DNA of 64,000 nucleotides, taken from the NCBI GenBank assembly GCA_052034955.1, contig JBPOHZ010000003.1:659-64658 (forward strand), in the 5' to 3' direction. The position numbers were made by a program, and so were the translations under genes. This document shows, in pieces, positions 1 to 64,000 of the stretch. Each line of letters begins with the position of its first letter. Within the stretch, counting starts at the first letter, position 1. Under the pieces are notes generated by a model. The model was not told the origin of the DNA. It saw nothing but the letters and a program-made list of their open reading frames with translations, and searched no databases. This DNA is from Candidatus Saccharimonadota bacterium. GTDB lineage: Bacteria > Patescibacteriota > Saccharimonadia > Saccharimonadales > AWTP1-31.

Positions 1-1
1 A

Positions 2-3000
2 GTAACAATCGACCCCGACGATTTCTACTGTGATGGCCAGCCTCACGCTTTTGCCTGGGGTAGCGCAAGATTATCAAAAGCAAGTTTGTATGATTTTCAG
101 AACTACAATGTTCGGGTCTATGATTCATTGGGTGGAAATTTACTAGGTTCTGGGGACATAAAAACCAATGGAATCGGTAAGCTAGATCTGAGCGATGAAG
201 CATTCCAGGGACAAGAGTCTTTATATATTGATGTTGACGCCAATGTTTGGAACAGTAGTCCGTGGGCCAATAGTGGGCGGCCATACTCGCGCGTTCAAGC
301 TGATGCCGCCGACGTCCAGTATTGTTATCAAACCAGAGCCAAAACATACGCCGAAGATATCGCCTGCGATGCGACAAGTTTGGTGACTGGCTCGGATGCC
401 GTTTTTGTATCGGATGAAAATACTTATACAAAAGAAAAAGAATCTTCAGTACCGTATATCCAGTTGCCTGCCAAGCAATGTTTTAAAGATCTAGAAGTTA
501 GCGTCACTAGTGATAAATCCAAAATAAATAACGGCGACCAAGTTGTCTATACCATAGCGGTTGGCAATAAGGCTAACAAAGATACTCACAACAGGGGGGA
601 CGTTGGTGGGTTGCACAATCCAAAGAGCGCCGTGATCGAAGCCACAATACCTAGTGGTATGCAGTTTGTGTCCGCTTCGGGTGGTGGGACGCTGTCCGAA
701 GATGAGACAAAGGTGGTTTGGCAAAATCAGGCTATATTGGCGGCCGAAACCGAACAACGAACTGTGACACTTAGAGCTCCGGGTCCTACGGCCCGAGGTA
801 TTAACAAAAAGCCGGTAGCTACTCTTGCAGCTAGCCAGGAAACTTCTTTGAACATGGTAGCTAGCGCTATATATGACGACGATGTTGACCAGTCAAATAA
901 CAGCTCTCAGAATAGCCAAGTAACCTTCGAGAATAATTTACCACCCGTTCTAGGAGAGCTTACTCAAAGCACTACTTCACCTCGTGACCCCGCCACGCTA
1001 ACCTTCACTATTACGGCAACCGACGAGAATAATTTGAGTGACATAGTGCTACTTAGTAACAATGATATTCTGGGCTCTTTGCAGCCTACGGCCAACCAGG
1101 ACGAGTATCAGATCAGCATCAATAATGTCGATGAGGGAAGTTATGACTTTAGTGTACGTGCTACCGACGATGGCACTCCTAACTTGTCGACAACTAGCAA
1201 TGTAGTTAGCTTGTATGTTGCGGCAGCAAACACTGCTCCTGGTATTTCTAACTTGACCCAAACTATCTCATCTCCAAGATACCCTTCGGTGCTTACGTTC
1301 ACCGCTAATGTTGCCGATGATAATTCGGTTGGAGTGGTAGAGCTTCGCGAGAATGGCCAGAAGGTGGCCGATTTTACCGAGACAAGTACACCGGGTAGAT
1401 ACCAAGCAACGGTCTCTGGATATAGTCCTGGAGATTACGATTTTACGGTCTACGCCGAAGATCAAGATTCGCCTAAGCTGACAACTACATCCTCGCCACT
1501 CCGGGTAACAATGTTGCCAAACCTGGGACCTCAGATTACTGGTTTAACTCAATTAAATTCTGGTCTGGAATCACCGGCTAGTCTTAGGTTTAGGGCTACG
1601 GTTACAGATACCGATGGCCTGGCCTCTGTGACATTAAGACAGGGTGGCAATAATGTTGGGACAATGACGCCCACCGGGACAGCAAATCAATTTGGAATAA
1701 CTCTTAATAACTACACGTCGGGTACATATGAATTTACAGTTCGCGCTACAGACTCTGTATCTCCAGCTGCTACCACGGACTCCTCGCCCTTACAGGTTGT
1801 AGTGGCACCCAATACACCACCTTCGGTTAGCGATTTAACCCAGACCACAAGTAGTCCTCGAGCCCCAGCTACCTTGTCCTTTAACGTCAGTGCCTCAGAT
1901 AGTAACGGTCTTACATCGGTAAAACTTTACAGTGGCCAGACTTTAATAGGTACTATGAATCCAACGTCAACGGCAAACAAGTATTCACTCAGCGTTGCCA
2001 ATTATGCCGCTGGAACGTATAGCTTTAGTGTAATAGCTCAGGACGCCAATGACCCGGCTGCTAGTACTCAGTCTGATTCAATCTCGGTGACAGTCGACGC
2101 GCCGATTGTTATCCCCGACCCCGACCCGTTGCCCGCCAATAAAGAACCTGTTATTTCGGACTTCAAACAAACTACCGACAATCCGGTGGAGCCTGGAAAA
2201 CTCAACTTCGTAGCTAAGATTACCGACGATTCGGTGGTAGCCAGTGTTGAGCTGCTTGTCGATAACGAACTAGTAGGTGTAATGTCGGCTACTACCGAAC
2301 AGAATCAGTATTCGTTAACCCTAAACGATTACAAAGCTGGGAAGTATAAGTTTAAGATCCGAACCCAAGATAATGGTAGTCCAGTGTATACAGTAGAATC
2401 CGAGACTTTGGAGGTTACGGTCGGTGAGAAGCCTATTCTGGCGGCGCCCGCCGGCACAGATCAGCCGGTCGAAGGTCAGGGTAGTACGCAGAGGTATACA
2501 CCGTTGGCTATAAGGAAGGCAATACCTTCTGTCCTGGAGGCGGCGGTAGAAAAGGTCTTCCAGACGGCAGATAGTGTTGTTAAGCCGATATCACCCCAAA
2601 CAGCAAAAGTATTGCCGTATACAACGATCTTTAGCCTTGGTGGATTCGCTGTATTCTACTTGGTGCTGGCCCTAAGACAGGGACGTAGCCGACTAAGGCT
2701 AAGGCAGACTATCAAGAGGTTCCAGCAGACGGAAGCCAGTAGAAAACAGTATATCGACTTAATATCGCACTATATAAATACACCAATTACGACTATGCAA
2801 TCAGCCCTCGAGTTGCTAGTTTCTAAAAAGTCACTCGGCGAATCGGTAGTTACAGCAACTCAAAGACGCATAACACGCCTAAAAGAGCATGCCAGCGCTC
2901 TGCTCGACACCTCGACTTCTGTAACCGAACAGTCATCTCGAACCGCCTTGTCTATAGATGCCGCCGGCAAAACTAACTTCTTAAAGAGTGCTGGCTTCAT

Positions 3001-3868
3001 AGCACCAGTACTAGGGGTGATGGTGGCTGCGGTGATGATGAACTTATTATTTGTCTGGTCTAAGAAATACGGCAATAACTTTGCGAACTTTGCCGCCCAA
3101 ATATCCTTATATGCCTTTGGGGCAGTCGGTCTAGCATTGTCTTATTCACTTATGCGACGAGAAGAGATTGCTACTGGTCTTGTTAACCAAGAACTAAGCC
3201 TAGAAAAATCAATTGCTGCCTCGCAGACTAACTTTATCCAATCCAGTGGCGGTCAGTTGGCCGAAGACGTGACGCTTATTCAGTCATCAGTTGCCGCAAT
3301 GAAAGACATACCGGAAGGTCGCCTTTTTGCAAATGGCTTAACTTCACTAGAAAAAGTCGTAAGTAAGTTCTCCTATCTAGACAAGTTGCTCAACACCACA
3401 AACGTCTCCGATGAGCCGATCTCACTTGATATCTCTCTGCAAAGTATCCTCGGTACTTACAAAGAAGCTGCCACGGCTAAGAACATTGATCTGATTGTCC
3501 ACGCCGACAGCGGTCTAGCGGCATGCATTGATGAAGCGGGCTTCCGACAACTCGTGGGCTCGTTACTAGATAATGCCATTAAGTTTACTCCAGAAGGTGG
3601 CGAAGCCAGCTTATCAATCACCAAAAGCAGAAACAACATCACTATTAAGGTAAAAGATAATGGTGTTGGTATTGATCCCACCAGGGCCCAAAAACTTTTC
3701 CAGCCTTTCACAAGAGGGACAGACACAAAAACATTTGATTATGACGGTCTAGGACTAGATCTATATATGGACAGATTGATTGTCGATAGATGGAACGGAA
3801 CAATCAAAGTTTCGTCCAAGGAAAAAGCCGGAACACTAGTGACTGCAACCCTTAGAACCAGCAAGTAA
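2..3868 (+). CDS. Giant ectodomain sensor histidine kinase, 5'-partial (DUF11-like region, five tandem ~100-aa Ig-like repeats, 3 TM helices, HATPase_c)
   Basis: The frame is open from nt 2 with no stop, so the TTG at 86 in the ORF track is not a credible start and the gene runs off the left edge. Tandem repeats span nt 932-2434. TM helices lie at about 2611-2680, 2995-3060 and 3090-3155. ATPase motifs are the N-box LLDNAIKFTPEGG, G1 VKDNGVGI and G2 GLGLDL. Confidence 0.8.
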   Translation, partial: VTIDPDDFYCDGQPHAFAWGSARLSKASLYDFQNYNVRVYDSLGGNLLGSGDIKTNGIGKLDLSDEAFQGQESLYIDVDANVWNSSPWANSGRPYSRVQADAADVQYCYQTRAKTYAEDIACDATSLVTGSDAVFVSDENTYTKEKESSVPYIQLPAKQCFKDLEVSVTSDKSKINNGDQVVYTIAVGNKANKDTHNRGDVGGLHNPKSAVIEATIPSGMQFVSASGGGTLSEDETKVVWQNQAILAAETEQRTVTLRAPGPTARGINKKPVATLAASQETSLNMVASAIYDDDVDQSNNSSQNSQVTFENNLPPVLGELTQSTTSPRDPATLTFTITATDENNLSDIVLLSNNDILGSLQPTANQDEYQISINNVDEGSYDFSVRATDDGTPNLSTTSNVVSLYVAAANTAPGISNLTQTISSPRYPSVLTFTANVADDNSVGVVELRENGQKVADFTETSTPGRYQATVSGYSPGDYDFTVYAEDQDSPKLTTTSSPLRVTMLPNLGPQITGLTQLNSGLESPASLRFRATVTDTDGLASVTLRQGGNNVGTMTPTGTANQFGITLNNYTSGTYEFTVRATDSVSPAATTDSSPLQVVVAPNTPPSVSDLTQTTSSPRAPATLSFNVSASDSNGLTSVKLYSGQTLIGTMNPTSTANKYSLSVANYAAGTYSFSVIAQDANDPAASTQSDSISVTVDAPIVIPDPDPLPANKEPVISDFKQTTDNPVEPGKLNFVAKITDDSVVASVELLVDNELVGVMSATTEQNQYSLTLNDYKAGKYKFKIRTQDNGSPVYTVESETLEVTVGEKPILAAPAGTDQPVEGQGSTQRYTPLAIRKAIPSVLEAAVEKVFQTADSVVKPISPQTAKVLPYTTIFSLGGFAVFYLVLALRQGRSRLRLRQTIKRFQQTEASRKQYIDLISHYINTPITTMQSALELLVSKKSLGESVVTATQRRITRLKEHASALLDTSTSVTEQSSRTALSIDAAGKTNFLKSAGFIAPVLGVMVAAVMMNLLFVWSKKYGNNFANFAAQISLYAFGAVGLALSYSLMRREEIATGLVNQELSLEKSIAASQTNFIQSSGGQLAEDVTLIQSSVAAMKDIPEGRLFANGLTSLEKVVSKFSYLDKLLNTTNVSDEPISLDISLQSILGTYKEAATAKNIDLIVHADSGLAACIDEAGFRQLVGSLLDNAIKFTPEGGEASLSITKSRNNITIKVKDNGVGIDPTRAQKLFQPFTRGTDTKTFDYDGLGLDLYMDRLIVDRWNGTIKVSSKEKAGTLVTATLRTSK

Positions 3869-3918
3869 ATAATAACTCCTATAGACCCTGACTAAGATCG
3901 TCAGTATAATGGTGGGAC

Positions 3919-5778
3919 ATGGATAAAAAACCTTTCAACCCCAAGAAGATGCCAGGTGGAGGCAAGAAGGCAGGCATGAAGAATGCTGGCTTTATTGCAA
4001 TATTAATATTATTTGGTCTAGTTATATACGCTTCGACGAATCAGAGCAGCCCACTAAAGGAGGTTGCTTTTTCGGAAGTTATTTCCAGGGCTAACAAGGG
4101 CGAGATCAAGAAGATAGAGATAAAAGGTAACAATCTGGAGGTTACTAAAAAGGGCGAGGATAAGCCAACCGAAAAGTCCTATAAAGAAGCCGGCAGCAGT
4201 ATTTATGAGCAAGGACTACAGAACCGAGATGTACTGGTTGACCCCAAGCCTGAATCAGCCAGCAATGGTTTTTGGCTTAGCTTGGCTAGCGGAATTATTC
4301 CGGTTATACTAATCAGCGCCGTATTATTCTTTATGCTTCGCAGCGCACAGGGCCAGGGTAACCAGGCCATGAGTTTTGGTAAAAGTAAGGCCAGATTGTA
4401 CGGAAACGAAAAAGACAAAGTCACCTTTAAGGACATTGCCGGAAGCGATGAGGCTAAAGTTGACCTGGCCGAGGTTGTCGAGTTCCTAAAGTTCCCAAAG
4501 AAGTTCGAATCAGTTGGCGCCAAGATTCCTAAGGGCGTATTGCTAGTAGGCCCTCCCGGTACCGGAAAAACCATGTTGGCGCGAGCTGTTGCTGGAGAGG
4601 CTAATGCTCCCTTCTTTAGTATCTCTGGTTCAGAATTCGTCGAGATGTTTGTTGGTGTTGGTGCTAGCCGAGTTCGTGACTTGTTCGCCAAAGCTAAAAA
4701 GAACGCGCCATGTATTATCTTCATCGACGAAATTGACGCTGTTGGACGTAAGCGTGGTAGCGGTATGGGCGGTGGACATGATGAGCGCGAACAGACGCTT
4801 AACCAGATTTTGGTCGAGATGGACGGCTTCGAACAGGGAACCAATGTTATCGTCTTAGCCGCAACCAACCGTGCCGATGTATTAGATTCTGCCTTGCAAC
4901 GTCCCGGACGTTTCGATCGTAAGGTAAACATTGATTTACCAGACCGTAAAGACCGAGAAGCCATTCTAAAGATTCACTTTGCCAAGAAACCATTAGCCAA
5001 GAATGTAGATCTGTCGGCGTTAGCCGGTAAGTCTGCCGGTTCATCTGGTGCCGACCTAAGCAACATTGCAAACGAAGCAGCTATTGTAGCCGCCCGACAC
5101 AACCGCAAAGAAATTATCCAGGAAGACGTTACTGCTGCTTTCGAAAAAGTAGCTATCGGCCCCGAGCGCAAGAGTAAGGTTATGAGTGAGCACGAAAAAG
5201 AAATGACTGCTTACCACGAAGCCGGACATGCCATTGTTGGTCATGTTCTTCCACATAGCGACATGGTGCACAAGGTGACCATTATTCCTCGGGGTGGAAC
5301 GGGCGGAGTCACTTGGTTCTTTCCGCCAGAAGACAAAAGCTATCACTCTATCCTAGAGTATAAAGATATATTGGCTAGAATGCTCGGCGGACGTATTGCC
5401 GAAGAGGTAGTCTATGGTCGCGAGAACGTTACAACTGGCGCCGGCAATGACCTCCAAAAAGCGGCCGAGTTGGCTCGTGATATGATCATAAATCAGGGCA
5501 TGGGATCCAAACTACAGGACCAGGTCTTCCATGTTGACGAAGGCATGATGATGGACCGAATGATGCAAGAACGTCACTATTCGGACGAAACCGCCAAGGT
5601 TATAGACGACGAAGTCGAGGCCCTAATCACCGAAGCAGCAAGACGGGCAAGGGAAGTAATTAAGTCCAACCGGCCAAAATTAGATGAGCTAAAAGATCGA
5701 CTACTCAAAAAAGAAACTGTCGAAGCCGAAGAGGTCCTAGAAGTCTTAGAGGGCTCCATCTTGCCTTCTAAAATCTAG
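3919..5778 (+). CDS. ftsH: ATP-dependent zinc metalloprotease FtsH
   Basis: Two N-terminal TM helices, Walker A GPPGTGKT, Walker [12 protein letters not shown] region [18 protein letters not shown] and the zinc site HEAGH. The 619-aa length is typical. Confidence 0.97.
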
Positions 5779-5817
5779 ACAGCCGACTGTTTCTTATCTT
5801 GGATAACCCCTACGCTT

Positions 5818-7677
5818 ATGGTTAAATATAAGCATATGATTCCAATTCAGAAACTTGTTAAGAATAAGTTTGTTATTGTCATGGCCTCCTTTGCCGGGCT
5901 CTGTATATTACTCCTTAGTCCAGCCAAAGTGGATGCCGCAACACTTAGTGTAAGTAGTGGGTGTACTCTGTCGGAGTCAATCACAGCTGTTAACAGCGGC
6001 GCAGATGCAGATGGCTGTGTGAAGACTGGTGCGGTCTATGGAACTAACGATACGATCAATATACCAGCAGGTACTATAGCCAGTAGCGACGACCTTCCAA
6101 ATATAACCAAATCGGTTGTAATTGATGGCGCTGGCATAGACCAGACTACTGTCGACATGAACCAGAACGTAGGCTTTGAAGCAATAATCTCAAGTAACAA
6201 AAACACCCACAATCTTACTATTAAAAACCTGGCAATTGTCGATGCCGACACCTTGGCAATTAATGTCGATAGTATACTTACACTTCGCCTAGAAAATATC
6301 GAAGTATCTCAATCCGATAGAGCCATCAGAATCCAGACAACCCAGAACGTAGTTATTAGAAACATTGATGTTCATAACAACCAGGGCGGTACAAGCAGTG
6401 AAAGTGTCGGTGTTATTACCGACCTCGGTACTGCTATTGCTGACAGTACTCCAAATATGGATATTGACGGGGCAAAAATATACGGAAATAGCGGAAATAG
6501 CGTCGGCATTTATGTTTCTCCAAGTTCGTTTAGGGCAGAGAGTAATGACCAGGATCTGCTCGATGACGCTATAGTAAAAATACATAATAGCGTTGTACGA
6601 AACAACCAGGCTCGTTCGTCGGCTGGAATTCTTATTCTTCAAAGCGGTGGTCCTATCTCTCCTACGGCGGTTGATTTGAGCGTTGAGTCGACCACTGTTT
6701 CTAATAATACAGTGGTAGTTACTGACCCCCAAGTGGTGACCGGGTCACAATATCTACCAGTTTTATCAGGATTTATGGTCGCTGGTGTCCTAAAATCGAC
6801 TCAGCACTTCAAGAATGTAACCGTTGCCTACAACACAGTTAATAACCCGGCTCCCGATAATCGGAATTCTGTAGCTGGTTTTCTTGGTTCTCTGGGTGTC
6901 ACTGGAAGCGTGCTGGATATTATTAACACTTCAGTGGTAGCAAATACTGTCACTCAGCCGGCATCAAACATTTCATTGCCAGCGTTCTTTGCTACGAAGA
7001 TCGGACTAGACGACACTTATCAACCCAATGCCGCCGAAGCTGGTTCCACCGCTACCAATGTCTTGGTGTCCCAGAACAAATTCAATGGCCAACCCTATAG
7101 CTGTGCAAATAACATCGATACGTCTTTGTTCCTCGGTATAGATGAAGTTATCGACCTGACCCCTACTAATTTAGGCCACAATATGAGTGACGATAAAAAC
7201 TGTACCGGGTATGCATATGAGACCGGTCTATATAAAACTCTAGAACACCAGGTTAAGGATAACGGTGGTCCGGTGCCCACTATAAAATTACTACCGGGGT
7301 CTCCTGCAATTAATGGAGGTGGTAAAGTTCTTGGCATTAGTACCGATGCCAGAGGCGTGAAGCGAAGTGGCTATTACAGTGTCGGTGCTTACCAGGGCGT
7401 ACTCCTAGCTTCCTCGACTGACAAGGAAGACGGAAGTCTGGCTAAAACCGGAGTTGCTATCGTTTCGTCAGTAGTCTTGGGCGGAATATTACTGCTAGCC
7501 ATGACCTATACTTACATAGATTATCGTCGTCACCGAAAACCTCTGGTCGAGGCCGACCCTTACGCTCGCCAAACATATACCTATCAACACCACATTAGAA
7601 CCGTTACTATACCGCTTCTTCGATATAGAGTGCATATTTCTTTCAGCCCTAGGCCAAAGGGTCTATCCAAGTTCTAG
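5818..7677 (+). CDS. Secreted right-handed beta-helix surface protein (choice-of-anchor-Q-like) with an LPXTG-like LAKTG motif and C-terminal TM
   Basis: Signal peptide ...LLLSPAKVDA. Repetitive N/S/T/V-rich beta-helix-like turns. A GGPVPTIKLLPGSPAINGG motif. LAKTG (nt 7438-7452) is followed by a hydrophobic helix and RRHRK. Confidence 0.7.
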   Translation: MVKYKHMIPIQKLVKNKFVIVMASFAGLCILLLSPAKVDAATLSVSSGCTLSESITAVNSGADADGCVKTGAVYGTNDTINIPAGTIASSDDLPNITKSVVIDGAGIDQTTVDMNQNVGFEAIISSNKNTHNLTIKNLAIVDADTLAINVDSILTLRLENIEVSQSDRAIRIQTTQNVVIRNIDVHNNQGGTSSESVGVITDLGTAIADSTPNMDIDGAKIYGNSGNSVGIYVSPSSFRAESNDQDLLDDAIVKIHNSVVRNNQARSSAGILILQSGGPISPTAVDLSVESTTVSNNTVVVTDPQVVTGSQYLPVLSGFMVAGVLKSTQHFKNVTVAYNTVNNPAPDNRNSVAGFLGSLGVTGSVLDIINTSVVANTVTQPASNISLPAFFATKIGLDDTYQPNAAEAGSTATNVLVSQNKFNGQPYSCANNIDTSLFLGIDEVIDLTPTNLGHNMSDDKNCTGYAYETGLYKTLEHQVKDNGGPVPTIKLLPGSPAINGGGKVLGISTDARGVKRSGYYSVGAYQGVLLASSTDKEDGSLAKTGVAIVSSVVLGGILLLAMTYTYIDYRRHRKPLVEADPYARQTYTYQHHIRTVTIPLLRYRVHISFSPRPKGLSKF

Positions 7678-7774
7678 GTAACTTAGATAAAAAAGGTTGT
7701 TTGATGGTCATTGATCGGCGATACTAGTTATATGCTTAAAACACAAAAACTAATTAACAATATAGGCTAGCACT

Positions 7775-9370
7775 GTGAAGCGTCTCATCCGACGGGCAAA
7801 TACCCGAATATCAATTGGTAATGCAGCAGTTTTGCTAGTAATTACTTCTTTGATTGGCCAAGTCCTAGGATTTTTGCGGGTTAAACTAATTAACGGTAAC
7901 TTCCCGGCGGTTGGCCCAGGGAGCACGGACGCCTATTTTGCAGCCTTCAAAATCCCTGATTTCTTCTTCTTTACGATTGCGGCTGGCGCATTAGGTGTGG
8001 CATTTATGCCTATCTTAGCCGAGAAACTCCACAAGAACGGTAAGAAAGGAGCATGGGAGCTAACATCAAGCCTTCTTAATTTGTTGGCAATAATTATGCT
8101 ATTTGTCGGTGTATTTATCTTTATCTTTGCAGGGCCATTGATCAAACTGATGGCTCCAGACATAGAGCCAGAACAACTTCATAACGCCACCATGATTATG
8201 AAGTTCATTGCCTTCAATCCCCTACTTTTCACTATTAGCGGCATATTAATAAGTGCCCAGCAGACATTTGGCCGCTTCTTCTTCTTTGCAATAGCACCAC
8301 TGATCTATAACATAACAATAATTATCAGTATCTTTGTGTTTAAAGGGAATCTAGGGTTAATTGGACTTGGAGCTGGGGCATTCATTGGCGCTGTATTGCA
8401 GCTTCTGATTGCCGTGCTTGGTCTGGTGGGGCTCGGTTTTGAGCACACCAAAAAGATTGATCTTTCGATGCCCGATCTCCGTCGAGTTCTTCGCCAGCTA
8501 CCACCGCGATCTATCGATCAAGGCATTATGTCGATTAACAGTATTATCAATACAAGGTTCGCGCAGCGTTTGGGAACAGGACAAATCAGTTTTTACGAAA
8601 ATGCCTACACCCTACACACGGCACCTACTTTATTGATTGGAACAGCTATCTCAACTGCAGTTTTTCCGCAGTTTAACAGATCAGTCGCGGCAGGTCGTAT
8701 GAATGAGTTCCGAAATGAATTCCTGCAAGTGCTTAGGATAATGATCTGGATAACCACTCCAGTGGTAGTGGTTTGCTACTTTGGTAGAGGCTATCTGGCG
8801 CGTATGATTTTTAGCCGAGACGCACGCGAAATTGCCGTAATCTTTGGGTTTATGACCGGGGCTATATTCTTCCGTACTCTATACACGATTGTTTCACGTT
8901 ACTTTTATGCTCAAAAAGATACCTGGACACCACTTATTGATTCTTTGTTTGCTATCGGCCTCAACATTATCTTTGTTATGCATCTAGCTAAGGCAGAGAA
9001 CTACGGTATCACCGGAATTGCATTAACAGAATCGCTGGTGGCTGGCTGTCAGCTTCTGATATTGACCACCATTATGCTCATACGAGATCCCAAACTTTTT
9101 GATATGAAATTCTTTGGTGGAGTTGGACGGATCATTAGTATCACCGGTTTTACTGTGGTAGCAACCTTTGTAATGGTAAGTCTATTCCCGCTAAATATCT
9201 CGGATACAGGCTTTATAACTTTAGGCTTTAAGCTGGCAATGATATCTAGCGTAGCCTTTGGCGTTCACCTTGGTTTATCATCGCTTTTTGGCCTAGAAGA
9301 AGCCGAGCCAATAGTAAAGAAACTGAAGTCTATAGGCCAGGCTCTGATTAAGCCGGTTCGCATCCAATAG
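7775..9370 (+). CDS. murJ: Lipid II flippase MurJ/MviN
   Basis: GTG start. About 14 predicted TM helices. N-terminal LIGQVLGFLRVKLI...DAYFAAFKIPDFFF is typical of MurJ. Length 531 aa. Confidence 0.85.
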   Translation: MKRLIRRANTRISIGNAAVLLVITSLIGQVLGFLRVKLINGNFPAVGPGSTDAYFAAFKIPDFFFFTIAAGALGVAFMPILAEKLHKNGKKGAWELTSSLLNLLAIIMLFVGVFIFIFAGPLIKLMAPDIEPEQLHNATMIMKFIAFNPLLFTISGILISAQQTFGRFFFFAIAPLIYNITIIISIFVFKGNLGLIGLGAGAFIGAVLQLLIAVLGLVGLGFEHTKKIDLSMPDLRRVLRQLPPRSIDQGIMSINSIINTRFAQRLGTGQISFYENAYTLHTAPTLLIGTAISTAVFPQFNRSVAAGRMNEFRNEFLQVLRIMIWITTPVVVVCYFGRGYLARMIFSRDAREIAVIFGFMTGAIFFRTLYTIVSRYFYAQKDTWTPLIDSLFAIGLNIIFVMHLAKAENYGITGIALTESLVAGCQLLILTTIMLIRDPKLFDMKFFGGVGRIISITGFTVVATFVMVSLFPLNISDTGFITLGFKLAMISSVAFGVHLGLSSLFGLEEAEPIVKKLKSIGQALIKPVRIQ

Positions 9371-9385
9371 CAAGGAGAATAATAA

Positions 9386-9805
9386 ATGATCATGTGGATA
9401 GTATATTCCTTAGTAGCAGCATTCTTCTTCGGGTGTCTGACATTAGTAATTACTTACTTAGCCAAGAGTGGCATGGGGTCATTAAGTATAAACACAGTAT
9501 TTTGGTTATCAACAGGACTATTGTTTTTGGTCGCCAGTCTAGTTAGTCGGACAAAGATAAAACTTCCCGCAGATAAGATTAAATGGTTTGTGCTCCTTGC
9601 CGTGTTAGCTTTTATTGCAAACTTCTTTTCAGTAAAAGCATTCCAGACTGGGCCAAATTCTGGAATTGTAAGATCAGTACAAATGGCTCAAATTGCTGTT
9701 GCCGCAGTTGGCGCATATTTCTTTTTTAACACAGCATTTGGTTATAAGCAGGGAATTGGAATGACATTGATTGTAGCAGGGATCATTTTAATAGCCAACA
9801 AATAG
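9386..9805 (+). CDS. Small EamA/DMT-like membrane protein (4-5 TM)
   Basis: A 139-aa all-helical hydrophobic protein. The SD AAGGAG lies 8 nt upstream of the ATG. Its EamA-like half-transporter size and pattern are judged by eye. Confidence 0.6.
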   Translation: MIMWIVYSLVAAFFFGCLTLVITYLAKSGMGSLSINTVFWLSTGLLFLVASLVSRTKIKLPADKIKWFVLLAVLAFIANFFSVKAFQTGPNSGIVRSVQMAQIAVAAVGAYFFFNTAFGYKQGIGMTLIVAGIILIANK

Positions 9806-9829
9806 CCCCACCTCTGTTATAATAGCTTG

Positions 9830-11608
9830 ATGCAGTCTAAGATTCGTAACTTTTGTATTATTGCCCACATCGACCACGGCAAGTCGACGCTAGCCGATCG
9901 CCTACTGGAAATTACGGGGACGGTTCTTAAGCGCGACATGAAATCTCAGTTACTAGACAAAATGGATCTAGAACGTGAGCGTGGTATCACCATCAAGTTG
10001 GCACCGGTGCGCATGAACTATCAGGGATACGAGCTAAATCTTATCGATACTCCAGGGCACGTCGACTTTAGCTACGAGGTTTCCCGAAGCCTAGAGGCCT
10101 GCGAAGGCGCCATCCTGGTGGTAGACGCAAGCCAGGGCATTCAAGCTCAAACTTTAGCTAATGTTTACTTGGCTATGGCTGCTGATCTGACGATAATCCC
10201 TGTACTTAACAAAATAGACCTGCCCGCTGCTGACGTCGAAAAGGTGAGCGCTGAAGTTGTTTCGTTACTAGGGTGCAAGAAAGAAGACATTTTGCACATT
10301 AGTGCTAAGACCGGACAAGGCGTGGAAGCCGTATTAGAAAAAGTTATCAACGAAGTAGGCGAACCAAAGGGCAAAGTCGATGACCCAACCCGGGCACTTA
10401 TTTTTGATAGCTACTACGATGATTACCGAGGAGTAGTCTTGTATGTCCGAGTTGTAGACGGCTCAATTCCAAAAGCTAGCGATATAAAGATGATGGCTAC
10501 AAGTGCCCACGGTTTGGCCCTGGAAGTTGGATCTTTATCGCCAGCCTTAGTGCCGGCCAAAGAACTGCAATCTGGCGAGATTGGTTATATCGTGACCAAC
10601 CTGCGAAGTACCCGTGAAGCAAAGGTTGGTGATACTGTAACTCTGTCCAAAAACCCAGCCGTCGATGCACTGCCGGGCTATAAAGACGTACGCCCATTTG
10701 TATATGCCGGCATCTTTCCCGACAGTAACGAGAATTATCAAACCCTCAAAGATGCCATCGAAAAACTTAGTCTAAGTGATTCAGCCTTGCAGTTTACCCC
10801 AGAGAACTCGCCGGTTTTAGGCTTTGGTGTACGTGTTGGATTCTTAGGGCTACTCCATATGGACATTGTTCGGGAGCGGCTAGAGCGAGAATACGACCTC
10901 GATTTAGTTATAACAAACCCCTCGACCGACTATCAAATTACCCTTAACAACAAAACCGAAATAGATATCAAAAGTGCCTCAGACCTACCCGACCCCTCCC
11001 AGATAATGGAGATTCGAGAGCCTTGGATTCAAGGTGAGGTAGTTGTGCCCAAGGAATACGTTGGAGCTGTTATTCAGCTTATAAGTAGCAAACGAGGAAT
11101 CCAAAAGAATCTTAGCTATGTTGACGCTCAGCTGGCCCTAGTTAGCTTCGAAGCTCCGCTGGCCAACCTCTTAACTGATTTCTATGATCAGCTAAAAAGT
11201 GTTACCAGTGGCTACGGAAGCTTTAATTATGAGTTAGATGATTACCGAGCAGAAGATCTTGTTAAGGTCGACTTTTATGTGGCTGGCGAGCCCGTGGATG
11301 CCTTGGGTGTCATGGTTCATCGTAGCGAGTCACAGCGACTGGGCCGCGAAACAGTCGAGAAACTAAAAGAGGTCATTCCTAGGCAAAACTTCCAGGTCCC
11401 TCTGCAAGCTGGTATCGGCGGTAAGTTTATTGCCCGCGAGGACATTAGTGCTTACCGCAAGGATGTCACAACTGGTTTGTACGGTGGAGATGTTAGCCGT
11501 AAAAAGAAGGTTCTGGCCAAGCAAGCCAAGGGTAAAAAGCGCATGAAGCGTTTTGGCAAAGTGGACATCCCGGCCGAAGCCTTCACTGTCATGCTCAAGC
11601 GGGACTAG
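9830..11608 (+). CDS. lepA: Elongation factor 4 (LepA)
   Basis: G1 AHIDHGKST, G3 DTPGHVDF, G4 NKIDL and the LepA C-terminal signature GKKRMKRFGKVDIPAEAF. The ATG at 9830 is preferred over the in-frame TTG at 9827. Confidence 0.97.
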   Translation: MQSKIRNFCIIAHIDHGKSTLADRLLEITGTVLKRDMKSQLLDKMDLERERGITIKLAPVRMNYQGYELNLIDTPGHVDFSYEVSRSLEACEGAILVVDASQGIQAQTLANVYLAMAADLTIIPVLNKIDLPAADVEKVSAEVVSLLGCKKEDILHISAKTGQGVEAVLEKVINEVGEPKGKVDDPTRALIFDSYYDDYRGVVLYVRVVDGSIPKASDIKMMATSAHGLALEVGSLSPALVPAKELQSGEIGYIVTNLRSTREAKVGDTVTLSKNPAVDALPGYKDVRPFVYAGIFPDSNENYQTLKDAIEKLSLSDSALQFTPENSPVLGFGVRVGFLGLLHMDIVRERLEREYDLDLVITNPSTDYQITLNNKTEIDIKSASDLPDPSQIMEIREPWIQGEVVVPKEYVGAVIQLISSKRGIQKNLSYVDAQLALVSFEAPLANLLTDFYDQLKSVTSGYGSFNYELDDYRAEDLVKVDFYVAGEPVDALGVMVHRSESQRLGRETVEKLKEVIPRQNFQVPLQAGIGGKFIAREDISAYRKDVTTGLYGGDVSRKKKVLAKQAKGKKRMKRFGKVDIPAEAFTVMLKRD

Positions 11609-11614
11609 CTAAGA

Positions 11615-12058
11615 TTAACGGATTATGATGCGTGTAGCGGTCTGGTCCTTATCTTTGCCGGTAGTGATGACCGTTACATTAGAATCTTTTGTGACATCTT
11701 TAAAGCTTAGGCTATCACTGCCTTTTGTGACACGGGTCTTGTCGTTGATAACGATGGTTTTCTCGCTGCCATTGGCTTGCTTGATCTTTATAGACGTATC
11801 GGTAATGTCTACGACTTCACCAAGTACGGTGCTAGGGAACAGCGGGTTATCGGATATTGCGTTTAGGGGGTTGATATAATCTGTTACTTTTTTGACAGCC
11901 AATCTTCCACCTTCGCGCTTACCCATTTGGAATCCAGCGGCATACCCGGCGCCGGCCGATATAGCGACAACTATCAGCACTAAAAGGACGGTCTGAAGTA
12001 AGTCACGACGAATACGTACGCCCCTGTTTGGTTGACTGTCCTGAGTACTAGTTTGCAT
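11615..12058 (-). CDS. Membrane-anchored small protein with a C-terminal beta-rich (DUF5666-like) domain
   Basis: One TM helix (LLVLIVVAISAGAGYAAGF). The internal ATG at 12058 is preceded by GAGGAG. The ORF track extends to 12082. Confidence 0.6.
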   Translation of the reverse strand: MQTSTQDSQPNRGVRIRRDLLQTVLLVLIVVAISAGAGYAAGFQMGKREGGRLAVKKVTDYINPLNAISDNPLFPSTVLGEVVDITDTSIKIKQANGSEKTIVINDKTRVTKGSDSLSFKDVTKDSNVTVITTGKDKDQTATRIIIR

Positions 12059-12148
12059 TTTTTCTCCTCGATGCTTTTTCATATATATTAGTCTTAAATC
12101 AATTGTACCATAAGCGCAATCTTGCTATTGTATAGGTAACTCGAGATT

Positions 12149-15100
12149 ATGAAAAAAGAAGTACTAAAGCAGCTTATTGCCAAACCAACGCGTAGAATTC
12201 GTATTCTGGGCGGAGTATTAGCTGTTTTTGTTTTCACCAGTTTATTCGCCTACTACCTAGGGGTTGTGGCTCCCTCCAGGGCCAATGCATTTACAGGCGG
12301 CGGAGAGGGTACAAGTGCAAACCCGTACTTAGTTAGTACTTGCGACCAGCTACAGTCAATCAGAAATAACAGGTTGGACGCCACTTACGTATTAGTTAAT
12401 GATATTGACTGTGCGGCTACGGTTAACTGGAACGGTGGCCAAGGCTTCAATCCTATTGATGAATTTTACGGAAAATTTGATGGCCGTGGTTATGCTATCT
12501 GGAACCTGGTCATCAACAGGCCAGAAGCAACAAATGTCGGACTTTTTGGATATGTATTAAGGGGTGGTACCCAAATCAGAAACGTATGGTTCGAGAAGAG
12601 CCCACAATTTGCCGATAGAATAGACATAATCGGTAGATCACGTGCTGGTGCTTTGGTTGGAGATTTTAACGGTGCTGTAGTAGCGAATGTTCACAGTAAG
12701 CTGAACATTAGAAGTCGCGCCGTAACTTCCCAGGGTGGTGGCGGGGGTGCAGCGGTTGGAGGATTGATTGGTACCACTAAAACATCACTATTCCATAGCA
12801 GCTCATCGGGGACTATTAGTATTGAATCCAACAACTTGCCCGGTCGAGACATAAATATCGGCGGCTTGATCGGTATCTTTGACGATTATGAAATAAGCGA
12901 CAGGTGGGCAGCTATCTCGGATTCGTACTTCACTGGTAATATTGATATTATTTCGGAAACAACTCCTGCCGTTGGAACCTGTGGTGGCTTGGTCGGAGGT
13001 GCTGGTATATCAAGAGCCAACAATCAAGCAGAGATAATAAACTCATATTCCATAGGCAGAGTAAGCTGCATTAGTCCAACTAACACTATGACGGTAGGAG
13101 GTCTTGCAGGTTATGTTTACTCTGTCGACGACTCAAATCACAGTTTTGTTTTCAAGAATAGCTTTAATGCGGGGCCGGTAATCGCTAATGTGTCCACTGA
13201 CGCTAAAGGATTGTACGGAAGATACTTTCAGGATCCTGATGCCGGTGGTGACGCCGAAACCGACTTCTCGACTAATGTCGTTGACGTTTTTAGGTCTGAT
13301 ACGACCAATTGTGGTAGCTCTAGTGAGGCAGTAAATGACTGCCAGCTAGTAAATGTTAATAACGAACAGCCGGACTTCTTTACATCTAGCAATAGCAGTA
13401 ATAACAGCCTATATAGTCTATGGGATAAGAACCCCAATGGGGATTGGGTTATTGGAGATTCTTTCCCGACACACCAGCCTTGGTCGGTCATGACAAACTA
13501 TCCGACAAATGTTTCTGTCGAGCGTCAGGGAGATGATTTTATAGCTTCTTGGACTAAACCTTCCGGTGACGGCGTAAGAACTAGTGGGATAGTGGATTAT
13601 ACTATTAAGTATCGAGCAAAACAGAGTGTTGGCTGGAGCGATTGGACAAGCGTAGGCGCCGGGGATGTCGATACCTATACACTTAGTGGACTGACGCTAC
13701 CTAATAAGTTCCAGTTTGTGGTATCGGCAAGGATGATATCACCAGAGGTACCAGATCTATATGTAGTTGGCTTACCTTCGTCAACAGTCGAGTTTGCTAG
13801 TGGTATGCCCGATAGCGCACCCAGCAACATAACGATCACTCCATATGCCAAGACAGCAACAGTAGCTTGGGATCCACTGGACTCTGTAACGGTCGAAGAC
13901 GAGGGTGGTTATACGCTTGAGTATAGAAAAGTCGGATCATCTAGTTGGATCATTTCTTCGACAACCAGAAAAACAAGCACCGAGGCTAATCAGCTATTTC
14001 TAGCCGAGCCAACGGCTACAATTATAGACCTGCAACCCCAAGAATCTTATCAAGTTAGAGTCAGAGGAGGCAATAAGGCGGGCAGTGGACCAGTAAGTGA
14101 TCCTGTTTCATTTACCACGCCAGCTCAAGTCAAATACAATGTCAGCACTTGCCAGCAGCTACAAGATATCAAGAATGATCCGCTTGGTTCGTACACCTTA
14201 ACGCAAGATATTAATTGTAGTAACTTCAACTTCCACCCAATTGGCTCAATATTTGATCCTGGTGCAGACGACGCAGTATTTATGGGTGATTTTGATGGCA
14301 ATGGCAAGACGATTGAAAATCTAAGTATCATTGAGGACCTGCCAATTCCTGCTGAAGGCGAAGACACCGGTGGGATAAAAGCTGTGGGAATTTTTGCAGC
14401 AACATACGGTGCAAGTATCAAGAATGTGACAATCAAAGATAGTACTATTGCTGCCAATTATTCTCTGGAAGATAGTGTCGATGAGGACCAGAATGGCTTA
14501 CCTGATGCACCGGACTTCCAGCTAGAAGATATAGACGTACCCCAAGAGGTTCCTGGAAGTGTAGGGGATGCACAGGGCCAAGCAGTTAATACATTTGTAT
14601 CGGCTAGGGATGCACTCAGTGTGGTGTCTCCACAGTTTATATCCGACAGCTATGGGGCGATGGCCAAAGTTGCCGCGGGAGGTGTTATTGGTTTGGCTAT
14701 AGGCCCAGGGACTTATCAGGATATTAGGACAGTAAATACTGCTGTGAGGGGCGGAGAAGCTGCCGGAATAATTGGCGTACTGGTACCAATCTCGCCAGAC
14801 GATCTTCCAAATGTAATACAGAGAGGTGATGCAGAAAGAGGTGAGCCTACTGCTCTCAAGAATTTGCACTCTGACGGATTGGTTATTGGAAATGTTTCGG
14901 GAGGGTTGATTTCGGTAATTGCATCTCCACTTGGTAATGCACTAGGACTGCCAACCAACGTTATTATTCAAGATAGTAGCTCTAGTAGCGAAGTACAGGG
15001 CAATATTGCCGGCGGCCTGGTTGGGGCTGCACTAAATAGCTCAGTACTAAAGACAACCTTCGACTTAATTATTGGTGGCGCAGTTGGCGACATGAACGGT

Positions 15101-18100
15101 GGGGAACTAAAAAACACTATTGTGAACGGAATCAAGTACACCCTCGGGGCTCAGAATATTATAGTCAGAGATTCGGAAAGTTCTGGATTAGTAAGTGCCT
15201 GTGAATCGCTTTCTGGTTTAAGGCTGGCTTCGCTTGGTGGAATTGTAGGAGTTGGTGTTGGCGTTAGGGTTGATAGATCGACAAGTACCTCAGCAATTAC
15301 AAACTGTTCGTCATCGCCATCAGACTGGGGAGTTTATGGCGGATTTATGGGCGGAATTGGCGGAGCGTTAATTGCCTCAAGAGTTACAGATAGTTCTAGC
15401 ACAGGCGATATTACGGCCATTAACGATGATTCCGTAGAGCAAATATCTGTAGTCGATTCATATATCGGTTCGGTAGGTGGAGTCGCAGGACTATTCTTGG
15501 GTGGCGCCGACGATACAGACGGAAAATTTGCCTTAAGCGGAACTCATTCAGAAGGAGACATAACGCTTGATTCTAAGTCTAGCTTTGTAGGTACTAGCGG
15601 AGGCTTGCTAGGAATACTCATCGGAAGTGGCACTATAAAAGATTCATATAGTGAATCAAATATTACGCATAATCTAAAGAACAATCTGATCGGCGGTGTG
15701 TCGGTTGCCGGTGGTCTAACAGGCTTTAGTGTAAGTGGGGATGTCAACTGGATACTAGGCTCGGCATACGGATTCCCACAACTAGGGGATATTACCCATG
15801 GCTTAGTTATTGACGGATCCTACTCCAAGGGCGATGTTAAGGTTAAGAAAGATGGAAGTGGCGGAAGCTTGGCTGTAGGAGGTGGACTCTCTGGATTTAT
15901 GTTTGGCCAAGCTAAGATTACTAATTCATTCGCTACTGGTGATGTGACGGGAGGCTTGCCGGACAGAGTTGTTGCCGAAGGCGATATAGAAAATCCACTG
16001 GGCATACTAACGGGTGGGGGTGCTAAATATGGAGCTGCAGTATCTGGAGGTTTAGTCGGAACAAGCTGGGGCATGGATATACCCCTATTTCTGACACGGA
16101 TGTTGACCGGCATAACGGGCAGTCAGCTCGATAAAGACAGCGGCGGTGGCATAGTTATGGACAATACCTACGCTACTGGTGATGTGGATGGAAATTTAGC
16201 TGGCGGACTTGTTGGCTCGGCCGACATGAAAACCGAGATCAGCAAGTCGTACGCCGAAGGTGATGTAACCGGAGCAATTGTTGGTGGTGTCGTCGGCGAA
16301 ACTGGTGTAGCACAGGCCGTAGTTTCAGGCGCTGGTACAACATTATTTGGTATTGGCGTTTTGGGGTCAGCTAACGCATCCAACGAGAACCAAGTCCAGG
16401 GCGTTCTTGAAGCATCCAAGCTACTAGATACTGCCCAGTTTGCGATTGGCCCATCTGTAATAAATAACACTTATTCAACAGGTAAGGTAACGGCCACACC
16501 CGGGCTGAGTGATACTCGTATTTACGACGCAGGCAGCTTAACACCTGTTGATCCTATAAGGCTGCCATCTACGGCAGGTGGGATCGTGGGGCTTAACTTA
16601 TCCTTTGGAGGCAAGATATTAAACTCTTATGCGTCCGGAGACATTACTGTAAAACCAGATCTACCGACAGAATCAAGAGCTAATCCAACCACTGGACAGA
16701 ATGTCTCTGTCGGTAAGATTCCAAGTGTCGCCGGTGGAATCGTTGGTTTAGATATAGCCTTCCCAGTCCCTAGTATGTTCAAGATTTCAAGCGACACCCT
16801 AGATCCTGAACTTACTCAGCTTAATGCTGGATACTTTGCAGTTGATAATTCCGAACGTCAGATTAAAAATGTCTTTTCTACTTCAAGAATGAACCTCCAA
16901 AGCCAGACAATAACAGGTGGTGCCGTAGGTCTGTTTATCTCGCCTGCTAATTTTGTAGATGCATTTGTAACCGGTATCGAGACCACTCCAGAGGCTCAGG
17001 ATCGAACCTTTAAGACGGCTGGAGTATATCTGGATAAGTCTCGTATATCGGTATCTAATTGCAGTGGTCCTAAAGACACTGCCTTTAAAATTGCCTCTAG
17101 AATATTTGTTGACTCAAAATATAAGGGCTCCGATGGTAGAGATGTATTCGAGATTCCAGATCCTGATAATTCGGGCCAGCAGGTGTCGCTAATCGAAGTA
17201 CTCAAGGATGATCCCGATAAACTTCTTAACCAGCCATTTAATATAGGCCAGGCGCAACAAGAAAATCTTCCAACCGTAGGACAAGTTGTAGATAAAGTCA
17301 ACTCCCTGCTATCTATTCAGACAGCATGTGACTTTGTAAATACTGATGGCACCCAGGATAACTACTTTAAGCAGAACGACACTAACTATCCGATGAAGAA
17401 CTGGGACTTCGATAATGTTTGGAAAGTTAGGGAGAACGATTATCCAAAATTCGTTGCCGGAGCAAGTGTCGATAACGGTGGTAATGGTAACGGCGGTGGA
17501 TCAAGCAGTACAAATACGACCAACCAGTCCGGAAATAAAACAGTTGAGGTAACCGAGCCGAACGAAATCATAAGTAGCTTTGGCCAGGGGATAGCTCGAA
17601 GGGCCGGCTTTAACAGGGATCAAGAACAGGTCAAGGGACTAAAAGCCATCTTGGCAAGGATGCCAGTATTCTTGGCTCGGAGTATCCCTTATACACTAAT
17701 CTTGCTCTTGTTGATCCTGGCCAGCATGTATTCTTTCCAGGCATTGCGCGAGTATCGACAGCTAAGTGTTTACCACAAAAACATACTTAGAATTACCAAT
17801 ACTAAAGCGTCCATCGATAACTACTTGGCTATAACCACGCATTACCTAAACACGCCAGCCGCAATTATGGGTGGAGCTGTAGAACTCCTGACTTCACTCA
17901 AAAAAGTATCTGCAACCAAGGCTAGTTCCCTTGAATCTAAGCTAAAGAAATTTAGTGAAGCAGCTGCTGGACTGTTGACGTCTAACCAGGTTTCCAACGC
18001 CCAGTCAGCTAATGACGAGAAGCTGATTAAGCATGAGCAACCCAGCCCATTCAAGGCCAAAGCTGTTTGGATACCTGCCAGTATCGCCTTTGGACTAATT

Positions 18101-18982
18101 GCTCTGGCCAATGCCCTGTTCATCTACGCCGACGTCTTTAATAGCTCACCGTACCGCATCATGGTTGAGTTTGGTTTGCTGGCATTGGGCGTCTTCTTGG
18201 TCGGTCTAGCATATCGCTACCGAAACTTTATGGCCGCCACCAAAGATATAGCCAGACATCAATTGGCAATGGAATCACAGCTTTATAAAAAGCGAGAGGC
18301 TTTCATACCAGAAGCTATAAAAGTGGTCAGCGATAATTACGATGATATTCAGATAGCAAGCGAGTCACTCAAAAAGACCCCAGAAGCTAAGTTGTTCTTT
18401 AATGGACTAGCTATGTTGGGTGGAATAAAAGACGGATTAATAGGCATCAAGAAGTTTGCTTCATTCGAAGGCGAAGCACCATTGTTTGACGTCACAACTT
18501 ACATCAAAAAGACTATCCATGAGCAGAATACCAAAGCTGCCGACAAGAAGATAACTTTTGACGCCAGTATCGCTAACGGTCTAATCACCAGAATTCAACC
18601 AGAAGCCGTTAAACAGATCGTTGATTCTATCATCGATAACGCAGTCAAATTTGCCAAAGATGGCGGTCACATCGAGGTTCAGGCCTACAAACGATTCAAC
18701 CAATTAGTCTTCTCGGTTAGCGACAACGGAATCGGTATCTCCGAGAACAAGCTTCCAAGCTTGCTCAAGCCGTTCTCTCGTGGAACCGAATCCATGGAGT
18801 ATAACTACGAAGGTCTTGGACTTGGCTTGTACACCGACAAGGTAATAATCGACAAGCTCGGTGGAAAGATTAGTATTAGCAGTAAATTGGGCCAAGGAAC
18901 GGTAGTTACTATTTCATTACCTATGAGCCACGAAGTTAAGGCCTTGGCTCCGGTCCTGATCATGCCTGAAGCCACAGCTTAA
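12149..18982 (+). CDS. Giant (2277 aa) GLUG-repeat/FN3 adhesin-like ectodomain fused to a histidine kinase transmitter
   Basis: N-terminal signal anchor. Two GLUG-type head modules (..CDQLQSIRNN..DIDC..F.GKFDGRGYAIWNL...VGLFG and the second ..CQQLQDIKND..F.GDFDGNGKTIENL). Dozens of GGLVG/GGIVG turns. Two FN3-like domains at about nt 13500-14115. Three TM helices. HATPase_c motifs DNAVKFAKDGG, DNGIGI and GLGLGL. Confidence 0.85.
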   Translation: MKKEVLKQLIAKPTRRIRILGGVLAVFVFTSLFAYYLGVVAPSRANAFTGGGEGTSANPYLVSTCDQLQSIRNNRLDATYVLVNDIDCAATVNWNGGQGFNPIDEFYGKFDGRGYAIWNLVINRPEATNVGLFGYVLRGGTQIRNVWFEKSPQFADRIDIIGRSRAGALVGDFNGAVVANVHSKLNIRSRAVTSQGGGGGAAVGGLIGTTKTSLFHSSSSGTISIESNNLPGRDINIGGLIGIFDDYEISDRWAAISDSYFTGNIDIISETTPAVGTCGGLVGGAGISRANNQAEIINSYSIGRVSCISPTNTMTVGGLAGYVYSVDDSNHSFVFKNSFNAGPVIANVSTDAKGLYGRYFQDPDAGGDAETDFSTNVVDVFRSDTTNCGSSSEAVNDCQLVNVNNEQPDFFTSSNSSNNSLYSLWDKNPNGDWVIGDSFPTHQPWSVMTNYPTNVSVERQGDDFIASWTKPSGDGVRTSGIVDYTIKYRAKQSVGWSDWTSVGAGDVDTYTLSGLTLPNKFQFVVSARMISPEVPDLYVVGLPSSTVEFASGMPDSAPSNITITPYAKTATVAWDPLDSVTVEDEGGYTLEYRKVGSSSWIISSTTRKTSTEANQLFLAEPTATIIDLQPQESYQVRVRGGNKAGSGPVSDPVSFTTPAQVKYNVSTCQQLQDIKNDPLGSYTLTQDINCSNFNFHPIGSIFDPGADDAVFMGDFDGNGKTIENLSIIEDLPIPAEGEDTGGIKAVGIFAATYGASIKNVTIKDSTIAANYSLEDSVDEDQNGLPDAPDFQLEDIDVPQEVPGSVGDAQGQAVNTFVSARDALSVVSPQFISDSYGAMAKVAAGGVIGLAIGPGTYQDIRTVNTAVRGGEAAGIIGVLVPISPDDLPNVIQRGDAERGEPTALKNLHSDGLVIGNVSGGLISVIASPLGNALGLPTNVIIQDSSSSSEVQGNIAGGLVGAALNSSVLKTTFDLIIGGAVGDMNGGELKNTIVNGIKYTLGAQNIIVRDSESSGLVSACESLSGLRLASLGGIVGVGVGVRVDRSTSTSAITNCSSSPSDWGVYGGFMGGIGGALIASRVTDSSSTGDITAINDDSVEQISVVDSYIGSVGGVAGLFLGGADDTDGKFALSGTHSEGDITLDSKSSFVGTSGGLLGILIGSGTIKDSYSESNITHNLKNNLIGGVSVAGGLTGFSVSGDVNWILGSAYGFPQLGDITHGLVIDGSYSKGDVKVKKDGSGGSLAVGGGLSGFMFGQAKITNSFATGDVTGGLPDRVVAEGDIENPLGILTGGGAKYGAAVSGGLVGTSWGMDIPLFLTRMLTGITGSQLDKDSGGGIVMDNTYATGDVDGNLAGGLVGSADMKTEISKSYAEGDVTGAIVGGVVGETGVAQAVVSGAGTTLFGIGVLGSANASNENQVQGVLEASKLLDTAQFAIGPSVINNTYSTGKVTATPGLSDTRIYDAGSLTPVDPIRLPSTAGGIVGLNLSFGGKILNSYASGDITVKPDLPTESRANPTTGQNVSVGKIPSVAGGIVGLDIAFPVPSMFKISSDTLDPELTQLNAGYFAVDNSERQIKNVFSTSRMNLQSQTITGGAVGLFISPANFVDAFVTGIETTPEAQDRTFKTAGVYLDKSRISVSNCSGPKDTAFKIASRIFVDSKYKGSDGRDVFEIPDPDNSGQQVSLIEVLKDDPDKLLNQPFNIGQAQQENLPTVGQVVDKVNSLLSIQTACDFVNTDGTQDNYFKQNDTNYPMKNWDFDNVWKVRENDYPKFVAGASVDNGGNGNGGGSSSTNTTNQSGNKTVEVTEPNEIISSFGQGIARRAGFNRDQEQVKGLKAILARMPVFLARSIPYTLILLLLILASMYSFQALREYRQLSVYHKNILRITNTKASIDNYLAITTHYLNTPAAIMGGAVELLTSLKKVSATKASSLESKLKKFSEAAAGLLTSNQVSNAQSANDEKLIKHEQPSPFKAKAVWIPASIAFGLIALANALFIYADVFNSSPYRIMVEFGLLALGVFLVGLAYRYRNFMAATKDIARHQLAMESQLYKKREAFIPEAIKVVSDNYDDIQIASESLKKTPEAKLFFNGLAMLGGIKDGLIGIKKFASFEGEAPLFDVTTYIKKTIHEQNTKAADKKITFDASIANGLITRIQPEAVKQIVDSIIDNAVKFAKDGGHIEVQAYKRFNQLVFSVSDNGIGISENKLPSLLKPFSRGTESMEYNYEGLGLGLYTDKVIIDKLGGKISISSKLGQGTVVTISLPMSHEVKALAPVLIMPEATA

Positions 18983-19104
18983 GCCACTTTAGCTAGTTCC
19001 CGCATACTTTTGACGAGCTGACTCTACGTCGGCTAACTTGGTACGCCGACTGCGTTCGCAGATGCAGCTCTTGTAAAAATATGCGCCAACTGGCAAGGCG
19101 GCTG

Positions 19105-19569
19105 TTAGCCTTGGAGTGACTGGAGGTCGGATATAATCTCGGCAGCGTGCTTGGCGGGGTCGACTCCTAGATATTCCTTTGCTATCTGTCCCTCTGGATT
19201 AATTAGGAAAGTATTGCGGAGGATGCCATTATATTCTTTGCCGAACATTTTCTTTTTGCCCCAGGAGTCGTAAGCTTTAATGGCTACCGCGTCGGGATCA
19301 CTTAGTAAGCTAAAGTTGAGTTTGTATTTGGCAATAAACTTAGCGTGTTTACCGACAGAGTCCTTGCTTATACCGACTACCTCTGCATTTCCAAGTTCGG
19401 CCAAGCTATCTCGTGCATCACGGAAATTACAGGCCTCTTTGGTGCATCCAGGGGTGTCGTCTTTAGGGTACAAATACAGTACTAACCATCTGCCAGCATA
19501 GTCGGTCAATGTCTTGGCATCGCCATTTTGATCTGTTAGTGAAAAGTCTGGTGCTTGACGTAGTGGCAT
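19105..19569 (-). CDS. bcp: Thiol peroxidase / peroxiredoxin Bcp
   Basis: Peroxiredoxin motif PKDDTPGCTKEAC with the peroxidatic Cys. The 154-aa length is typical. Confidence 0.9.
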   Translation of the reverse strand: MPLRQAPDFSLTDQNGDAKTLTDYAGRWLVLYLYPKDDTPGCTKEACNFRDARDSLAELGNAEVVGISKDSVGKHAKFIAKYKLNFSLLSDPDAVAIKAYDSWGKKKMFGKEYNGILRNTFLINPEGQIAKEYLGVDPAKHAAEIISDLQSLQG

Positions 19570-19601
19570 AAAATCCTTACTATTACTACTTAAACTATAC
19601 T

Positions 19602-20318
19602 ATGTTTGAACTTAAACACTTAGACGAATTCAAACAACTCTTAGCCGACTACCAGATGTCGGACGAAGCCAAGCGGCTTATCGACGAAGTGCCATACGTC
19701 GGTCTTACCGGCATCGCAGGTGGCGGACGCAACACTATTATTACCGAGCTACTCAAGACCGGCAAATACTACTATATGACTTCGGACACAACTCGACCGC
19801 CAAGGTCCAACGATGGTGTCATGGAACAAAATGGTGTCCAGTACTGGTTTCGAACAGAAGATGAAGTGTTGGCTGACGTTAAAGCGGGTAAATACATCGA
19901 AGCGGCTGTAATTCATAACCAACAAGTCTCTGGGCAGAATGTTCGAGAACTAGCGATAGCCCGCGATAAGGGGCTGATAGCTATTAACGAATTTGAGCCA
20001 CAGGGTGTCGATCTGATTCGTAGAGTAACTAATAATTTTGTATCGGTCTTTGTGCTTCCTCCTAGTTATCAAGAATGGATGAGGCGCTGGCAGGCACGGG
20101 GCGAGATAAGTGATATCGAACGACAGCGTCGTATAGATAGTGCTCGTATGGAACTCAAGATGGCTCTAGAAAAAGACTATTATCACTTTCTGGTAAATGA
20201 CGATCTTCAGAAGACAGTAAAGGGGCTAGAGAAGATTATCAATGGCCAAATCGACCCCCGGCATGAATCAGCAGGCAAAAAGCTTGCCGGCGATATATTG
20301 CACGAATTAAGTAAATAG
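19602..20318 (+). CDS. Guanylate-kinase-family protein with an atypical P-loop (Lys replaced by Arg)
   Basis: TTRPPR GMP-binding motif, ..YWF.., EPQG, LPPS....RRW..RG and VNDD all align with Gmk. The Walker A reads GIAGGGRNT instead of GxxGxGK[ST]. Confidence 0.7.
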   Translation: MFELKHLDEFKQLLADYQMSDEAKRLIDEVPYVGLTGIAGGGRNTIITELLKTGKYYYMTSDTTRPPRSNDGVMEQNGVQYWFRTEDEVLADVKAGKYIEAAVIHNQQVSGQNVRELAIARDKGLIAINEFEPQGVDLIRRVTNNFVSVFVLPPSYQEWMRRWQARGEISDIERQRRIDSARMELKMALEKDYYHFLVNDDLQKTVKGLEKIINGQIDPRHESAGKKLAGDILHELSK

Positions 20319-20337
20319 TATATTTTTACATTAAATT

Positions 20338-20859
20338 ATGGCAGCTATCGACGAAACTAGAGGTGAATTAGCATACCCAAGAACCAAAAGGCTTTGGGCT
20401 GGCTTAAACGAATTGGGTATATCTGTCGGGCAGGTACTAATGACGCCCTTTATGCCATTACTTGGACGGCGTGACGCTCGGATGGAGCGCAAATTTGAAG
20501 CTGCCTCACAGGAGTTAATGGCTAAGCTTGGTAGAATCGCCCGCCAAGACGGCGAGATGCATCTAAGAGGTCATGTTGACAATGAAGTATGCAAGATTGG
20601 AGTTAGTTATGTCCACACACCTCCAGGTGGTCCATCTCTTGACATGTTTTCTGTCGACAAAAGGCCAGAGGTCTCGGACTCTCCATATTCCAAAGGGGTT
20701 GATATAATAATCTCAGAGCCCACAGGCACACTGGTGATTGCTGACGGGGTAGGTGTTGATCCATTGGCATTTCGAAGTGACGCAGCGCGATACCTCAAAA
20801 CAGCTTGCCGACAACTAGATGTTGTCTTTCCTGAAACAGAACTTTTAGAAGCCCAATAG
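20338..20859 (+). CDS. Hypothetical protein
   Basis: A 173-aa ORF in co-directional tight spacing. No motif recognised. Confidence 0.55.
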   Translation: MAAIDETRGELAYPRTKRLWAGLNELGISVGQVLMTPFMPLLGRRDARMERKFEAASQELMAKLGRIARQDGEMHLRGHVDNEVCKIGVSYVHTPPGGPSLDMFSVDKRPEVSDSPYSKGVDIIISEPTGTLVIADGVGVDPLAFRSDAARYLKTACRQLDVVFPETELLEAQ

Positions 20860-20862
20860 ATA

Positions 20863-20889
20863 TTGGCACTCTAGCAGGCTTAGTGCTAG
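20863..20889 (+). promoter_or_regulatory. CIRCE-like HrcA operator upstream of hrcA-grpE, overlapping a TAGAAT -10 box
   Basis: TTGGCACTC-N9-TAGTGCTAG, compared with the consensus TTAGCACTC-N9-GAGTGCTAA. The right arm overlaps TAGAAT (20887-20892), 6 nt before the hrcA ATG. Confidence 0.6.
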
Positions 20890-20898
20890 AATGGACTT

Positions 20899-21609
20899 AT
20901 GTTAAGCGACCGACAACAAAGAATCTTACAGTCCATTGTCGAACAATATGCCGAGGTAGCTAGTCCGGTGGGGTCTAGTCTGCTGGCCAAGCTTTTTGGC
21001 GTTTCGTCGGCAACTATACGCTCCGAGATGGCCGAGTTAGAGCGCCACGGCTACATTCATCAACCACATACCAGTGCTGGTCGTATCCCGACCGATAAAG
21101 GATATCGTTATTACGTCAATAATATCGCCGAGGTCGCACCGGAGACTCCGGCGGAACGTCGAGCCGAAAAGGCCTTGGCAACCCGTGTGGCAAGTGGTGG
21201 CGAGAGTGAGCGGGTTATAAAGAACGCTGTCGATACTCTGGTAGACCTTACTCATAATCTTGGCATTGCTACAATTGGTGATCAGCTTTACATGAGCGGA
21301 CTGTCCAACTTATTTGGCCAACCAGAGTTTATGAATACCGGCCAGGTAAAAGAAGTGGCCAGATTACTGGATAACCTCGAACCTTGGCTGTACGAGGCCG
21401 CACCCAACGAACCGCTAAGTGTTTATATCGGACAGGAGAACCCGATTGGACGAAGTGCTGGTTGCTCACTGATAGTTAGTCGCTTCCGTAGCAACTATAG
21501 CGACCGAAGCTACATTGGAGTGTTGGGTCCGACCAGACAAAGTTATCGAGATGTAATGATGTTAGTCCGCCGTACCGGCGAAGCATTGGAGGAAGTATTA
21601 TATGCCTAA
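20899..21609 (+). CDS. hrcA: Heat-inducible transcription repressor HrcA (short form, 236 aa)
   Basis: N-terminal wHTH LSDRQQRILQSIVEQY..VGS..LA...SSATIRSEMAELERHGYIHQPHTSAGRIPTDKGYRYYV. It overlaps grpE by 8 nt. Confidence 0.85.
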   Translation: MLSDRQQRILQSIVEQYAEVASPVGSSLLAKLFGVSSATIRSEMAELERHGYIHQPHTSAGRIPTDKGYRYYVNNIAEVAPETPAERRAEKALATRVASGGESERVIKNAVDTLVDLTHNLGIATIGDQLYMSGLSNLFGQPEFMNTGQVKEVARLLDNLEPWLYEAAPNEPLSVYIGQENPIGRSAGCSLIVSRFRSNYSDRSYIGVLGPTRQSYRDVMMLVRRTGEALEEVLYA

Positions 21610-22081
21610 ATTATCAAAAAAATTAGATCACGACGAAATCAAAGAAGCATTAGCCAAAGAAGTTGCCGATCTTACTGAGGCCCTACAGCGTGAGCGTGCC
21701 GATGCTACTAACATTCGTCGAAGACACGACGAACAGATGGCTGGCCTAAAAAACCTAGTCAAAGCCCAGGTTATAGAGGACTTACTACCGGTTATTGATA
21801 ACTTCGAACGAGCTCTAAAGCATGTTCCCAAAGAACTAGCAGATAATGATTATGTAAAAGGTGTTCAGGGCGTAGTGAAGCAATTCGAAACAACTCTAAG
21901 CAGTATTGGAGTAGAGCGGATTGCGACCGTCGGCCAGCCATTCAATCCGCACCTGCACGAAGCCGTGGCCAGCGAAGAGGGCGAGGGCGACAATGAGTTA
22001 GTCAGCGAAGAACTACAGGCCGGCTACCAAGTCAACGGGACAGTAATCCGGCATGCAATGGTTAAAGTTAAGCGTCAGTAG
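21602..22081 (+). CDS. grpE: Nucleotide exchange factor GrpE
   Basis: Coiled-coil N-terminus, a C-terminal beta domain FNPHLHEAV and ..GY..NG.VIRHAMVKV. It sits in the hrcA-grpE operon context. Confidence 0.9.
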   Translation: MPKLSKKLDHDEIKEALAKEVADLTEALQRERADATNIRRRHDEQMAGLKNLVKAQVIEDLLPVIDNFERALKHVPKELADNDYVKGVQGVVKQFETTLSSIGVERIATVGQPFNPHLHEAVASEEGEGDNELVSEELQAGYQVNGTVIRHAMVKVKRQ

Positions 22082-22083
22082 AT

Positions 22084-23538
22084 CTAGTTCGGAGGATTTA
22101 CAATATACAGACGTTCTTTGGTGAATAGGCCGTCCAATAGGTCGCCATCGGGGTTCGCCTCGCCGGCAATATCGTTGATGCCTAGTCTTGACCATGTAGC
22201 GGCAGTCTTGGGGTTAACAATTCCATCAGTTTCTATACCTATGCCATAGCATCCTGTCTCGCCGATTACTGCTCCGTAATCCCGCAGAGCACGGGCAAAT
22301 ATCTTGGCAGTATTCTTCTTGGCAGCCGACCAAGTAGGCTTGGTTGCCAGCCAGGCATCTATTTGGGAGTCGCCACTACCAAGATTAAGGGCAACTCGGA
22401 GTCCTTCTGGAATCGTTTTTGATCGCTCGGCATTGCCCACGGTAATTGGCCGACCTTCACAGCGCTGGCCGATTCGGTTATTTTCGTTAGAAGCAAACTC
22501 AACTCGCGTCGCTGGCGGCACAAAGAATCCGCAATCGGTACCGGCGCCAGCCGCAGAAGGTCCACTGTTGGGGCTACATTCGGGGGCTCCAAACATCGTT
22601 GAGCTGATTGTTAATTCCAGGGCGTGTCTTATGGCTCCGGAATCTACCTCGTCGGCCCTGGTGACAAGGGCAAGCTTATCTATTCCCATTCCTCTATCGA
22701 CATGGGTTGTCCCATCTTTTACATCGTAAAGGCCACCATATTGTCCATAGGCACCGATACATAAGTGATCGGGGTTATTCTCGTCATAACCGGCTTGAGT
22801 ATTAGGACCGTCCGGAAGAAAGAATAATAGGCTTCGATCTACGCAACTTGACTTTGGCTCGCCAACTACCCAAAGGCCATACTGGTATCCGGTTTGGTAA
22901 TTAACAATTTGTAATATCCGGTCGTTACCGGTACCTGGTTTCCAGCTGTCATTCCATGGAATAGAGTCACCTATTTTATTCCCTGATGTACTAAACCCTT
23001 GCTGGTTCTGTGCCCAGATGGCCTGGAATAACCTAACGTTTTTAGTGGCATCCCTAACATCATAGATTGGTACACTATATGCCTTGAAGTGAACGTTCAC
23101 ATCGCCCGGAGGGGCGGGCAGGCCAGCGTAGTTCCAGAATCTATCACGGTATTGTGCTAGTGGTGAAGAGGGACTGACTGCACCAAACTCCGAAACTGGA
23201 CGGTTCCACGATGCGCTGTCGGCATAGAATCGTCGAAAGGCTGGATTCTGTGCTTCTGCCCCAAAGCGTACTGCCCCGCTATCCGATGCCTGCGTATCGG
23301 ATGCGAATGAGGTTCCGCTCATTACTCCGTCTTCTCCCTGGAAGCTGGCTGAGTTGTTAGCCGCCTTGGTGGATACCAGAATGATTACACCTACTAGAAC
23401 GAAAGAAAGGATGATGATTAGCGTCCTGCCAACTGAGCTACTCAGTAGTCTCGGAATGCGTCTATCTGAATGCCTATGCTGCATGGCTTTTGACTTTCTG
23501 TTTCTCATCTTTTGATGAATCCGCTTAGCTTTTAACAT
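22084..23538 (-). CDS. Membrane-anchored secreted protein of unknown function
   Basis: A basic N-terminus plus one TM helix (LIIILSFVLVGVIILV). A short CBM-like segment (FQGEDGVMSGTSFASD..SGAVRFG). The remainder is unrecognised. Confidence 0.65.
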   Translation of the reverse strand: MLKAKRIHQKMRNRKSKAMQHRHSDRRIPRLLSSSVGRTLIIILSFVLVGVIILVSTKAANNSASFQGEDGVMSGTSFASDTQASDSGAVRFGAEAQNPAFRRFYADSASWNRPVSEFGAVSPSSPLAQYRDRFWNYAGLPAPPGDVNVHFKAYSVPIYDVRDATKNVRLFQAIWAQNQQGFSTSGNKIGDSIPWNDSWKPGTGNDRILQIVNYQTGYQYGLWVVGEPKSSCVDRSLLFFLPDGPNTQAGYDENNPDHLCIGAYGQYGGLYDVKDGTTHVDRGMGIDKLALVTRADEVDSGAIRHALELTISSTMFGAPECSPNSGPSAAGAGTDCGFFVPPATRVEFASNENNRIGQRCEGRPITVGNAERSKTIPEGLRVALNLGSGDSQIDAWLATKPTWSAAKKNTAKIFARALRDYGAVIGETGCYGIGIETDGIVNPKTAATWSRLGINDIAGEANPDGDLLDGLFTKERLYIVNPPN

Positions 23539-23611
23539 TAATATGTAGTAAGTATAGCTTAATTTTGTGCATAATCTGTACCATAAGCAATATTTAGGCT
23601 AGTATATATTT

Positions 23612-25243
23612 ATGCGTCGTATAACTCGACATTTATACATCTTATTCATCTTTGCCTTAGCAGCAGTTGGGTTTGGTTTGGTGTCGGCTAGTAAAGCACA
23701 GGCCGCCAGTGGTCCATGCGCCAACACTGAGTTTGGGTACGTTTCCTATAACAATATATCTATGCCTGGCCCGGGCGCTGGCAACTATCGCGTATGGGCA
23801 AGAATCAAGATGCCTACCGGGTCTACCAACAACAACTTCAAACTAGAAGTAGATGGCGCTAACTGTTACACCATGGGAGGAGCATCAGTTCCTTCTAACC
23901 AGTGGACATGGGTAGATTTCGAGACTAACAATGCAAAAGTAACCCTAAACAACTTTGCTGCTGGACCTCATAATTTCCGTGCCGTTGGTACCGGAGAAGG
24001 CCTGCTGTTAGACAGGGTAATCTTTACTCAGGATACGGCCGCTGGCGGCAACTGTGGGCCACCCCAGGGCACTGGTAATGATTGTGCCGATCCACCTGAT
24101 ACTACTCCGCCAGTCATTAATCTAACTGGACCAGCTGCATCACCAGCAACTATCAAAGACACTGTTAATGTAACAGCAACTGCATCAGACAATGGAACTA
24201 TAGCCAAGATTGACTTCTTTGTAGATGGTGTCGACAAGGGTGACTTCCCGTTATCAAGTGGTTCGCCATACTCCTTTAGCTGGAACACTAAGACATCTGG
24301 CGTAAGTGATGGACCACATACAATCAAGGTCAGGGTGACAGATGGTATGGGCCTAACGTCAGAATCTAGCCGAAGCGTAATAGTGGCCAATGGAAAGCCA
24401 GATCTTAGAGTAACGGCGATTGGTAAATCTCCTGCTGTTGTCAACGCTGGTGTGCCGGTAACCTTTAACGCCACGATAAAGAACTATGGCTCAGTTGACT
24501 CGGTGCCTGGCAATGTCGAATTCTCGCTGACTAATTCCCAGGGTAATGTCACTATATTAGGCACCGCTACCAGTTCAAACCAGATAACTGGCGGTGGAAT
24601 CGATACCGAGGTTATTACTTTATCTTCTCCAACCTGGACTTCAGTAGCTGGTTCTTGGACAGTTACCGCCAAAGTAGATAGCGGATCGGCAATTTCCGAA
24701 GCTTACAGTGACATAGATGCCGAAGCAAACAACACATTAACTCAGAACTTTACAGTTGGAGTTGTTGATAATACCGATCCAGTAGTAGACATCACTTATC
24801 CATCCGGAGGTGATACATTAACGGGTAGCAAGACTCTTACAGCTACAGCAACAGATATCGGCGGAACAGGTGTATCATCGGTAGTCTTCTATGATGGAAT
24901 CGCCCAACTTGGTACTGGTGTTAAGACTGGTACAAATTATGGATTGATTTGGGATACAAAAACTACCGGTAATGGAAGTCATGTTATCAAGGCGGTTGCC
25001 ACCGATGCCAAGGGCAATACTAGTGAAGATACTGTGACGATTACCGTCGACAATCAGGTAGTGTCCGCCTCTCCATGGGACATGGATGGTGATAATGACG
25101 TCGACATGAAGGATGTCCTTAAATTCCGAAGAAACTGGCTCAAGTCTCCTGCCACCAGGGAAGAGGGCGATTTCGATGGCAATAATAAGGTGGATCTAAG
25201 AGATTTTCTAAAATTCAATAAGTACTGGACGGGACCAAGATGA
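23612..25243 (+). CDS. Secreted multidomain protein (lectin/CBM-like, Ig-like x2, CARDB-like) ending in a type-I-dockerin-like double EF-hand
   Basis: Signal peptide ..SKAQA. Ig-like modules (DNGTIAKIDFFVDG.., TDIGGTGVSSVVFYDG..). CARDB-like PDLRVTAIG..NAGVPVTFNATIKNYG. C-terminal DMDGDNDVDMKDVLKF...GDFDGNNKVDLRDFLKF (nt 25079-25228). Confidence 0.8.
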   Translation: MRRITRHLYILFIFALAAVGFGLVSASKAQAASGPCANTEFGYVSYNNISMPGPGAGNYRVWARIKMPTGSTNNNFKLEVDGANCYTMGGASVPSNQWTWVDFETNNAKVTLNNFAAGPHNFRAVGTGEGLLLDRVIFTQDTAAGGNCGPPQGTGNDCADPPDTTPPVINLTGPAASPATIKDTVNVTATASDNGTIAKIDFFVDGVDKGDFPLSSGSPYSFSWNTKTSGVSDGPHTIKVRVTDGMGLTSESSRSVIVANGKPDLRVTAIGKSPAVVNAGVPVTFNATIKNYGSVDSVPGNVEFSLTNSQGNVTILGTATSSNQITGGGIDTEVITLSSPTWTSVAGSWTVTAKVDSGSAISEAYSDIDAEANNTLTQNFTVGVVDNTDPVVDITYPSGGDTLTGSKTLTATATDIGGTGVSSVVFYDGIAQLGTGVKTGTNYGLIWDTKTTGNGSHVIKAVATDAKGNTSEDTVTITVDNQVVSASPWDMDGDNDVDMKDVLKFRRNWLKSPATREEGDFDGNNKVDLRDFLKFNKYWTGPR

Positions 25244-26598
25244 AAATAAAAAGTAAGTTTAATCCATTAAAAACCCTAAAACAACTATTAGTAATTGCCG
25301 TAGTTGTTGGACTTACCCTCTCTGTAAAAAGCTCCAGTGCAGCAACTACTGCAACTCTGACCATCGATCCTTCGAGCGGAACAAAAACCAAGGGTTCAAG
25401 CTTTTCGGTAACGGTCTACGAATCAAGTAGTGAGCCGGTCGTTGGAGTTCAGTCTAACTTAACTTATGATGCCAACCAATTGCAGCTAACCATGTTAGAT
25501 ACATCAGTTGGTAAGTTCCCAGAATGCCCTGATACCAATTACGGCGGCGGTGTCGTTACAATCGGTTGCGCAAAACTAAGCGGTACAAACACTGGTAAAG
25601 TAGCTGTTGCACGAATTACCTTTAAGGTATTAGGTAGCTCCGGCAAGACGGCCATAAACTTCTCTTCATCCTCCGAGGTATATGCTAACGATGATAACAA
25701 CACTGACATTTGGAATGGTGATGCTGATGGCGCACTATATACATTAGCCAATATCCCTAGCAGCGGCGGATCAGGTGGCGGAAGCTCATCTGGTGGCGGA
25801 TCATCGAGTAATAGCGGTTCAGGTGGCGGAAGCTCATCTGGCGGCGGATCATCGAGCGGTGGCACCAAGAAATCAACAAGTAAATCATCCACAAAAGATA
25901 ATCAGTCAGACACCTCGGATGTTGTTCCCGAGATAGTCTCGAATGGATCTGTTGAGGTTTATGTTACAGACGCCAATGGCCGTGCGGTGGCTGGTGCCAA
26001 AGTCTTGATAGATCAGAACACCTCTCTTACCGATTCACAGGGAATAGCATCGTTTGCAAGCCTTGCCCCCGGCAAGTACAAAGTAAAGGTAGAGGCTGCC
26101 AATGGTACTGCCAATACCTCGATAACTGTTAGTGGAAATTCTACGGATGTACAAAGGCTTGATGTCAAAATAAAGAAACCAATCAATTTCTTGCTGTACG
26201 CCGGTATAGTCCTAATACTTATCCTAATAGGAGTTCTGTATACATTGCTAAAGCGCTGGAAACAGAAGAAGAACGAGCATTCCCATAGATTCGCAGCCAT
26301 GGATACCAGTCCTGTGGTGACCGACATGTCTCACGGGCCAAAGGCTATCAATGATAGTGCTGCAGCGGTTGTTACTCCTGGTTCAGCCTCAAGAGAGCCA
26401 GAGCCAGAAGAAATAGAACCAAAAGATATGAAACCAGAAGAAATCAAGCCTGTTCCCGAAGAGCCAAAGGAAAAAGAAGATGTTCGTCCTGGCGATACAC
26501 TATCGGAAATCGAACGTAAGGTTGGCGCCAAGAAGGGGGTCCATCACACTGCTGATGCGGCTGACTTTACTCCCAACTTAATAAAGCCCAAAAAATAA
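25240..26598 (+). CDS. Membrane-anchored cohesin-domain protein (cohesin, G/S linker, CarboxypepD_reg-like sandwich, TM, acidic P/E/K tail)
   Basis: The start overlaps the upstream stop (ATGA). Signal peptide. Cohesin-like ATLTIDPSSG..FSVTVY....VVGVQSNLTYDANQLQL...ARITFKVLG. TM helix at about nt 26181-26250. The cytoplasmic tail is EPEPEEIEPKDMKPEEIKPVPEEPKEKE. Confidence 0.8.
   Translation: MKIKSKFNPLKTLKQLLVIAVVVGLTLSVKSSSAATTATLTIDPSSGTKTKGSSFSVTVYESSSEPVVGVQSNLTYDANQLQLTMLDTSVGKFPECPDTNYGGGVVTIGCAKLSGTNTGKVAVARITFKVLGSSGKTAINFSSSSEVYANDDNNTDIWNGDADGALYTLANIPSSGGSGGGSSSGGGSSSNSGSGGGSSSGGGSSSGGTKKSTSKSSTKDNQSDTSDVVPEIVSNGSVEVYVTDANGRAVAGAKVLIDQNTSLTDSQGIASFASLAPGKYKVKVEAANGTANTSITVSGNSTDVQRLDVKIKKPINFLLYAGIVLILILIGVLYTLLKRWKQKKNEHSHRFAAMDTSPVVTDMSHGPKAINDSAAAVVTPGSASREPEPEEIEPKDMKPEEIKPVPEEPKEKEDVRPGDTLSEIERKVGAKKGVHHTADAADFTPNLIKPKK
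25768..25863 (+). repeat. Tandem 48-nt direct repeat (2 copies) encoding the Gly/Ser linker of the cohesin protein
   Basis: Unit 1 is 25768-25815 and unit 2 is 25816-25863. They differ at only a few positions. They encode GSGGGSSSGGGSS(SNS/SGG). Confidence 0.85.
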
Positions 26599-26613
26599 TT
26601 GATAGTAAAATAG

Positions 26614-26640
26614 TTGGCACTCTTGACATTAGAGTGCCAA
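26614..26640 (+). promoter_or_regulatory. CIRCE operator 1 upstream of dnaK (perfect inverted repeat); may double as the terminator of the cohesin gene
   Basis: TTGGCACTC-TTGACATTA-GAGTGCCAA has perfect 9-bp arms and a 9-nt spacer, and is followed by TTTTT. The spacer contains TTGACA. Confidence 0.85.
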
Positions 26641-26652
26641 TTTTTGTATGAT
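26623..26652 (+). promoter_or_regulatory. Putative sigma70-type dnaK promoter (-35 TTGACA, 18-nt spacer, -10 TATGAT)
   Basis: TTGACA at 26623-26628 lies inside the CIRCE-1 spacer. TATGAT is at 26647-26652. dnaK has an AGGAG SD at 26711-26715. Confidence 0.55.
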
Positions 26653-26661
26653 ATACTTGTA

Positions 26662-26688
26662 TTAGCACTCTACTAGGGTAACTGCTAA
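26662..26688 (+). promoter_or_regulatory. CIRCE operator 2 (imperfect) in the dnaK leader
   Basis: TTAGCACTC-N9-AACTGCTAA. The left arm matches the consensus and the right arm has 2 mismatches to GAGTGCTAA. Confidence 0.6.
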
Positions 26689-26724
26689 ACAATAGTTTAA
26701 ATCAGTATAAGGAGAATCTATTTT

Positions 26725-28629
26725 ATGGGTAAAATTATCGGAATTGACCTAGGAACAACCAACTCAGCAATGGCTGTAATGCAGTCAGGTAAGCCAGAAA
26801 TCATCGCCAACTCAGAAGGTGCGCGCACCACTCCGAGCGTTGTGGCTCTAAACAAAAACGAAGAACGACTTGTCGGCCAGGTGGCCCGTCGTCAGATGGT
26901 TACTAACCCGTCTAACACTATTTATGAAGTAAAACGACTTATCGGGCGAAGCTGGGAAGACAAAGAAGTTCAGCGCGACCTTAAGCTCATGGGATACGAG
27001 ATTGTTAAGTCTGGAAAAGCCGTAAAGGTTAAGATGGGCGACAAAGAGTACAGTCCCGAAGAAGTTAGCGCCATGATCCTTAGCAAGCTTAAGGCCGATG
27101 CCGAGGCCTTTACTGGAGGACCTGTCACCGAAGCGGTAATCACTGTGCCTGCTTACTTTGACGACTCACAAAGACAGGCTACTAAAGATGCTGGTAAGAT
27201 TGCCGGTCTAGAAGTAAAGCGTATTATTAACGAACCAACTGCCGCAGCACTAGCTTACGGATTAGACAAGGGAAGCAAGTCTGACGAAAAGATCGCTGTC
27301 TTCGACCTTGGTGGTGGTACCTTCGATGTATCTATTCTAGAGCTTGGTGATGGCGTCTTTGAGGTAAAGAGCACTAACGGTGACACACACTTAGGTGGTG
27401 CCGACTTTGACCGTGTAATTGTTAACTATCTTGCTGATGAATTCAAAAAAGATAGCGGCGTAAGCGTCGTCGATGACAAGGCTGCTATGCAACGACTTCG
27501 TGACGAAGCCGAAAAAGCTAAGATCGAACTATCTACCACCAAAGAAGTGGACATTAACCTTCCATTCCTAACAGCTGATGCTGATGGTCCAAAGCACTTC
27601 GAACATAAGCTTACTCGAGCTCAGTTAGAGAAGTTGGTAGGCGACTTAATTGACAAAACAGCTACTCCATGCGAAAAGGCACTTAAAGACGCTAAGCTAA
27701 AGGCCAGTGACATTGATGCTGTAGTTTTGGTTGGTGGTATGACCCGAATGCCAGCAGTCGTCGAAAAAGTTAAAAAAATATTTGGTAAAGACCCAATGCA
27801 AGGCGTCAACCCTGACGAAGTTGTGGCTATTGGTGCCGCTATCCAGGGTGGAGTACTGCAAGGTGATGTCAAAGACGTGCTGCTGCTAGATGTAACTCCA
27901 TTATCTCTTGGTATCGAAACCCTAGGTGGTGTAGCTACAAAGCTTATCGAACGCAACACTACAATCCCTTCAAGCAAGAGCGAAGTGTTTAGTACGGCTG
28001 CCGACAACCAAAACCAGGTAGAGATTCACGTTGTCCAGGGCGAACGAGAATTTGTTAACGATAACAAATCGCTAGGTCGCTTTGTACTGGATGGTATTCC
28101 ACCAGCACCTCGTGGCGTTCCTCAGATTGAGGTAACCTTTAACCTTGACGCCAACGGTATTCTTAACGTAACTGCCAAAGACAAAGGTTCGGGTAAGGAG
28201 CAAACCATTACTATCCAGGGTTCAAGCGGTCTTAGTAAAGAAGAGGTCGAGAAGATGGCTAAAGAAGCCGAAGCTCACGCCGAAGAAGACAAGAAAAAGC
28301 GTGAAGGCATCGATGCCAAGAATACTCTGGACGGAGCTATTTACCAGGCCGAAAAGATGAAGACCGATAACAAGGATAAAATCTCCGAAGAAGATGCCAA
28401 GAAGATCGACGAGGCTGTCGAGGCTGCCAAGAAGGTCTTGGCCGACGAGAAAGCTGATAGTGAGTCGTACGAAAAAGCTGCCAAAGAACTAACTGAAGCG
28501 ATTATGCCTATTGGTGCTAAAATGTACGAAGATGCTGCAAAAGAAGAATCTTCTGACGACAGCGACAAAAAAGACGACAAAGACGAACCAGTAGAAGGCG
28601 AAGTCGTCGACGATAAAAAGGAGAAATAA
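26725..28629 (+). CDS. dnaK: Chaperone DnaK (Hsp70)
   Basis: [29 protein letters not shown] and an acidic C-terminal tail. Length 634 aa. Confidence 0.98.
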
Positions 28630-29042
28630 TGCCAAACGACGGTCCCAAAGAGGCTATCCCACACGCCGATCCAATTGATCCAATTGAGCAGTTAGACGCC
28701 GATAACGCAGCCAGACTAGCCCAAGAGGGCGGTGACTATACCGAGCCATTAAGTGTTGATCAGCTAAATGCACAGTATGATCAAACTGAAACCCAACCAA
28801 TCCAGCCAGCAACTGCGGAGTCAGAACACCATGCTCCTATAATTCAAGATGCTCCTGCAGCAAAGCCCGCTCCAGTATCGGCTGTCTCAACAGATAGAGT
28901 TACTAATGGACCATTAAAAGACTTGGGTGATCAGCTAGTTGCGAGCATAGAACTAGCTGCGGGCATAGATAAAAACCCGCAATTGGTTAATCAGGCACCG
29001 AAAAGCTGGCGTAATCTTTTTGGCCTGATCAAGCGCAAATAG
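28629..29042 (+). CDS. Hypothetical acidic/Pro-rich protein inserted between dnaK and dnaJ
   Basis: The start overlaps the dnaK stop (TAATG). The 137-aa sequence is low-complexity and disordered-looking. Confidence 0.5.
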   Translation: MPNDGPKEAIPHADPIDPIEQLDADNAARLAQEGGDYTEPLSVDQLNAQYDQTETQPIQPATAESEHHAPIIQDAPAAKPAPVSAVSTDRVTNGPLKDLGDQLVASIELAAGIDKNPQLVNQAPKSWRNLFGLIKRK

Positions 29043-29049
29043 GTTCTAA

Positions 29050-29295
29050 ATGACCGTTGAGCAACCTCCAGAAAATAGTTGGTCAGAAGCCGACGACGTG
29101 CTGTATCGGCAGGAGATTACATTAGCTAATGACCCTTTAACTACCTATGGACCACTCCGTGGAGTTAGGATTATGTTGGTTGGTGCTATAGAAAGATCTC
29201 ACGATCCGGAAGCTAGCGAGACATTTGGCAGCAATATGGTTAGGTTGATTGAAGATATAGCAAAGGTTATGGGCTCATGGAGGCAGGGGAAATAA
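29050..29295 (+). CDS. Hypothetical small protein (81 aa)
   Basis: An ORF 7 nt after the previous stop, co-directional with the operon. No motif recognised. Confidence 0.5.
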   Translation: MTVEQPPENSWSEADDVLYRQEITLANDPLTTYGPLRGVRIMLVGAIERSHDPEASETFGSNMVRLIEDIAKVMGSWRQGK

Positions 29296-29334
29296 TCAAG
29301 TTGGTAAAGGATACGCAAAAGGAAATACAGCAAC

Positions 29335-29361
29335 CTGGCACTCCGAATGCCTAACTGCTAG
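29335..29361 (+). promoter_or_regulatory. Degenerate CIRCE-like element overlapping the TAGAAT -10 box upstream of dnaJ
   Basis: CTGGCACTC-N9-AACTGCTAG. The right arm is weak but has the same geometry as the hrcA site. TAGAAT is at 29359-29364, 7 nt before the dnaJ ATG. Confidence 0.4.
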
Positions 29362-29371
29362 AATATATACG

Positions 29372-30475
29372 ATGAGTAAAAGAGATTACTACGAGGTTCT
29401 GGGCGTCAGCAAAGGCGCATCGGACGATGAGATAAAGAAAGCCTTCCGCAAAAAGGCTATCGAACACCACCCCGACAAAGAAGGTGGTGATGAGTCCAAG
29501 TTCCAGGAGGCCAACGAAGCCTACGAAGTACTCAAAGACGAACGCAAAAGACAGCGTTATGATCAATTCGGTCATGCCGGTGTCGGAAGTAGTGCAGCCA
29601 GCGACGGAGGCAACCCATATGCTGGTTTTGGTGGCGGTGCCCAGAATTTTGACTTTGGTGATCTTGGATTTGGTGACATCTTTAACAGCTTCTTTGGTGG
29701 CGGAAGTCCAGGTGGTCAAGGCCAGCGACAAGCTAGGGGGAGGGATGTTGAAACTAGCGTTGACCTGAGCTTCGAAGAGGCCGTCTTTGGCAAGGAACAC
29801 GACCTACACATTACCCTAGACGACATCTGCGAGCACTGTAAGGGAACAACCGCCGAACCGGGACATGAACTAAAGACATGCGATACCTGTAAAGGGAGTG
29901 GGCAGACCATGCGGGTAACCAGAACAGTATTTGGTGATATCCAACAAGCAACCATTTGTAATACCTGTAAGGGGGCTGGAAAGGTTCCCGAAAAAGAATG
30001 TTCTGTCTGCCACGGCAAGGGTACTCAACACAAGAAACAAGACATCAGAATAAAGATTCCAGCCGGTATTGATGATGGCGCTACCATTAGACTTAGTGAA
30101 AAAGGCGAAGCCGTAGCCAATGGGCCCAAAGGAGACTTATATGTCCATGTTCGTGTAAAGCCCCACAAACATTTCACCCGAGAGGGTGACCTGGTCTTGA
30201 GCGAAGAGCACGTTGCCATGGTTGGCGCAGCACTGGGTACCGAAATTGATGTTGAAACAGTCGATGGCCCGGTTCGCATCAAAATCCCGGCTGGCACTCA
30301 AAGTGGCACTGACTTTAAATTATCGGGTCATGGTGTTACTCATCTAAACAGTATTGGCCGAGGCGCTCACATCGTAACCGTTATCGTTGACACTCCAACC
30401 AAACTCAGTAAGCAGCAACAAGAGTTACTTCTTAAATTCCACGATGCTTCTGCCAAACACCGACTATTCCGTTAG
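29372..30475 (+). CDS. dnaJ: Co-chaperone DnaJ (type I)
   Basis: J-domain with HPDK, a G/F-rich linker, and four CxxCxGxG zinc-finger repeats (CEHCKGTT, CDTCKGSG, CNTCKGAG, CSVCHGKG). Confidence 0.97.
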   Translation: MSKRDYYEVLGVSKGASDDEIKKAFRKKAIEHHPDKEGGDESKFQEANEAYEVLKDERKRQRYDQFGHAGVGSSAASDGGNPYAGFGGGAQNFDFGDLGFGDIFNSFFGGGSPGGQGQRQARGRDVETSVDLSFEEAVFGKEHDLHITLDDICEHCKGTTAEPGHELKTCDTCKGSGQTMRVTRTVFGDIQQATICNTCKGAGKVPEKECSVCHGKGTQHKKQDIRIKIPAGIDDGATIRLSEKGEAVANGPKGDLYVHVRVKPHKHFTREGDLVLSEEHVAMVGAALGTEIDVETVDGPVRIKIPAGTQSGTDFKLSGHGVTHLNSIGRGAHIVTVIVDTPTKLSKQQQELLLKFHDASAKHRLFR

Positions 30476-30526
30476 ATAATCATTATTAATCGACAAAATG
30501 GGCTAAAAGTGATATAATATATTCTT

Positions 30527-31312
30527 ATGTCAGTTGAAATAGCACCAAATACCGCCTTTGTTCTATGTGGATCTTCACTGATGAGAGAGTCTAGCTCCAT
30601 AGAAGGGCTCGATCTCAGTGGAGCATCTTCGCCAACTGTTTTGACTATTCCTACTGCAAAACATACCAAAGAACGTTTCGATGGTCATGTTGAGGCATCA
30701 AAAAAACACTTTGCTAAGTTAGGTGTTGAAGTTTTAAATCTTCATGAATTTGATATACCTCCAAGTCAGCAGGAGATAGATGACAAAGTGGGCAGGGCAG
30801 ATATGATTTGGGTAACAGGCGGTGACACATTAAAAGCTATGGACTTCTGGGATGAGACAGGTATTACCGATGCTGTTATTAAAGCTGCCTCATGGGGGAC
30901 CGTTATGTCTGGTGGAAGCGCCGGTATGTTGGCTTGGATGCAAACGGGTCATAGTGACTGGGAGTCTTTTCGGGCAGCTGGTCCGGAAGATGAATGGGAC
31001 TACCGACCAATTCGAGGCCTTGGACTAATTGCCGCTACTGGTTGCCCTCATTACGAAACAGCAACTGAAGGTGGAGAAATGCGCGAAGCAAGTTTTAAGA
31101 GAATGCTTATGAATGATAACAGTCTGCCAACTCCAGCTATAGGCATTACCAACTCGGCTGCTTTAGCACTTTTCGATGGATACTACAGAGTATTCGAAGC
31201 TCCATACAAAGATGATCCGCCCGTAGAAGTACATGTATTAGGTCGAACAGAGGATGGTTTGAGCGACCGTTTATTGCCTGTTTCGTCAGGCTATCAGCCG
31301 ATAGACTTTTAA
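30527..31312 (+). CDS. Peptidase S51 family protein (dipeptidase E / cyanophycinase-like)
   Basis: GGDTLKAM and the nucleophile motif SGGSAGM. TATAAT at 30513-30518 lies 8 nt upstream of the ATG. Confidence 0.75.
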   Translation: MSVEIAPNTAFVLCGSSLMRESSSIEGLDLSGASSPTVLTIPTAKHTKERFDGHVEASKKHFAKLGVEVLNLHEFDIPPSQQEIDDKVGRADMIWVTGGDTLKAMDFWDETGITDAVIKAASWGTVMSGGSAGMLAWMQTGHSDWESFRAAGPEDEWDYRPIRGLGLIAATGCPHYETATEGGEMREASFKRMLMNDNSLPTPAIGITNSAALALFDGYYRVFEAPYKDDPPVEVHVLGRTEDGLSDRLLPVSSGYQPIDF

Positions 31313-32040
31313 TTTACGGTATTACGCCGAAAGTGTTTATCTATGTAAAGCTTTCCGTCAGCTTCTTGTAATAAATCACTCAGGCTATGGTGAATCTCGG
31401 GGTCATAGATAGCTAGGCCACCACTGATGCCGACACCTTTACCTGCAAATTTACTGTTGCCAATTTTTTCGTCTAAAGAAGCTTGGACGCGTTCGATTAC
31501 AATATTGACACGCTCCAAGACATTCAAGGAAGTATCTTCCTCGCGGGGGGTGGTATCAAAGACGACGACAAATTCATCTCCACCCAGACGTCCAACGAGG
31601 TCATAATCACGAACGTTATCAGTAATGATTCGCGCAATTTCTTTTAGAAGTATGTCGCCTTCTTCGTGACCATGATCATCGTTAACTTTTTTAAACTTAT
31701 CAACATCAAAGAAAATGATAGCCGTGTTAGAACTAAGGTTGAGCATTTCAGTTCCCTTTTCAATAATTCCACGTCGGTTAAGTAGTCCCGTTAGCTCGTC
31801 GTGCGTGCTGCGGTACTCGGCCTCGGCGGCTATTCTTCTGGCTTCCTCGGCTTCTGCTAATGCTTTTTGAGTCAGCTCTTCGGACTCCAAGATGTCTGCC
31901 CGTGATATTATTGCTGCCATATTTCCGTTCAAGGCAGTTCGGAACATTGGGTTTTGGGCGAGCTCATCGGCTGCCAAGTCAGGAATCAGACCGAGCGCGC
32001 CATACCCCATCAGACTTTCGTAAGAATTGAAGTCTTTCAT
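31309..32040 (-). CDS. GGDEF-domain diguanylate cyclase with an I-site
   Basis: LTGLLNRRG, FFDVDKFKKVNDDHGHEEGD and RDYD-LVGRL-GGDEF (RxxD five residues before GGDEF). The start at 32040 gives a TAATG overlap with the upstream ORF. The ORF track extends to 32091. Confidence 0.85.
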   Translation of the reverse strand: MKDFNSYESLMGYGALGLIPDLAADELAQNPMFRTALNGNMAAIISRADILESEELTQKALAEAEEARRIAAEAEYRSTHDELTGLLNRRGIIEKGTEMLNLSSNTAIIFFDVDKFKKVNDDHGHEEGDILLKEIARIITDNVRDYDLVGRLGGDEFVVVFDTTPREEDTSLNVLERVNIVIERVQASLDEKIGNSKFAGKGVGISGGLAIYDPEIHHSLSDLLQEADGKLYIDKHFRRNTVN

Positions 32041-32693
32041 TATTCTTTTGCTCCCAGGATTCCCATAGCCACGCAGGCTAATGTCTTCCACTGCTTAAAG
32101 CTTTTTTCCTCACAAGGTAGATCGGCACCTTTTTCGAGATGAAAGAAAGATTTTGCAATTACTTCTGCAGCACCGGCAGGCGTCGCAAGAAGTTCAGCAG
32201 TTTCTGGCGGTACAAGTTTGGTAGTTACCATAGCCAGGTCATTAAATAGATTGGCCGGCGGTATAGATACCACTAGCTCGCCTGCGCAAAACCGGTTAGA
32301 AACGTACTCGGCACAGGCAGTTACAAGTTCGGTAGATTGTAACGATGGTTCATTGACCAAACTTACGGCTCTAAATAAAGAGTCGGCAATATACAGATGA
32401 GACTGATTGGCAGTAAGAACCATGTCGACATCACCATAGGCAAGTGCCATGTCCTGTATTACGTCATCAATCAAGAATAGATCACGCGGAAAATCGGAAT
32501 CATATATCGGGTCCTGGATGTCGCCAAAATCATCGAGGTCAGGGTTATAAGTGTAGCTTTCTTTCACAAAAAAATCCTCCGGTCGCTTGGAACCAAAGGA
32601 TGACGTGAATATGCTTCGCGTATGCCGTGGGTTCGCTATTAGCTCCCTGTGATTCAAGCGACCAAAATACAAATCACAGTTCATTGCTGACAC
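32040..32693 (-). CDS. Hypothetical protein translationally coupled to the GGDEF gene
   Basis: A 217-aa ORF whose stop overlaps the GGDEF start by 1 nt. No motif recognised. Confidence 0.55.
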   Translation of the reverse strand: MSAMNCDLYFGRLNHRELIANPRHTRSIFTSSFGSKRPEDFFVKESYTYNPDLDDFGDIQDPIYDSDFPRDLFLIDDVIQDMALAYGDVDMVLTANQSHLYIADSLFRAVSLVNEPSLQSTELVTACAEYVSNRFCAGELVVSIPPANLFNDLAMVTTKLVPPETAELLATPAGAAEVIAKSFFHLEKGADLPCEEKSFKQWKTLACVAMGILGAKE

Positions 32694-32762
32694 ACCGTAA
32701 AATATTACGGGAAGATCATTTTAGCATATGAAGGTAACATTGTCAATAGTCTTGCAGGCAAC

Positions 32763-32796
32763 AAAAAACCTCAGGTTGTTATTGCCTGAGGTTTTT
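32763..32796 (-). terminator. Rho-independent terminator of the vWA surface-protein gene (bidirectional shape)
   Basis: AACCTCAGG-N9-CCTGAGGTT is a perfect 9-bp stem flanked by an A-run and a T-run. It starts 14 nt after the stop at 32810. Confidence 0.7.
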
Positions 32797-32809
32797 GTTG
32801 GATTCTCTG

Positions 32810-35800
32810 CTATTGCTTCTTGCGAGTTAGGCCAAGCGTTAGGCCAAACAAGATTGTGCTCGAGGCTGCTATTGCTGCCAAGATGGCGGAGTTGCTTTGT
32901 TGACCGGTAACTTGCAGGGTAGTTTGGTCATCTTCTGCTTCGACCTGTGGCTTAACAGGGATACTTAGAGTGTGATTGTCGCTATCGCAGGTAACTGGTT
33001 TACGGATTATGACAGATGTTGCACGGATATTGTCTACTAAGACTTCGTCTTCCCGTTCGCCATATGGTTCGTAGGCACAAGCCTCGACGGTGTTGATGAC
33101 ATCATCTGTTTGATCGGCTGGTATGCTGTAGACTCCTTGGTATATCCAAGTCTCGGTTAGCTCTAGGATATTGTTATTGTTAGTATCTCCAGATACAAAA
33201 CTGCCGTTACCAGTTAGCGTATCTACAACACTTAGACCGGTTAGGTTGACGTCGCCAACATTTGTAACTGTAAAGGTGTAGGTAACGTCACTTCCGGCAG
33301 GAGCAGTTGATGGGCCAGACTTAACAACTTTGATTCTTGGGTGAAGAATGTCTAGGGTATGGTTGTCGGTAGCAGTTACATTTGACTGGGTAGAGATTGA
33401 TGATCCAGTGGCTGTGACTGTATTTACTACGTTATCCATTTGAGGACTTGGAACAACGTATGACGCGCTGCACCAAGTTGATTCGCCTGGGTTAAGTGTG
33501 GTTGTGCTGCAAGTTTCGCCGGTGGCTATGTCGTCATCTACAGAGACGTTTGTTAAGACAGTGTCGCCATTGTTTGTCACATAGAAGCTGTACCATACTG
33601 TATCGCCTTCGTGGGCGGTATCTGGGCCATACTTCTGAACACTAATTGATGGGTGAGCAATATCGTCGTTGGTGATGGTGCAAACTTTTAGTTGGCCGAT
33701 TGCTATTGTTCCGTTGCAATCCCCGCTAAAGGTTTGGGTATAGCCATCGTAATTAACTTCGTTAACAGAATACATTCCTTCGTTCAGGCCAATGTGAGTG
33801 CCGTTAGAATTTCCAGGGAAGTTTGGCACATTTGCAGTGTTACCAGTTACGGTCATTTCGAAATCGCTAGAAACTTTGGTGCCGCTGTTATCGTTGACTA
33901 CTACTTTTACAACCTTTAGCTTGGGCTGGATAGCTGTGTTAGTGAAGGTACATGTAGCTTGTCCGTCTAGGCTAAGCATTAGGTTGGCAATATCACCATC
34001 ACGCTTACAATCACCGCTTATGTCGGTTAGTTCGTAGCCAGCTTGCTGGGTTTCGCTTGCAACATGATGTCCGGCATTAAATTGTGTAGTAGATATTCCT
34101 GAGTAGACAACCTGTCCATCTACGAATAGGTTAAAGGCACTAGCTGGTAGTGGTGTACCAAATGGATTAACAACGTTTTTGACAATAGTTAAGGTTGGCG
34201 CAATATCGTCATTGGTAATGGTGCAGGTGATATTCTGGCCTGACTCAACAACAACTGGGTTAGCTACAATTGCTTGGGTGGCGTCATTCTTGCATACTAG
34301 GCTGGTCTGCGCATAACCGGCATTTGTATCCTCTGAAACGGTATAAGTACCAGTGCTCACTTTAATTGTTTTACCATCTGATGATCCGGCGAATGGACTT
34401 CCGGTTACATCTGCATTTCCATTCTTAAGATGCATGGTAAAGTCGTTAGGACTAAGTTGGCCACCATTGTTATTCACGACAACTTTCTTAACTTTAATAC
34501 TGCCTGTGTCCCGAGCGTTACAAAGTGTTATACCTGATGTCAGGTTGGCAGAAACATGTACGGTAACCGGCAGAGTTGTTCCTGTAGGGTTTGTACAACT
34601 TGCCTGGGTGTTACCGGTTTGATACCAACCAGTAAAGTGATATCCAGATGGCATAGACTCGCTAACTTGGTGACTTCCAGTTGTAACGTTGCTTATTGTT
34701 CCGCCAAATGTAGTGTTTGCTCCACCATCAAGTTTCCAGAACATATTTTTAGATTGTGCCTCGGAGTTACCGCCTTCGTAAATACCATCTCCGTCGGCAT
34801 CAAGCTTTTTCTGTACCTGGACTGCACCCTTACTAGGAGTGTTTATGAATGTGCATGACACAATGTTGTCGCTTCCAACCACTACTCCGGTAACAGCATT
34901 ACTTTGCTTGCTTCCGTTGTTTGATGCACCACCACAGCTTGCAGAAACTAAATCGTATCCAGCTTGAGTAACTTCGTTCACGCTGTAAGTACCATTGCTT
35001 ACTGGAACGGCTACAGTCTTGCCGCTGGCATCTGTTGCCACTGCAGCAGGATTGCTTGGGCTTCCGTTGATATCAAATGACCAACCACTTGCTGGTACTT
35101 GATCGCCGGTAGTGTTTAAATTGCCATCTTGGTCGATAAGTTTAGTGGTGGTGATTGTTCCACCGCATGTTTGCTTAGCGAAAGCAGCAAGGTCGGCTGC
35201 CAGATTAGAGAAATTGGTGGTAATAACATCAGAAGTAAGAACATTACCAGTATTTACATTTGGACCAGAGATTGCTTGTAGTCTAGAAACGGTTGGGCTG
35301 CCAATTCCTAGCGCCAAGATTCTTGTCCCGGCAGTCTTGATTGAATCTGCAACTGCAACAGCAGGAGCTAGGTGAGCGTTTGGTTGGTCGGTGTCATTAG
35401 GGCCAGCGCTGCTCGCTGTAGGATCACCATCTGATGCAAACAATACTAAGTTAGGATTTGATCGGTTAGGTAGAGTGCTCGCAGCCTTGGTTAGACCATC
35501 TTGCCAGTTTGTATAGCCACCATTGGTAGGCACGCCGTTAATGGCATTATTAACGGTTGTGATGTTACTGGTGAAACCTTGAATGACAGAAGCGTTGGTT
35601 GCAAAACGAGTAACAGAGAATTGTGTAGGAGTACCGCTTAGGGCGTTTGTAAATGCCGTCATTGCACTCTTCATCTGATTCATTTCGGTGTTGCTGATAC
35701 TTGTTGAGTTATCAATAACAATAGCAATGTCTAGTCCACAAGATTGTGATAGCGATGGGTTAGCAACCGACTGAGTTACGGCTGCCGATGCGCTAGCGGG

Positions 35801-35902
35801 GGCAATAATTGCCGAAACAATCGGCGAGGCAATCTGTACAGCGAGCAACGTTGCCGCTAAAAGACCACTTTTAATCCTTCTTTTTAGTATTGTTCTAGCC
35901 AT
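32810..35902 (-). CDS. vWA-domain surface adhesin / pilus-tip-like protein with SpaA/prealbumin-like and DUF11 repeats and an LQVTG sorting-like signal
   Basis: Strong SD AAGGAGGAG. Signal peptide ..PASASA. MIDAS DNSTS in DIAIVIDNSTSIS. Repeated KVKKVVVN.. / KLKVVKVVVND.. beta-sandwich modules. Two DUF11-like modules. C-terminal LQVTG (nt 32903-32917) plus a hydrophobic helix plus RKKQ. Confidence 0.85.
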   Translation of the reverse strand: MARTILKRRIKSGLLAATLLAVQIASPIVSAIIAPASASAAVTQSVANPSLSQSCGLDIAIVIDNSTSISNTEMNQMKSAMTAFTNALSGTPTQFSVTRFATNASVIQGFTSNITTVNNAINGVPTNGGYTNWQDGLTKAASTLPNRSNPNLVLFASDGDPTASSAGPNDTDQPNAHLAPAVAVADSIKTAGTRILALGIGSPTVSRLQAISGPNVNTGNVLTSDVITTNFSNLAADLAAFAKQTCGGTITTTKLIDQDGNLNTTGDQVPASGWSFDINGSPSNPAAVATDASGKTVAVPVSNGTYSVNEVTQAGYDLVSASCGGASNNGSKQSNAVTGVVVGSDNIVSCTFINTPSKGAVQVQKKLDADGDGIYEGGNSEAQSKNMFWKLDGGANTTFGGTISNVTTGSHQVSESMPSGYHFTGWYQTGNTQASCTNPTGTTLPVTVHVSANLTSGITLCNARDTGSIKVKKVVVNNNGGQLSPNDFTMHLKNGNADVTGSPFAGSSDGKTIKVSTGTYTVSEDTNAGYAQTSLVCKNDATQAIVANPVVVESGQNITCTITNDDIAPTLTIVKNVVNPFGTPLPASAFNLFVDGQVVYSGISTTQFNAGHHVASETQQAGYELTDISGDCKRDGDIANLMLSLDGQATCTFTNTAIQPKLKVVKVVVNDNSGTKVSSDFEMTVTGNTANVPNFPGNSNGTHIGLNEGMYSVNEVNYDGYTQTFSGDCNGTIAIGQLKVCTITNDDIAHPSISVQKYGPDTAHEGDTVWYSFYVTNNGDTVLTNVSVDDDIATGETCSTTTLNPGESTWCSASYVVPSPQMDNVVNTVTATGSSISTQSNVTATDNHTLDILHPRIKVVKSGPSTAPAGSDVTYTFTVTNVGDVNLTGLSVVDTLTGNGSFVSGDTNNNNILELTETWIYQGVYSIPADQTDDVINTVEACAYEPYGEREDEVLVDNIRATSVIIRKPVTCDSDNHTLSIPVKPQVEAEDDQTTLQVTGQQSNSAILAAIAASSTILFGLTLGLTRKKQ

Positions 35903-36014
35903 TTCACTCCTCCTTGGTATTGCACACAGTTTGTCTATATAGAGTGCATTTTCTACCCAATTTGAAAAAAATGCAAATATATTTTATAGTGCTTATGGTT
36001 AACGGTCTGAGGAG

Positions 36015-37535
36015 TTAGAATTCGTTTATAACAGTGATTTTTGCGCCCAGGCTATTTAATCTTTCGGCAAGATCCTCGTAGCCACGATTAATGGTGTAAA
36101 CATTACGTAACAGGCTAGTGCCGGGTGCTGCTAGCATGCCAATCAATATAATCACTGCTGGTCTAATGCCGCTAGGCGCTACTAGGTCGGTTGGTCGCCA
36201 TTTGGTTGGCCCGTTTACGTATACGCGATGCGGATCAGCGAGTTCCATATTGACGCCAATCTTCTTCATCTCGGTGAACATCAGTGCTCGGTCTTCGTAT
36301 ACCCAGTCATGGATCAGAGTTCGGCCCTTAGAAACTGCAGCAATTGGTACAAAGTAAGGAAGGTGGTCAATGTTAAGACCAGGGAAGGGACGACCATACA
36401 CTTTTTCGGCCGGGGCAACCAACTTGCCATCGTGTTTGAATACCGTAAGGTCAACTAGATCAGTCTGTCCGTTGTGTGCTTTGTAGACTTTGGATGTTTC
36501 GAACTTGAGCCCCATTTTTTCCAACTTAAGTAGCTCTAGTTCCATAAAGTCTATCGGCACTCGACGTATGGTAATACTGGAGTTGGTAGTTACTGCTGCA
36601 GCTAAGAAGGTCATGGCCTCTACGGGATCTTCGCTTGGGCTAAAAGTAATATTCTTCTTAATATTCTTTACGCCAGTAACCTTGAGTGTACTTGTGCCAA
36701 TGCCTTCGATCTTTACGCCAAGACGCTTTAGGAAGAAGCATAGATCTTGAACCATATAGTTAGCGCTAGCCATTTTGATAATCGTCTCTTCTTCAAAACC
36801 AGCTGCCGCCATAAGTATGTTTTCGGTGGTGGTATCGCCAGATTCATATAAAACTACCGGTCGCTTTGGGGCTGTATGGTGGGCGGTAACGTGGTAGTGG
36901 CCAGTCTTGGTATAGACTTCGGTGCCAAATTCCTCCAATGCATACAAGTGAGGCAAGACTGTTCGTCGTCCTAGTTCGCAGCCACCAGCATAAGGTATGT
37001 TGAACTGTTTTTGGAGGTGCATCATAGGCCCAATAAACATGATTACGCTTCGAGTCCGCTTAGCGGCTTCTTTATTCATTTTATCGAAATCAAGTTTGGC
37101 AGGAGGTTTGATTTCTAGGTCATCACCAATCCATCTTACGGCAACACCTATACTCCTCAGAACTTCAACCAGTCGATTAACTTCTTCGATTTTGGGAGCA
37201 TTCTTTAAACGAGTTGTCCCCTTGTTGAGCAGGCTGGCGCACAGTAGTGCTACGGTGGCATTCTTGGAATTTTTGAGGGTAACTTCACCACTAAGCTCAT
37301 GACCACCTTCTACTTGTAGATTAACGGCACCACCCGAAATACTAATAAGTGGTTTGTTAAGTACGTCACTTATTCTTCCTAGGGTGTCTAGGCTCATGTT
37401 TTGACGACCATGTTCGATACGATTGACGGCCGACTGGCTCGTATTGAGCTTTCGAGCAAACTCGGCCTGAGTCATGCCTCTTTCTTGTCTTATCTGGTAA
37501 ATTAGCTGACCGATCTTTTCGTTTGTGTCTGACAT
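36015..37535 (-). CDS. murA: XRE-family HTH domain fused to UDP-N-acetylglucosamine 1-carboxyvinyltransferase (MurA)
   Basis: Residues 1-65 (IGQLIYQIRQERGMTQAEFARKLNTSQSAVNRIEHGRQNMSLDTLGRISDVL) form a classic XRE HTH. From residue 70 on the protein aligns with full-length MurA (L.GEVTL.NSKNATVALLCASLL; active-site loop AGGCELGRR with the Cys). It is a single uninterrupted 506-aa ORF. Confidence 0.9.
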   Translation of the reverse strand: MSDTNEKIGQLIYQIRQERGMTQAEFARKLNTSQSAVNRIEHGRQNMSLDTLGRISDVLNKPLISISGGAVNLQVEGGHELSGEVTLKNSKNATVALLCASLLNKGTTRLKNAPKIEEVNRLVEVLRSIGVAVRWIGDDLEIKPPAKLDFDKMNKEAAKRTRSVIMFIGPMMHLQKQFNIPYAGGCELGRRTVLPHLYALEEFGTEVYTKTGHYHVTAHHTAPKRPVVLYESGDTTTENILMAAAGFEEETIIKMASANYMVQDLCFFLKRLGVKIEGIGTSTLKVTGVKNIKKNITFSPSEDPVEAMTFLAAAVTTNSSITIRRVPIDFMELELLKLEKMGLKFETSKVYKAHNGQTDLVDLTVFKHDGKLVAPAEKVYGRPFPGLNIDHLPYFVPIAAVSKGRTLIHDWVYEDRALMFTEMKKIGVNMELADPHRVYVNGPTKWRPTDLVAPSGIRPAVIILIGMLAAPGTSLLRNVYTINRGYEDLAERLNSLGAKITVINEF

Positions 37536-37599
37536 AGGAGCTCAATATATACCCTACGAGGTATCAAATCAATATTGAAATCATAAGCGTGGTGTGCTA

Positions 37600-37680
37600 G
37601 GCGGCGGGCAATATTACTTTCTCGGCAAGAGTCCTCGGCTTCGCCTGCGGATTGCCTCGTAAGCAACACTGCCCGCCACC
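37600..37680. other. GC-rich nested stem-loop element between the P-loop kinase gene and HTH-murA (candidate structured RNA or atypical terminator)
   Basis: The outer stem GGCGGCGGGCA / TGCCCGCCACC (1 mismatch) encloses the nested helices GGCAA/TTGCC, TCC/GGA and GGC/GCC. The region is locally much more GC-rich than its surroundings. There is no U-tract. Confidence 0.4.
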
Positions 37681-37686
37681 AACATG

Positions 37687-38337
37687 CTACTTTAGTGAAT
37701 CCAGTTTGGCTTTAATGGTCTTTATGACTTTATCGTGGTCAAACATATCTTCGTCATGCAAAGTGATGTCTGGTGGATAATGTTCCGCGAATCGCTTCAT
37801 ATGAACGTCGTGCTCTTCGATAAGCTCAACGAGTCTATCGGCTAAGACTCCCGGCTTATCGCCGCGTTTTCTAATTAACTCTCTACGTTTTTCTGGCGAT
37901 ATGTCTAGGGCAATAATAAAATTCTGATAACCTTTTCGATTGAAAATAGGCAAGATACGGTCAAAGTACCATCCAGTTACTCCATCTCTTACAATCAGTC
38001 CATTCGTTGTCAGATCATCAAGTCTATTATATAGATCCATAGTGTATGACCAGGTGTAGATATTCCTATCTTCTCTTGTCATTTCTGGATCAAATTCAAT
38101 CAACCATTTTTTAACTTCGTCGTTCTCAAGTACAACAGCATTTAGCTCGTCTTGAATCCTAGCAGATAAAGATGACTTACCGACAGCATTACCTCCCGAA
38201 TAGGTGACAAGGAGCTTAGGATTATTTGCATCAAGGTTCTTGAGGCTGGGTATATAATGCTCGTCTAGATACTCCTTAACATCTTCGGGTAATCGCCTTA
38301 CTGGATCTTTGGCGTAGCTTTCTGTTAGTAGTGACAT
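37687..38337 (-). CDS. P-loop small-molecule kinase, zeta/PezT-toxin-like by motif spacing
   Basis: Walker A SGGNAVGKSSL (nt about 38173-38199). About 20 aa later comes AVVLENDEVKK, then GLIVRDGVTG and KGYQNFIIAL. This assignment is by eye only. The protein could be another AAA_33-type kinase. Confidence 0.6.
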   Translation of the reverse strand: MSLLTESYAKDPVRRLPEDVKEYLDEHYIPSLKNLDANNPKLLVTYSGGNAVGKSSLSARIQDELNAVVLENDEVKKWLIEFDPEMTREDRNIYTWSYTMDLYNRLDDLTTNGLIVRDGVTGWYFDRILPIFNRKGYQNFIIALDISPEKRRELIRKRGDKPGVLADRLVELIEEHDVHMKRFAEHYPPDITLHDEDMFDHDKVIKTIKAKLDSLK

Positions 38338-38393
38338 ATTTTAGTAGTATACCAACTGTACAATGATCATCCCAGCCTGGTACCATAGAGGGA

Positions 38394-39674
38394 ATGGATG
38401 ACACGCAAATTGCAGATTTAATCGCCGCCGAAGAACAACGTCAACGTGAGGGATTAGAGTTAATACCTAGCGAGAATTATGTAAGTCGTCAGATCCTGGA
38501 TGCGCTAGGCAGTGTTTATACCAATAAATACTCCGAGGGCTATCCTGGCAAGCGCTATTATGGCGGCCAGGTTAATACAGATCAGGTCGAGACACTGGCC
38601 ATCGAGAGGGCCAAGAAACTATTCGGTGCAGATCATGCCAATGTCCAGCCGCACTCTGGTGCGCCAGCCAATATCGCTGTGTATCAAGCCTGGTTAGAGC
38701 CCGGCGACACTGTTATGGCAATGCAACTGGATCATGGTGGACATCTGACCCATGGCCATCCGGTAACCAGTAGTGCCAAGCTTTATAACTTTGTCAGATA
38801 CGGCATTAAAGACCTAGAAACAGGCGAAATAGATTATGACGCTATGCGCTTGGTTGCGCTAAAAGAAAAGCCAAAGATTATCTTGGCCGGCTTTAGCGGG
38901 TATACTCGCACACTGGATTATCAGAAGTTCGCCGATATCGCCAAAGAGTCCGGTGCAATGCTTATGGCCGACATGGCTCATATCGCAGGACTGATCGCCG
39001 GTGGAGTACTAAAAAATCCACTAGACTTTGGATTCAACGTTATGACCACTACCACTCACAAGACATTACGTGGTCCAAGAGGTGGGCTAATCCTAAGTAA
39101 GGGGGTCGCTGGTAACCCGCTAAAAGCTCCAGAAAAAACCGTCGAAAATCTGCCAACATTAATAGACCGCGAAATCTTCCCAGGCTTCCAGGGCGGACCG
39201 CACATGAACACGATTGCTGCTAAGGCAATTGCATTCCGCGAAGCATCGACAGATGAGTTTAAAAAGTACGCTCAAGATATTCTAGATAATGCCCAAGCTT
39301 TAGCCGACGCCTTGCAGAGTAGGGGCTTTAAGCTGGTAACTAATGGTACCGACAACCATATGATCATGATCGATATGCCCAAGAGTATAAAGGGAGTCAA
39401 TGGCCGAGAAGCTCAAGATCTTCTGGACCAGGTTGGTTTAAACACTAATTGCAATGCTATACCAGACGATCCATTGCCTCCATTCCGACCAAGTGGGCTT
39501 AGAATCGGTACTCCAGCCATCACAACTCGTGGATTAAAAACCGAGCACATGGACAATATCGCCGAATGGATGCAGCGCTCGCTAAAAAACCGAAACAATA
39601 GCAAAAACTTAGACATGATAGCTGCCGAAATAAAAGATTTTGCTCTTCAATTCCCGCTACCAAGTGACAACTAG
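38394..39674 (+). CDS. glyA: Serine hydroxymethyltransferase
   Basis: LELIPSENY, YSEGYPGKRYYGG and the PLP-lysine motif TTTTHKTLRGPRGG. Length 426 aa. Confidence 0.97.
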   Translation: MDDTQIADLIAAEEQRQREGLELIPSENYVSRQILDALGSVYTNKYSEGYPGKRYYGGQVNTDQVETLAIERAKKLFGADHANVQPHSGAPANIAVYQAWLEPGDTVMAMQLDHGGHLTHGHPVTSSAKLYNFVRYGIKDLETGEIDYDAMRLVALKEKPKIILAGFSGYTRTLDYQKFADIAKESGAMLMADMAHIAGLIAGGVLKNPLDFGFNVMTTTTHKTLRGPRGGLILSKGVAGNPLKAPEKTVENLPTLIDREIFPGFQGGPHMNTIAAKAIAFREASTDEFKKYAQDILDNAQALADALQSRGFKLVTNGTDNHMIMIDMPKSIKGVNGREAQDLLDQVGLNTNCNAIPDDPLPPFRPSGLRIGTPAITTRGLKTEHMDNIAEWMQRSLKNRNNSKNLDMIAAEIKDFALQFPLPSDN

Positions 39675-39682
39675 GAGAACTT

Positions 39683-40183
39683 ATGCAGATTAATTTTTAT
39701 CCAGTTTATGATGACCCTAAGTACGTTGCGGCAGCAAAAGAGTACGCAGATATTTGGGAGGAATGGGGAGAACGTATAACAAAAGAAATCCAGGATCTAA
39801 CAGGATTAAAATTTGTTGAGAACGAAATCAACGCTGTGGTGTTTGATGGCAGGAGCTACTCCAACCCTTTGCAGTTAAATGCATTACGTACCAAAGAAGA
39901 TATGCCTGTGACCATCACTCACGAGCTATGTCACCGAATCAGTTTTGGAAATAAAGTTAGAAATCCGTTTAAAGACGAACCAAAAGTAATCGGAGCACAC
40001 AAGGTTATTTTCCTGATACTTTATGATGCTCTAATTAGCTTATTTGGAAAGGAACTTGCCGACGAATGTGTAAAGTTGGAGTCAGATCATGACCCAGACT
40101 ACAAGATCGCTTGGGATTGGGCGCTGGATCTATCTCCTGAAGAACGCAAAACAAAGTTCAACCAACTCAAATCTGATAACTAG
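39683..40183 (+). CDS. Hypothetical protein with an HExxH motif (putative small metallopeptidase-like)
   Basis: ITHELCHRI. SD AGGAGA upstream. It starts 8 nt after the glyA stop. Confidence 0.55.
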   Translation: MQINFYPVYDDPKYVAAAKEYADIWEEWGERITKEIQDLTGLKFVENEINAVVFDGRSYSNPLQLNALRTKEDMPVTITHELCHRISFGNKVRNPFKDEPKVIGAHKVIFLILYDALISLFGKELADECVKLESDHDPDYKIAWDWALDLSPEERKTKFNQLKSDN

Positions 40184-40720
40184 TTATTTCTGTCGGACCC
40201 AAATATTCGAGATGTCACCATCTTCATCTGTTCGTTGACCACTGTTAGTGTAGCCAAGTTTTTCTGCAACTCTATTGCTTCCGCCATTTTTAGGATCGGC
40301 TCTAATAATTACTTTATCTAAGTTAAGTGGTCCAAATGCTAGATCTGTTAAGGCACCGGCAACTTTGGTAGTAAGACCTCTTCCCGAGACTGATTCTGCT
40401 ATCCAGTAACCTATTTCCGGTTCTTCAGTATCCATATACATCAAGCTGGTGTGGCCCACAAGCTTTCCATTAAGGAACATTCCATAGCCAAATGAAGAGC
40501 CTTTTTGTCGTGATCGTAGGACATCTTCAATAAATGACTGACTATCAGATACTTTTTTTGTTTTATCCACCCACGGCAGCCACTTAGCTAAGTAATCACG
40601 ATTTTCATCAGATACGGTAAAAAGTTCGGCGGCATCCTCAACCTGAAGTTGTCGTAGTATAAGGTGCTCATCGATTTGGATCTCGGAGTATGGTGGCTGG
40701 GATGGCAGTTGTTCAGACAT
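40184..40720 (-). CDS. GNAT family N-acetyltransferase (RimJ/RimL-like)
   Basis: IGYWIAESVSGRGLTTKVAGALTDLAF (acetyl-CoA-binding motif A region). The 178-aa length is typical. Confidence 0.8.
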   Translation of the reverse strand: MSEQLPSQPPYSEIQIDEHLILRQLQVEDAAELFTVSDENRDYLAKWLPWVDKTKKVSDSQSFIEDVLRSRQKGSSFGYGMFLNGKLVGHTSLMYMDTEEPEIGYWIAESVSGRGLTTKVAGALTDLAFGPLNLDKVIIRADPKNGGSNRVAEKLGYTNSGQRTDEDGDISNIWVRQK

Positions 40721-40747
40721 ATACTAATTTTATCATTAATGATGTGC

Positions 40748-41338
40748 TCAATTTTTACGACTAAGTTTTACTCCTGCCCAAACAGCAAATGTCATTTTTG
40801 TTACATCCAACATGGCGCTACCTACCTTTGGCGCGACTTTAGCAACTTTACCTCTAGGAGATTCTTTTATTGCTTTAGAAAACTTACTGAAATCTTCATT
40901 AAATCCAATCTCAAAGAATTTTTTAGCTTTTGCACCATTAAGAGATTCGTCATCATCATCAGGTGCAAAAAGTACAGTATATGCCTCTACTGGCACATCA
41001 TCATTCTCAAACCCAGCATCGGGGAAAAGACTAGATAAAAACGTTACTCTTTTGGAATCTTCATGTTTAAATATTCGGGCAACAATTTCCGGGGCATTTT
41101 CATTACCAGTACTGTTTAGGTGATCGATGCATTCGCCAATTTGCTTTAACCATTCTTCTCCGCTAACGACTACATATTTGGCATATTTACCGAATGGACG
41201 ATCTTTGTAAACTGCGGCACTTTCTGCTAAAAGCCCTCGGGCTGCATCTATCTGGTCATAATGTAATAAGAGTTCTAGTTCCTCGGAAGGTAGATATACT
41301 TCAGGATTCGGTGCATCTTCCGGAGAATTGACTGACAT
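40748..41338 (-). CDS. Hypothetical protein
   Basis: The ORF track extends to 41422, which would overlap the murB 3' end. The ATG at 41338 (MSVNSPED..) avoids that overlap. No motif recognised. Confidence 0.5.
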   Translation of the reverse strand: MSVNSPEDAPNPEVYLPSEELELLLHYDQIDAARGLLAESAAVYKDRPFGKYAKYVVVSGEEWLKQIGECIDHLNSTGNENAPEIVARIFKHEDSKRVTFLSSLFPDAGFENDDVPVEAYTVLFAPDDDDESLNGAKAKKFFEIGFNEDFSKFSKAIKESPRGKVAKVAPKVGSAMLDVTKMTFAVWAGVKLSRKN

Positions 41339-41381
41339 AATTAATTTTATGTCCTTGCACTCGAACCTGTCAATTAAATGA

Positions 41382-42407
41382 TCATGGCAGCATCTCTGGT
41401 TCTTGCTCCAGCTTGATTCCATATTTTATTTGAATTTCATTTTTTATACGGTCACGAAAGATGATTAAGTCGTTGGTAGATTCGGCTTTCTCGTTAACCA
41501 ATACAAGGGCTTGGGCATGCCAGGTAGCCATGCCAGTTTTACGATCATGGAAGCCTTTAAAACCGGCATTCTCAATTAGCCAACCGGCTGGAATTTTAAC
41601 GCCTTTGTCGCCGGGCCATCCGGGCATTGTGGGAAACTTCTTCTTGAGGGTAGTATATTTGTTATTAGAGATAACCGGGTTGGCAAAGAACGATCCGTTA
41701 TTGGCAACTTTTGCCGGGTCCGGTAACTTACTGCTACGGATAGCAATGACAACTTCTCGGATAACTTTTGGGGTAAATTCCGTGATGTTGAGATGATCAA
41801 TGTATTTTTGTAGTGATTCGTAAAACGGTGGCTCGGGATTCTGTTTGGTTAGGCAGAATGTCAGGGAATGTATAAAGAATCTTCCTTTATCAGTGGTTTT
41901 AAAGCGGCTTGTCCGGTATCCAAAGCCACATGATTCTGCCGGTATGGTGATAAATTCTTTGGTTTTAGAATCGTAGGCTTCAACGCTGACCAGTGTTTGG
42001 GCTACGTCCTGTCCATAGGCACCAACATTTTGGATGGGAGTTGCTCCGGTAGTGCCGGGGATAAGTGACAGTCCTTCTATGCCATGAAGACCCTCTTGGA
42101 CTGTACGGGCAACCGTTTTATCCCAGTTTTCTCCAGAACCAACTGTTACATAGAATGTTTCTGGATCAGCTTTTTTAATCTCGAAGCCCGGTATTTTGTT
42201 GACCATAACAAGGCCCTTAAAACCTTTGTCGCTCCATATAATATTACTCCCACCGCCGATCATAATGACAGGAAGCTTGTTATCGGCGGCCCAATCCAGT
42301 GCGTTGGGAATATCCGATTTTTGGTTGATGTTAACCAAGAACTTAGCCTCGCCGCCCAGGCGCATAGTAGAGTGTTTGGCCAGCGAGACATTCTTTCTTA
42401 TTTGCAT
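41382..42407 (-). CDS. murB: UDP-N-acetylenolpyruvoylglucosamine reductase
   Basis: The FAD-binding PCMH region (MRLGGEAKF...IGGGSNI) and the MurB C-terminal region (GSFFANP...AGWLIE..GFKG) have a typical layout. Length 341 aa. Confidence 0.93.
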   Translation of the reverse strand: MQIRKNVSLAKHSTMRLGGEAKFLVNINQKSDIPNALDWAADNKLPVIMIGGGSNIIWSDKGFKGLVMVNKIPGFEIKKADPETFYVTVGSGENWDKTVARTVQEGLHGIEGLSLIPGTTGATPIQNVGAYGQDVAQTLVSVEAYDSKTKEFITIPAESCGFGYRTSRFKTTDKGRFFIHSLTFCLTKQNPEPPFYESLQKYIDHLNITEFTPKVIREVVIAIRSSKLPDPAKVANNGSFFANPVISNNKYTTLKKKFPTMPGWPGDKGVKIPAGWLIENAGFKGFHDRKTGMATWHAQALVLVNEKAESTNDLIIFRDRIKNEIQIKYGIKLEQEPEMLP

Positions 42408-42490
42408 AACCTTTATTGTATCGTACTTGGCACACTTAATGTTTTATGTTCCAGGTTGCTGGCATTGGCTTGAAAGAGTAAAATAAAGGA

Positions 42491-43033
42491 ATGACAAGAC
42501 CCACGGAGTATCCTTATCAAGCACTTGGCCGCAAGCTAAAAGCAGCTCGCGTACGCAAGCAATTCAGTATTGCCGAGGCATCTGGAGCTATTGAAGTTAA
42601 CGAAGATTTGCTGCAAAGCATAGAGCAGGGCAAAAACCGCCCAGCAGAAGACACCCTAGCAGTGCTACTCAGCTACCTAGACATCAACGACGAAGAAGCT
42701 TCACAGCTTTGGGATTTGGCCGGCTACCGCGACACCGACGAAATTGTCGACCTTGGCCAACAGGTCTCAATGGTGCTCCCAGGCGACCTTCGGGTTGTCT
42801 ATACCGATATGGTTCATGTAATGGTTAACGACTTCGGTGTGGTTATGAACTTTATGCAAGGCTTCGGCCCTAACAATCAGCCTCTAGCCATTGCCAGGAT
42901 TGGAATGAGCAAAGAACATGCTCGTTCGGTGCTAAAAGTCCTTGATAAATCTCTGAAGCAGTCCGAAGACAGCAAAAAGCCCAAGATGTTAAAGCCGGCT
43001 GATAAGCCACAAGATAAATCCGATAAAAAATAG
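42491..43033 (+). CDS. XRE-family HTH protein with a DUF3467-like C-terminal domain
   Basis: HTH LKAARVRKQFSIAEASGAIEVNEDLLQSIEQGKNRP. C-terminal VVYTDMVHVMVNDFGVVMNF...IARIGMSKEHARSVLKVL. Confidence 0.7.
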   Translation: MTRPTEYPYQALGRKLKAARVRKQFSIAEASGAIEVNEDLLQSIEQGKNRPAEDTLAVLLSYLDINDEEASQLWDLAGYRDTDEIVDLGQQVSMVLPGDLRVVYTDMVHVMVNDFGVVMNFMQGFGPNNQPLAIARIGMSKEHARSVLKVLDKSLKQSEDSKKPKMLKPADKPQDKSDKK

Positions 43034-43040
43034 GAGTAAT

Positions 43041-43217
43041 ATGAACACACTAAAAATAATCGGCATTTTAATTGTCCTGGTAGTCGCCCTCATCGCCATG
43101 GCGATGGTTCTTGGCGTCATCGAAAGTACCGAAGCCAAAGATACCGGCATAAAAGTCATCGCCTGTTTAGCAATTCTGGGACTAGCTACAGAGCTAGTTG
43201 TCCAGCTCCGCAAATAA
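43041..43217 (+). CDS. Small two-TM membrane protein (58 aa, below the ORF-track cutoff)
   Basis: ATG at 43041 preceded by AGGAG (43032-43036). Translation is MNTLKIIGILIVLVVALIAMAMVLGVIESTEAKDTGIKVIACLAILGLATELVVQLRK. It replaces the implausible antisense ORF 42989-43315. Confidence 0.5.
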   Translation: MNTLKIIGILIVLVVALIAMAMVLGVIESTEAKDTGIKVIACLAILGLATELVVQLRK

Positions 43218-43278
43218 CCAAACCTTAAATTATTCTTAATCTTTTTACTGGAATGTTCCAGTCTGTTAAATTCGAAGC

Positions 43279-43632
43279 ATGGCATACAAAAATAAGGCTG
43301 ATCAGATAGCGTCAAGCCATCGTCATTATGTTGCGAATAAGCAATACTACCTTGAACGAAATCGTCGGTACCGTAAAGAACTAAGCGATTTTATAAATAA
43401 CATAAAAGAGGCTACCCCCTGCTCGGATTGTAAAAAAACATATCCATACTATGTAATGGACTTTGATCATCTTGATGCTTCGAAGAAGACTGGACTAGTT
43501 AGTTACTTTGCAAAAACCAGAAGAAAGTGTGCCATGGAGCGTGAGATACCCAAGTGTGAAGTCGTGTGCTCTAATTGCCACAGGATACGAACCCATATAA
43601 GGAGGTTACAAAATAGCAAAAAAGAGGTATAA
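43279..43632 (+). CDS. HNH endonuclease (small stand-alone)
   Basis: CSDCKK...YVMDFDHLD....KCEVVCSNCHRIRTH is a CxxC...DH...N...CxxCH HNH/zinc-finger signature. Length 117 aa. Confidence 0.8.
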   Translation: MAYKNKADQIASSHRHYVANKQYYLERNRRYRKELSDFINNIKEATPCSDCKKTYPYYVMDFDHLDASKKTGLVSYFAKTRRKCAMEREIPKCEVVCSNCHRIRTHIRRLQNSKKEV

Positions 43633-43646
43633 TTCGTATCTGTTGT

Positions 43647-43723
43647 GCACCCGTAGCTCAATTGGATAGAGCGTTGCGCTTCGGACGCAAAGGTTGGGGG
43701 TTCGAGTCCCTCCGGGTGTACCA
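43647..43723 (+). tRNA. tRNA-Arg (anticodon TCG), CCA encoded
   Basis: Hand-folded cloverleaf: acceptor GCACCCG/CGGGTGT (G1-U72 wobble), D arm GCTC..GAGC, anticodon stem TTGCG/CGCAA with loop CT-TCG-GA, T arm GGGGG-TTCGAGT-CCCTC, then A-CCA. Confidence 0.93.
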
Positions 43724-43735
43724 ATAGTTAATTAA

Positions 43736-43757
43736 ATACCCCGAAAGGGGTATTTTT
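43736..43757 (+). terminator. Rho-independent terminator after tRNA-Arg
   Basis: ATACCCC-GAAA-GGGGTAT is followed by TTTT. Confidence 0.8.
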
Positions 43758-43773
43758 GTTATATTGATGCCAT

Positions 43774-44337
43774 ATGAACAAGCTTACAAGTGATCAAGAT
43801 GTTTCAAACATGATTAAATCCGATAAGTGGATGATGGATGTCTTACAGGCGGCCGAAAAACTTGATCTCCCGGATTGGTGGATTGGAGCCGGGTTCCTAA
43901 GGAACAAAATATGGGATTACCTAGAGGGGAAAGATCATGGTCCTACGATGGATGTTGATCTAGTGTACTTTGACTCAAGCAACATTGAGCCCGAGACCGA
44001 CTGGGACTATGACCAAAAAATGAATCAGCAGTATGGCTTTGCAAAATGGGAGGTACGTAATCAGGCAAGGATGCACTACGTAAATGATCTTGAACCATTT
44101 ACTTCAACTGCAGATGGAATCTCGCACTGGGTAGAGACCGCTACTTGTATTGCGGTAAGATTAAAGAACGGTAAGTTAGAGTACTTATATTGTTACGGGA
44201 AAGATGATTTATTGGGCCTTATAGCCCGCCCTACTCCATATTTCTTAGAGCAGCCAATGCTGTCTAGGTTTTATGAACGGATAAACGAAAAACAATGGCT
44301 AAAGAAATGGCCAAATCTAAAGGTAGTTGAAAAATAG
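43774..44337 (+). CDS. Nucleotidyltransferase family protein (NTP_transf_6/DUF925-like)
   Basis: PDWWIGAGFLRNKIWDYL and MDVDLVYFD are typical of this family. An extended -10 TGTTATATT ends 8 nt upstream of the ATG. Confidence 0.7.
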   Translation: MNKLTSDQDVSNMIKSDKWMMDVLQAAEKLDLPDWWIGAGFLRNKIWDYLEGKDHGPTMDVDLVYFDSSNIEPETDWDYDQKMNQQYGFAKWEVRNQARMHYVNDLEPFTSTADGISHWVETATCIAVRLKNGKLEYLYCYGKDDLLGLIARPTPYFLEQPMLSRFYERINEKQWLKKWPNLKVVEK

Positions 44338-44394
44338 ATACCAAAGAGTGCACAAACTACAAAGCTAACTTCTTAAGGTGCTATAATTGCGCTT

Positions 44395-44808
44395 ATGACT
44401 ATACCTCTAACAACTCCTGCACTATTATTCCCAGCTATCGCCATTTTGATGCTGGGTTACGTTAACCGCTATGTTAGTGTGGCGGGCGTTATCCGGGGTT
44501 TCAAAAAAGACTACGACACTGGATATAAGCACGCCAGGATACTGGATCAAATAAGTGTCCTGCACCAAAGAATCGAATTAATACGCTACATGCTAAGTAT
44601 TGGTGCAATGGCGCTATTGTTAGCTTGTTTGTCGATGTTCTTGATCTTCGAAGGTTACGAAGATGCCGGAGGAGTAGCTTTTGGAGCTTCTTTGGTGGCC
44701 ATGATCTTAACAACCGTTCTTTCGGTGTACGAGACCTCACTGTCTAACCGATCGTTAATCATCGAGATAGAAGACATTCGAAAAAAAGAAGCCAGCAAGA
44801 AATCCTAA
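44395..44808 (+). CDS. DUF2721-like membrane protein
   Basis: A 137-aa protein with 3 TM helices. The N-terminal LLFPAIAILMLGYVNRY pattern is present. An extended -10 TGCTATAAT ends 7 nt upstream of the ATG. Confidence 0.6.
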   Translation: MTIPLTTPALLFPAIAILMLGYVNRYVSVAGVIRGFKKDYDTGYKHARILDQISVLHQRIELIRYMLSIGAMALLLACLSMFLIFEGYEDAGGVAFGASLVAMILTTVLSVYETSLSNRSLIIEIEDIRKKEASKKS

Positions 44809-44870
44809 GGCATTAGTTAATCGGTCAACTCTTTGTAGTTGCTAAGCTTAACCGTTATAATAAACAGATT

Positions 44871-46547
44871 ATGGCAGTTAGCCAAATCGCGCCCGAAAAA
44901 GATGAAGAGGCAGTATCGCCAAAGCTCATCAGTCCGGCCGCTCTAGGGGTGGTTGTTTTGCTGTTGTTTGATTTTTATTATCATCAGACCTTTAGCCAGA
45001 ACCCAGTTTTGGTTCTTGGGTTAGCCGGTTTTTTAGCAGTTTTTGCGCTTAGCCACTTCATTCCTTTTCTAAAGTTTGGAAAGGCCCATTCATTCTACCT
45101 TTACGCTTACCACTGGCTATTGGCCTTTACCTTAATGTTTATTGTGCCAACCCTATCGCACTATCTGTACTTGTGGGTAATGCTGATGTATCTGGCCGAG
45201 TTCTTCTATCAAGCCAAAGGTATGATAATCAGTACGACCGCCCTATTGGTGACCATGATAATGGGGACTTTGTATCAGTACAATGGTATCAACCGTGAGC
45301 TGATGGTCAGATTAATCGGAGAGTTCTGTATTATTGTCGCCGTAAACTTGGTTATGACCAGGCTGGCATTCGGCAATCGTAAAAGACGAGCCGAGATGCA
45401 TCAAAAAGTTTTGCATGCCGAGCTTGAGCACGGACGACTCGTGGCTCTTATTAACTCCATGAGCGATGGGGTTATAGCTACTGACGAACACGGCAAAATA
45501 CTTAGCTATAACGCTGCGGCGCTGGATCTTCTAGACACCAACGTGACGCTCACCGGCCAGTTTATAAGTGACTACCTGATGGTTAGTAACTCTAAAGATG
45601 AGCCGGTAGATATTATGGATGTAGCCAACAAGACGAATTTCTTACAGCGCCTTAGTGACCTAAGCGTTAACTATGGTGACCATGACAAGGTGGCACTCGA
45701 CATAAATATTAGTCGAATATCTAAGTCAAATGTTTTAGCAAAGCAGCAAGGTTTTACATTCTTACTCCGCGATATTACCATGCAGAAATCATTAGACGAA
45801 GAGCGTGATTTATTTATTTCAGAAGTGAGTCACGAACTCCGCACGCCGTTAACTATTGCTGAAGGCGAGATGTCGATGGCAGTAATGTTGGCCGAGAAGC
45901 CCGAAGTAAAAATTGCCGACATCAAGAGCTCCGTCGAGAAAGCGCACGACCAGGTAGTATTCTTGGAAGATATGGTAAACGACCTCTCAGCCTTATCTCG
46001 TGCTCAGCGTGATGATAAAGGCATGGATATTGAAACCTTCGAGATAAATGACGTGCTCAAAGAACTAGAAGAGACTTACCAGCCCCAGGCATCTAAGAAG
46101 GGACTGTATCTTAAGGTGGACATAGCTCCGTCGCTGCCCAAACTCACAACTTGCCGGCTCTACTTCAGAGAGATCATGCAGAACTTTATTACTAATGCCA
46201 TAAAATATACCGATCAAGGTGGGATTACTGTAAAGGGCCAGGCTATCGATAGGGATAACGTTATTTTTAGCGTGGCCGATACCGGTGCTGGAATCTCGAA
46301 GAGTGAACAAGCCAAGGTCTATCAAAAGTTCTGGCGTTCAGAGGATCCGCTTACTCGCACAACTGGCGGCACGGGACTAGGCTTGTTTATTACGGCCAAA
46401 CTTGCTCAGCGTATTGGCGCCGAGCTTAAGCTCGAATCAAAGCTAAAAGAGGGTTCAACATTCTCTATAATCATGCCCGTCCAAGCTGTTAAGGATGTCG
46501 ATCAGAAGAACTTAGTTAATAACGAGGTTGCACATATCTTTGAGTAA
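44871..46547 (+). CDS. Canonical membrane sensor histidine kinase (multi-TM, PAS-like, HisKA, HATPase_c)
   Basis: About 5 N-terminal TM helices. PAS-like LINSMSDGVIATDEHGKILSYN. H-box FISEVSHELRTPL. N-box NAIKYTDQGG. G1 DTGAGI. G2 GGTGLGL. Confidence 0.9.
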   Translation: MAVSQIAPEKDEEAVSPKLISPAALGVVVLLLFDFYYHQTFSQNPVLVLGLAGFLAVFALSHFIPFLKFGKAHSFYLYAYHWLLAFTLMFIVPTLSHYLYLWVMLMYLAEFFYQAKGMIISTTALLVTMIMGTLYQYNGINRELMVRLIGEFCIIVAVNLVMTRLAFGNRKRRAEMHQKVLHAELEHGRLVALINSMSDGVIATDEHGKILSYNAAALDLLDTNVTLTGQFISDYLMVSNSKDEPVDIMDVANKTNFLQRLSDLSVNYGDHDKVALDINISRISKSNVLAKQQGFTFLLRDITMQKSLDEERDLFISEVSHELRTPLTIAEGEMSMAVMLAEKPEVKIADIKSSVEKAHDQVVFLEDMVNDLSALSRAQRDDKGMDIETFEINDVLKELEETYQPQASKKGLYLKVDIAPSLPKLTTCRLYFREIMQNFITNAIKYTDQGGITVKGQAIDRDNVIFSVADTGAGISKSEQAKVYQKFWRSEDPLTRTTGGTGLGLFITAKLAQRIGAELKLESKLKEGSTFSIIMPVQAVKDVDQKNLVNNEVAHIFE

Positions 46548-47351
46548 TTAGTGACGAATGAGTTTACTAATAGAATAACCGAGTCCAATTATTCCAAAGC
46601 CGATACCTAAGAACACTCCTATGGCTGTGGCTTGACTATCAACAGGGAAGGTTGGCACCAATATATACCCCAGTGAACTAACTATAAAGCCAAGGGCTAC
46701 GCTGCGTATTTTTACCTTTTGCTTTAACTCTGCAGCGCTATCGGCTCGACTCCAGAAATAAATGCCGATGCATACCAAAGATAGTCCGCCTAGCGCGCTA
46801 CATATTTGATAAATAACTGATTGTGTATAGAACATGGTTAACCTGCCGGATTCACTTAGGCCTACGCGCACGGCGTAAGGCGGGCTGAGACTTCTAAAGA
46901 AAGCTTCTATGGTTCCGACGGCAAAGGTAGCTACGGCGGCAAACTTGGCAATATTAGAGGCAAGTGGGCGGTTAGGCAGGAAGGCACGAATACAGATTTG
47001 GGCAAGCAATAAGAATAAACTATATGCACAGATATCAGACAGCAAGGTAGAAACGCTCAGCAATTGCTGATCTTGGGTAAATACTACCGGGATCCATAAG
47101 AAAGCTGTTGCTAAAGACCCCAACAGGGCGGCCCAGCCCAACATCTTGCCTGTAATATTATTATTGTAACGATTACGCATTAAAGTATCGTAAGCAAAAG
47201 CAGCCATAATCGGTGTGCCAATTAAGTTATGAATGGTATTAATAGGTATTTCCATAAGGATTTTCATACCATTATACCTTAATGTGGAGTAATCTATGTT
47301 TCGCGGTTGTAACGGGATACCGTAGGCATGCATAGTGGACATTGTTATCAA
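46548..47351 (-). CDS. Polytopic membrane protein of unknown function (about 7 TM)
   Basis: A 267-aa hydrophobic ORF. No rhodopsin-type RYxDW or DxxxK motifs were found. Confidence 0.6.
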   Translation of the reverse strand: MITMSTMHAYGIPLQPRNIDYSTLRYNGMKILMEIPINTIHNLIGTPIMAAFAYDTLMRNRYNNNITGKMLGWAALLGSLATAFLWIPVVFTQDQQLLSVSTLLSDICAYSLFLLLAQICIRAFLPNRPLASNIAKFAAVATFAVGTIEAFFRSLSPPYAVRVGLSESGRLTMFYTQSVIYQICSALGGLSLVCIGIYFWSRADSAAELKQKVKIRSVALGFIVSSLGYILVPTFPVDSQATAIGVFLGIGFGIIGLGYSISKLIRH

Positions 47352-47382
47352 CTACAACTTTTAGCTATGTTATGCTTATTTT

Positions 47383-47775
47383 ATGAATGAAATATTTAGA
47401 AAATTCTCGGCTCGTGTCTCTCAAGTAGTGGGTTCGGCTCGCTCCTTTTTTGTAGCCATTAGTATTATTGTTATTTGGGCTACCACCGGCCCGATCTTTG
47501 GCTTCTCGGATACCTGGCAGTTAATAATTAACACCGGAACGACCATAGTTACTTTTCTTATGGTTTTTGTAATTCAGAACACTCAGAACAGGGATGCCAA
47601 GAGCATGCGCCTACAGCTAGACGAGATTATTCAGAGCATGAAGAGTGCAAACAACAAATATTTAGATCTAGACGATGTTAGTGACGAAGAACTAAATCAC
47701 CTCGAAGAGCACTTTCGTCAGCTGCACAAGAAGATCGAGATCCATCACATGCGGCGCAAGGCTGCCAAAAAATAG
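47383..47775 (+). CDS. Low-affinity iron permease family protein (PF04120-like)
   Basis: F..S..VS...GS...F..A..II..W...GP.FGFSDTWQL.INT.TTI.TFLMVF.IQNTQNRD is the characteristic family pattern. Confidence 0.75.
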   Translation: MNEIFRKFSARVSQVVGSARSFFVAISIIVIWATTGPIFGFSDTWQLIINTGTTIVTFLMVFVIQNTQNRDAKSMRLQLDEIIQSMKSANNKYLDLDDVSDEELNHLEEHFRQLHKKIEIHHMRRKAAKK

Positions 47776-47847
47776 TGTAGCTTTGTCATTGCCAGAACAG
47801 GGGTAATATGTTACCATTTCCAAGTTACTTTTCTTAAAGTCTAACGT

Positions 47848-47924
47848 GGGCCAGTAGCTCAGCTGGTTAGAGCACCTGCCTCTTAAGCAGGGTGTCGAGG
47901 GTTCGAGTCCCTCCTGGCCCTCCA
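47848..47924 (+). tRNA. tRNA-Lys (anticodon CTT), CCA encoded
   Basis: Hand-folded cloverleaf: acceptor GGGCCAG/CTGGCCC, D arm GCTC-AGCTGGTTA-GAGC, anticodon stem CCTGC/GCAGG with loop CT-CTT-AA, variable region GTGTC, T arm GAGGG-TTCGAGT-CCCTC, then T-CCA. Confidence 0.95.
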
Positions 47925-48092
47925 AATAAAATGCCTCAGCAAAGCTGGGGCTTTTTCTTTGGTAGAGTGGGCTAGAACCCGAGACAGCAAGAGCGAAGCG
48001 ATTGCGTGTCGAGGGTTCGGTCGACAAGCTCGCTCGCAGAAGCTTGCTTCGAGAACGGGCGCAGTCGTGAGGTTGTCCCTCCTGGCCCTCCA
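47925..48092 (+). repeat. 168-nt noncoding unit, copy A: terminator, TGGTAGAGT box, about 118-nt GC-rich segment, exact copy of the tRNA-Lys 3' end including CCA
   Basis: It is bounded by the 19-nt direct repeat GTCCCTCCTGGCCCTCCAA (47907-47925 and 48075-48093). Copy B, 501 nt downstream, differs at 2 positions. It contains two partial copies of the tRNA T-arm (GTGTCGAGGGTTCG and GTCGTGAGGTTGTCCCTCC..). Confidence 0.9.
47933..47956 (+). terminator. Hairpin plus T-run after tRNA-Lys (first part of 168-nt unit A)
   Basis: GCCTCAGC-AAA-GCTGGGGC (one G-U pair) is followed by TTTTT. Confidence 0.7.
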
Positions 48093-48139
48093 ATACGCTA
48101 ATGCTTGCAAATTCACCAAATAGTCGTAGTATTGGCATT

Positions 48140-48382
48140 ATGAATATGATAACCCCAGAATTAGATATTAGGCATGAAGGAGTGGACCTGAGCCCACCTT
48201 CGTACGATTGGTATAAATATGTGGTAGATCGTGATATTACAGAAGTCGTTAGACTTGAGGGTATGAACGACTACTTACTCGCTGAGGTAACGCTAGAAAG
48301 TCTAGAGAGATTAAGCCAAAGATATCCTGAGCATAATACTCGCTATGCAGGGGAGCTTGCACTCGCTGGCTCGGTCAACTAG
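48140..48382 (+). CDS. Cassette ORF 1, hypothetical 80-aa protein
   Basis: ATG at 48140 lies 7 nt after TAGTAT (48127-48132). The ORF-track start 48101 lies within or adjacent to the repeat. No motif recognised. Confidence 0.45.
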   Translation: MNMITPELDIRHEGVDLSPPSYDWYKYVVDRDITEVVRLEGMNDYLLAEVTLESLERLSQRYPEHNTRYAGELALAGSVN

Positions 48383-48394
48383 TTAAAGCTAATT

Positions 48395-48426
48395 TAGTTG
48401 TTATAGCTTCCACGATGGCCCTCCAA
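48395..48426 (+). repeat. Cassette-end repeat R2 (32 nt)
   Basis: TAGTTGTTATAGCTTCCACGATGGCCCTCCAA. The last 11 nt are identical to the tRNA-Lys 3' end. It starts 12 nt after the ORF stop. Confidence 0.8.
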
Positions 48427-48593
48427 ATAAAATGCCTCAGCAAAGCTGGGGCTTTTTCTTTGGCAGAGTGGGCTAGAACCCGAGACAGCAAGAGCGAAGC
48501 GATTGCGTGTCGAGGGTTCGGTCGGCAAGCTCGCTCGCAGAAGCTTGCTTCGAGAACGGGCGCAGTCGTGAGGTTGTCCCTCCTGGCCCTCCA
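48426..48593 (+). repeat. 168-nt noncoding unit, copy B
   Basis: It is identical to copy A except T>C in the putative -10 (TAGAGT>CAGAGT) and A>G (GTCGAC>GTCGGC). It ends in GTCCCTCCTGGCCCTCCA (core 48576-48594). Confidence 0.9.
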
Positions 48594-48608
48594 ATCCCGA
48601 ACATGTTT

Positions 48609-48635
48609 AAACTCCTCACTCCGAGGAGTTTTTTT
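48609..48635 (+). terminator. Inter-cassette hairpin plus T-run (module M3)
   Basis: AAACTCCTC-ACTCC-GAGGAGTTT then TTTT, followed by TTTGGTATACT (extended -10) and the ATG at 48654. Confidence 0.65.
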
Positions 48636-48653
48636 GTTTGGTATACTTATGCT

Positions 48654-49286
48654 ATGTCACATGCAAATGAAAGCGATATTCCTCGTAATGGAATGCGAGC
48701 CGAGGGTGAGCAGGACAGGCCGGAAGAGTATAAGGCTGCCAGAGATAACCTAGTAATATCGGTAAGGGGTTTGCTTGATGAGGTTGAGCGGCTCCAGGCG
48801 GATGGGCTGCCATTGGGTGAGTTCGGACTAATTTATGATACACCTGGTATCAGCAGGATAGTCCTAGAGGATCCTTTCGCAAAAGTTAGTACAGGCATAA
48901 TGGCTGAGAGAACAAAGCCTACCGGAGCCTATCTTTATCATGATTCTAAAACGGGCCAAAGAAGTTTAGTAGTGGTAAGGCCAGATAAAGTCTTAGAAAT
49001 TTTAGATAATCCAATGGAGCAACAAGTTGCCGGGCCTGAAGCTGGTTATGAAGGCGTAAGTTCTTCGATACTAACTTCTTTTAATGAGCGTCAACCAGAT
49101 GGATCGTACATTGGAGCTCAGGTGCGAGCTTCCGGAAAGTTCTCAATTAAGAAGTTTGATGGTGGGAGCGATAGTTATCATACGGGCATATCACTAACTC
49201 ATAACCCAGAGCAGATAGAGATGGTCGGAGATATGTGGACGGATATAGAGGCTCAGTTACTCAAACAACCTCCAGCACATAGCTAG
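48654..49286 (+). CDS. Cassette ORF 2, hypothetical 210-aa protein
   Basis: The ORF-track start 48507 would read through repeat unit B and the hairpin. The ATG at 48654 lies 6 nt after TGGTATACT. No motif recognised. Confidence 0.6.
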   Translation: MSHANESDIPRNGMRAEGEQDRPEEYKAARDNLVISVRGLLDEVERLQADGLPLGEFGLIYDTPGISRIVLEDPFAKVSTGIMAERTKPTGAYLYHDSKTGQRSLVVVRPDKVLEILDNPMEQQVAGPEAGYEGVSSSILTSFNERQPDGSYIGAQVRASGKFSIKKFDGGSDSYHTGISLTHNPEQIEMVGDMWTDIEAQLLKQPPAHS

Positions 49287-49311
49287 CAATTAATCCCACT
49301 GAACCATACTG

Positions 49312-49343
49312 TAGTTGCGATAAGCTCCACCATGGCCCTCCAA
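49312..49343 (+). repeat. Cassette-end repeat R4 (32 nt)
   Basis: TAGTTGCGATAAGCTCCACCATGGCCCTCCAA. Confidence 0.8.
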
Positions 49344-49369
49344 TCTGGTTATGTTAATATATTTGCAGT

Positions 49370-49507
49370 ATGTATAATTTCCTTGCGCACAGCATACCAA
49401 ACTCAGTTTTTCTTCTCGCACTACTCGCTGGTTTATTTGCATTGATTATTCGGTCTTGGAAACAGCATCAGCGTTTCAAGAATTGGAAGAAGCTGAACCA
49501 GAAGTAA
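49370..49507 (+). CDS. Cassette ORF 3, 45-aa single-TM peptide (below the ORF-track cutoff)
   Basis: MYNFLAHSIPNSVFLLALLAGLFALIIRSWKQHQRFKNWKKLNQK. TGTTAATAT ends 9 nt upstream of the ATG. Repeat R5 follows 12 nt after the stop. Confidence 0.4.
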   Translation: MYNFLAHSIPNSVFLLALLAGLFALIIRSWKQHQRFKNWKKLNQK

Positions 49508-49519
49508 CGACCGGCAATC

Positions 49520-49551
49520 TAGTTCCACTAGATTCCACTATGGCCCTATAG
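49520..49551 (+). repeat. Cassette-end repeat R5 (32 nt, diverged 3' end)
   Basis: TAGTTCCACTAGATTCCACTATGGCCCTATAG. Confidence 0.65.
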
Positions 49552-49702
49552 TTCCGGTCATATTTAAACACTTCGCCCTGAGGAGTCGTTGAGTCTAAAT
49601 ATATAGCTTACGCACTTTTTAAGCTGTGACGAATAAGAGTTTCCTGGTTGCGCAATTAACGACGTTGTGGACTTCTTGTCAGGCATTGTCTATGATGTCC
49701 TA

Positions 49703-50395
49703 ATGAGTTTAACCGTTCCGGCCCCTGCTAACATCTTTTCTCCCGAGGCTCCTCGTTCGGACGAGCTGGTTGGTGGCGCCCAATTTGATTCAACCGATTT
49801 CTTTTTATCTGATCACTGTACTCGACCTATGGCACCTTCGCAAAGTCCATGGGAAGCATTATTGCGCAAGGCATTCGCAGCTCAAATAGAGCAAAATCCT
49901 ACTATCGACATGATACATTCAACTCAACATATTAGGTACGGGCTGGTTCCTTTCAGTTCGGTATTGAGCGATAGTGACTTTGCTTTGGTTAGTGCATTTC
50001 CAATCGCAAGATCACTTCTTACCCAAGCTAGCAATACTCAGTGGAGTGGTCCTCGACCCAATACTTACGAGTCTAACTATAATGCGCTCGTTGCCTCATG
50101 GCTGTATCAAAAAGCGAATGGATCAGACCAGTTTGGCCGTGCAGCCATGTCGATTCAAGAATCGGGCATTATTGGCCCCGAGGACTCTGTGCTTGCTAGC
50201 TACATACTGGCATTGACGGTTGGATCTTGCGACGAAAGCGGTATACCGTTACATGATGGGGGATTTGGTTTTGTTGATGTTGCAAAAAAAGTACGGGAAG
50301 GAGCTATCCTAAATCGTTGGGATTTGCAGCAACACTATCCCGGTCCAAATGCAGCTGAGTTAAGTCTTATTCCAGATACATCCACGGGTTTCTAG
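49703..50395 (+). CDS. Cassette ORF 4, hypothetical 230-aa protein
   Basis: ATG at 49703 lies 6 nt after TATGAT (49691-49696). The ORF track uses the GTG at 49667. No motif recognised. Confidence 0.6.
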   Translation: MSLTVPAPANIFSPEAPRSDELVGGAQFDSTDFFLSDHCTRPMAPSQSPWEALLRKAFAAQIEQNPTIDMIHSTQHIRYGLVPFSSVLSDSDFALVSAFPIARSLLTQASNTQWSGPRPNTYESNYNALVASWLYQKANGSDQFGRAAMSIQESGIIGPEDSVLASYILALTVGSCDESGIPLHDGGFGFVDVAKKVREGAILNRWDLQQHYPGPNAAELSLIPDTSTGF

Positions 50396-50404
50396 GGTTA
50401 GCGT

Positions 50405-50437
50405 TAGTTCCAATAGCTTCCACGATGGTCCCCTTCC
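50405..50437 (+). repeat. Cassette-end repeat R6 (33 nt)
   Basis: TAGTTCCAATAGCTTCCACGATGGTCCCCTTCC. Confidence 0.7.
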
Positions 50438-50448
50438 TGAACTTTATT

Positions 50449-50473
50449 AAACTCCTCATTAAGAGGAGTTTTT
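50449..50473 (+). terminator. Inter-cassette hairpin plus T-run (module M6, homologous to M3)
   Basis: AAACTCCTC-ATTAA-GAGGAGTTT then TT, followed by TTTGGTATAAT and the ATG at 50493. Confidence 0.65.
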
Positions 50474-50492
50474 CGTTTGGTATAATCCAAGC

Positions 50493-51320
50493 ATGTTGAG
50501 CGGCGAAATAATTCATGTTGGTGAGGCTCAGGGCGGAATTTCTGCTCATGTTGAGCATGTAGAGATAGATGGCACACCATTTGTATTAAAGACAGACACT
50601 GAGTTTGATGTAAAAGGTGAAGCGTTTTTCCAAGGACAGCTCAAAGAGCTCGGGCTACCTCATGTTGAGATGTATGAGCATCCGAATCTTCGTCCGGATC
50701 AAATCCTGATGCAGCAAGTAGATGGCAAATCGTTGAATGGCCCAAATTTCACCAACCAAAATCTTTTGAAACTTGGGCAGACATTAGCAACAATCCATTC
50801 TAGAAAGTTTGACCAACTCTATGGTCTAGACGAACAGGGACGGTTGCATCCAAACGACTGGCTGGATTTTGTAGCAAATATGAAGAACCGAGCCAGTAAG
50901 ACAGCGCAACATTTTGATGGCGCTTCTAGGGCCGTGGAGCGGGCAACGCAAAAACTAAGCGTGCAGACTCCAGATACTTTTGTTATGTGTCACGGTGATT
51001 TGCACGGTAACAATGTGTTCTGTACTGATGAGGGATTGGTGCTCTTTGATAATAATGCCAGTGATATTGTCGCTACGCCACAATACGACTTGGCGGTTAT
51101 CTTTGGTGAAGTTATGCCCGGTTATCGTTACGGTGCTGAAAACGCCCAGGGTACAAGGGACTATGAGCGTATGGAAGCCTTTCTTGAAGGCTACGGCAGG
51201 CTGCCTGTAGACTTCGAAGAGACTATAGACGACTACGTTTTACTGAGGCTACTGGCTCGTTATCCAAACCAATTCGTTCCGCACCAGGATGCGACGATTG
51301 ACTTACTCATAGCCAAGTAG
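50493..51320 (+). CDS. Cassette ORF 5, APH/choline-kinase-family phosphotransferase
   Basis: Brenner motif VMCHGDLHGNNVF followed by LVLFDNN. An N-terminal nucleotide-binding lobe with a ..PFVLKTD.. lysine region. Length 275 aa. Confidence 0.8.
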   Translation: MLSGEIIHVGEAQGGISAHVEHVEIDGTPFVLKTDTEFDVKGEAFFQGQLKELGLPHVEMYEHPNLRPDQILMQQVDGKSLNGPNFTNQNLLKLGQTLATIHSRKFDQLYGLDEQGRLHPNDWLDFVANMKNRASKTAQHFDGASRAVERATQKLSVQTPDTFVMCHGDLHGNNVFCTDEGLVLFDNNASDIVATPQYDLAVIFGEVMPGYRYGAENAQGTRDYERMEAFLEGYGRLPVDFEETIDDYVLLRLLARYPNQFVPHQDATIDLLIAK

Positions 51321-51323
51321 GCT

Positions 51324-51355
51324 TAGTTGCGACAATAGCAAAGACGGTCCTTCAA
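51324..51355 (+). repeat. Cassette-end repeat R7 (32 nt, diverged)
   Basis: TAGTTGCGACAATAGCAAAGACGGTCCTTCAA. It starts 3 nt after the stop. Confidence 0.55.
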
Positions 51356-51366
51356 TTTGACTTGAA

Positions 51367-51395
51367 AACTATACCATTGTCCGGTATAGTTTTTT
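51367..51395 (+). terminator. Inter-cassette hairpin plus T-run
   Basis: AACTATACC-N7-GGTATAGTT is a perfect 9-bp stem followed by TTTT. The ATG of the next ORF is at 51397. Confidence 0.6.
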
Positions 51396-51396
51396 C

Positions 51397-51753
51397 ATGT
51401 CTGAAAGAGTTGGCGAATTAGCCTACATTATTATCGATAGTATAGACCCCGAAGGGCTTGCTTCTTTTTGGGGTTCGGTCTTAGGGCTAGAGATATCGGA
51501 GTGCTCCGAACCATATGTTGATCTTGCACCTTCTGCAGAGCACGCTCCGGTGTTAAGTTTTCAGAGAGTACCAGAGGCCAAAGAAGGGAAGAATCGGCTC
51601 CATCTTGATATTAAAGTTGGAGACCTAGATGTTGCTACCGCACAAATACAAACACTGGGCGGAAAATTAGTCCAAGAATGTGTAGAGCCACCTTATGAAT
51701 GGCGAGTGATGGCTGACCCTGAAGACAATGAGTTTTGTATAGTCACGAACTAG
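51397..51753 (+). CDS. Cassette ORF 6, VOC/glyoxalase-bleomycin-resistance-fold protein
   Basis: A 118-aa protein with LAYIIIDSIDPEGLASFWGSVLG..., RLHLDIKV and ..WRVMADPEDNEFCIV, typical of glyoxalase-like domain proteins. Confidence 0.8.
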   Translation: MSERVGELAYIIIDSIDPEGLASFWGSVLGLEISECSEPYVDLAPSAEHAPVLSFQRVPEAKEGKNRLHLDIKVGDLDVATAQIQTLGGKLVQECVEPPYEWRVMADPEDNEFCIVTN

Positions 51754-52075
51754 CTTGAAGAACAAATATTTTTCTTCGTTCCAGTAGTTCCCATGTTGGC
51801 CAATTAAATCGAATAATTGCCACATATGATGTTGACGATATTATTAAGGAAAGAAGTTCAATTATCTCCCAGACTTGGCAGAGACGATAATTACTCGCAA
51901 ACGACATAATTGACAGATATGCTTAAGTATAGTATAAATAATCTGACGTAAATGTCATGTGTTGATCCGCATATCTGTATCTGGTCGCTTGGATACGCGG
52001 GGAGCAAGTAGCGAAACCGGGATATAAATAATCTTTGTTAGTTACCATAATTTATAAAAAGTATGGAGTATTGAT

Positions 52076-52306
52076 ATGCAGAACGAATGCCCAAGACCAG
52101 TCGAAACTGGTGCTGATTCTTATGCCCAGATCACGGCTGGCGTTTTAGCAAGAGAGGTCGTCCGAAGATGCTTAGCGCCGATAAGCCCGCTTTTACAAAC
52201 AGGTTCTACACATAATACCGATGCAGAACCATTTGGTATGCCAATGAACGCAAGACGAAGGCGGTTATTTGAAGAATGGGCATCAACTAACGCCAGCGAT
52301 TCTTAG
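52076..52306 (+). CDS. Hypothetical small protein (76 aa)
   Basis: An ORF with GGAG 9 nt upstream, following a 322-nt AT-rich spacer. No motif recognised. Confidence 0.4.
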   Translation: MQNECPRPVETGADSYAQITAGVLAREVVRRCLAPISPLLQTGSTHNTDAEPFGMPMNARRRRLFEEWASTNASDS

Positions 52307-52383
52307 GAATAGGCACGTATTTGGGGAGTCTTAAATTAAGCATCGGTTGTGATAACCGTTGTTGTATGGCATAATCCACATCT

Positions 52384-52677
52384 ATGCCAAGACAATATGA
52401 ACCAGAAATAATTGGATTTGTGAGCAAATCGCTGCACGATGCGTTCCATCATACCTCTAATCAAGTTGATGCTGTCGGACCTGCATACAGTTCACCCCAG
52501 AGAACATATGACCCTTCGGAAAGATTAAGTTTGGCCTGTGAACTTGTCGATGCAATACTAGAAGCTAGACTGGACTGCGGAGATAGAAACGTACTAGCGG
52601 GGGTCATAGAAACTGCTTTACAAATGGGAGAAGCGGCCGCCACCCATCGCACAAATAGACAGCTTTTTGGTCGCTAA
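52384..52677 (+). CDS. Hypothetical small protein (97 aa)
   Basis: TGGCATAAT ends 8 nt upstream of the ATG. The ORF is followed by a weak R-like motif, TCCAGAATGGCTACACCCAA (52685-52704). Confidence 0.45.
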   Translation: MPRQYEPEIIGFVSKSLHDAFHHTSNQVDAVGPAYSSPQRTYDPSERLSLACELVDAILEARLDCGDRNVLAGVIETALQMGEAAATHRTNRQLFGR

Positions 52678-52781
52678 ACTCCTCTCCAGAATGGCTACAC
52701 CCAAGAACTATAAATTGTGCCCCGAAGTCGTCTTTGGCCTTATACTTACCGGCAGACTTTTGCTTTGGGTATACTAGATGC

Positions 52782-53609
52782 ATGCCTCATTCCTCCCCAA
52801 GAGTATTTATTCTGTCTGGGTATCGTATGACCTCACAAATGGTATGTGAAGCAATAAGCAAATCGCTCGATGCCAGTATTGGTCTGTATAGAATTCCTCG
52901 TTCCCGGTGGTTGGGTTGGTTATGGTATAGGCTTAAAAGATATGGAATACTAACCTTGCTTGGACACATCGGGCTTTCGCTATATCTTAGACTTCGATCC
53001 AGGCTACTTCGATTAAATCGACAGGCAAGGGATATAACAAGTCAGCACAAGCTACCAGAAGGGGTATTAAGTATTCAGTCCCAGGATGCACTTCTGGACA
53101 AGATTAGCCAGGCTGACGTTATTGTGATGATCGAGCCATTCCGCTTACCAAGGTCGGTCTATTCTAGTAAGTCGACCATATTTTTGGAGGTTGTCTGGGG
53201 TAGGGTGCCTTTTTATGTTGGAGATAGTGCTGGCTGGTGGGAAAAAGTGATCGAAGATGGAGCTAATACTTGCGTAAGTCTAGTCCAAAGATCTGGCGAG
53301 GCATCGGATTTAACATTGCTGGCTTCTTGGGAAGTTAAGCTTCGGGCCAGCGACACTATCGGAAGGGTCCGCCTAAGGCAGGCAGAAGTGCTCGCCCGGC
53401 AACTCCCGGAATTTTTGAAGAATCATATTGCCAGTCCAGCGATAATCAACAAAAAGCAGTCCATAAAAACAGACGGTTTTAGTTACATATCGCCGACTCT
53501 TTGGGAATATCTCCGATTTAATAAGGTAAAAGTAGTCCCCCAGACAGTTATTAATCGACGCAGAAATCGAATTACCTATAAACTAAGGTCATATGAGCAG
53601 CAAAAGTAA
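52782..53609 (+). CDS. Hypothetical protein (weakly formyltransferase-N-terminal-like)
   Basis: ATG at 52782 lies 6 nt after TATACT (52770-52775). The ORF-track TTG at 52734 is less likely. The N-terminal RVFILSGYRMTS.. Rossmann-like start is only suggestive. Confidence 0.55.
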   Translation: MPHSSPRVFILSGYRMTSQMVCEAISKSLDASIGLYRIPRSRWLGWLWYRLKRYGILTLLGHIGLSLYLRLRSRLLRLNRQARDITSQHKLPEGVLSIQSQDALLDKISQADVIVMIEPFRLPRSVYSSKSTIFLEVVWGRVPFYVGDSAGWWEKVIEDGANTCVSLVQRSGEASDLTLLASWEVKLRASDTIGRVRLRQAEVLARQLPEFLKNHIASPAIINKKQSIKTDGFSYISPTLWEYLRFNKVKVVPQTVINRRRNRITYKLRSYEQQK

Positions 53610-54261
53610 CAAATATAAAACCATTCCGTTAGCAATTATTGTATTTATTGTTCTATTTGTGCACGACACTAATCTTTATCCAAACTTGTCGATCGTTCAT
53701 CGATTTATCTTAAGCTCTCTAAGATTATTGCTTTTGGCTGTCCCGGTGATTCTCGCTAATTTTCTAAACCTACCAAAGTCGCGATCGGTTAGGGTGGCTA
53801 TTTTTGTTGCACTAATGCTGTTCATCCCATATACCCTCTACAGTGTCACAGAAGTAAGGCATATAGCAGAGTTATGTCCGGTCGATTCTGCAACTTACTT
53901 TACCGATAACTGCAGTCTTTCCAGTTGGCAACTCCTGCCGCCCTTAGCATATGCAATTATTGGCATAGCTGCATATGGCATGTGTTTACGGCGCTTAAAA
54001 AAACACCTTCTTAACTGGCAACTTGGGTTACTAGTACTGTATATCTCGCTAGCTACACAGTTCGCGTTGCAGAGTAGATTAAATATATGGAGTATTGCTA
54101 CTCAGCCCGCAGATCTAGTGAGGGAGGTGGCTATGGCGGTAAAGACTTGGGCATTCTGGCTGAACAGCACGGCATTCATGCTTTTATTTACGGCCATAAC
54201 GATCGCTATTGTTGGCTTGACTAACCTCAGGGCTGCTACTAAGCCTAGGCAGCCATTGTAG
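53593..54261 (+). CDS. Polytopic membrane protein, unknown function
   Basis: A 222-aa protein with about 6 TM helices. It overlaps the upstream gene by 17 nt. Confidence 0.55.
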   Translation: MSSKSNKYKTIPLAIIVFIVLFVHDTNLYPNLSIVHRFILSSLRLLLLAVPVILANFLNLPKSRSVRVAIFVALMLFIPYTLYSVTEVRHIAELCPVDSATYFTDNCSLSSWQLLPPLAYAIIGIAAYGMCLRRLKKHLLNWQLGLLVLYISLATQFALQSRLNIWSIATQPADLVREVAMAVKTWAFWLNSTAFMLLFTAITIAIVGLTNLRAATKPRQPL

Positions 54262-54592
54262 GGTCTTGAGGAGGAAGTGCAGGTGGAACTTCTTCGGAGC
54301 CAGGTGTTGGTACTTCACCCTCGGCAGGTAGTACAGACGCTTCATCCAATGGACTAACTGATGATTCACTTGCAACAGGGGCTTCATCTTGGGGTGCCTC
54401 GGCCTGTGGTGCGCCAAACTGGACTGTAGATTCTGGCTGTGCTGGCATTTCTGGCTGCACAGGCGCTTCTGGAGCAACTTGATCGGTTGGTGCCGGAGTC
54501 TGTTCTATCTGTTGGTTTGAGTTCGCAGATGTTGATACTGGTGTTTCTGGGGCACTGTCACCAGATTTAAATATGTTTCCTAAAAATGACAT
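54245..54592 (-). CDS. Acidic Pro/Glu/Ala-rich disordered protein
   Basis: SD AGGAGA upstream. The 115-aa sequence is low-complexity. Its 3' end overlaps the convergent gene by 17 nt. Confidence 0.5.
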   Translation of the reverse strand: MSFLGNIFKSGDSAPETPVSTSANSNQQIEQTPAPTDQVAPEAPVQPEMPAQPESTVQFGAPQAEAPQDEAPVASESSVSPLDEASVLPAEGEVPTPGSEEVPPALPPQDPTMAA

Positions 54593-54693
54593 TATTGTCT
54601 CCTATTGTTTTCTAATAACTATTAGCAGTATACCACCACGGGTATAATGCTCAAGCTTCATTGTCAAATTTACTTACCTGTTATACTTAAGAT

Positions 54694-55074
54694 ATGAAAA
54701 TAAAACATCTCGTCACGGTACAGGTCGTTCTTTTACTGGGTGCAGTAATCGCTGGATTAATTCTCAAAACTGATCTGGCAGACGGACCAAGAATGGCTCA
54801 CCGGGCCATTGGTGGACTAGCTGGAATTGTTTCGTTGGCAAGCTTGGTGATGATCCTTAAAAACAACTCTCCAAAGTTTCAGAAACTACTTGCCGTAGAT
54901 GCACTTGTATTGAGCTTTGTAGCGGGATATGCCGGCAAAACCTTAGTAACAGCCAGTAATTACGATCTTTATTTCAATCTAATGCGAGTATCCGGTGTAT
55001 TGGCTTTAGCTTCTTCGGTAGCGCTACTTTCTTTGCTAAACAGTAGCCCAAGTTCAGCTAAATCTAAAAAATAG
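54694..55074 (+). CDS. Small membrane protein (4 TM)
   Basis: An extended -10 TGTTATACT ends 6 nt upstream of the ATG. The 126-aa protein is hydrophobic. Confidence 0.55.
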   Translation: MKIKHLVTVQVVLLLGAVIAGLILKTDLADGPRMAHRAIGGLAGIVSLASLVMILKNNSPKFQKLLAVDALVLSFVAGYAGKTLVTASNYDLYFNLMRVSGVLALASSVALLSLLNSSPSSAKSKK

Positions 55075-55131
55075 TAATCTTGGAAGTCCGCTTCCCTAGT
55101 AATCCACTTCTGGACAGTCTATTCTGACTTT

Positions 55132-55845
55132 ATGACTCACGAAGTAAATATCCACAACGCCCAGATCAGTATATTAAGAGATCTATTGTTTATGCCATCG
55201 GCTAGCTTTAGTGAATTACAAAAGAAAAGTCAGCTAGAATCTGATCACTTCAAATTTCACCTGAACAAGTTAGTAGAGCTTGGCTATGTGGTAAAAACCA
55301 GCTATGGCAAGTACAGCCTTACTCCCAAAGGTAAAGAGCACGCCAATAAGCTAGATACCGATACCAATACTATCGAGCGGCAGCCCAAAATTAGCGTGGC
55401 ATTAATACTTGAGCGCCAAAACGACCAAGGACAAACAGAATACTTAGCTCAGCAACGCCTAAAGAATCCCTACTTTGGTTTTTGGGGACGACTTGGTGGC
55501 AAGGTAAGGTGGGGCGAATCTTTGGCCGAAGCGGCCGCTAGAGAATTAGAAGAAGAAACTGGATTAATCGGCGAGTTCGAATTCAAGATGTTATTTCATA
55601 AGCGTGATTATGATAAAACTACCAAAGAGCTTCTAGAAGACAAGATGTTCATGATAATGAAGGCCAAATCTTTTAAAGGGGAGCTGATTGAAAGTTTCGA
55701 AGGTGGCTTTAACAAATGGATGACCCAAGAAGAATTTATGAAACAAGAAAAATCATTCGAGTCGGCCTTCCAGTTTATTGAGTTACTAGAACAAGGGGTG
55801 ACATTTATAGAGCGTGACTATTTCTACGACGACAGTGAATACTAG
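55132..55845 (+). CDS. Winged-helix (MarR/ArsR-like) domain fused to a Nudix hydrolase
   Basis: N-terminal wHTH (FSELQKKSQLESDHFKFHLNKLVELGYV). Nudix box GGKVRWGESLAEAAARELEEETGL. Confidence 0.8.
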   Translation: MTHEVNIHNAQISILRDLLFMPSASFSELQKKSQLESDHFKFHLNKLVELGYVVKTSYGKYSLTPKGKEHANKLDTDTNTIERQPKISVALILERQNDQGQTEYLAQQRLKNPYFGFWGRLGGKVRWGESLAEAAARELEEETGLIGEFEFKMLFHKRDYDKTTKELLEDKMFMIMKAKSFKGELIESFEGGFNKWMTQEEFMKQEKSFESAFQFIELLEQGVTFIERDYFYDDSEY

Positions 55846-55881
55846 TTAATATATAAAACAATATAGTGTATAATAATACAA

Positions 55882-56352
55882 ATGAAAGAGAGATATCTAA
55901 GGCCTCAAAGTAGGCATGGACTTGTTCGAGCTGCTGCCGTAGTTACGATGTTGCTGATTCCAGGTATTGCTTCTTGTAACGAAGAAGATCCAGATTGTCA
56001 GCCTTATGATGTATATGCCCAGAACCGTTGGGAATTACACCATGGTGAGGGTGATTTTGGAGCCGGTGTTTGGGACGGTCCAGGTGCTGAATATTCAAAG
56101 CATGAACAGGGAATTGCACCTAACGAAGCCGTAGAGGTTGATGGTTGGTTCTATACCCCACCACTTTATCCAGATAATCCAGAAGGCTTTAGGGGCGAGA
56201 TTTGGTTACGTCTGGCGGACGGAAGTGGCTGGGTAAATGATGGTGGCGTAAGAGGTGCCGAAACAACACCTGACTATGAAGGTACATCTGACGATGGCGG
56301 AAAACCGGTATATCTTGATCCTGCCTGCGAACTAAGTCGAGACCAGATTTAG
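55882..56352 (+). CDS. Putative lipoprotein
   Basis: Signal peptide with the lipobox LLIPGIASC. Length 156 aa. Confidence 0.6.
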   Translation: MKERYLRPQSRHGLVRAAAVVTMLLIPGIASCNEEDPDCQPYDVYAQNRWELHHGEGDFGAGVWDGPGAEYSKHEQGIAPNEAVEVDGWFYTPPLYPDNPEGFRGEIWLRLADGSGWVNDGGVRGAETTPDYEGTSDDGGKPVYLDPACELSRDQI

Positions 56353-56353
56353 A

Positions 56354-57136
56354 TTATTTAGCAAGTCGAATACTTAAGCCAATGCCACCGAACTGTTTGG
56401 CTACAAACGCCGGTTGTCCGGGCAGACTTAGTTCGGCGCTATATTCATAATTCAGAAGATCAAAATCATTCATGCCATTTACGGTATCTGTCCGAGTCGT
56501 GATTAACCAACGGGCAAACGCTCCTCTGGCTATTTTGGAATGCACAGTTACGAACGTGGGTTTGCCAGTTTTAGGATTCATTGTAAAGAACTGAGGTGTA
56601 ATTACTCGATCTTGATCGACATATGGCAAAACAGTTTTGCTATATTCAACCGAGCTTAGGTTGGCAATTATGCCAGATTCTGGAATCTGATTGGCAATAT
56701 TCGTGCCCCAAAATTTATACATATTGTCATATGGACTATCAGGGAATTTATACATCATTTCTAAGCGGTAGGGCATTATTGAGTCCAGCGGTTTGATTAC
56801 TCCGTAAAGTCCAGACAGTATGTAAAGCGATTTACTGGCGTACTGTCTATCGCTTTTAGTTAGGCTGGGAGCCTGCAGCCCACTGTAAATATCGCCAATA
56901 AAACTATCTATGGCTACCGATTGATGTTCCGGTTTTGAATCCCAATTAGTAAAAAGCTCCTTGGTTTTAGTAGCCATAGCTCCGGAGATCTTCATGGAAT
57001 CTGCAAATTGTTCTGTCGGAAGCTCTGCTAGGTAGCTAGCAATCTTGCCGGCCTCATCTAGAAGTACTGGTTTTTGATATGGGGATTTGCCGGTATCTGA
57101 CCGCATTGTTTTGGAGGAGTGAAGCAAGATGATCAT
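56354..57136 (-). CDS. yaaA: Peroxide stress protein YaaA (DUF328/UPF0246)
   Basis: The N-terminal MIILLHSSKTM pattern, SGLYG and the 260-aa length are typical of YaaA. Confidence 0.85.
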   Translation of the reverse strand: MIILLHSSKTMRSDTGKSPYQKPVLLDEAGKIASYLAELPTEQFADSMKISGAMATKTKELFTNWDSKPEHQSVAIDSFIGDIYSGLQAPSLTKSDRQYASKSLYILSGLYGVIKPLDSIMPYRLEMMYKFPDSPYDNMYKFWGTNIANQIPESGIIANLSSVEYSKTVLPYVDQDRVITPQFFTMNPKTGKPTFVTVHSKIARGAFARWLITTRTDTVNGMNDFDLLNYEYSAELSLPGQPAFVAKQFGGIGLSIRLAK

Positions 57137-57169
57137 GGCAACAGTATAACAGCGCTATAAATCCAATGA

Positions 57170-58075
57170 ATGTATACTAAGGCCATGGAACTAGTAAATA
57201 AGGCATTCGTTTTGGTGCTGTTTAACCCAAAAAGTACAGGTGCTAGTGAGCGTAATGCTAAACGGTTTGCTAAACGACTTCAGAAAGCTGGCTTTGCTAC
57301 CAACGTAAAGCTAATGCCTACCGAGTATGCCGGACATGCCGAAGAATTGGTTGTTGAACTTGCTAGAAAGCACGATACTTTACTTGTAATTTCTTCCAGC
57401 GGAGACGGTGGATACCACGAGGTGATTAACGGCGCCCTGAAGGCCAACGAGGATGGCGGACATGTAGTTACTGGTTTACTTCCATCCGGTAATGCCAACG
57501 ACCATTACAAGGCTCTGCATAAGCCATATGTCCTAAAGCGCATCAAGACTGGCCAAACAAGAAAGATCGATGCCTTAAAAATCTCGGGCACATGCAATGG
57601 CATGCCTTGGGAAAGGTATGCCCACAGTTATATTGGTTTTGGGATGTCGTCCGAAATTGGCAAAGTACTTAACGAGAATGATCTTAATCCTGCAAAAGAA
57701 ATTTTTATAAGTGTTAAGGCGTTCGTAAAGTTTCAGTCCTTTAAGGCTAAAGTAGATGGCAAGAATCAGCAGTTTCAAAGTATCTTGGTTAGTAACGTGG
57801 GTCGGATGTCTAAGTTCTTTGCATTATCCAGAAAAGCTAAGGTTGATGATGGGCTTTTCGAAATAATAACTGCCGAGGACAACAAGGCTAAGTTGGTTGC
57901 TACTTTAGCCAAATCGGCCACGGTTGGTGTGCCTCACGAATCCCAGACCAGATCTTTTACTTTCGAAACAGTCGATGAATTGCCGGTTCAGCTAGACGGA
58001 GAGGTTTGTCGTCTGGATGCCGGTACAAAAGTCCGAATTACAATTGCTAGACACGCGCTAGAGTGCATTATATAG
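57170..58075 (+). CDS. Diacylglycerol/lipid kinase family protein (YegS/BmrU-like)
   Basis: A DAGK catalytic domain with LVISSSGDGGYHEVINGAL and LPSGNANDH. Length 301 aa. Confidence 0.8.
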   Translation: MYTKAMELVNKAFVLVLFNPKSTGASERNAKRFAKRLQKAGFATNVKLMPTEYAGHAEELVVELARKHDTLLVISSSGDGGYHEVINGALKANEDGGHVVTGLLPSGNANDHYKALHKPYVLKRIKTGQTRKIDALKISGTCNGMPWERYAHSYIGFGMSSEIGKVLNENDLNPAKEIFISVKAFVKFQSFKAKVDGKNQQFQSILVSNVGRMSKFFALSRKAKVDDGLFEIITAEDNKAKLVATLAKSATVGVPHESQTRSFTFETVDELPVQLDGEVCRLDAGTKVRITIARHALECII

Positions 58076-58082
58076 TATCAAA

Positions 58083-58346
58083 ATGACAAACAATGGAAGT
58101 CCGGAATACTCTGGCAATCAGCCACCGACATCTGACCCGCAACTACAATCACTGGATATGTTAGCGGCCGCAATCTGGACGCTACCGGTTGCCAAAGATC
58201 AAGATGCCTGGTTGGCGCCTGGTGAGTTACCTCCTCCCGGCGACAATGCAATTCCTGTCGACATGCCAGCACCACAGCCGACCCCCAGACTGCAACCTAT
58301 GGAAATTGAGTTTCTAGACGAAGCGCAGCGCCAAGGCCTCATATAA
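58083..58346 (+). CDS. Hypothetical Pro-rich small protein
   Basis: An 87-aa ORF 7 nt after the previous stop. No motif recognised. Confidence 0.4.
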   Translation: MTNNGSPEYSGNQPPTSDPQLQSLDMLAAAIWTLPVAKDQDAWLAPGELPPPGDNAIPVDMPAPQPTPRLQPMEIEFLDEAQRQGLI

Positions 58347-58383
58347 TTTGATATGTCTAATCAGTCTAGTTACAATTAGATAA

Positions 58384-58497
58384 ATGCTTAAGCTAAAAGA
58401 TAATCAACAGGGGCTCATCCCACTCATGTTAACTGTTTTTGCCGTCGTTCTGGGGGTGATTATTTTAGTTTTTATCCGCGTCTCGGCCAATAACTAA
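58384..58497 (+). CDS. 37-aa single-TM peptide (below the ORF-track cutoff)
   Basis: MLKLKDNQQGLIPLMLTVFAVVLGVIILVFIRVSANN. TACAAT (58371-58376) ends 7 nt upstream of the ATG. Confidence 0.4.
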   Translation: MLKLKDNQQGLIPLMLTVFAVVLGVIILVFIRVSANN

Positions 58498-58520
58498 TTC
58501 GTCTGTTATAATACTCAGCT

Positions 58521-59534
58521 ATGGAATGGGACAACGAAATTGATCTAGATAAACGTAAATTTACTTCACGACTTGTAGTGGAGCGTTGCATTGCTCGTGG
58601 TTGGAGAATAGCTGGTTTCAAAACAAACCCAGCTATCTTTCTTATTCATGTGCCCGGCAGAGAAAAGCCGGTAAAAGTTTTCAGTGCATCACCTCCTCAG
58701 ATGCCGTATCCTTCGAGTAAAATTGCCAAGGATAAATACATAACAAACAGAATTCTAGAGACAGAAGGTATACCTGTACCAAAAGATTTGTTACTAATCA
58801 GTAGCGAGAGCATAGAGGACTCTGTATTAGAAGCTTTCTTAGAAGAAAATAAAAAGGTAGTCGTCAAGCCATTGGATGCATCCCACGGTAAGGGTATAAC
58901 AATTGATATTACCGATATGGCCAGACTTAAATTTGCCATTAAGCAAGCTCGACCAGAAGCAATTGGCGGTACGGTATTAGTGCAGCAGCAAGTTGAAGGC
59001 ATTGATATTCGAGTTGTCTGTATTAATTATGAATTTGTTGATGCTATATCTCGAATTCCGGCATCCATTACCGGGGATGGTCGGCACAATATCAAAGAAT
59101 TGATAGAAATCGAGAATCAGAGTGATGAACGAGGTGAAAACTATGTTGCCAAGCTCAATGTCATACCAGTAGATAAAGTTGCCGACTACCTCGGCGAAGA
59201 GGCGATGAGCAGAGTTCCCGAGGCTGATGAGACAGTCCAGGTAATTGGTGTATCAAATATTGGAATGGGTGGAGTTCGATACAACATCAAACAAGACATT
59301 CCGGAATTCCTTAAAGAGATTGCAATAAAGTCGGCCAAGGAATTGGAGCTCCCAGTTTGTGGCGTAGACTTTATGGTCAAGCATTTACCAAAAACAACAG
59401 ACACATTTGAAGACCTACAGCCTAGCATTATTGAAGTTAATGAGTGTCCAATGTTGACGCTATATGACGACCTACATTCACCAGAACAGAGTGCGGTCAT
59501 CGACCGATACCTAGACTTTGTAGCTCAATATTGA
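58521..59534 (+). CDS. Stand-alone ATP-grasp ligase resembling the N-terminal/ATP-grasp part of cyanophycin synthetase
   Basis: IAKDKYITNRILETEGIPVP, VVKPLDASHGKGI, RIPASITGDGRHNIKELIEIENQSDERG, NIGMGG and CGVDFMV...IIEVNECP align with CphA-like motif spacing. The Mur-ligase-like C-terminal half is absent. Confidence 0.8.
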   Translation: MEWDNEIDLDKRKFTSRLVVERCIARGWRIAGFKTNPAIFLIHVPGREKPVKVFSASPPQMPYPSSKIAKDKYITNRILETEGIPVPKDLLLISSESIEDSVLEAFLEENKKVVVKPLDASHGKGITIDITDMARLKFAIKQARPEAIGGTVLVQQQVEGIDIRVVCINYEFVDAISRIPASITGDGRHNIKELIEIENQSDERGENYVAKLNVIPVDKVADYLGEEAMSRVPEADETVQVIGVSNIGMGGVRYNIKQDIPEFLKEIAIKSAKELELPVCGVDFMVKHLPKTTDTFEDLQPSIIEVNECPMLTLYDDLHSPEQSAVIDRYLDFVAQY

Positions 59535-59575
59535 CAACTTTACAGAAAAATGCTATTTTAAGGTACAAATCTAAA

Positions 59576-59606
59576 ATACAATTTCGGTAACCGGAATTGT
59601 ATTTTT
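59576..59606 (+). terminator. Rho-independent terminator between the two ATP-grasp genes
   Basis: ATACAATTTCGG-TAA-CCGGAATTGTAT (12 bp, one G-U pair) is followed by TTTT. Confidence 0.8.
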
Positions 59607-59631
59607 ATTAATAATGAGGTTTTATTAGAAC

Positions 59632-60948
59632 ATGACAGCATTTGACGAAGCACAAGAACGCGACATGATCCTTATGGTAGGATCGTATTTACAGTCCTCT
59701 AAAGACGCCATAGCTAAACTCAGTAAAACCTTGGGACGCACCATTACCCCGCTTATTCTTTTAGACGTTACCGATCCTCAGGCCCGTAAGGATCTTGCCC
59801 CAGACACCAAGGCAGTAGTGATTGATGGTGACTTTTCATCTCATGTTGCGTTGCAAAAAGTTCTTAAGCCCTACAAGCACCGCTTCTTAGCTGTTACGTG
59901 TCGTGCAGAGCGTAACGTACCTATGCTTAAGAAGGTCGTCCCGCATGTTCCATATATGAATACTCCTACCGAGTTATCACTAGAATGGACTACCGATAAA
60001 ATCCGCATGCGTCAGCTGCTTCGTAGTTATGATAAGGAGATTTCTCCTAAGTTCTTGGTCGCTCATGATGCATCTAGTGAAACGCTAGACAAAATCGAGA
60101 AGCAAGTTGGTTTCCCGTTGATCATTAAGCCTGCCGGACTAGCTGCTAGCCTGCTGGTTACACTTTGTTACCACCGCGAAGAACTAGAAGCTAACCTAAA
60201 GAACACTGTCCGCAAGATTGATCAAATCTACAAGAAAAAGAAGGGTCGTGGAGAGCCGCAAATCTTGGTCGAAGAGTTTATGGAAGGCGCCATGTTCTCT
60301 ATCGACAGTTATGTGAATCAGCGAGGTGTTATTTATCACACGCCTTTAGTTCACGTTAAGACTGGACGGTCTGTCGGTTTCGAAGATTTCTTTGGATACA
60401 TCCGAATCACTCCGGTTATTCTTAAACCTCACAAGATCGAAGCTGCACGTAAGGTTGCCGAAAGCGCTATTGAAGCGCTTGGTCTGCGCAGCACTACCTG
60501 CCACATAGAACTAATGAAGACAGAAGATGGTTGGAAGGTTATCGAGCTTGGTCCACGTATTGGTGGTTTTAGGCATGAGATGTATGAACTGTCATACGGA
60601 ATGGATCATTCACTCAACGATATCCTAATCCGTATCCCTAAAAAGCCTATACTTACCAAAAAGGTCAAAGGCAGCACGGCTGTTTTGCAGTTCTACTCTT
60701 ACCAAAAGGGTCGCCTACAGTCACTAGAGGGTGTAAACAAAGTTCGCAAGCTAGAATCTTTTTCGCGAATCGACATTAAGAAGAGGATCGGTGATATGTG
60801 TGACTTCGCTAGCAACGGTGATGACCCAGTCTTTACTATTGTCCTTTTCAACCCAAATCGATCTAGACTACTAGCGGATATCCGCCGACTCGAAAAATCA
60901 GTACAGATCAAGGTTTCACGACCAAACCGCAAGATAACTGCTTCTTAG
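59632..60948 (+). CDS. ATP-grasp domain protein (L-amino-acid-ligase / carboxylate-amine-ligase-like)
   Basis: FPLIIKPAGLAAS, ILVEEFMEGAMFSIDSYV and CHIELMKTEDGWKVIELGPRIGG are typical of ATP-grasp_4-type ligases. Confidence 0.8.
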   Translation: MTAFDEAQERDMILMVGSYLQSSKDAIAKLSKTLGRTITPLILLDVTDPQARKDLAPDTKAVVIDGDFSSHVALQKVLKPYKHRFLAVTCRAERNVPMLKKVVPHVPYMNTPTELSLEWTTDKIRMRQLLRSYDKEISPKFLVAHDASSETLDKIEKQVGFPLIIKPAGLAASLLVTLCYHREELEANLKNTVRKIDQIYKKKKGRGEPQILVEEFMEGAMFSIDSYVNQRGVIYHTPLVHVKTGRSVGFEDFFGYIRITPVILKPHKIEAARKVAESAIEALGLRSTTCHIELMKTEDGWKVIELGPRIGGFRHEMYELSYGMDHSLNDILIRIPKKPILTKKVKGSTAVLQFYSYQKGRLQSLEGVNKVRKLESFSRIDIKKRIGDMCDFASNGDDPVFTIVLFNPNRSRLLADIRRLEKSVQIKVSRPNRKITAS

Positions 60949-60979
60949 TTAGCAACTCGGTACATGCTAATATAGGGAT

Positions 60980-61474
60980 ATGAATCCGCTTATTGTTATT
61001 GGTCTTATTGTTGCAGTCCCTGCGATTCTAATTACTTTAGTTGGCGCCAATGCCGGCATGGTCTTTTTGTCTTTGTGCGTAGGAAGCTTGTTGAGCTCAT
61101 TTGTGGGCGACGCGGCGTTAGATATGGTCCAAACTCTGGTTAGTGGGTACAACCCCACTACTCAGGCCTTTGTGCAACTAGGTTTGCTGCTTTTGCCGGT
61201 ACTTTTAACACTTTTATTCCTTGGAAGGTCGGTGTTTGGTAGCTCAAAATTAATGAACCTATTTCCTGCTATTTTAACCGGCATCATGATCTTGTTCCTG
61301 GCAGTTCCACTTTTGCCAGAAGGTACTCGTTACGGTATTTATGGAACTCAGGTTTGGCAAGAAATAATAAAGTATCAAGCTCTATTCATCGGCGCTGTCT
61401 GTCTATTTAGTCTAGGGCAGCTGTGGTCTAACGGCCGTCCCGCCAAGGACAAGAAGAGTAAGCACAAAAGATAA
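60980..61474 (+). CDS. Membrane protein (4-5 TM), unknown function
   Basis: An extended -10 TGCTAATAT ends 6 nt upstream of the ATG. The 164-aa protein is hydrophobic with a basic tail. Confidence 0.55.
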   Translation: MNPLIVIGLIVAVPAILITLVGANAGMVFLSLCVGSLLSSFVGDAALDMVQTLVSGYNPTTQAFVQLGLLLLPVLLTLLFLGRSVFGSSKLMNLFPAILTGIMILFLAVPLLPEGTRYGIYGTQVWQEIIKYQALFIGAVCLFSLGQLWSNGRPAKDKKSKHKR

Positions 61475-61483
61475 GAGCACTTC

Positions 61484-61984
61484 TTAGGACTTAAGGTCGA
61501 AGCAAGCTATAGCTTCGGAGTTCTCGCTATCGCCATCTTTTAGTAACCAGACTCGATCGATGTTGTATGTACGGTTGCCATACACATCCAGATTAACGAC
61601 TTGTTTGCCATTGTACTCGGAGGTTACGTGCGGGTAGTAGCCGTCTTCACGTTCTGGAAAGCGTGATTCAAGCCCTTTGCCAAGAGCATCAATAAATTCT
61701 TTATGAAAACTAATTAAATCTTTAGTGGGTGTGACTTCTAGCACCTTTACCGGCATCCTGTCAGTTTTTACCTCGTCCTCAACAACCACTTTGATGGGCG
61801 AATGGTTATTGCAGAAATCTTCGATAAGCTTTAGTAGCTCTGGTTCTTCCATGTCTTCTACGCTAAAGCGTCTTTTAAGGGCAATTTGCGGATACCAACC
61901 ATTCTTGCCGCTATATACGGTTTCGCCAAGCTCCGGTTCTTTATCTAAAAATCCAACTAACTGATAGGGAAATGCTTTACTCAT
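61484..61984 (-). CDS. Hypothetical protein (possible degenerate 2H-phosphoesterase fold)
   Basis: It has one HxT/S motif (YPHVTSEY). The expected first motif reads PQIAL. The assignment is weak. Confidence 0.5.
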   Translation of the reverse strand: MSKAFPYQLVGFLDKEPELGETVYSGKNGWYPQIALKRRFSVEDMEEPELLKLIEDFCNNHSPIKVVVEDEVKTDRMPVKVLEVTPTKDLISFHKEFIDALGKGLESRFPEREDGYYPHVTSEYNGKQVVNLDVYGNRTYNIDRVWLLKDGDSENSEAIACFDLKS

Positions 61985-61993
61985 TTATATACT

Positions 61994-62449
61994 TTAACAC
62001 CAAGTTTGTTGGATGCTTAGATCAATTAGTTCGGTAATGCTCGATATCGTGTGATCTGGCAGTTCGTGTAGGTATTGAGGTGTTTGGTCGGCAAAGCGAC
62101 CACTTGCAATCCAAACGGTAGTTGCGCCTATTCTGTTTCCAATTGCAATCTCGGACCTTACTCGATCTCCAACCACGACTGTATCTATTGGGTCCTCGGT
62201 ATGTACGAACTGCAATAAATCTTCTTCGGATTTAGATCCTCTTATAAAACCGATCTCTCGAAAGAACGAAGCTACTTTTAGGCCTTCAACTTCGCCAGGC
62301 ATATCGCCTACTTCATCCTTGCCTAAAAGGTACAAGTCGGTTTCTTGGCCATCAAAATATTCCAGGACGTTCATTGCCCCAGCGATTAGTTCTCGGGATT
62401 GTCCGTCGTAGAGCGTACCCTTCCAGTCAAAGATAAAGTTCTTGGCCAT
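61994..62449 (-). CDS. HAD-superfamily hydrolase-like protein (short)
   Basis: Motif I-like FIFDWKGTL (the second Asp is replaced by Lys). Motif IV-like VVVGDRVRSEI. Confidence 0.7.
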   Translation of the reverse strand: MAKNFIFDWKGTLYDGQSRELIAGAMNVLEYFDGQETDLYLLGKDEVGDMPGEVEGLKVASFFREIGFIRGSKSEEDLLQFVHTEDPIDTVVVGDRVRSEIAIGNRIGATTVWIASGRFADQTPQYLHELPDHTISSITELIDLSIQQTWC

Positions 62450-62464
62450 TGCAGAAAGTATATA

Positions 62465-63637
62465 CTACTCGGCCAGGGCCGGTTTATCGGCCTGTGGAAT
62501 GCGTAGCCCCAAAGCAAGCCAGATAACTAGCATCATCACCAAGACAATAGCTGTAAAACGCATGGCAACTAAAATGCTATATTCTTTTATCATCCAACCC
62601 ATCAATAGGCTGGCAGGAATAGATAATATCCGTCCAACGGTCGACACCGCCGACAAAATCGAAGCCCTCACCGAAGATGGTGTGTTTTCTTGAATACGAG
62701 TTTCTATTTGGTTTATCAAGGCCGATGCAGCCACAACTTGAATCATGAACAATAAGATACTTAACCGGCTATCTATAAAGGTCATCAAAAAGTATGGGGC
62801 TGACGACAATACAATCAGTGTAGTAAGTCGCGATCGCAAACGGTGGGCTATAAAGCTACCAAACGAAATTCCAAAGGCAAATAGCGCCCAAAGTAGGCCG
62901 ATTGTTTCGGTCGATAAAACATAGCGCTGGAAATATATTTGTCCAAACTCTAGTTTGAATAGCTCAGCAATCGAGAGCAGGGAAATAACAACAGTAAGAA
63001 TCCTCAGTAATTTTAGCTTGAACAGCTCTAGGCTGGCATTCTTTAGCTCAGTCATGAACTTCGCACTAACTTCGTTTTTGTGGAAAGTAGGCTCGTACAT
63101 GCTTAGAATTACAGCAAGATTTATGGCGCAGGGGATGACACTCAGGAAATAGGATGAACTAAACGATATGTTGTTGGCAATAAATCCGCTAGCTATGTTG
63201 CCCAAACCGGCTCCAATAAGGAAGAGCCCGTAAGCTCGACCACTAATTTTGCTGTAGTCTTTGGAGTGTCCCTCTTCGTGGAGTGTGTCGTAAAGGATGG
63301 CGTTATAGGTTCCGCTAGTAAAAACTACGTAAAGACCATATAAAAATTCCCCAACAATATACATGGCTAATCCATTACTTGCACCCATAACAAGCGAGCT
63401 GGCCGCTAGTGCAATGGCAGACAGTGCTAGCGTGCCTTTCCGGCTCCATTTGTCTGCCAATATACCCGAAGGGAAATCCAATAGCATGATGAATGTCGTC
63501 AAAGCTGCTGTTGCGATGCCAATGCCAACAGGACTTATCCCAATATTTTGCATGAACAGTTTTTCGATACCATACCAAAAAACAATCCCGGTAAGCAGGT
63601 TACTAAGGTATATTTTGTGGATGTTAGAAATTTTCAT
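62465..63637 (-). CDS. MFS transporter
   Basis: About 12 TM helices. MFS motif A-like GILADKWSRKGTL between TM2 and TM3. Length 390 aa. Confidence 0.85.
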   Translation of the reverse strand: MKISNIHKIYLSNLLTGIVFWYGIEKLFMQNIGISPVGIGIATAALTTFIMLLDFPSGILADKWSRKGTLALSAIALAASSLVMGASNGLAMYIVGEFLYGLYVVFTSGTYNAILYDTLHEEGHSKDYSKISGRAYGLFLIGAGLGNIASGFIANNISFSSSYFLSVIPCAINLAVILSMYEPTFHKNEVSAKFMTELKNASLELFKLKLLRILTVVISLLSIAELFKLEFGQIYFQRYVLSTETIGLLWALFAFGISFGSFIAHRLRSRLTTLIVLSSAPYFLMTFIDSRLSILLFMIQVVAASALINQIETRIQENTPSSVRASILSAVSTVGRILSIPASLLMGWMIKEYSILVAMRFTAIVLVMMLVIWLALGLRIPQADKPALAE

Positions 63638-63699
63638 CTTATTAAAGCTACGTATGATTATACTTTAATAATTAAACTCAGTTATAATCAGCAATAATA

Positions 63700-64000
63700 A
63701 TGGAACAAGAAATACAAAAAATACTTAAAAACAGGATTCGCGGTTCGCTTATTGGAATCGGCATTGTAATGCTTATCGGCGCAATTGTGTTTGGAAAATT
63801 AGACAATAAACTAACTCTATCAATAATCGTGATTAGTATTGTAAGTCTGTTTATTTTTGTATTAATGGTTAACAATTACAATTATCCTAACCCAAATAAA
63901 TACTATCGAACATTTAACAAAATATTTTATATTTGGCTATCTAGACTACTCATTATCGGGTCAATTATCAATATTTTGTCCGGAATTAAAAACTATAATC
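63700..64000 (+). CDS. Membrane protein, 3'-partial (runs off the window)
   Basis: ATG at 63700. The frame is open to nt 64000 and so is not in the ORF track. Translation begins MEQEIQKILKNRIRGSLIGIGIVMLIGAIVFG..., with at least 3 hydrophobic helices. Confidence 0.45.
   Translation, partial: MEQEIQKILKNRIRGSLIGIGIVMLIGAIVFGKLDNKLTLSIIVISIVSLFIFVLMVNNYNYPNPNKYYRTFNKIFYIWLSRLLIIGSIINILSGIKNYN

Follow-up and report, generated by a model that had tools for sequence, protein, structure and literature searches.

The window analyzed here (the whole stretch of DNA, 64 kb) came from a Saccharibacteria (TM7) genome and carried a gene for a giant sensor-kinase-like membrane protein. The features of this gene are listed below, together with a paralog and a canonical kinase gene from the same window.

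2-3868, + strand: 5'-partial paralog with the same split transmitter and a Big_7/DUF11/Big_13 ectodomain (ORF, Pfam, alignment, hydropathy)
12149-18982, + strand: giant sensor-kinase-like membrane protein gene, 2277 aa (single ORF, ATG start; full-length orthologs)
12206-12274, + strand: first transmembrane helix (TM1) or signal anchor, aa ~20-42 (hydropathy)
12290-13483, + strand: beta-helix module 1, aa ~48-445 (Glug match; head, turn, and cap motifs)
13511-14113, + strand: two FN3 domains, aa ~455-552 and 556-655 (Pfam fn3, two stretches)
14126-17452, + strand: beta-helix module 2, aa 660-1768 (AF2; Glug match; head homology)
17453-17680, + strand: G/S/N/T-rich linker, aa ~1769-1815, then a conserved juxtamembrane segment, VKGLKAILARMPVFLARSIPY (AF2 confidence; conservation)
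17681-17743, + strand: TM2, aa 1845-1865, running on into the H-box helix (hydropathy; AF2)
17744-18013, + strand: DHp1, His-bearing helical hairpin, aa 1866-1955 (family profile versus HK853 DHp)
17840-17857, + strand: H-box starting at H1898, HYLNTP (codons checked)
18062-18220, + strand: TM3-TM4 hairpin with a short outside loop, aa 1972-2024 (hydropathy; AF2; family alignment)
18221-18478, + strand: DHp2, DHp-like hairpin without His, aa 2025-2110 (Foldseek; profile versus WalK)
18491-18934, + strand: CA (HATPase_c) ATP-binding domain, aa ~2115-2262 (Pfam; box conservation)
44871-46547: canonical PAS-HisKA kinase

Further large surface proteins were clustered close to the 12149-18982 gene. 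The reading frame of this gene was unbroken over all 2277 codons in the ORF listing, and a protein identical to its product was already present in NCBI (P0104). Collinear full-length orthologs of 2121 to 2278 aa were found in at least eight species-level Saccharibacteria genomes (35 to 54% identity along the whole length in eight genomes), and another 18 metagenome clusters (2119 to 2281 aa) were also full length. The orthologs shared the gene order MurJ-LepA-unk155-HK-AhpC-Gmk-HrcA-GrpE. The first-pass annotation had described an ectodomain fused to a kinase in one continuous ORF; the orthologs bore this out, with no frameshift between the two parts.

The positions of TM1 and TM2 in the hydropathy profile left about 1800 residues between them, and the sequence identified this span as the predicted extracellular part. 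All 12 Cys residues of the protein were located in this ectodomain. Directly after TM1 was a conserved P-S-x-A-x-A|F motif (aa 42-48; ortholog consensus VVSPSxAxAFSG), which is a possible signal peptidase site at which the protein may be cleaved. The order of the ectodomain was evident from the sequence: a right-handed beta-helix of the GLUG/M26_N type, a pair of FN3 domains, another, far longer beta-helix, and a flexible low-complexity tether. Pfam Glug scored above its cutoff in both helical modules (25.5 bits for residues 44-460 and 28.2 bits for residues 1185-1800), and Pfam fn3 scored 63.7 bits on the two stretches of the FN3 segment. Module 1 contained 4 GG[LIVF]xG turns and module 2 contained 13, for a total of 17. 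Both modules contained the head motif PY..ST..QL ... DIDC/DINC ... F.G.FDG.G (residues 59-114 and 663-719) and a W..W...[YF]P cap motif (W..W..FP in module 1 and WDFDNVW...YPKF in module 2), and an alignment of the two heads over 73 aa (42% identity; E 2e-9) showed them to be homologous. The two GLUG-type modules, glycine-rich turns, FN3 pair, and extracellular span of the first-pass annotation were all recovered.

The AF2 model of module 2 (pLDDT 73, pTM 0.76) contained 87 short strands. Among PDB folds, it was closest to 3n6z and the IgA1-protease N-terminal beta-helix; pertactin, Ag43, and tailspikes ranked next. Confidence was low for the linker (model residues 1093-1141, pLDDT <50). The modules also aligned with about 100 non-kinase GLUG/M26_N proteins, at residues 50-350 and 650-750; most of these proteins matched the module 1 region. 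The Glug matches, identical head and cap motifs, and best fold matches placed the ectodomain close to GLUG/Peptidase_M26_N surface proteins such as the N-terminal domain of the S. pneumoniae and G. haemolysans IgA1 proteases and BACOVA_03286 (PDB 3n6z). Unlike these proteins, the 2277-aa protein lacked an M26 metalloprotease domain and HExxH, had transmembrane helices and a kinase fusion instead of LPXTG, T9SS, or PGF-CTERM anchors, and had a module 2 that was mostly lineage specific at residues 800-1700.

The C-terminal module consisted of TM2, the His-bearing DHp1, TM3-TM4, the His-less DHp2, and HATPase_c, and the AF2 helices agreed with this layout; one single helix spanned module residues 40-99 (TM2 and the H-box helix). 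The DHp1 family profile matched the HK853 DHp (E 4.4e-6), with H1898 aligned on the H-box His. The DHp2 profile matched the WalK DHp (E 3e-3), with a non-His residue in the His column; this residue was K2058 in the 2277-aa protein, and the column was variable across the family. Hydropathy limited TM3 to residues 1972-1997 and TM4 to residues 2002-2023, and the hairpin carried a conserved P1976 and polar residues at 1988 (N/D) and 2007 (Q/E/H). Because H1898 was 35 residues past TM2 and the DHp2 His equivalent was 36 residues past TM4, the two DHp hairpins lay equally deep under the membrane. About 250 residues, including DHp2, separated the His-bearing hairpin from the ATPase.

Pfam HATPase_c matched residues 2151-2260 with 82.7 bits (cutoff, 26.4), and the N (N2164), G1 (D2192, G2194, and G2196), F (F2209), and G2 (G2222 and G2224) boxes were intact, so the catalytic residues on which the first-pass reading depended were in place. 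In Foldseek searches, about 235 columns of the model matched DHp+CA chains of ~237 residues from HK853, ZraS, and WalK (E ~1e-11), as well as those of DivL and RetS; from this length, we read the matched region as DHp2+CA. The second-best match was BceS (8g3a_D; transmembrane hairpin, DHp, and CA) over 318 columns. Pfam HisKA gave no match over the H-box region, even at E<=1, and the residue at H+1 was Tyr rather than Glu or Asp. The results supported the histidine-kinase reading of the C-terminal module, albeit with a noncanonical transmitter: the fusion of the ectodomain to a kinase ATPase domain in the first-pass annotation held up, but the transmitter was not an ordinary DHp-CA unit.

Conservation in an alignment of 168 family sequences pointed to the same residues. 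H1898 was conserved in 162 of the 168 sequences (96%), T1902 in 93%, P1903 in 95%, and the Tyr at H+1 in 93%; in the ATP site, N2164 and G2194 were conserved in 100% and D2192 in 97%. The H-box and ATP-site residues were among the most conserved columns, and H1898 equaled the ATP-binding residues. Where divergence was very high (23 members; mean column identity, 16%), the H-box His, Thr, and Pro and residues of the ATP site stayed invariant, and no other column did.

The protein shared several features with canonical HisKA sensor kinases (HK853, EnvZ, WalK/YycG, and PhoQ): TM1, an extracytoplasmic sensor, and TM2; an H-box His with Thr at +4 and Pro at +5 in a profile that aligned to the HK853 DHp; the N, G1, F, and G2 boxes; and the DHp+CA structural match. 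It differed from them in that CA was attached to a hairpin other than the one with the His, a two-helix membrane hairpin and a His-less DHp were inserted between the His hairpin and CA, the H-box with Tyr at H+1 was unscored by Pfam HisKA, the sensor was a beta-helix/FN3 fiber of about 1800 aa, and no regulator was adjacent. In CheA, the phospho-accepting His is on a separate helical unit (P1), and CA (P4) is carried by a His-less, DHp-homologous dimerization domain (P3). The separation of the His unit from the CA-bearing domain may therefore be functionally analogous. However, the His unit was a HisKA-like H-box hairpin rather than an HPt four-helix P1, the two units were joined through the membrane, and P2, P5, and chemoreceptor coupling were lacking; the protein is not a member of the CheA family. 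The layout of TM3, short loop, TM4, DHp2, and CA resembled that of BceS/LiaS-type intramembrane-sensing kinases, but DHp2 had no His, no BceAB-type transporter was adjacent to the gene, and an extra unit (anchor, ectodomain, TM2, and DHp1) was located upfront. In DivL, a Tyr replaces the phospho-acceptor His, and the DHp2 of our protein likewise lacked this His; unlike DivL and RetS, the 2277-aa protein still had a highly conserved His on a separate hairpin, as well as an intact ATP site. Bacteroides hybrid two-component sensors wire large periplasmic beta-propeller/Y_Y_Y domains directly to a kinase. The 2277-aa protein similarly coupled a kinase to an extracytoplasmic domain that is very large, built from repeats, and of the polymer-binding kind, and some family members carried NHL propellers, but the cytoplasmic part of the Bacteroides sensors is a canonical HisKA-HATPase-REC-HTH unit, their sensor fold is different, and they belong to another phylum.

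Sequence and model together suggested that this is probably a real, conserved cell-surface receptor gene of a histidine-kinase-type family specific to Saccharibacteria, a judgment that includes the following mechanism. The TM3-TM4 hairpin brings the chain back to the cytoplasm, and the CA domain, carried on the DHp2 scaffold, would, judging from geometry, phosphorylate H1898 of the neighboring DHp1. The phosphoryl group would then pass to a response regulator encoded elsewhere. The input would be an extracellular polymer or the surface of another cell that binds to, or pulls on, the fiber. Because a disordered tether joins the fiber to TM2, a rigid piston seemed less likely as the signal than tension or clustering that affects TM2 and DHp1.

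A less likely alternative was a phosphatase-biased or pseudokinase signaling protein whose CA domain binds nucleotide as a regulatory cofactor, without autophosphorylation. DHp1 would then be mainly a docking, phosphatase, or phosphotransfer site for a regulator phosphorylated by another kinase, such as the PAS-HisKA kinase at 44871-46547. For autokinase activity, HisKA kinases, HK853 among them, specifically need the acidic residue at H+1; their phosphatase residue is the Thr at H+4 (PMC3510030). The H-box of our protein had Tyr in place of the former and retained the latter. DivL and RetS function without normal autophosphorylation, and both were among the structural matches; the CA-adjoining DHp lacked a His; and regulator linkage was absent, with no receiver domain encoded in the 64-kb window and one at only 1 of 30 related loci. 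However, the ATP-binding boxes were as tightly conserved as the H-box His, which is unusual in pseudokinases, and HisKA_2 and HisKA_3 kinases also lack Glu at H+1, yet are active.

It was less probable still that the protein is above all a surface fiber, either an adhesin or enzyme bearing, for which the C-terminal module is no more than a membrane anchor, or that the module works inside out, with cytoplasmic ATP use controlling the fiber instead of reporting its state. Elsewhere, GLUG/M26_N beta-helix proteins carry no kinase and are surface located or secreted, with anchors of the T9SS, PGF-CTERM, or autotransporter type; glycan-degrading enzymes are common among right-handed beta-helices, and the neighborhood holds other large surface proteins. 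However, matches of the module 2 model to lyases and hydrolases were insignificant (E >0.7), and a motif scan of the ectodomain found no HExxH or other recognizable catalytic motif. Moreover, an invariant H-box and ATP site would be superfluous in a plain anchor, and the transmitter also occurred with tiny or no ectodomains (clusters of ~500 to 650 aa, and a 502-aa version without an ectodomain at the syntenic locus in L009), indicating that the module functions in its own right. An artifactual fusion of an adhesin gene and a kinase gene by frameshift, misassembly, or a chimeric contig had practically no chance of being correct and was rejected, because collinear full-length orthologs in eight independent genomes and 18 metagenome clusters leave no room for an assembly accident, the synteny was conserved, more than 100 clusters showed the same architecture with other ectodomains, and nothing in the ORF, orthologs, or synteny supported it.

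The split module defined a large family. The number of 50%-identity clusters in it was at least 150 and may be as high as about 1359; the larger figure counts clusters with E<=1e-30, and the best 150 of the 1359 all spanned the whole split module, with lengths from 179 aa (the shortest were fragments) to 4413 aa. A pattern-based genome scan found the family almost confined to Saccharibacteria. NHL, fn3, GLUG/M26_N, DUF11, DUF285, and Big_7 domains were among the ectodomains of 23 sampled members. The partial paralog at 2-3868 shared its transmitter with the 12149-18982 gene (28% identity over 428 aa; E 5e-55) and had an unrelated ectodomain, as the first-pass annotation had stated, and orthologs of both genes co-occurred by genome (L019 with L002 and L018 with L007). 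As judged from these sequences, ectodomains are swapped between members on one transmitter, which may carry GLUG modules, NHL propellers, Big_7, DUF285, or none; the survey of related genomes and clusters thus agreed with the swapping suggested earlier. We found no account of the split-module family in the literature collection searched, in which the fiber-bearing split-kinase family is undescribed. Host-contact or mechanical sensing by the fiber-kinase is plausible, and the split-module family may be how tiny Saccharibacteria sense their surroundings or hosts.

The gene at 12149-18982 on the forward strand was a single uninterrupted ORF in the ORF listing, and hydropathy analysis of its 2277-aa product revealed four hydrophobic helices (TM1 to TM4). 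Given the positions of TM1 and TM2, about 1,800 residues lie between the first two helices, and we refer to this stretch as the ectodomain. Pfam searches located a HATPase_c domain (CA) at the C terminus, two fn3 domains, and Glug matches that exceeded the threshold in each half of the ectodomain. The membrane helices and cytoplasmic parts of the protein were as follows:

Residues ~20-42: TM1
Residues ~1845-1865: TM2
Residues 1866-1955: DHp1, a hairpin bearing His1898
Residues 1972-1997: TM3
Residues 2002-2023: TM4
Residues 2025-2110: DHp2, a hairpin with Lys2058 at the His position
Residues 2151-2260: CA

We used a C-terminal-module profile to scan one genome per GTDB species. About 30 loci matched the whole module; most were labeled Candidatus Saccharibacteria or Saccharimonadales, one was labeled Acidobacteriota, and the labels of five were generic (bacterium, Patescibacteria group). 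In other phyla, ordinary kinases matched the ATPase part only. Eight of the ~30 loci carried an ORF of 2121 to 2278 aa that aligned end to end with the window protein at 35 to 54% identity, and the orthologue loci and the window had the gene order MurJ-LepA-small membrane protein-HK-AhpC-Gmk-HrcA-GrpE in common. The protein database already held an identical protein (P0104, an unnamed NCBI entry) and 18 further full-length clusters of 2119 to 2281 aa, and the only name seen among these full-length relatives was "ATP-binding protein [Candidatus Saccharibacteria bacterium]". The full-length orthologues, the shared neighborhood, and the identical NCBI entry therefore excluded a frameshift, misassembly, or chimeric assembly and indicated that the whole architecture is under selection. 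Thus, the fusion of ectodomain and kinase in one ORF, which the first-pass annotation had proposed subject to a sequencing error or frameshift, was borne out by collinear orthologues that were full length at all 8 loci and in all 18 clusters. The orthologue comparison also showed a conserved P-S-x-A-x-A|F motif after TM1, which makes cleavage of the N-terminal anchor possible as judged from sequence. Promoter and terminator scans gave no more hits than shuffled sequence did. A 155-aa single-pass membrane protein (11615-12082, reverse strand) is transcribed divergently from the kinase gene; it keeps its position in eight related loci (L001-L003, L005-L008, and L013), and L009, whose kinase is without an ectodomain, lacks it.

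The HATPase_c match (PF02518) scored 82.7 bits against a cut-off of 26.4. We aligned members of the family, that is, proteins sharing the C-terminal module, first with 31 and then with 168 sequences. In the larger alignment, the N, G1 (DxGxG), F, and G2 (GxGL) boxes were all retained: N2164 and G2194 were invariant (168 of 168), and D2192 (163), G2196 (162), F2209 (153), G2222 (162), and G2224 (167) were conserved in 91 to 99% of the sequences. A degenerate ATPase, the loss that would have undermined the earlier reading, was rejected because every ATP-binding box was conserved.

In the family alignment, an H-box of the form HY[LIM]xTP sat 35 residues past TM2. Its His (H1898) was conserved in 162 of the 168 sequences (96%), and it was followed by Tyr rather than an acidic residue at H+1 in 156 (93%), by the Thr of the Thr/Asn position at H+4 in 156 (93%), and by Pro at H+5 in 95%. 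The TM3-TM4 hairpin that comes after this first hairpin had a conserved Pro as well as polar N/D and Q/E/H residues. In the second hairpin, the His-equivalent column lay 36 residues past TM4 and was variable (K/E/A/Q/S/G); the spacing from the membrane was thus equal for the His and the pseudo-His position. Pfam HisKA (PF00512) gave no hit in the window protein at an E-value of ≤0.01, nor at ≤1 on the segment. The paralogue, a 5'-partial gene at 2-3868 on the forward strand, had a weak HisKA match (20 bits against a cut-off of 26.9), which was positioned just after TM2 and not beside the ATPase.

An AlphaFold2 model of the module (pLDDT 73, pTM 0.62) showed TM2 as one helix running through to the H-box, followed by a helix-turn-helix, TM3, TM4 running into a second long hairpin, and an alpha/beta CA. 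Foldseek aligned about 235 columns of this model with the ~237-residue DHp-plus-CA chains of HK853, ZraS, WalK, DivL, and RetS (E ~1e-11). The near-gapless length of these matches, which were reported without query coordinates, suggested that the matched region was the second hairpin plus CA. BceS, membrane hairpin included, aligned over 318 columns. A profile of the first hairpin matched the HK853 DHp at an E-value of 4.4e-6, with the family His falling on the HK853 H-box His, and a profile of the second hairpin matched the WalK DHp at 3e-3, with no His at the His column. The conservation of H1898, the HK853 match, and the modeled helix-turn-helix placed a phospho-acceptor-type His in an H-box on a DHp-type hairpin. 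This hairpin was not directly N-terminal to CA, as TM3, TM4, and the His-less DHp2 intervene. From the alignments, the AlphaFold2 model, Foldseek, and the DHp profiles, we therefore concluded that there are two DHp-like hairpins, one that has the His and is off CA and one that is on CA and has lost the His, with an out-and-back pass through the membrane between them. We call this arrangement (TM2-DHp1-TM3-TM4-DHp2-CA) the split module. The membrane histidine kinase of the first-pass annotation thus stood with respect to its intact HATPase_c domain and conserved H-box His, but its transmitter was not canonical. The two hairpins matched each other in register and weakly in a profile-profile comparison (E 0.0026, probability 12%); therefore, an internal duplication was only suggested by the sequences. 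Mean-field DCA for DHp1-DHp2 and DHp1-CA contacts (168 sequences, Meff 147) returned gap or indel blocks as top pairs and did not recover its internal controls.

The window protein is neither a CheA nor a BceS-type kinase nor an M26 protease; with each of these it shares just one feature. Its ATPase domain and H-box group it with the HisKA-type kinases, but three of their usual features are missing: a match to Pfam HisKA, acidity at H+1, and a His-bearing DHp beside CA. In CheA, the His is on an HPt (P1) four-helix domain accompanied by P2, P3, P4, and P5, whereas here it is on a HisKA-like H-box hairpin, and our Pfam searches hit no CheA-specific families. The sole principle shared with CheA is that the His and dimerization domains are separate, with a His-less dimerization domain next to CA. 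The TM3-TM4-DHp2-CA layout is like that of BceS-type kinases, but here DHp2 is without a His and there is no adjacent ABC transporter (BceAB in the BceS type). An M26 IgA1 metalloprotease function was ruled out because the 2277-aa protein had neither an HExxH motif anywhere nor a peptidase-domain Pfam hit.

Glug scored 22.2 bits on the whole protein, 25.5 on the first GLUG-type beta-helix (module 1), and 28.2 on the second (module 2), against a Pfam cut-off of 20.5; fn3 (PF00041) covered two stretches, and its scores of 54.6 bits (whole protein) and 63.7 bits (segment) were both above the cut-off of 25. Motif counts gave 17 GG[LIVF]xG turns and two each of the head and cap motifs, and the module heads were homologous to each other (42% identity over 73 aa, E 2e-9). 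The two GLUG heads, GGxxG-type turns, and two FN3 domains read earlier from the sequence were therefore all present. All 12 cysteines of the protein were within the ectodomain. The ectodomain also matched about 100 giant non-kinase surface proteins that combine Peptidase_M26_N with Glug and in many cases have T9SS or PGF-CTERM anchors; the regions to which they chiefly aligned were residues 50-350 and 650-750. For residues 660-1800, we built an AlphaFold2 model from 19 orthologues (pLDDT 73, pTM 0.76), which contained 87 short strands and a few inserted helices. Its best PDB matches by Foldseek were 3n6z (BACOVA_03286, "putative IgA1 protease", E 6e-4), 7uvl, 7uvk, 6xjb, and 6xja, and those below 3n6z included the N-terminal beta-helix of streptococcal and Gemella IgA1 proteases; pertactin, Ag43, tailspikes, and pectate lyases ranked lower with insignificant E-values. 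This moderate-confidence model points to a right-handed parallel beta-helix like the N-terminal region of IgA1 proteases. The last ~50 residues of the model were low-complexity G/S/N/T sequence of very low confidence, after which comes a conserved juxtamembrane segment. Together, the Glug and fn3 hits, the model, and the low-confidence stretch indicated that the order of the outside part is beta-helix 1, FN3-FN3, long beta-helix 2, flexible tether, and TM2.

The paralogue had its C-terminal ~420 residues in common with the window protein (28% identity, E 5e-55), and its ectodomain consisted of Big_7, DUF11, and Big_13 domains, in agreement with the earlier proposal of a second such architecture with an unrelated ectodomain. 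We searched the family profile exhaustively against 1.84 billion cluster representatives and found 1359 clusters at an E-value of ≤1e-30. The best 150 of these 1359 clusters all spanned the complete split module and were 179 to 4413 aa long, with fragments at the short end, and nearly all had the HYxxTP box ~370 residues from the C terminus. Among 23 divergent long members (mean column identity 16%), invariance was limited to ATP-site residues and to the His, Thr, and Pro of the H-box, and Pfam found NHL propellers in 11, fn3 in 11 or 12, GLUG/M26_N in 5 or 6, DUF11 in 5, DUF285 in 4, and Big_7 in 2. Short members had ectodomains of ~200 aa or none. At L009 (9815-11323), a 502-aa version with no ectodomain occupied the locus where relatives carry a 2200-aa gene. 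With these varied ectodomains and the short L009 version, the swapping on a constant transmitter for which a survey of related genomes had been advised was clearly seen. In P0006, a related metagenome cluster, Tyr replaces the H-box His, so fibre loss and His loss both occur in nature. Four further relatives (P0129, L026, P0268, and P0286) had GLUG turns in other layouts at 2345 to 4413 aa, with 12 GGxxG turns in the 4413-aa P0286; therefore, a GLUG-type fibre is joined to the transmitter in several distinct forms. A word-indexed homologue search with the family profile was dominated by generic kinases, yielding just 10 hits and no useful taxonomy. Automated annotation had already named relatives "ATP-binding protein" or "sensor histidine kinase", so the sequences themselves are not new. 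Our literature searches found no published description of the split transmitter, a GLUG-kinase fusion, Saccharibacteria or Patescibacteria kinases, or tandem or pseudo-DHp domains.

Neither Pfam, run on essentially every ORF of 120 aa or more, nor tblastn with CheY, PhoB, Spo0F, and NarL found a receiver domain in the 64-kb window. The same four receivers detected a receiver gene near 1 of 30 related loci (L029, 3 kb upstream). With three kinase genes and zero receivers in the window, this lineage seems to keep its two-component genes unlinked. The kinases and other genes that we noted were as follows:

2-3868 (+) and 12149-18982 (+): split-type histidine kinases
44871-46547: canonical PAS-HisKA-HATPase histidine kinase
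5818-7677 (+): 619 aa, signal peptide, PbH1-like repetitive beta-helix-looking sequence, C-terminal TM anchor, no Pfam hit
23612-26598 (+): two adjacent genes, a Big_7/CARDB/dockerin protein and then a cohesin/CarboxypepD_reg protein
31309-32091 (-): GGDEF diguanylate-cyclase domain protein with a ~95-aa N-terminal region that is not a receiver domain
32040-32693: ORF upstream of and overlapping the GGDEF gene, no family match
32810-35902 (-): 1030 aa, VWA, SpaA-type prealbumin-fold domains, DUF7507, DUF11
36015-37535 (-): 506-aa fusion of an N-terminal HTH_3 (Cro/C1-type) and an EPSP_synthase/MurA-family enzyme domain, an unusual combination

In L011, L016, and L019, a homologue of the 619-aa protein lies a short distance downstream of a family kinase, and in L019 the homologue comes after FtsH, as in the window; this protein may be a recurrent neighbor of the Big_7-type paralogue. 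The pair at 23612-26598 looks like a cohesin-dockerin surface assembly in a Saccharibacterium, and the 1030-aa product resembles surface proteins of the pilus-tip or adhesin-like type.

The mechanism that we propose is framed by what was shown here: topology, fold classes, the conservation of a HisKA-like His and a complete ATP site, and the equal membrane spacing of the His and pseudo-His positions. CA, on its His-less DHp2 scaffold, would phosphorylate His1898 of the adjacent DHp1, and the phosphoryl group would pass on to an unlinked regulator. Fibre input would go straight to DHp1 via TM2, and because the fibre is attached via a disordered tether, the signal would more naturally be tension or clustering than a rigid conformational relay. 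The idea that this fibre kinase is a host-contact or mechanical sensor is a reasonable hypothesis. The main caveat to the kinase mechanism is the Tyr at H+1. In CrdS, two CrdS homologues, and HK853, it is specifically kinase activity that requires an acidic H+1, and phosphatase activity requires Thr/Asn at H+4 (PMC3510030). Given these residue roles, a phosphatase-biased or pseudokinase role is a serious rival, if a rather unlikely one. We also considered a form of the kinase mechanism in which the tandem [TM-DHp] units build a single-chain, pseudo-dimeric four-helix bundle from the His of DHp1 and the CA of DHp2. Such a kinase would be obligately asymmetric and possibly monomeric, with its His helix mechanically continuous with TM2. 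Since the fibre reaches TM2 via a floppy tether, tension or clustering would gate this kinase as the fibre takes hold of the wall of a host cell. We regard this form as speculative and improbable.

The genomes of Saccharibacteria and other Patescibacteria are ~1 Mb in size. Where cultured, these bacteria live attached to host bacteria, and the host-recognition literature that we found concerns type IV pili. Here, ~6.8 kb of genome is devoted to one fibre wired to a kinase module, and elsewhere in the phylum the split module recurs with many further giant ectodomains, which provides concrete, genetically tractable candidate surface sensors. We found no arrangement like it (a His hairpin, a membrane hairpin, and a His-less DHp-CA, with a near-invariant Tyr at H+1) among described kinase architectures, and it would test the rules on how CA reaches the His and which residues autophosphorylation needs. 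If the single-chain, tension-gated form were true, these proteins would be the bacterial equivalent of mechanosensing by adhesion receptors, and swapping of ectodomains would have diversified them across Saccharibacteria to suit different hosts.

Follow-up and report, generated by a model that had tools for sequence, protein, structure and literature searches.

Cis-mobilizable elements (CIMEs) lack recombination genes, retain att sites and lie in tandem with an integrase-bearing element, which can excise together with them via an alternative att site. CIMEs of the Streptococcus ICESt1/ICESt3 kind, and their accretion, have reportedly been described by Pavlovic in 2004 and Bellanger in 2011, and PMC3146451 and PMC5704250 cite the concept; we know of no CIME system with arrays of at least eight single-gene units. 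SCCmec-type islands use CcrAB serine recombinases at rlmH/orfX. The ssrA-GIs of Dehalococcoides are tandem islands 3' of a tRNA-like gene, with direct repeats of its 3' end and, just upstream of each repeat, a conserved motif that does not match the gene (McMurdie et al., 2011, PMC3146451). Their ~540-aa serine recombinase, DsiB, is encoded on the reverse strand beside attL by an ORF that extends over the RNA gene's 3' end; for islands lacking the integration module, cis-mobilization by accretion was proposed, and a parallel with SCCmec was drawn (PMC3146451). In Prochlorococcus, flexible genes of small genomes are gathered in tRNA-side islands where serial integrations push older elements inward and partial tRNA repeats and decayed remnants occur throughout (bioRxiv 10.1101/2020.12.28.424599). 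The tycheposons combine integration and replication modules with cargo, and tyrosine recombinases occur in 910 of 937 elements of this type; regular single-gene cassettes bearing a non-tRNA arm of their own are not reported there (bioRxiv 10.1101/2020.12.28.424599).

Architecture of the tRNA-Lys locus

The window is the whole 64-kb stretch of DNA analysed here. ARAGORN and Rfam agree on the predicted tRNA-Lys(CTT) gene at 47848, which anchors an array of short units, most of them ending in a 32-nt motif, R (TAGTTGCAATAGCnTCCACGATGGCCCTCCAA; matrix scores in bits).

47848..47924, +: tRNA-Lys(CTT), array anchor (ARAGORN; Rfam RF00005, 72.2 bits)
47914-47924, +: tRNA-Lys 3' end TGGCCCTCCA, putative common recombination core
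47925..48094, +: copy A of repeat D1, an ORF-less unit with homologues in L100, L121 and L124
47933-47951, +: terminator hairpin of D1 copy A
48075-48093, +: tRNA 3' end copied exactly (19 nt), closing D1 copy A
48095..48426, +: cassette 1, ending in R2 (48395-48426, 47.8 bits)
48140-48382, +: cassette 1 ORF, 80 aa, no Pfam family
48427..48595, +: second copy of D1 (B), with 99% identity to copy A
48434-48452, +: terminator of D1 copy B
48576-48594, +: tRNA 3'-end copy closing D1 copy B
48596..49343, +: cassette 2, ending in R4 (49312-49343, 45.2 bits)
48609-48631, +: cassette 2 left motif and terminator hairpin (D3, D4)
48642-48647, +: cassette 2 -10 box, TATACT
48654-49286, +: cassette 2 ORF, 210 aa
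49344..49551, +: cassette 3, ending in R5 (49520-49551, 29.5 bits)
49370-49507, +: cassette 3 ORF, 45 aa, hydrophobic
49552..50436, +: cassette 4, ending in R6 (50405-50436, 27.8 bits)
49552-49590, +: cassette 4 copy of D3
49703-50395, +: cassette 4 ORF, 230 aa, no Pfam family
50437..51355, +: cassette 5, ending in R7 (51324-51355, 17.5 bits; highest null score 11.0)
50449-50471, +: cassette 5 terminator
50459-50486, +: cassette 5 promoter, TTAAGA-16-TATAAT
50493-51320, +: cassette 5 APH-family phosphotransferase, 275 aa (Pfam PF01636)
51356..51807, +: cassette 6, with a possible decayed R at 51776-51807 (not significant)
51397-51753, +: cassette 6 Glyoxalase_6 protein, 118 aa (Pfam PF18029)
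51808..52730, +: distal variable region without recognisable R
51946-52031, +: c-di-GMP-II riboswitch (Rfam)
52076-52306, +: 76-aa ORF with the c-di-GMP-II riboswitch
52384-52677, +: 97-aa ORF of the distal variable region
52815..54261, +: conserved distal flank marking the array end; genes of 264 aa and 222 aa (DUF1361, Pfam)

All six predicted cassette ORFs (80, 210, 45, 230, 275 and 118 aa) are present, the motif beginning 3-25 nt past their stops; a -10 box was located in cassette 2 and a promoter sequence in cassette 5. Homologues of the 210-aa protein lie inside the tRNA-Lys arrays of two other contigs, L121 and L125. The distal variable genes have no counterpart in L125, unlike the two flank genes, which are syntenic with L125 9055-10417 (55% and 63% identity by tblastn). 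No recombinase was found in the window, either by a Pfam search of 40 ORFs or by a tblastn search for the large serine recombinase (LSR) family described below.

The 19-nt copies of the tRNA end recorded earlier at 48075 and 48576 are exact, and both are ends of a 180-nt duplication, D1, identified by a repeat finder (47915-48094 and 48416-48595, copies 99% identical). This duplication was absent from the original prediction. Copy A contains a degenerate tRNA-Lys-like sequence with an insert of ~55 nt in its T loop; it matched no Rfam family.

The R motif

A 32-column matrix of R was trained on 40 sites, all from other organisms, and compared with the maxima of 100 Markov-shuffled windows (mean 0.6 bits, highest 11.0). 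The top five of ~128,000 positions were 48395, 49312, 49520, 50405 and 51324, all above the shuffled maximum, and R2, R4, R5, R6 and R7 are thus real sites. Their scores drop steadily with distance from the tRNA, from 47.8 to 17.5 bits, in keeping with the decay suggested previously. Two weaker derivatives had also been proposed. The best register near 51785 (51776-51807) ranks sixth in the window and lies where an R is expected, 22 nt past a stop codon; at -2.4 bits it is inside the null range and not significant. The other, 52685-52704, scored -28 bits and is unsupported.

R2, R4, R5 and R6 were grouped by the repeat finder as one 37-nt family (D2), and only these four carry the core TTCCACNATGGNCC with 0-1 mismatch in the 64 kb; at up to two mismatches it matches 10 times (4.1 expected). 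Copies within the array share 68-78% identity. The idea that R copies the tRNA 3' end holds for its last 11 nt only, the other 21 nt being an element-specific arm. R folds no better than shuffled sequence, cannot form T-stem pairing and matched no Rfam family. A conserved block with a hairpin terminator and a -10 box (repeats D3/D4) lies 3' of R. Across arrays the sequence after R is a right motif, T.CG.TTATGCTTAAA, followed by the hairpin terminator and -10 box; this motif, badly preserved in the window itself, also occurs directly 3' of tRNA-Lys in arrays without an integrase.

Related arrays and the LSR family

Scanning metagenomes with the 18 fixed bases of R returned 25 contigs, and in about 19 of the 25 the unfixed positions agree too (G6, C7, A9 and T28-A31 at 77-96%) and the same right motif follows the match. 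The array-bearing contigs are Saccharibacteria-type metagenome contigs, with R in same-strand arrays spaced at 0.5-2.7 kb and adjoining tRNA-Lys(CTT) or tRNA-Lys(TTT) (L093, L100, L102, L104, L106, L108, L113, L115, L121 and L125). Along L106, L115 and L125 the R scores are non-monotonic; the L106 array holds toxin-antitoxin cassettes. Scattering of R behind genes genome-wide would have refuted the original prediction. No R was found outside the array in the 64-kb window, and R had zero matches in 15 further Saccharibacteria loci (~234 kb in total), so it is not a genome-wide repeat.

Identical cassettes have different neighbours, with the break exactly after ...CCCTCCAA, at the 3' edge of R. 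L096, L108 and L111 share 100% identity as far as ...GGCCCTCCAA and diverge beyond it, and L121 and L124 differ upstream of the core but agree completely from there on. The window and L125 have the two distal flank genes and a single cassette in common; this cassette, present also in L121, has a different position in each. A locus invariant across relatives would likewise have been fatal to the prediction, and array content was instead almost wholly replaced between the window and L125, the flanking genes being kept. Neither a circular single cassette nor a circular LSR element with an internal cassette was seen.

Directly abutting tRNA-Lys(CTT) in related genomes is a gene for an LSR of ~555 aa (Pfam Resolvase, Recombinase and Zn_ribbon_recom) with Ser16, Arg14 and other residues invariant. 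In L011/L115, L116, L117, L118 and L120 it overlaps tRNA-Lys at the antisense 3' end, and the peptide from the antisense tRNA is the C-terminal end of 105 of 120 LSR homologues. The LSR elements measure 7-11 kb and end in the R motif in 3 genomes; in L115, L117 and L118 the element spans tRNA to R with no further core between. One element (L120) also carries a 294-aa Phage_integrase gene. L093 keeps a remnant of the LSR C-terminus beside the tRNA, followed by the first cassette (one cargo gene and R), which indicates that full elements do decay. Contig L126 (8,060 nt) has a 30-nt terminal overlap and an ORF open through the junction, from which we infer a circle of 8.03 kb. Its single att site consists of an R-type arm (39.8 bits), TGGCCCTCCA and an LSR-side arm, and L126-type junctions were assembled in 3 samples. 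Judged from sequence alone, these joined arms and core would constitute attP, which shows none of the dyad symmetry that relates R arm to right motif in the cassettes.

Proposed mechanism and alternative explanations

We propose that the att-flanked mini-cassettes form an array without an integrase, which site-specific recombination at the tRNA-Lys 3' end has assembled and rearranged, most likely through an LSR acting in cis or in trans, and we give this proposal an even chance of being right. The original suggestion, either serial insertion at an att site in the tRNA or an array of integron type, is supported by the conservation of R, the LSR elements, the breakpoints and the turnover. The candidate enzyme would be the Saccharibacteria-specific LSR family on ~7-11 kb circular integrative elements; its link to R is positional only, and catalysis is not shown. 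The common core is predicted to be TGGCCCTCCA(A), made up of the acceptor-stem 3' strand of the tRNA and CCA, and in R the 21 nt on its left side, TAGTTGCAATAGCnTCCACGA, would serve as the P arm (element side) of attP in the LSR elements. Because the right motif lies directly after tRNA-Lys in integrase-free arrays, it behaves as the chromosome-side (B') arm, and each R plus right motif would thus be an attR-type junction. A cassette unit would comprise the right motif, a terminator, a promoter of its own, a single ORF that looks leaderless, and R. We infer that an LSR element integrates at the tRNA via attP x attB, that its attL may pair with any downstream attR on excision, taking neighbouring cassettes along, and that exit by the nearest attR in a new cell would leave these beside the tRNA. 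New cassettes would therefore enter tRNA-proximally, and older ones would drift distally while their R sites decay. Cassettes in the window are either fossils by now or still awaiting an LSR, supplied in cis or in trans.

Some observations count against this reading. The window, the only part of the genome analysed, has no LSR or other recombinase. The attP x attB and attL x attR reactions cover cassette carriage and deposition only, and first acquisition of both boundary motifs by a single gene is unexplained. Variation at internal positions (L096, L108 and L111) is not predicted if exchange is only tRNA-proximal. The attP without dyad symmetry, the lack of cassette-carrying LSR circles and the non-monotonic R scores add to these.

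Immobile, dead remnants could also be left by serial full-size LSR insertions at tRNA-Lys and subsequent deletion, the differences between genomes being independent insertions and deletions. Such a history is unlikely but deserves serious attention: L093 has an LSR C-terminal remnant followed by one cargo gene and R, R quality in the window drops away from the tRNA, the window has no integrase, and the same account is given for tycheposon islands (bioRxiv 10.1101/2020.12.28.424599). It is difficult to reconcile, however, with units that all open with right motif, terminator and promoter right after the previous R, an arrangement improbable from random deletion, or with the same cassettes having different neighbours and breaks exactly at the core. 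Moreover, a single LSR integration leaves an LSR-type arm after the tRNA and attB is lost, so repeated integration there needs something more. Quite unlikely, in our view, is action on the core and right motif by a host Xer-type tyrosine recombinase or an integrase elsewhere, with LSR elements merely using the same tRNA target, as in a system resembling IMEX elements or pdif modules. Core and right motif do read like a 28-bp dif, [ATGGCCCTCCA][6-7 nt][TTATG(C/T)TTAAA], the right motif resembling what we take to be the XerD arm, TTATGTTAAAT; the spacing is mostly 6 nt, and breakpoints fall at the arm/spacer border. A host-encoded enzyme would account for arrays without an adjoining recombinase, and the L120 element has its Phage_integrase gene. 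Nevertheless, the spacing ranges from 5 to 7 nt with unconserved spacer sequence, the two putative arms are asymmetric, and the window preserves the right motif badly. The best-conserved part, the 21-nt R arm, lies outside the 28-bp site, and its identity with the P arm of the LSR attP is left unexplained.

Saccharibacteria are reported to be naturally competent, and R plus right motif (~80 nt) might be mere homology anchors for natural transformation and RecA. Boundary blocks kept between lineages would suit such exchange, which we regard as very unlikely: breakpoints fall sharply where the 11-nt core ends and are not scattered through the homologous block, R identity of 68-78% within an array makes a poor RecA substrate, and the LSR circle and integrated elements point to a site-specific route. 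That R is no recombination site at all, but a REP-like intergenic repeat, a terminator-associated element or a tRNA-like 3' UTR processing signal, is scarcely credible and already largely refuted. Its position between stop codons and terminators and the mimicry of the tRNA 3' end by its last 11 nt would be expected of such an element; its confinement to the array in 64 kb, its absence from the ~234 kb of related DNA, the lack of T-stem pairing, distinctive folding or an Rfam match, and its place in the putative attP of a circular integrase element would not.

Comparison with known systems

The original statement that no described system has a comparable architecture was too strong, because the Dehalococcoides ssrA islands (PMC3146451) follow nearly the same logic, as do tycheposons (bioRxiv 10.1101/2020.12.28.424599). 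The non-gene motif upstream of each ssrA-GI repeat resembles the R arm, and DsiB and the LSR are both serine recombinases whose ORF overlaps the 3' end of an RNA gene, from which we do not infer homology. The ssrA-GIs differ in target (tmRNA T loop and 20-bp repeat, versus tRNA-Lys acceptor strand and 11-nt core), in size (multi-gene and many kb, versus 0.2-1.1 kb and usually one gene) and in host phylum, and they do not have the fixed terminator-promoter-ORF-site layout. CIMEs, like the cassettes, lack recombination genes and keep att sites, whereas their systems involve tyrosine integrases, conjugative transfer and multi-kb remnants. Tycheposon islands are likewise tRNA-anchored, in small genomes, with older elements pushed away; their repeats are plain partial tRNAs of ~40 nt instead of a dedicated non-tRNA arm.

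Integrons (IntI, attI and attC cassettes) resemble these arrays in function and layout: cassettes point the same way, mostly hold a single gene and terminate in a recombination site, insertion takes place beside a fixed anchor site, content is highly variable, and toxin-antitoxin (L106) and resistance-type (APH) genes occur. Unlike integrons, the arrays have no IntI tyrosine recombinase, a tRNA gene as anchor and cassettes with their own promoters, and R is defined by sequence rather than as a folded single-strand hairpin. SCCmec resembles them in that large serine recombinases insert elements where a conserved gene has its 3' end, in tandem composites parted by direct repeats and in some units having no ccr genes; it differs in its protein-coding target, 3-60 kb units and two recombinases together.

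Saccharibacteria are ultra-small bacteria in which, to our knowledge, few mobile elements are known. Because the site ending each cassette recurs as one of the two arms in the attachment site of a small circular serine-integrase element, the locus looks like a gene-capture platform in this group. We conclude that, among known systems, the Dehalococcoides ssrA islands, CIMEs acquired by accretion and tycheposons come closest, and that the array belongs to a known kind in which the regular single-gene unit is what is new.

Organization of the tRNA-Lys locus

The window covers part of the chromosome in a Saccharibacteria-type genome, and on the reading of ORF translations we take its housekeeping genes to include those for FtsH, LepA, DnaK, DnaJ, GrpE, MurA, MurB and SHMT. 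The nearest relative that the searches returned, an uncultured Candidatus Saccharibacteria MAG, shares 70% amino acid identity with the window in the iron-permease gene beside the tRNA. A scan of genome collections keyed on this widely transferred gene yielded one syntenic relative (L011, also represented by L115). The sole other public contig of the strain (L001, Logan SRR34217545) is 99.9% identical to window positions 46455-47877 and stops inside tRNA-Lys, consistent with assembly having broken off where the array is repeated or heterogeneous.

The plus-strand ORFs predicted downstream of the tRNA (80, 210, 45, 230, 275 and 118 aa) are present, and Pfam families were detected in only two of the six, an APH-type phosphotransferase and a Glyoxalase_6 protein. 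A repeat finder placed R2, R4, R5 and R6, copies of the 32-nt R site that closes each cassette, in one 37-nt family. It also returned two features absent from the original prediction: a 180-nt duplication (D1; 47915-48094 and 48416-48595, 99% identical), and a second conserved block directly 3' of R, in which a short motif precedes a hairpin terminator and a -10 box (repeat families D3 and D4).

Features of the tRNA-Lys locus in the window
47848-47924, tRNA-Lys(CTT)
47925-48094, D1 unit
48427-48595, D1 unit
47933, 48434, 48609 and 50449, terminators (consensus scan)
48642-48647, -10 box TATACT, within 48642-48656 (consensus match)
50481-50486, TG-extended TATAAT (consensus scan)
51946-52031, c-di-GMP-II riboswitch inside the variable array, upstream of a 76-aa ORF (52076-52306)

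Every cassette comes with a terminator of its own and with a -10 box ending 6 nt before the ATG, as judged by consensus matches only. Because the -10 boxes are so placed and Shine-Dalgarno sequences are absent (48642-48656 and 50481-50495), the cassette genes look leaderless, which suggests, from sequence alone, that their mRNAs may be leaderless. The predicted lack of a recombinase was borne out: a Phage_integrase or other recombinase domain was found in none of 40 window ORFs scanned. Significant R sites delimit cassettes 1-5 of the window, none of which encodes a recombinase, and the same is true of the units in contig L106. A second c-di-GMP-II riboswitch lies in the array of contig L125 (1628-1711), upstream of a 162-aa ORF. 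Since riboswitches occur in both arrays, riboswitch-controlled small ORFs seem to recur as array cargo.

D1 units were also located in other contigs.

D1 units outside the window
L121, 1402-1578 and 2314-2528
L124, 1-130
L100, 5140-5318

The D1 unit contains no ORF and consists of a terminator followed by degenerate tRNA-Lys-like sequence, a ~55-nt insert in the T-loop and an exact tRNA 3' end. Its T-stem halves covary with the resident tRNA (GAGGG/CCCTC versus CTGGG/CCCAG), and the hairpin in the insert shows compensatory changes. No Rfam family matched D1 or R at gathering or permissive thresholds. D1 may represent either a duplicated tRNA in decay, its attB-like end retained, or a tRNA-like RNA.

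Significance and distribution of the R site

Both window strands were scanned with a position matrix built from 40 R sites, all in organisms other than the source. R2, R4, R5, R6 and R7, the copies proposed originally, are the window's five top positions (47.8, 45.2, 29.5, 27.8 and 17.5 bits, respectively), and match quality drops steadily with distance from the tRNA, as had been claimed. In 100 shuffled windows the best score averaged 0.6 bits and never exceeded 11.0. The two weaker derivatives proposed further downstream did not hold up: near 51785 the best register (51776-51807, 22 nt past the glyoxalase stop codon) ranks sixth at -2.4 bits and is not significant, and 52685-52704 scores -28 bits and is unsupported. 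All significant R sites in the 64 kb are confined to 48.4-51.4 kb. Scatter of R behind unrelated genes, which would have refuted the original prediction, was looked for and not seen in the 64-kb window and ~234 kb of other sequence. Since no R match occurs in 15 other Saccharibacteria loci (~234 kb) or in 65 loci of other phyla, R is not a genome-wide repeat; a REP-like or generic intergenic repeat was rejected on its confinement to the array in the window and its absence from those ~234 kb.

Scanning public metagenome contigs with TAGTTNNNNTANNNTCCACNATGGNCC returned 25 contigs. In ~19 of these the positions left unspecified agree too (G6, C7, A9 and T28-C-C-A31, at 77-96%), and the match is followed by TCCAA, usually then by T.CG.TTATGCTTAAA and a hairpin terminator.

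R had been described as a copy of the tRNA 3' end. This is correct for its last 11 nt (TGGCCCTCCAA), which match this tRNA, and not for the remainder. The tRNA of some relatives ends ...TCCCAGATGGCCCTCCA, nearer to the ...TCCACGATGGCCCTCCA of R; on this resemblance, R looks like an old, diverged copy of the 3' part of a tRNA that is now conserved in its own form. A tRNA-like fold of R was rejected: no T-stem pairing is possible, and single-stranded DNA and RNA folds are unexceptional. Single-stranded DNA folds of seven R sites gave z-scores of -1.2 to +0.7 against shuffled sequences, with the sole exception of R5 (-3.6). R is conserved in sequence, not by hairpin structure.

Related arrays and their turnover

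A profile search recovered more diverged, same-strand copies of R, spaced 0.5-2.7 kb apart, in contigs L093, L096, L101, L106, L108, L111, L113, L114 and L115. The array is headed by tRNA-Lys(CTT), or tRNA-Lys(TTT) in two contigs, in L093, L100, L102, L104, L106, L113 and L115. The clearest array is that of L106, where eight units of 0.5-1.1 kb stand behind one tRNA-Lys, each running from the right motif through a terminator, promoter and ORF(s) to R. Its cargo includes a histidine phosphatase, an Asp/Glu racemase and a second tRNA-Lys, and presumably, by our own reading of the sequences, a HIT-like protein and a toxin-antitoxin pair. FolD lies on one side of this array and ordinary chromosomal genes on the other, and no recombinase is present nearby. 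Complete extra copies of tRNA-Lys(CTT) lie inside the arrays of L106 (5294-5370) and L108 (1377-1452), so a cassette can bring a whole tRNA-Lys and hence a fresh target site. In the 4.6-kb contig L111, from which tRNA-Lys is absent, a tRNA-Gln (2064-2138) is followed by an array of an APH-like cassette and a membrane-protein cassette.

Breakpoints between contigs fall at the core. In L096, L108 and L111, all from one study, a common cassette is 100% identical up to ...GGCCCTCCAA and then gives way to three unrelated sequences. L124 and L121 are identical from the core on, through the D1 unit and a homologue of cassette 2 (210-aa ORF and R4), and differ upstream of the core, where one has a tRNA and the other a D1-type end. 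Comparison of junctions places the crossover within TGGCCCTCCAA.

Array content also turns over. Homologues of the cassette-2 protein (53-66% identity) occur in only a few Saccharibacteria and, where their context is readable, in tRNA-Lys arrays at differing positions and with differing neighbours (window, L121-L124 and L125). When the cassette proteins of the window were compared with all loci, homologues were found only for this protein and for two flank genes. Invariance of the locus across relatives, which would also have counted against the original prediction, was not seen, as the window and L125 share the flank but only one cassette. The two shared genes beyond the array (52815-54261) are 55% and 63% identical, and otherwise only cassette 2 is in common, which delimits the variable region of the window to 47.9 to ~52.7 kb.

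A large serine recombinase family at tRNA-Lys

In the syntenic relative (L011/L115), a 561-aa ORF on the opposite strand (L011 12246-13931) lies directly against the same tRNA-Lys and extends into it. Its product is a member of a large serine recombinase (LSR) family that numbers 597 proteins at E <= 1e-20. The 120 best homologues, which are from relatives and not from the window, contain the Resolvase, Recombinase and zinc-ribbon domains (PF00239, PF07508 and PF13408), and the catalytic-domain residues Ser16 and Arg14 are invariant in 31 LSR sequences. Among solved structures only 3G13 matches, and weakly. Identity to integrases in phage and plasmid collections is at most ~26% (~25% at best for phage), and a search of viral contigs with one LSR protein found no match. 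A scan of IMG/VR with TAGNTTCCACNATGGNCC gave nine matches, all dismissed as chance since they lack the flanking parts of R.

Four further members (58-66% identical) were located on contigs, and all four likewise overlap tRNA-Lys(CTT). Translated antisense tRNA forms the C-terminus (W-R-A-x-x-D-S-N-P-x-H) in 105 of the 120 best homologues, so the family is almost always seen integrated at this tRNA; three homologues end instead in antisense R (W-R-A-I-V...). The last ~13 residues thus differ between integrated (WRARRDSNPRH...) and excised (WRAIV...) forms, as the ORF reads through attL into the antisense tRNA (L011 and L116-L120), and this C-terminal switch might regulate the enzyme. In L093 a fragment of the LSR C-terminus lies between the tRNA and the first cassette, indicating that integrase-bearing elements decay in place.

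Attachment sites and a circular element

In LSR systems, crossover occurs at a central dinucleotide between imperfect inverted half-sites; attL and attR are hybrids, and attP combines the two element-side arms. The LSR element in L115, L117 and L118 begins at the tRNA and reaches an R motif after 6.7-11.4 kb, with no intervening copy of the core. On this basis we assign attL to the tRNA plus the LSR-type arm (a AGTTTCAGAAAC...AAAGCCTC hairpin) and attR to R plus the cassette-type right motif, the conserved chromosome-side block 3' of R. In these three contigs, and not within the 64-kb window, the element lies in tandem with cassette units at the same att site. Junctions in which the centre of the right motif is inverted (GCATAAGCA for GCTTATGC), directly against the core, were observed in L102 (345-360), L111 (150-170) and L118 (970-990).

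One of the homologues ending in W-R-A-I-V... is carried by L126 (Logan, SRR28494071), an 8,060-nt contig. Because its ends overlap by 30 nt and an ORF stays open across the junction, we consider L126 a circle of 8.03 kb. Its single att site (L126 6830-6895), TAGCTGCTACAGCATCTACGA-TGGCCCTCCA-GGAATCATATATTTGCG..., comprises an R-type arm (39.8 bits), the core and an LSR-type arm; the junction was assembled in three samples, and L129 has the same arrangement. This is the attP to be expected given the integrated copies, which makes the left 21 nt of R the P arm of the family's attP. The matching attB would be the tRNA-Lys 3' end with its TTATGCTTAAA flank. The circle encodes an HTH repressor, a BLIP-like protein, a DUF5659 protein, a replication-initiator-like protein and the LSR. 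Small conserved genes beside the LSR, such as that for the DUF5659 protein, are candidates for a directionality factor. With no capsid or terminase match in PHROGs the circle was not called a phage, and it may be a small integrative plasmid of Saccharibacteria. No L126 or L129 gene is homologous to the gene beside R in L115, so the circular form is not matched gene for gene to an integrated copy.

Which enzyme acts on the cassette sites

The comparisons establish the anatomy of the core, P arm, attL, attR and attP, the association of the LSR with the tRNA, the circular form, the breakpoints at the core and the turnover of content. The anatomy, breakpoints and turnover support the original interpretation of the locus as the product of site-specific insertion at a tRNA att site or an integron-like array. 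That the LSR is the enzyme acting on the cassette sites is inferred, as is catalysis. We likewise infer that cassettes travel by alternative pairing: attL would pair with one or another downstream attR site, co-excising cassette units with the helper element and moving them by canonical LSR reactions only. Such pairing, as proposed, would account for units that start with the chromosome-side motif and end with the element-side arm, for arrays without a resident integrase and for the better preservation of proximal sites. It does not explain how a first cassette forms or the variation at internal positions, and no circle carrying an internal cassette was found.

A different enzyme remains in play, and it is the sites themselves that give grounds for it. 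An imperfect dyad centred on GG|CC spans the R arm (GCAATAGCG) and the cassette right motif (CGCTTATGC), and the LSR attP lacks it. Xer/dif modules (IMEX, pdif) use a 28-bp dif-like site of two 11-bp arms and a 6-bp spacer; the core and right motif together are somewhat dif-like, and the right motif resembles a XerD arm. However, the spacing varies between 5 and 7 nt, nothing dif-like is seen in the left arm, and the window shows only weak versions of the motif. Returning to the LSR, we entertain only tentatively, and with more doubt than belief, an independently evolved integron-like system of single-gene cassettes, each with its own promoter and a dedicated ~50-bp site (R arm, core and right motif), in which the LSR of a small circular episome excises, captures and reinserts cassettes at tRNA-Lys.

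Implications and comparison with known systems

Genomes are tiny in Saccharibacteria and other CPR bacteria, and the ways in which accessory genes enter and leave them are poorly understood; to our knowledge, few mobile elements have been described for these bacteria. Here unrelated small genes are gathered in one hypervariable array, in many lineages, and the cargo includes kinase and phosphatase types, NUDIX, HIT and glyoxalase proteins, toxin-antitoxin pairs, membrane proteins and riboswitch-controlled ORFs. Through the array, this cargo is linked to a concrete recombination system that has a 32-nt site, a core of 11 nt and a candidate integrase family for which a circular form is known. 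If the LSR acts on these sites, it would account for strain-level variation in gene content of these episymbionts, equip Patescibacteria genetics with a naturally occurring landing pad and a new, divergent serine integrase complete with att pair, and show that integron-like platforms can arise from tRNA-targeting serine integrases. Were the integron-like system real, the tRNA-Lys array would be the main entry point for accessory genes in these ~1-Mb Saccharibacteria genomes.

In an integron, the gene for an IntI-type tyrosine recombinase adjoins the array, each attC site folds as an imperfect single-strand hairpin whose structure, not sequence, is conserved, and the promoterless cassettes rely on a common Pc promoter for expression. 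On all three counts the locus falls outside the integrons, as IntI and attC hairpins are absent and its cassettes bring promoters of their own. What it may still be is a working cassette system of integron-like character, with a serine integrase as the driving enzyme.

No description of such an array in Saccharibacteria or Patescibacteria was found in the literature searched, which excludes most subscription journals. The original remark that no comparable architecture had been described was too broad, since the ssrA islands of Dehalococcoides are a near precedent, and the nearest for the tRNA-Lys array (PMC3146451). These islands lie in tandem after tmRNA with 20-bp repeats of its 3' end and an adjacent conserved non-ssrA motif, and encode a reverse-strand serine recombinase of ~540 aa that overlaps the RNA gene; islands without an integration module were proposed to be cis-mobilizable (PMC3146451). 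A C-terminal read-through change like that of the LSR was noted there for DsiB as well. The cassettes resemble cis-mobilizable elements in being att-flanked and recombinase-free and, in relatives, in tandem with the LSR element. CIME accretion and tycheposon islands have an island-building logic in common with the tRNA-Lys array. Tycheposons are tyrosine-recombinase elements at seven specific tRNA/tmRNA genes of Prochlorococcus (bioRxiv 10.1101/2020.12.28.424599); membership was rejected, since the system here differs in recombinase (serine type), target (tRNA-Lys) and host (Saccharibacteria). Unlike ssrA islands, tycheposons and CIMEs, the array has single-gene units of 0.2-1.1 kb with their own terminator and promoter, a 32-nt site of which 11 nt are tRNA, a tRNA-Lys target and a differing host group. 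We conclude that the locus is best classed with integrase-driven tandem att arrays at tRNA-like genes.

Follow-up and report, generated by a model that had tools for sequence, protein, structure and literature searches.

The two near-identical units located downstream of the tRNA-Lys(CTT) gene in the window (the whole stretch of 64,000 nucleotides that was analysed) are probably copies of a non-autonomous, non-coding integrative module, which carries a structured body and sits at tRNA 3' ends. The tRNA gene is followed directly at its 3' side by unit A, then by a 333-nt stretch, and then by unit B. The repeat finder described the pair as a 180-nt repeat (47915-48094 versus 48416-48595; 99% identity, 501-nt period), which starts 10 nt earlier than the sequence-only reading had given and takes in the preceding TGGCCCTCCA. 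Alignment bore out that reading's count of two differences in 168 positions: 47963 T / 48464 C, located in a -10-like box, and 48024 A / 48525 G. The GC-rich segment it described is also there, the G+C content of the body being 62% compared to 41% in the upstream flank and 45% in the window, as are the terminator hairpin of each unit (47933-47951 and 48434-48452) and the second copy of the T-arm 5' half (GTGTCGAGGGTTCG, at 48006-48019 and 48507-48520). The insert between the T-arm halves exists too, with a measured length of 56 nt, slightly off the ~57 nt first proposed. The features of the locus are as follows.

47848-47924, + strand: tRNA-Lys(CTT), the intact target gene (ARAGORN; Rfam tRNA model, 72 bits)
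47925-48092, + strand: unit A, non-coding module of 168 nt (repeat finder; covariance model R1, 135.9 bits over 47958-48092)
47933-47960, + strand: intrinsic terminator of unit A (stem-loop 47933-47951 plus T tract)
47969-47985, + strand: P1 5' strand of unit A, a degenerate inverted T-arm copy (GGGCTAGAACCCGAGAC versus the reverse complement GGGACTCGAACCCTCGAC)
47986-48007, + strand: P2 of unit A, a variable capping hairpin (a hairpin is found here in every Lys-type unit)
48006-48019, + strand: direct copy in unit A of the tRNA variable loop and T-arm 5' half, GTGTCGAGGGTTCG (sequence match)
48008-48017, + strand: P1 3' strand of unit A, within the GTGTCGAGGGTTCG copy
48020-48069, + strand: P3/P4 hairpin of unit A (10 of the 11 P4 pairs compensatory)
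48028-48060, + strand: P4 of unit A, the conserved scaffold, with CUUG tetraloop and conserved CGCA/GAG internal loop (covariation)
48076-48092, + strand: tail of unit A, TCCCTCCTGGCCCTCCA, which repeats the tRNA 3' end directly; att core (identity)
48093-48425, + strand: cassette b, an ordinary single-gene cassette with an 80-93 aa ORF, ending in TTCCACGATGGCCCTCCA (junction motifs)
48426-48593, + strand: unit B, the second copy (repeat finder; covariance model R1)
48434-48452, + strand: terminator of unit B (terminator-like hairpin)
48470-48486, + strand: P1 5' strand of unit B
48487-48508, + strand: P2 of unit B
48529-48561, + strand: P4 of unit B
48577-48593, + strand: tail of unit B
48594-51806, + strand: cassettes d to h, the rest of the array (repeat families, junction cores)
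49333-49342, 49541-49550, 50426-50435, ~51345-51354 and ~51797-51806, + strand: junction cores, decaying with distance from the tRNA

The last 17 nt of tRNA-Lys(CTT) (47908-47924) are copied without change at the end of each unit, which confirms the likeness to a tRNA-Lys 3' end noted from the letters, and its last 10 nt recur at each cassette end. The DNA from 48093 to ~51806 forms an array: at least six cassettes of one gene each (b, d to h) are present, and the two units are interspersed near the start of the array. TGGCCCTCCA occurs in five copies on the + strand, forming the ends of the tRNA, unit A, cassette b, unit B and the next segment; the junction cores degrade with growing distance from tRNA-Lys(CTT), and two further repeat families detected by the repeat finder mark the junctions. 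The junction 3' motif is TAGTTGCrATAGCnTCyACGrTGGCCCTCCA, and the 5' motif is CCGGTTATGyTTAAAC, followed by a terminator hairpin and then by a TGnTATAAT-type promoter. The cargo recognised in the window array by the Pfam scan includes an APH-like kinase and a glyoxalase-like protein. Homologues of cassette b, 81-88% identical and with the same boundaries, lie between ordinary cassettes in the loci L066-L069, indicating that this cassette is, as judged from its recurrence, independently mobile.

Pfam scans, which covered the ORFs of the array and the larger ones elsewhere in the 64-kb window, found no recombinase, and none is encoded in the fetched flanks of the homologue loci; tyrosine recombinases were absent from the Pfam scans of the window, and the attC/intI/attI set of an integron was not recognised. 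The TTATGyTTAAA stretch of the 5' motif resembles a XerD arm, but the GC skew is positive across the whole locus with no switch, so that the locus is not a dif/terminus region; an Xer/dif (IMEX) site was rejected, and the stretch fits better as the A-rich flank of a bidirectional terminator. A diversity-generating retroelement, with template and variable repeats, was also rejected, as units A and B differ at two sites only and no reverse transcriptase showed up in the window.

The units belong to a family of at least 12 copies in at least nine Saccharibacteria-type loci (70-145 bits with model R1). Pattern scans of genome and metagenome collections gave units in L002, L003, L004, L005, L009, L017 and L025, and a covariance model built from 9 units added copies missed by the patterns: a second one in L003 (7731-7868), a second one in L025 and one in L049. 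The two units are divergent in both L025 and L003. Two of the loci, L003 and L004, are MAGs of Saccharibacteria; the L002 contig, 2 kb long, carries the label Polynucleobacter, probably through mis-binning. The neighbouring membrane protein, used as a homologue query, gave one match. No family in Rfam (Rfam 15) matches any unit, BLAST searches with the unit as query found nothing similar in collections of phages and plasmids, pattern scans of viral contigs gave chance matches only, and no earlier description of the unit was found in the literature.

Across the family, the units are ~145-200 nt long and contain no ORF. A hairpin plus T run, different in sequence between homologues, opens all of them; this terminator is predicted, from its position and form, to end the tRNA transcript, the insertion leaving the tRNA intact and the unit supplying the terminator. 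The -10-like box, which the sequence-only reading described as mutated in copy B, is present and does carry the T/C change, but the box is not conserved (TAGAGT in unit A; TTGAGC, CCGAGC, GGCAGT and others in the homologues), the promoter scan of the units called nothing at TAGAGT, and no conserved -10/-35 was found ahead of the body among the homologues.

The case for a conserved, structured body comes from covariation. P4 has 11 pairs, 10 of them with compensatory changes, and 97-100% of its cells are paired in the 12-unit alignment; the loop is G[CUUG]C in most copies, and the CGCA/GAG internal loop is near-invariant. In the full alignment (A3; 12 sequences in all, several closely related), 91.6% of the cells were paired compared to 75.7% in shuffles, and 12 pairs were changed on both sides. 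None of the shuffles matched the observed pairing or covariation score, one in 500 matched the count of double-sided pairs, and slid controls were 30-41% paired; an 11-unit alignment (A2) behaved similarly (90.9% paired). P1 is formed by the copy of the T-arm 5' half (GTCGAGGGTT) and the upstream degenerate inverted T-arm copy, paired in 87-88% of cells across the 12 units. Among the Lys units neither the P1 3' strand nor the tail varies, in part because both were required by the search patterns, and P1 accordingly shows no double-sided changes within these units. P2 caps P1 in every Lys-type unit despite unrelated sequences. The two arms of P1 are separated by anything from 4 to 30 nt, indicating that P1 acts as an intrastrand helix; a double-stranded site for a protein dimer was disfavoured by the same spacing.

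The aligned units have 13 wobble cells of G.U type versus 2 of A.C type, which points to the + strand as the folding strand; an RNA made from the minus strand was rejected on this bias. Tandem G.A pairs are present in the structure, and the sole difference between A and B in the body turns an A-U pair into G.U in P3. A K-turn in the P4 internal loop was considered and rejected: the flanking pairs are Watson-Crick and covarying, and the element is not a canonical K-turn. On this comparative evidence, the body is judged to fold as a single strand of + polarity under purifying selection.

The unit of L049 follows tRNA-Arg(TCG), and shows which parts of the module depend on the target. It shares a homologous P3/P4 with the Lys units and adds further compensatory changes there; its P1 is CCGAACC-CTAG-GGTTCGG, from the tRNA-Arg T-arm; P2 is absent; and its tail (TCCCTTCGGGTGTACCA) is exactly the last 17 nt of the neighbouring tRNA-Arg. 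P1 and the tail have been swapped and P3/P4 kept, and the family therefore combines a conserved scaffold with parts matched to the neighbouring tRNA. That only P1 and the tail are target-matched suggests that the job of the unit concerns the end of the cognate tRNA gene and not translation. No further tRNA-Arg end repeats were found downstream of the L049 unit, which stands alone without an array. Lys and Arg units alike have the intact target at one end and a 17-nt repeat of its 3' end at the other, the arrangement of an element inserted at a tRNA gene.

A second sample of loci, fetched via homologues of the upstream iron-permease gene, included arrays without units. L045-47 have the same tRNA-Lys and the same synteny and no unit; the arrays of L052/53 and L054 begin directly at the tRNA with no unit, and the array of L069, one of the cassette b loci, also lacks one. 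L052 holds at least seven cassettes, with RelB/YafQ, aminoglycoside-resistance and zeta-toxin cargo. Where units occur in arrays, they are first, third or about sixth, and the rare core variant TGGACCTCCA lies on either side of the second unit of L003 (L003b). An obligatory, attI-like landing pad was considered and rejected: an initial tally had a unit at the head of 6 of 7 arrays, but it was biased, its loci having come from the unit search, and the permease-fetched loci, with their arrays lacking units, speak against it. Presence and position of the unit vary among related genomes, and the unit is an optional, accessory element.

The following mechanism is proposed. On the sequence evidence, the 17-nt tail is the att direct repeat left by site-specific insertion at the tRNA T-loop/3' end, and it regenerates a docking site, since ordinary cassettes come after the tail. 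Units and cassettes contain no recombinase, for which reason we infer mobilisation in trans, an unlinked recombinase moving both as circles in the way described for cis-mobilizable elements, which are moved in trans (PMC5704250); new insertions would land next to the tRNA. The best account of the A/B pair is that a unit recently re-inserted at the tRNA site of an array already holding one, either by itself or on a circle together with b; a simple segmental duplication does not explain the pair, because cassette b occurs once only. A double-stranded circle of 146-168 bp would be strained, a point that counts against this explanation.

What the body does is a separate question, and there is about an even chance that it is a small structured RNA, the cargo of its cassette. 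The body combines compensatory helices with a strand-specific wobble bias, as expected of a structured RNA, and the tandem G.A pairs, the CUUG loop and the conserved loop bases argue for the same reading. Against it, the body lacks a conserved or called -10/-35, and the terminator lies immediately upstream of the body and not downstream.

The lack of a conserved promoter and the terminator just upstream of the body fit better with a folded single-stranded DNA attachment site, a reading that is possible but which we consider rather doubtful. P1 would rebuild the T-arm duplex beside a single-stranded tail ending at the crossover point, and the whole would be a structured recombinase substrate; the + strand is G-rich and therefore probably the lagging-strand template, and the strand could also enter by transformation. 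Integron attC sites and the attP(+) of the CTX phage are recombination sites used as folded single strands. Further points for a DNA site are the switch of P1 and tail with the target tRNA, the 4-30 nt spacing that makes P1 necessarily intrastrand, the structure adjoining the junction, the GC skew that is positive throughout, and the P2 loop of the window units and of L009, GCGAAGC, which is a very stable DNA mini-hairpin. However, the 13 G.U-type cells and the tandem G.A pairs are more typical of RNA, and the CUUG tetraloop, like the conserved bases of the internal loop, has the look of RNA; moreover, arrays arise without units, indicating that cassette capture does not require a unit in cis, and ordinary cassette ends have no comparable hairpin.

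A broader and more speculative proposal, which we advance tentatively as an unlikely one, is that the arrays are an integron-like capture platform on Saccharibacteria tRNA 3' ends, with the unit as a re-targetable adaptor fold, of RNA or DNA, programming an unlinked recombinase. The T-arm helix and the 17-nt tail would direct the recombinase to the chosen Lys or Arg tRNA gene end. The narrower version, in which the unit is a guide or adaptor RNA, is improbable, and what probability it has overlaps with that given above to an RNA body. Here P3/P4 would bind an unlinked recombinase or nuclease, and the P1 3' strand and the 17-nt tail would base-pair with the tRNA gene's bottom strand and in this way set the place of insertion. 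A conserved scaffold whose target-matched segments switch between Lys and Arg, a tail with a length typical of guides, folding of the + strand and the absence of an integrase from the locus are in keeping with such an RNA, but arrays without any unit occur in the fetched DNA, an att repeat explains the tail equally well, the promoter is not conserved, and a guide would match the unit's own DNA too. No candidate effector is linked to the units, and no transposase, recombinase or Cas-like gene adjoins any of them.

The sequence-only reading had proposed a transcribed tRNA-like RNA, with acceptor stem, T-arm and CCA, acting as a substrate of RNase P, the CCA-adding enzyme or an aminoacyl-tRNA synthetase; we regard this as highly improbable. 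The unit has the same 3' end as tRNA-Lys, NCCA included, GGGCTAG/CTGGCCC and GAGG/CCTC are pairable in the window copies, and the minimum-free-energy fold closes with that stem. However, the Infernal check suggested with the proposal gave no match of the tRNA, tmRNA and tRNA-like models to the units (nothing at E<=10 for the window units or at E<=0.05 for the seven homologue loci), nor did any other Rfam family match, and ARAGORN detected only the true tRNAs. The acceptor-like GGGCTAG/CTGGCCC helix is not conserved beyond the copies in which it can be drawn (70.3% of cells paired compared to 67.3% in shuffles); the register of leader-tail pairing differs in every homologue, for which reason it was rejected as a conserved closing helix, and in the Arg-type unit CGGGTGT finds nothing to pair with. 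For the mini T-arm, 58.5% of cells are paired, a value equal to that of the shuffles, and the T-arm 5' half is found in P1 instead. The CAAGC/GCTTG hairpin extended by GTTC/GAAC can also form here and also lacks conservation (75% versus 73% in shuffles). In most copies the RNA would continue past the CCA into the terminator of the next cassette. The homologues and compensatory changes by which the proposal was to be judged do exist, but the changes lie in helices other than those proposed. The encoded NCCA end is explained as an att repeat, because it is common to every cassette junction; on the sequence evidence, the tRNA-like end is an insertion-site repeat and not a tRNA mimic.

The other suggestion of that reading, a recombination site or nested att scars, comes close to what is observed: the tail common to the cassette junctions and the Arg switch uphold an att repeat, although 'scar' says too little of a conserved, covarying body. 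An inert segmental duplication of nested scars with no function of its own, the least probable reading of all, would account for two copies 99% identical and 501 nt apart and for their tRNA-fragment composition, but not for homologues in at least nine loci with compensatory changes, for a scaffold common to Lys and Arg versions, for two divergent units in each of L025 and L003, or for the presence between A and B of only the independently mobile cassette b.

The integrative module resembles, in several respects, the tandem islands found at tRNA and tmRNA genes. In the ssrA islands of Dehalococcoides, insertion occurs in the T-loop, with a 20-bp repeat and a conserved motif upstream of the repeat (PMC3146451), and in the tycheposons of Prochlorococcus partial tRNAs flank the elements and newcomers push the older ones inward (bioRxiv 10.1101/2020.12.28.424599). 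The points shared with such islands are an intact target at one boundary and a 17-20-nt repeat of the 3' end, from the T-loop, at the other; each new insertion shifting the earlier elements outward; a conserved motif immediately preceding the repeat; members lacking an integrase, for which movement in trans is presumed; and elements present or absent among close relatives. Pseudo-SCC elements are also among these tandem integrative islands. The islands are multi-kb, whereas the Saccharibacteria elements are 0.15-0.9 kb with one gene or none, have no integrase nearby, and carry a separate terminator and promoter in each cassette; the unit differs further in its lack of an ORF, its covarying structure and its extra inverted and direct copies of the T-arm 5' half. 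Among tRNA-targeted non-autonomous elements, the unit is unusual in being a miniature with a covarying body and target-matched segments.

The array also recalls integron arrays: ordered small single-gene cassettes in one orientation, insertion at one array end, resistance and stress cargo (APH-like, glyoxalase-like, aminoglycoside resistance, toxin-antitoxin), and a recombination site possibly read as a folded single strand. It differs in having no intI, attI or Pc, the platform being a tRNA gene; in having a tRNA 3'-end repeat with short linear flanking motifs at the junctions in place of attC hairpins; and in cassettes that, unlike integron cassettes, have their own promoters and terminators. 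Such an integron-like array appears to be undescribed for Saccharibacteria.

With tmRNA, viral tRNA-like structures, mascRNA and YrlA, the unit shares tRNA-derived sequence and an NCCA end, and the window copies can be drawn with an acceptor-like stem; unlike these RNAs, it gives no covariance-model match, its acceptor and T-arm helices are not conserved, and its T-arm 5' half pairs with an inverted copy and not with its own 3' half. IS110 bridge RNA, TnpB omega RNA and the homing crRNA of type V-K CAST, which has tRNA-gene targets, are guide RNAs of mobile elements. Like them, the unit joins a conserved scaffold to short segments matching the insertion target, here a tRNA gene; unlike them, it has no effector gene and no conserved promoter, and its matching segment is also the insertion repeat.

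For annotation, tRNA-like ends of this kind are attachment-site repeats and should not be labelled as tRNA mimics. Saccharibacteria and other CPR bacteria have tiny genomes, in which, to our knowledge, few mobile elements have been recognised. If the unit acts in recombination, whether as RNA cofactor or as folded DNA site, it would represent a new way of choosing the target, and if it is a small RNA carried as cargo, it would represent a new CPR RNA family.

The small single-gene cassettes downstream of tRNA-Lys in the window form an integron-like array. A terminator hairpin and an extended -10 promoter belong to every one of these cassettes, as does a conserved 3' motif terminating in TGGCCCTCCA. 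No integrase gene is encoded within the 64-kb window, and the variable island appears to reach as far as a conserved NUDIX gene at 55132.

48093-51806, the cassette array
48416, 49333, 49541, 50426, ~51345 and ~51797, the array junction cores (tRNA-end repeats)
51946-52031, + strand, c-di-GMP-II-GAG riboswitch aptamer (45.5 bits, exceeding the gathering score)

The aptamer lies immediately beyond the last recognisable cassettes of the array; the small ORFs downstream of it (52076-52306 and 52384-52677) gave no Pfam match.

The sole difference between units A and B, the near-identical non-coding modules 3' of tRNA-Lys, inside the structured body (48024 in A, 48525 in B) changes an A-U pair of helix P3 to G.U, a pair that is kept on the + strand and would break on the - strand. 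One unit is also present, together with a Saccharibacteria-type tRNA-Lys array, in the 2.1-kb contig JBAXVK010000101.1 (L002), which is labelled Polynucleobacter and is therefore probably mis-binned. The T-arm of its tRNA-Lys differs (CTGGG/CCCAG), while its unit retains GAGGG..CCCTCC.

A short hairpin was found 3' of tRNA-Arg(TCG) in two other genomes:

L048, 7635-7740, hairpin region
L051, 8690-8790, hairpin region

In both, the tRNA is followed by a terminator and then by an inverted copy of its own T-arm and the conserved CCGACGCCAAGGGT, which pair with each other into the hairpin; this hairpin covaries between the loci (CCGCC/GGTGG vs CATCC/GGTTG). Helices P3/P4 and the tail (the last 17 nt of the neighbouring tRNA in the unit) are both absent from these regions, and the hairpin is possibly related to the unit, either in reduced form or as something different.

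Features in three further loci:

L054, 6171-7037, - strand, IS1595-family DDE transposase gene
L004, record positions ~3120-3000, minus strand, 18-nt duplicate of the 5' end of tRNA-Lys (GGGCCAGTAGCTCAGCTG)
L003, 7690-7700 and 7859-7868, junctions either side of the second unit

The IS1595-family gene is located a few kb downstream of a tRNA-Lys array without a unit; no other transposase was seen in the vicinity of these arrays. The GGGCCAGTAGCTCAGCTG copy sits ~113 nt upstream of the intact tRNA-Lys, and it looks as if an insertion had occurred into the tRNA D-loop with target duplication. The two L003 junctions share one rare core variant, TGGACCTCCA, which is relevant to the question of whether insertion copies the core or exchanges it.
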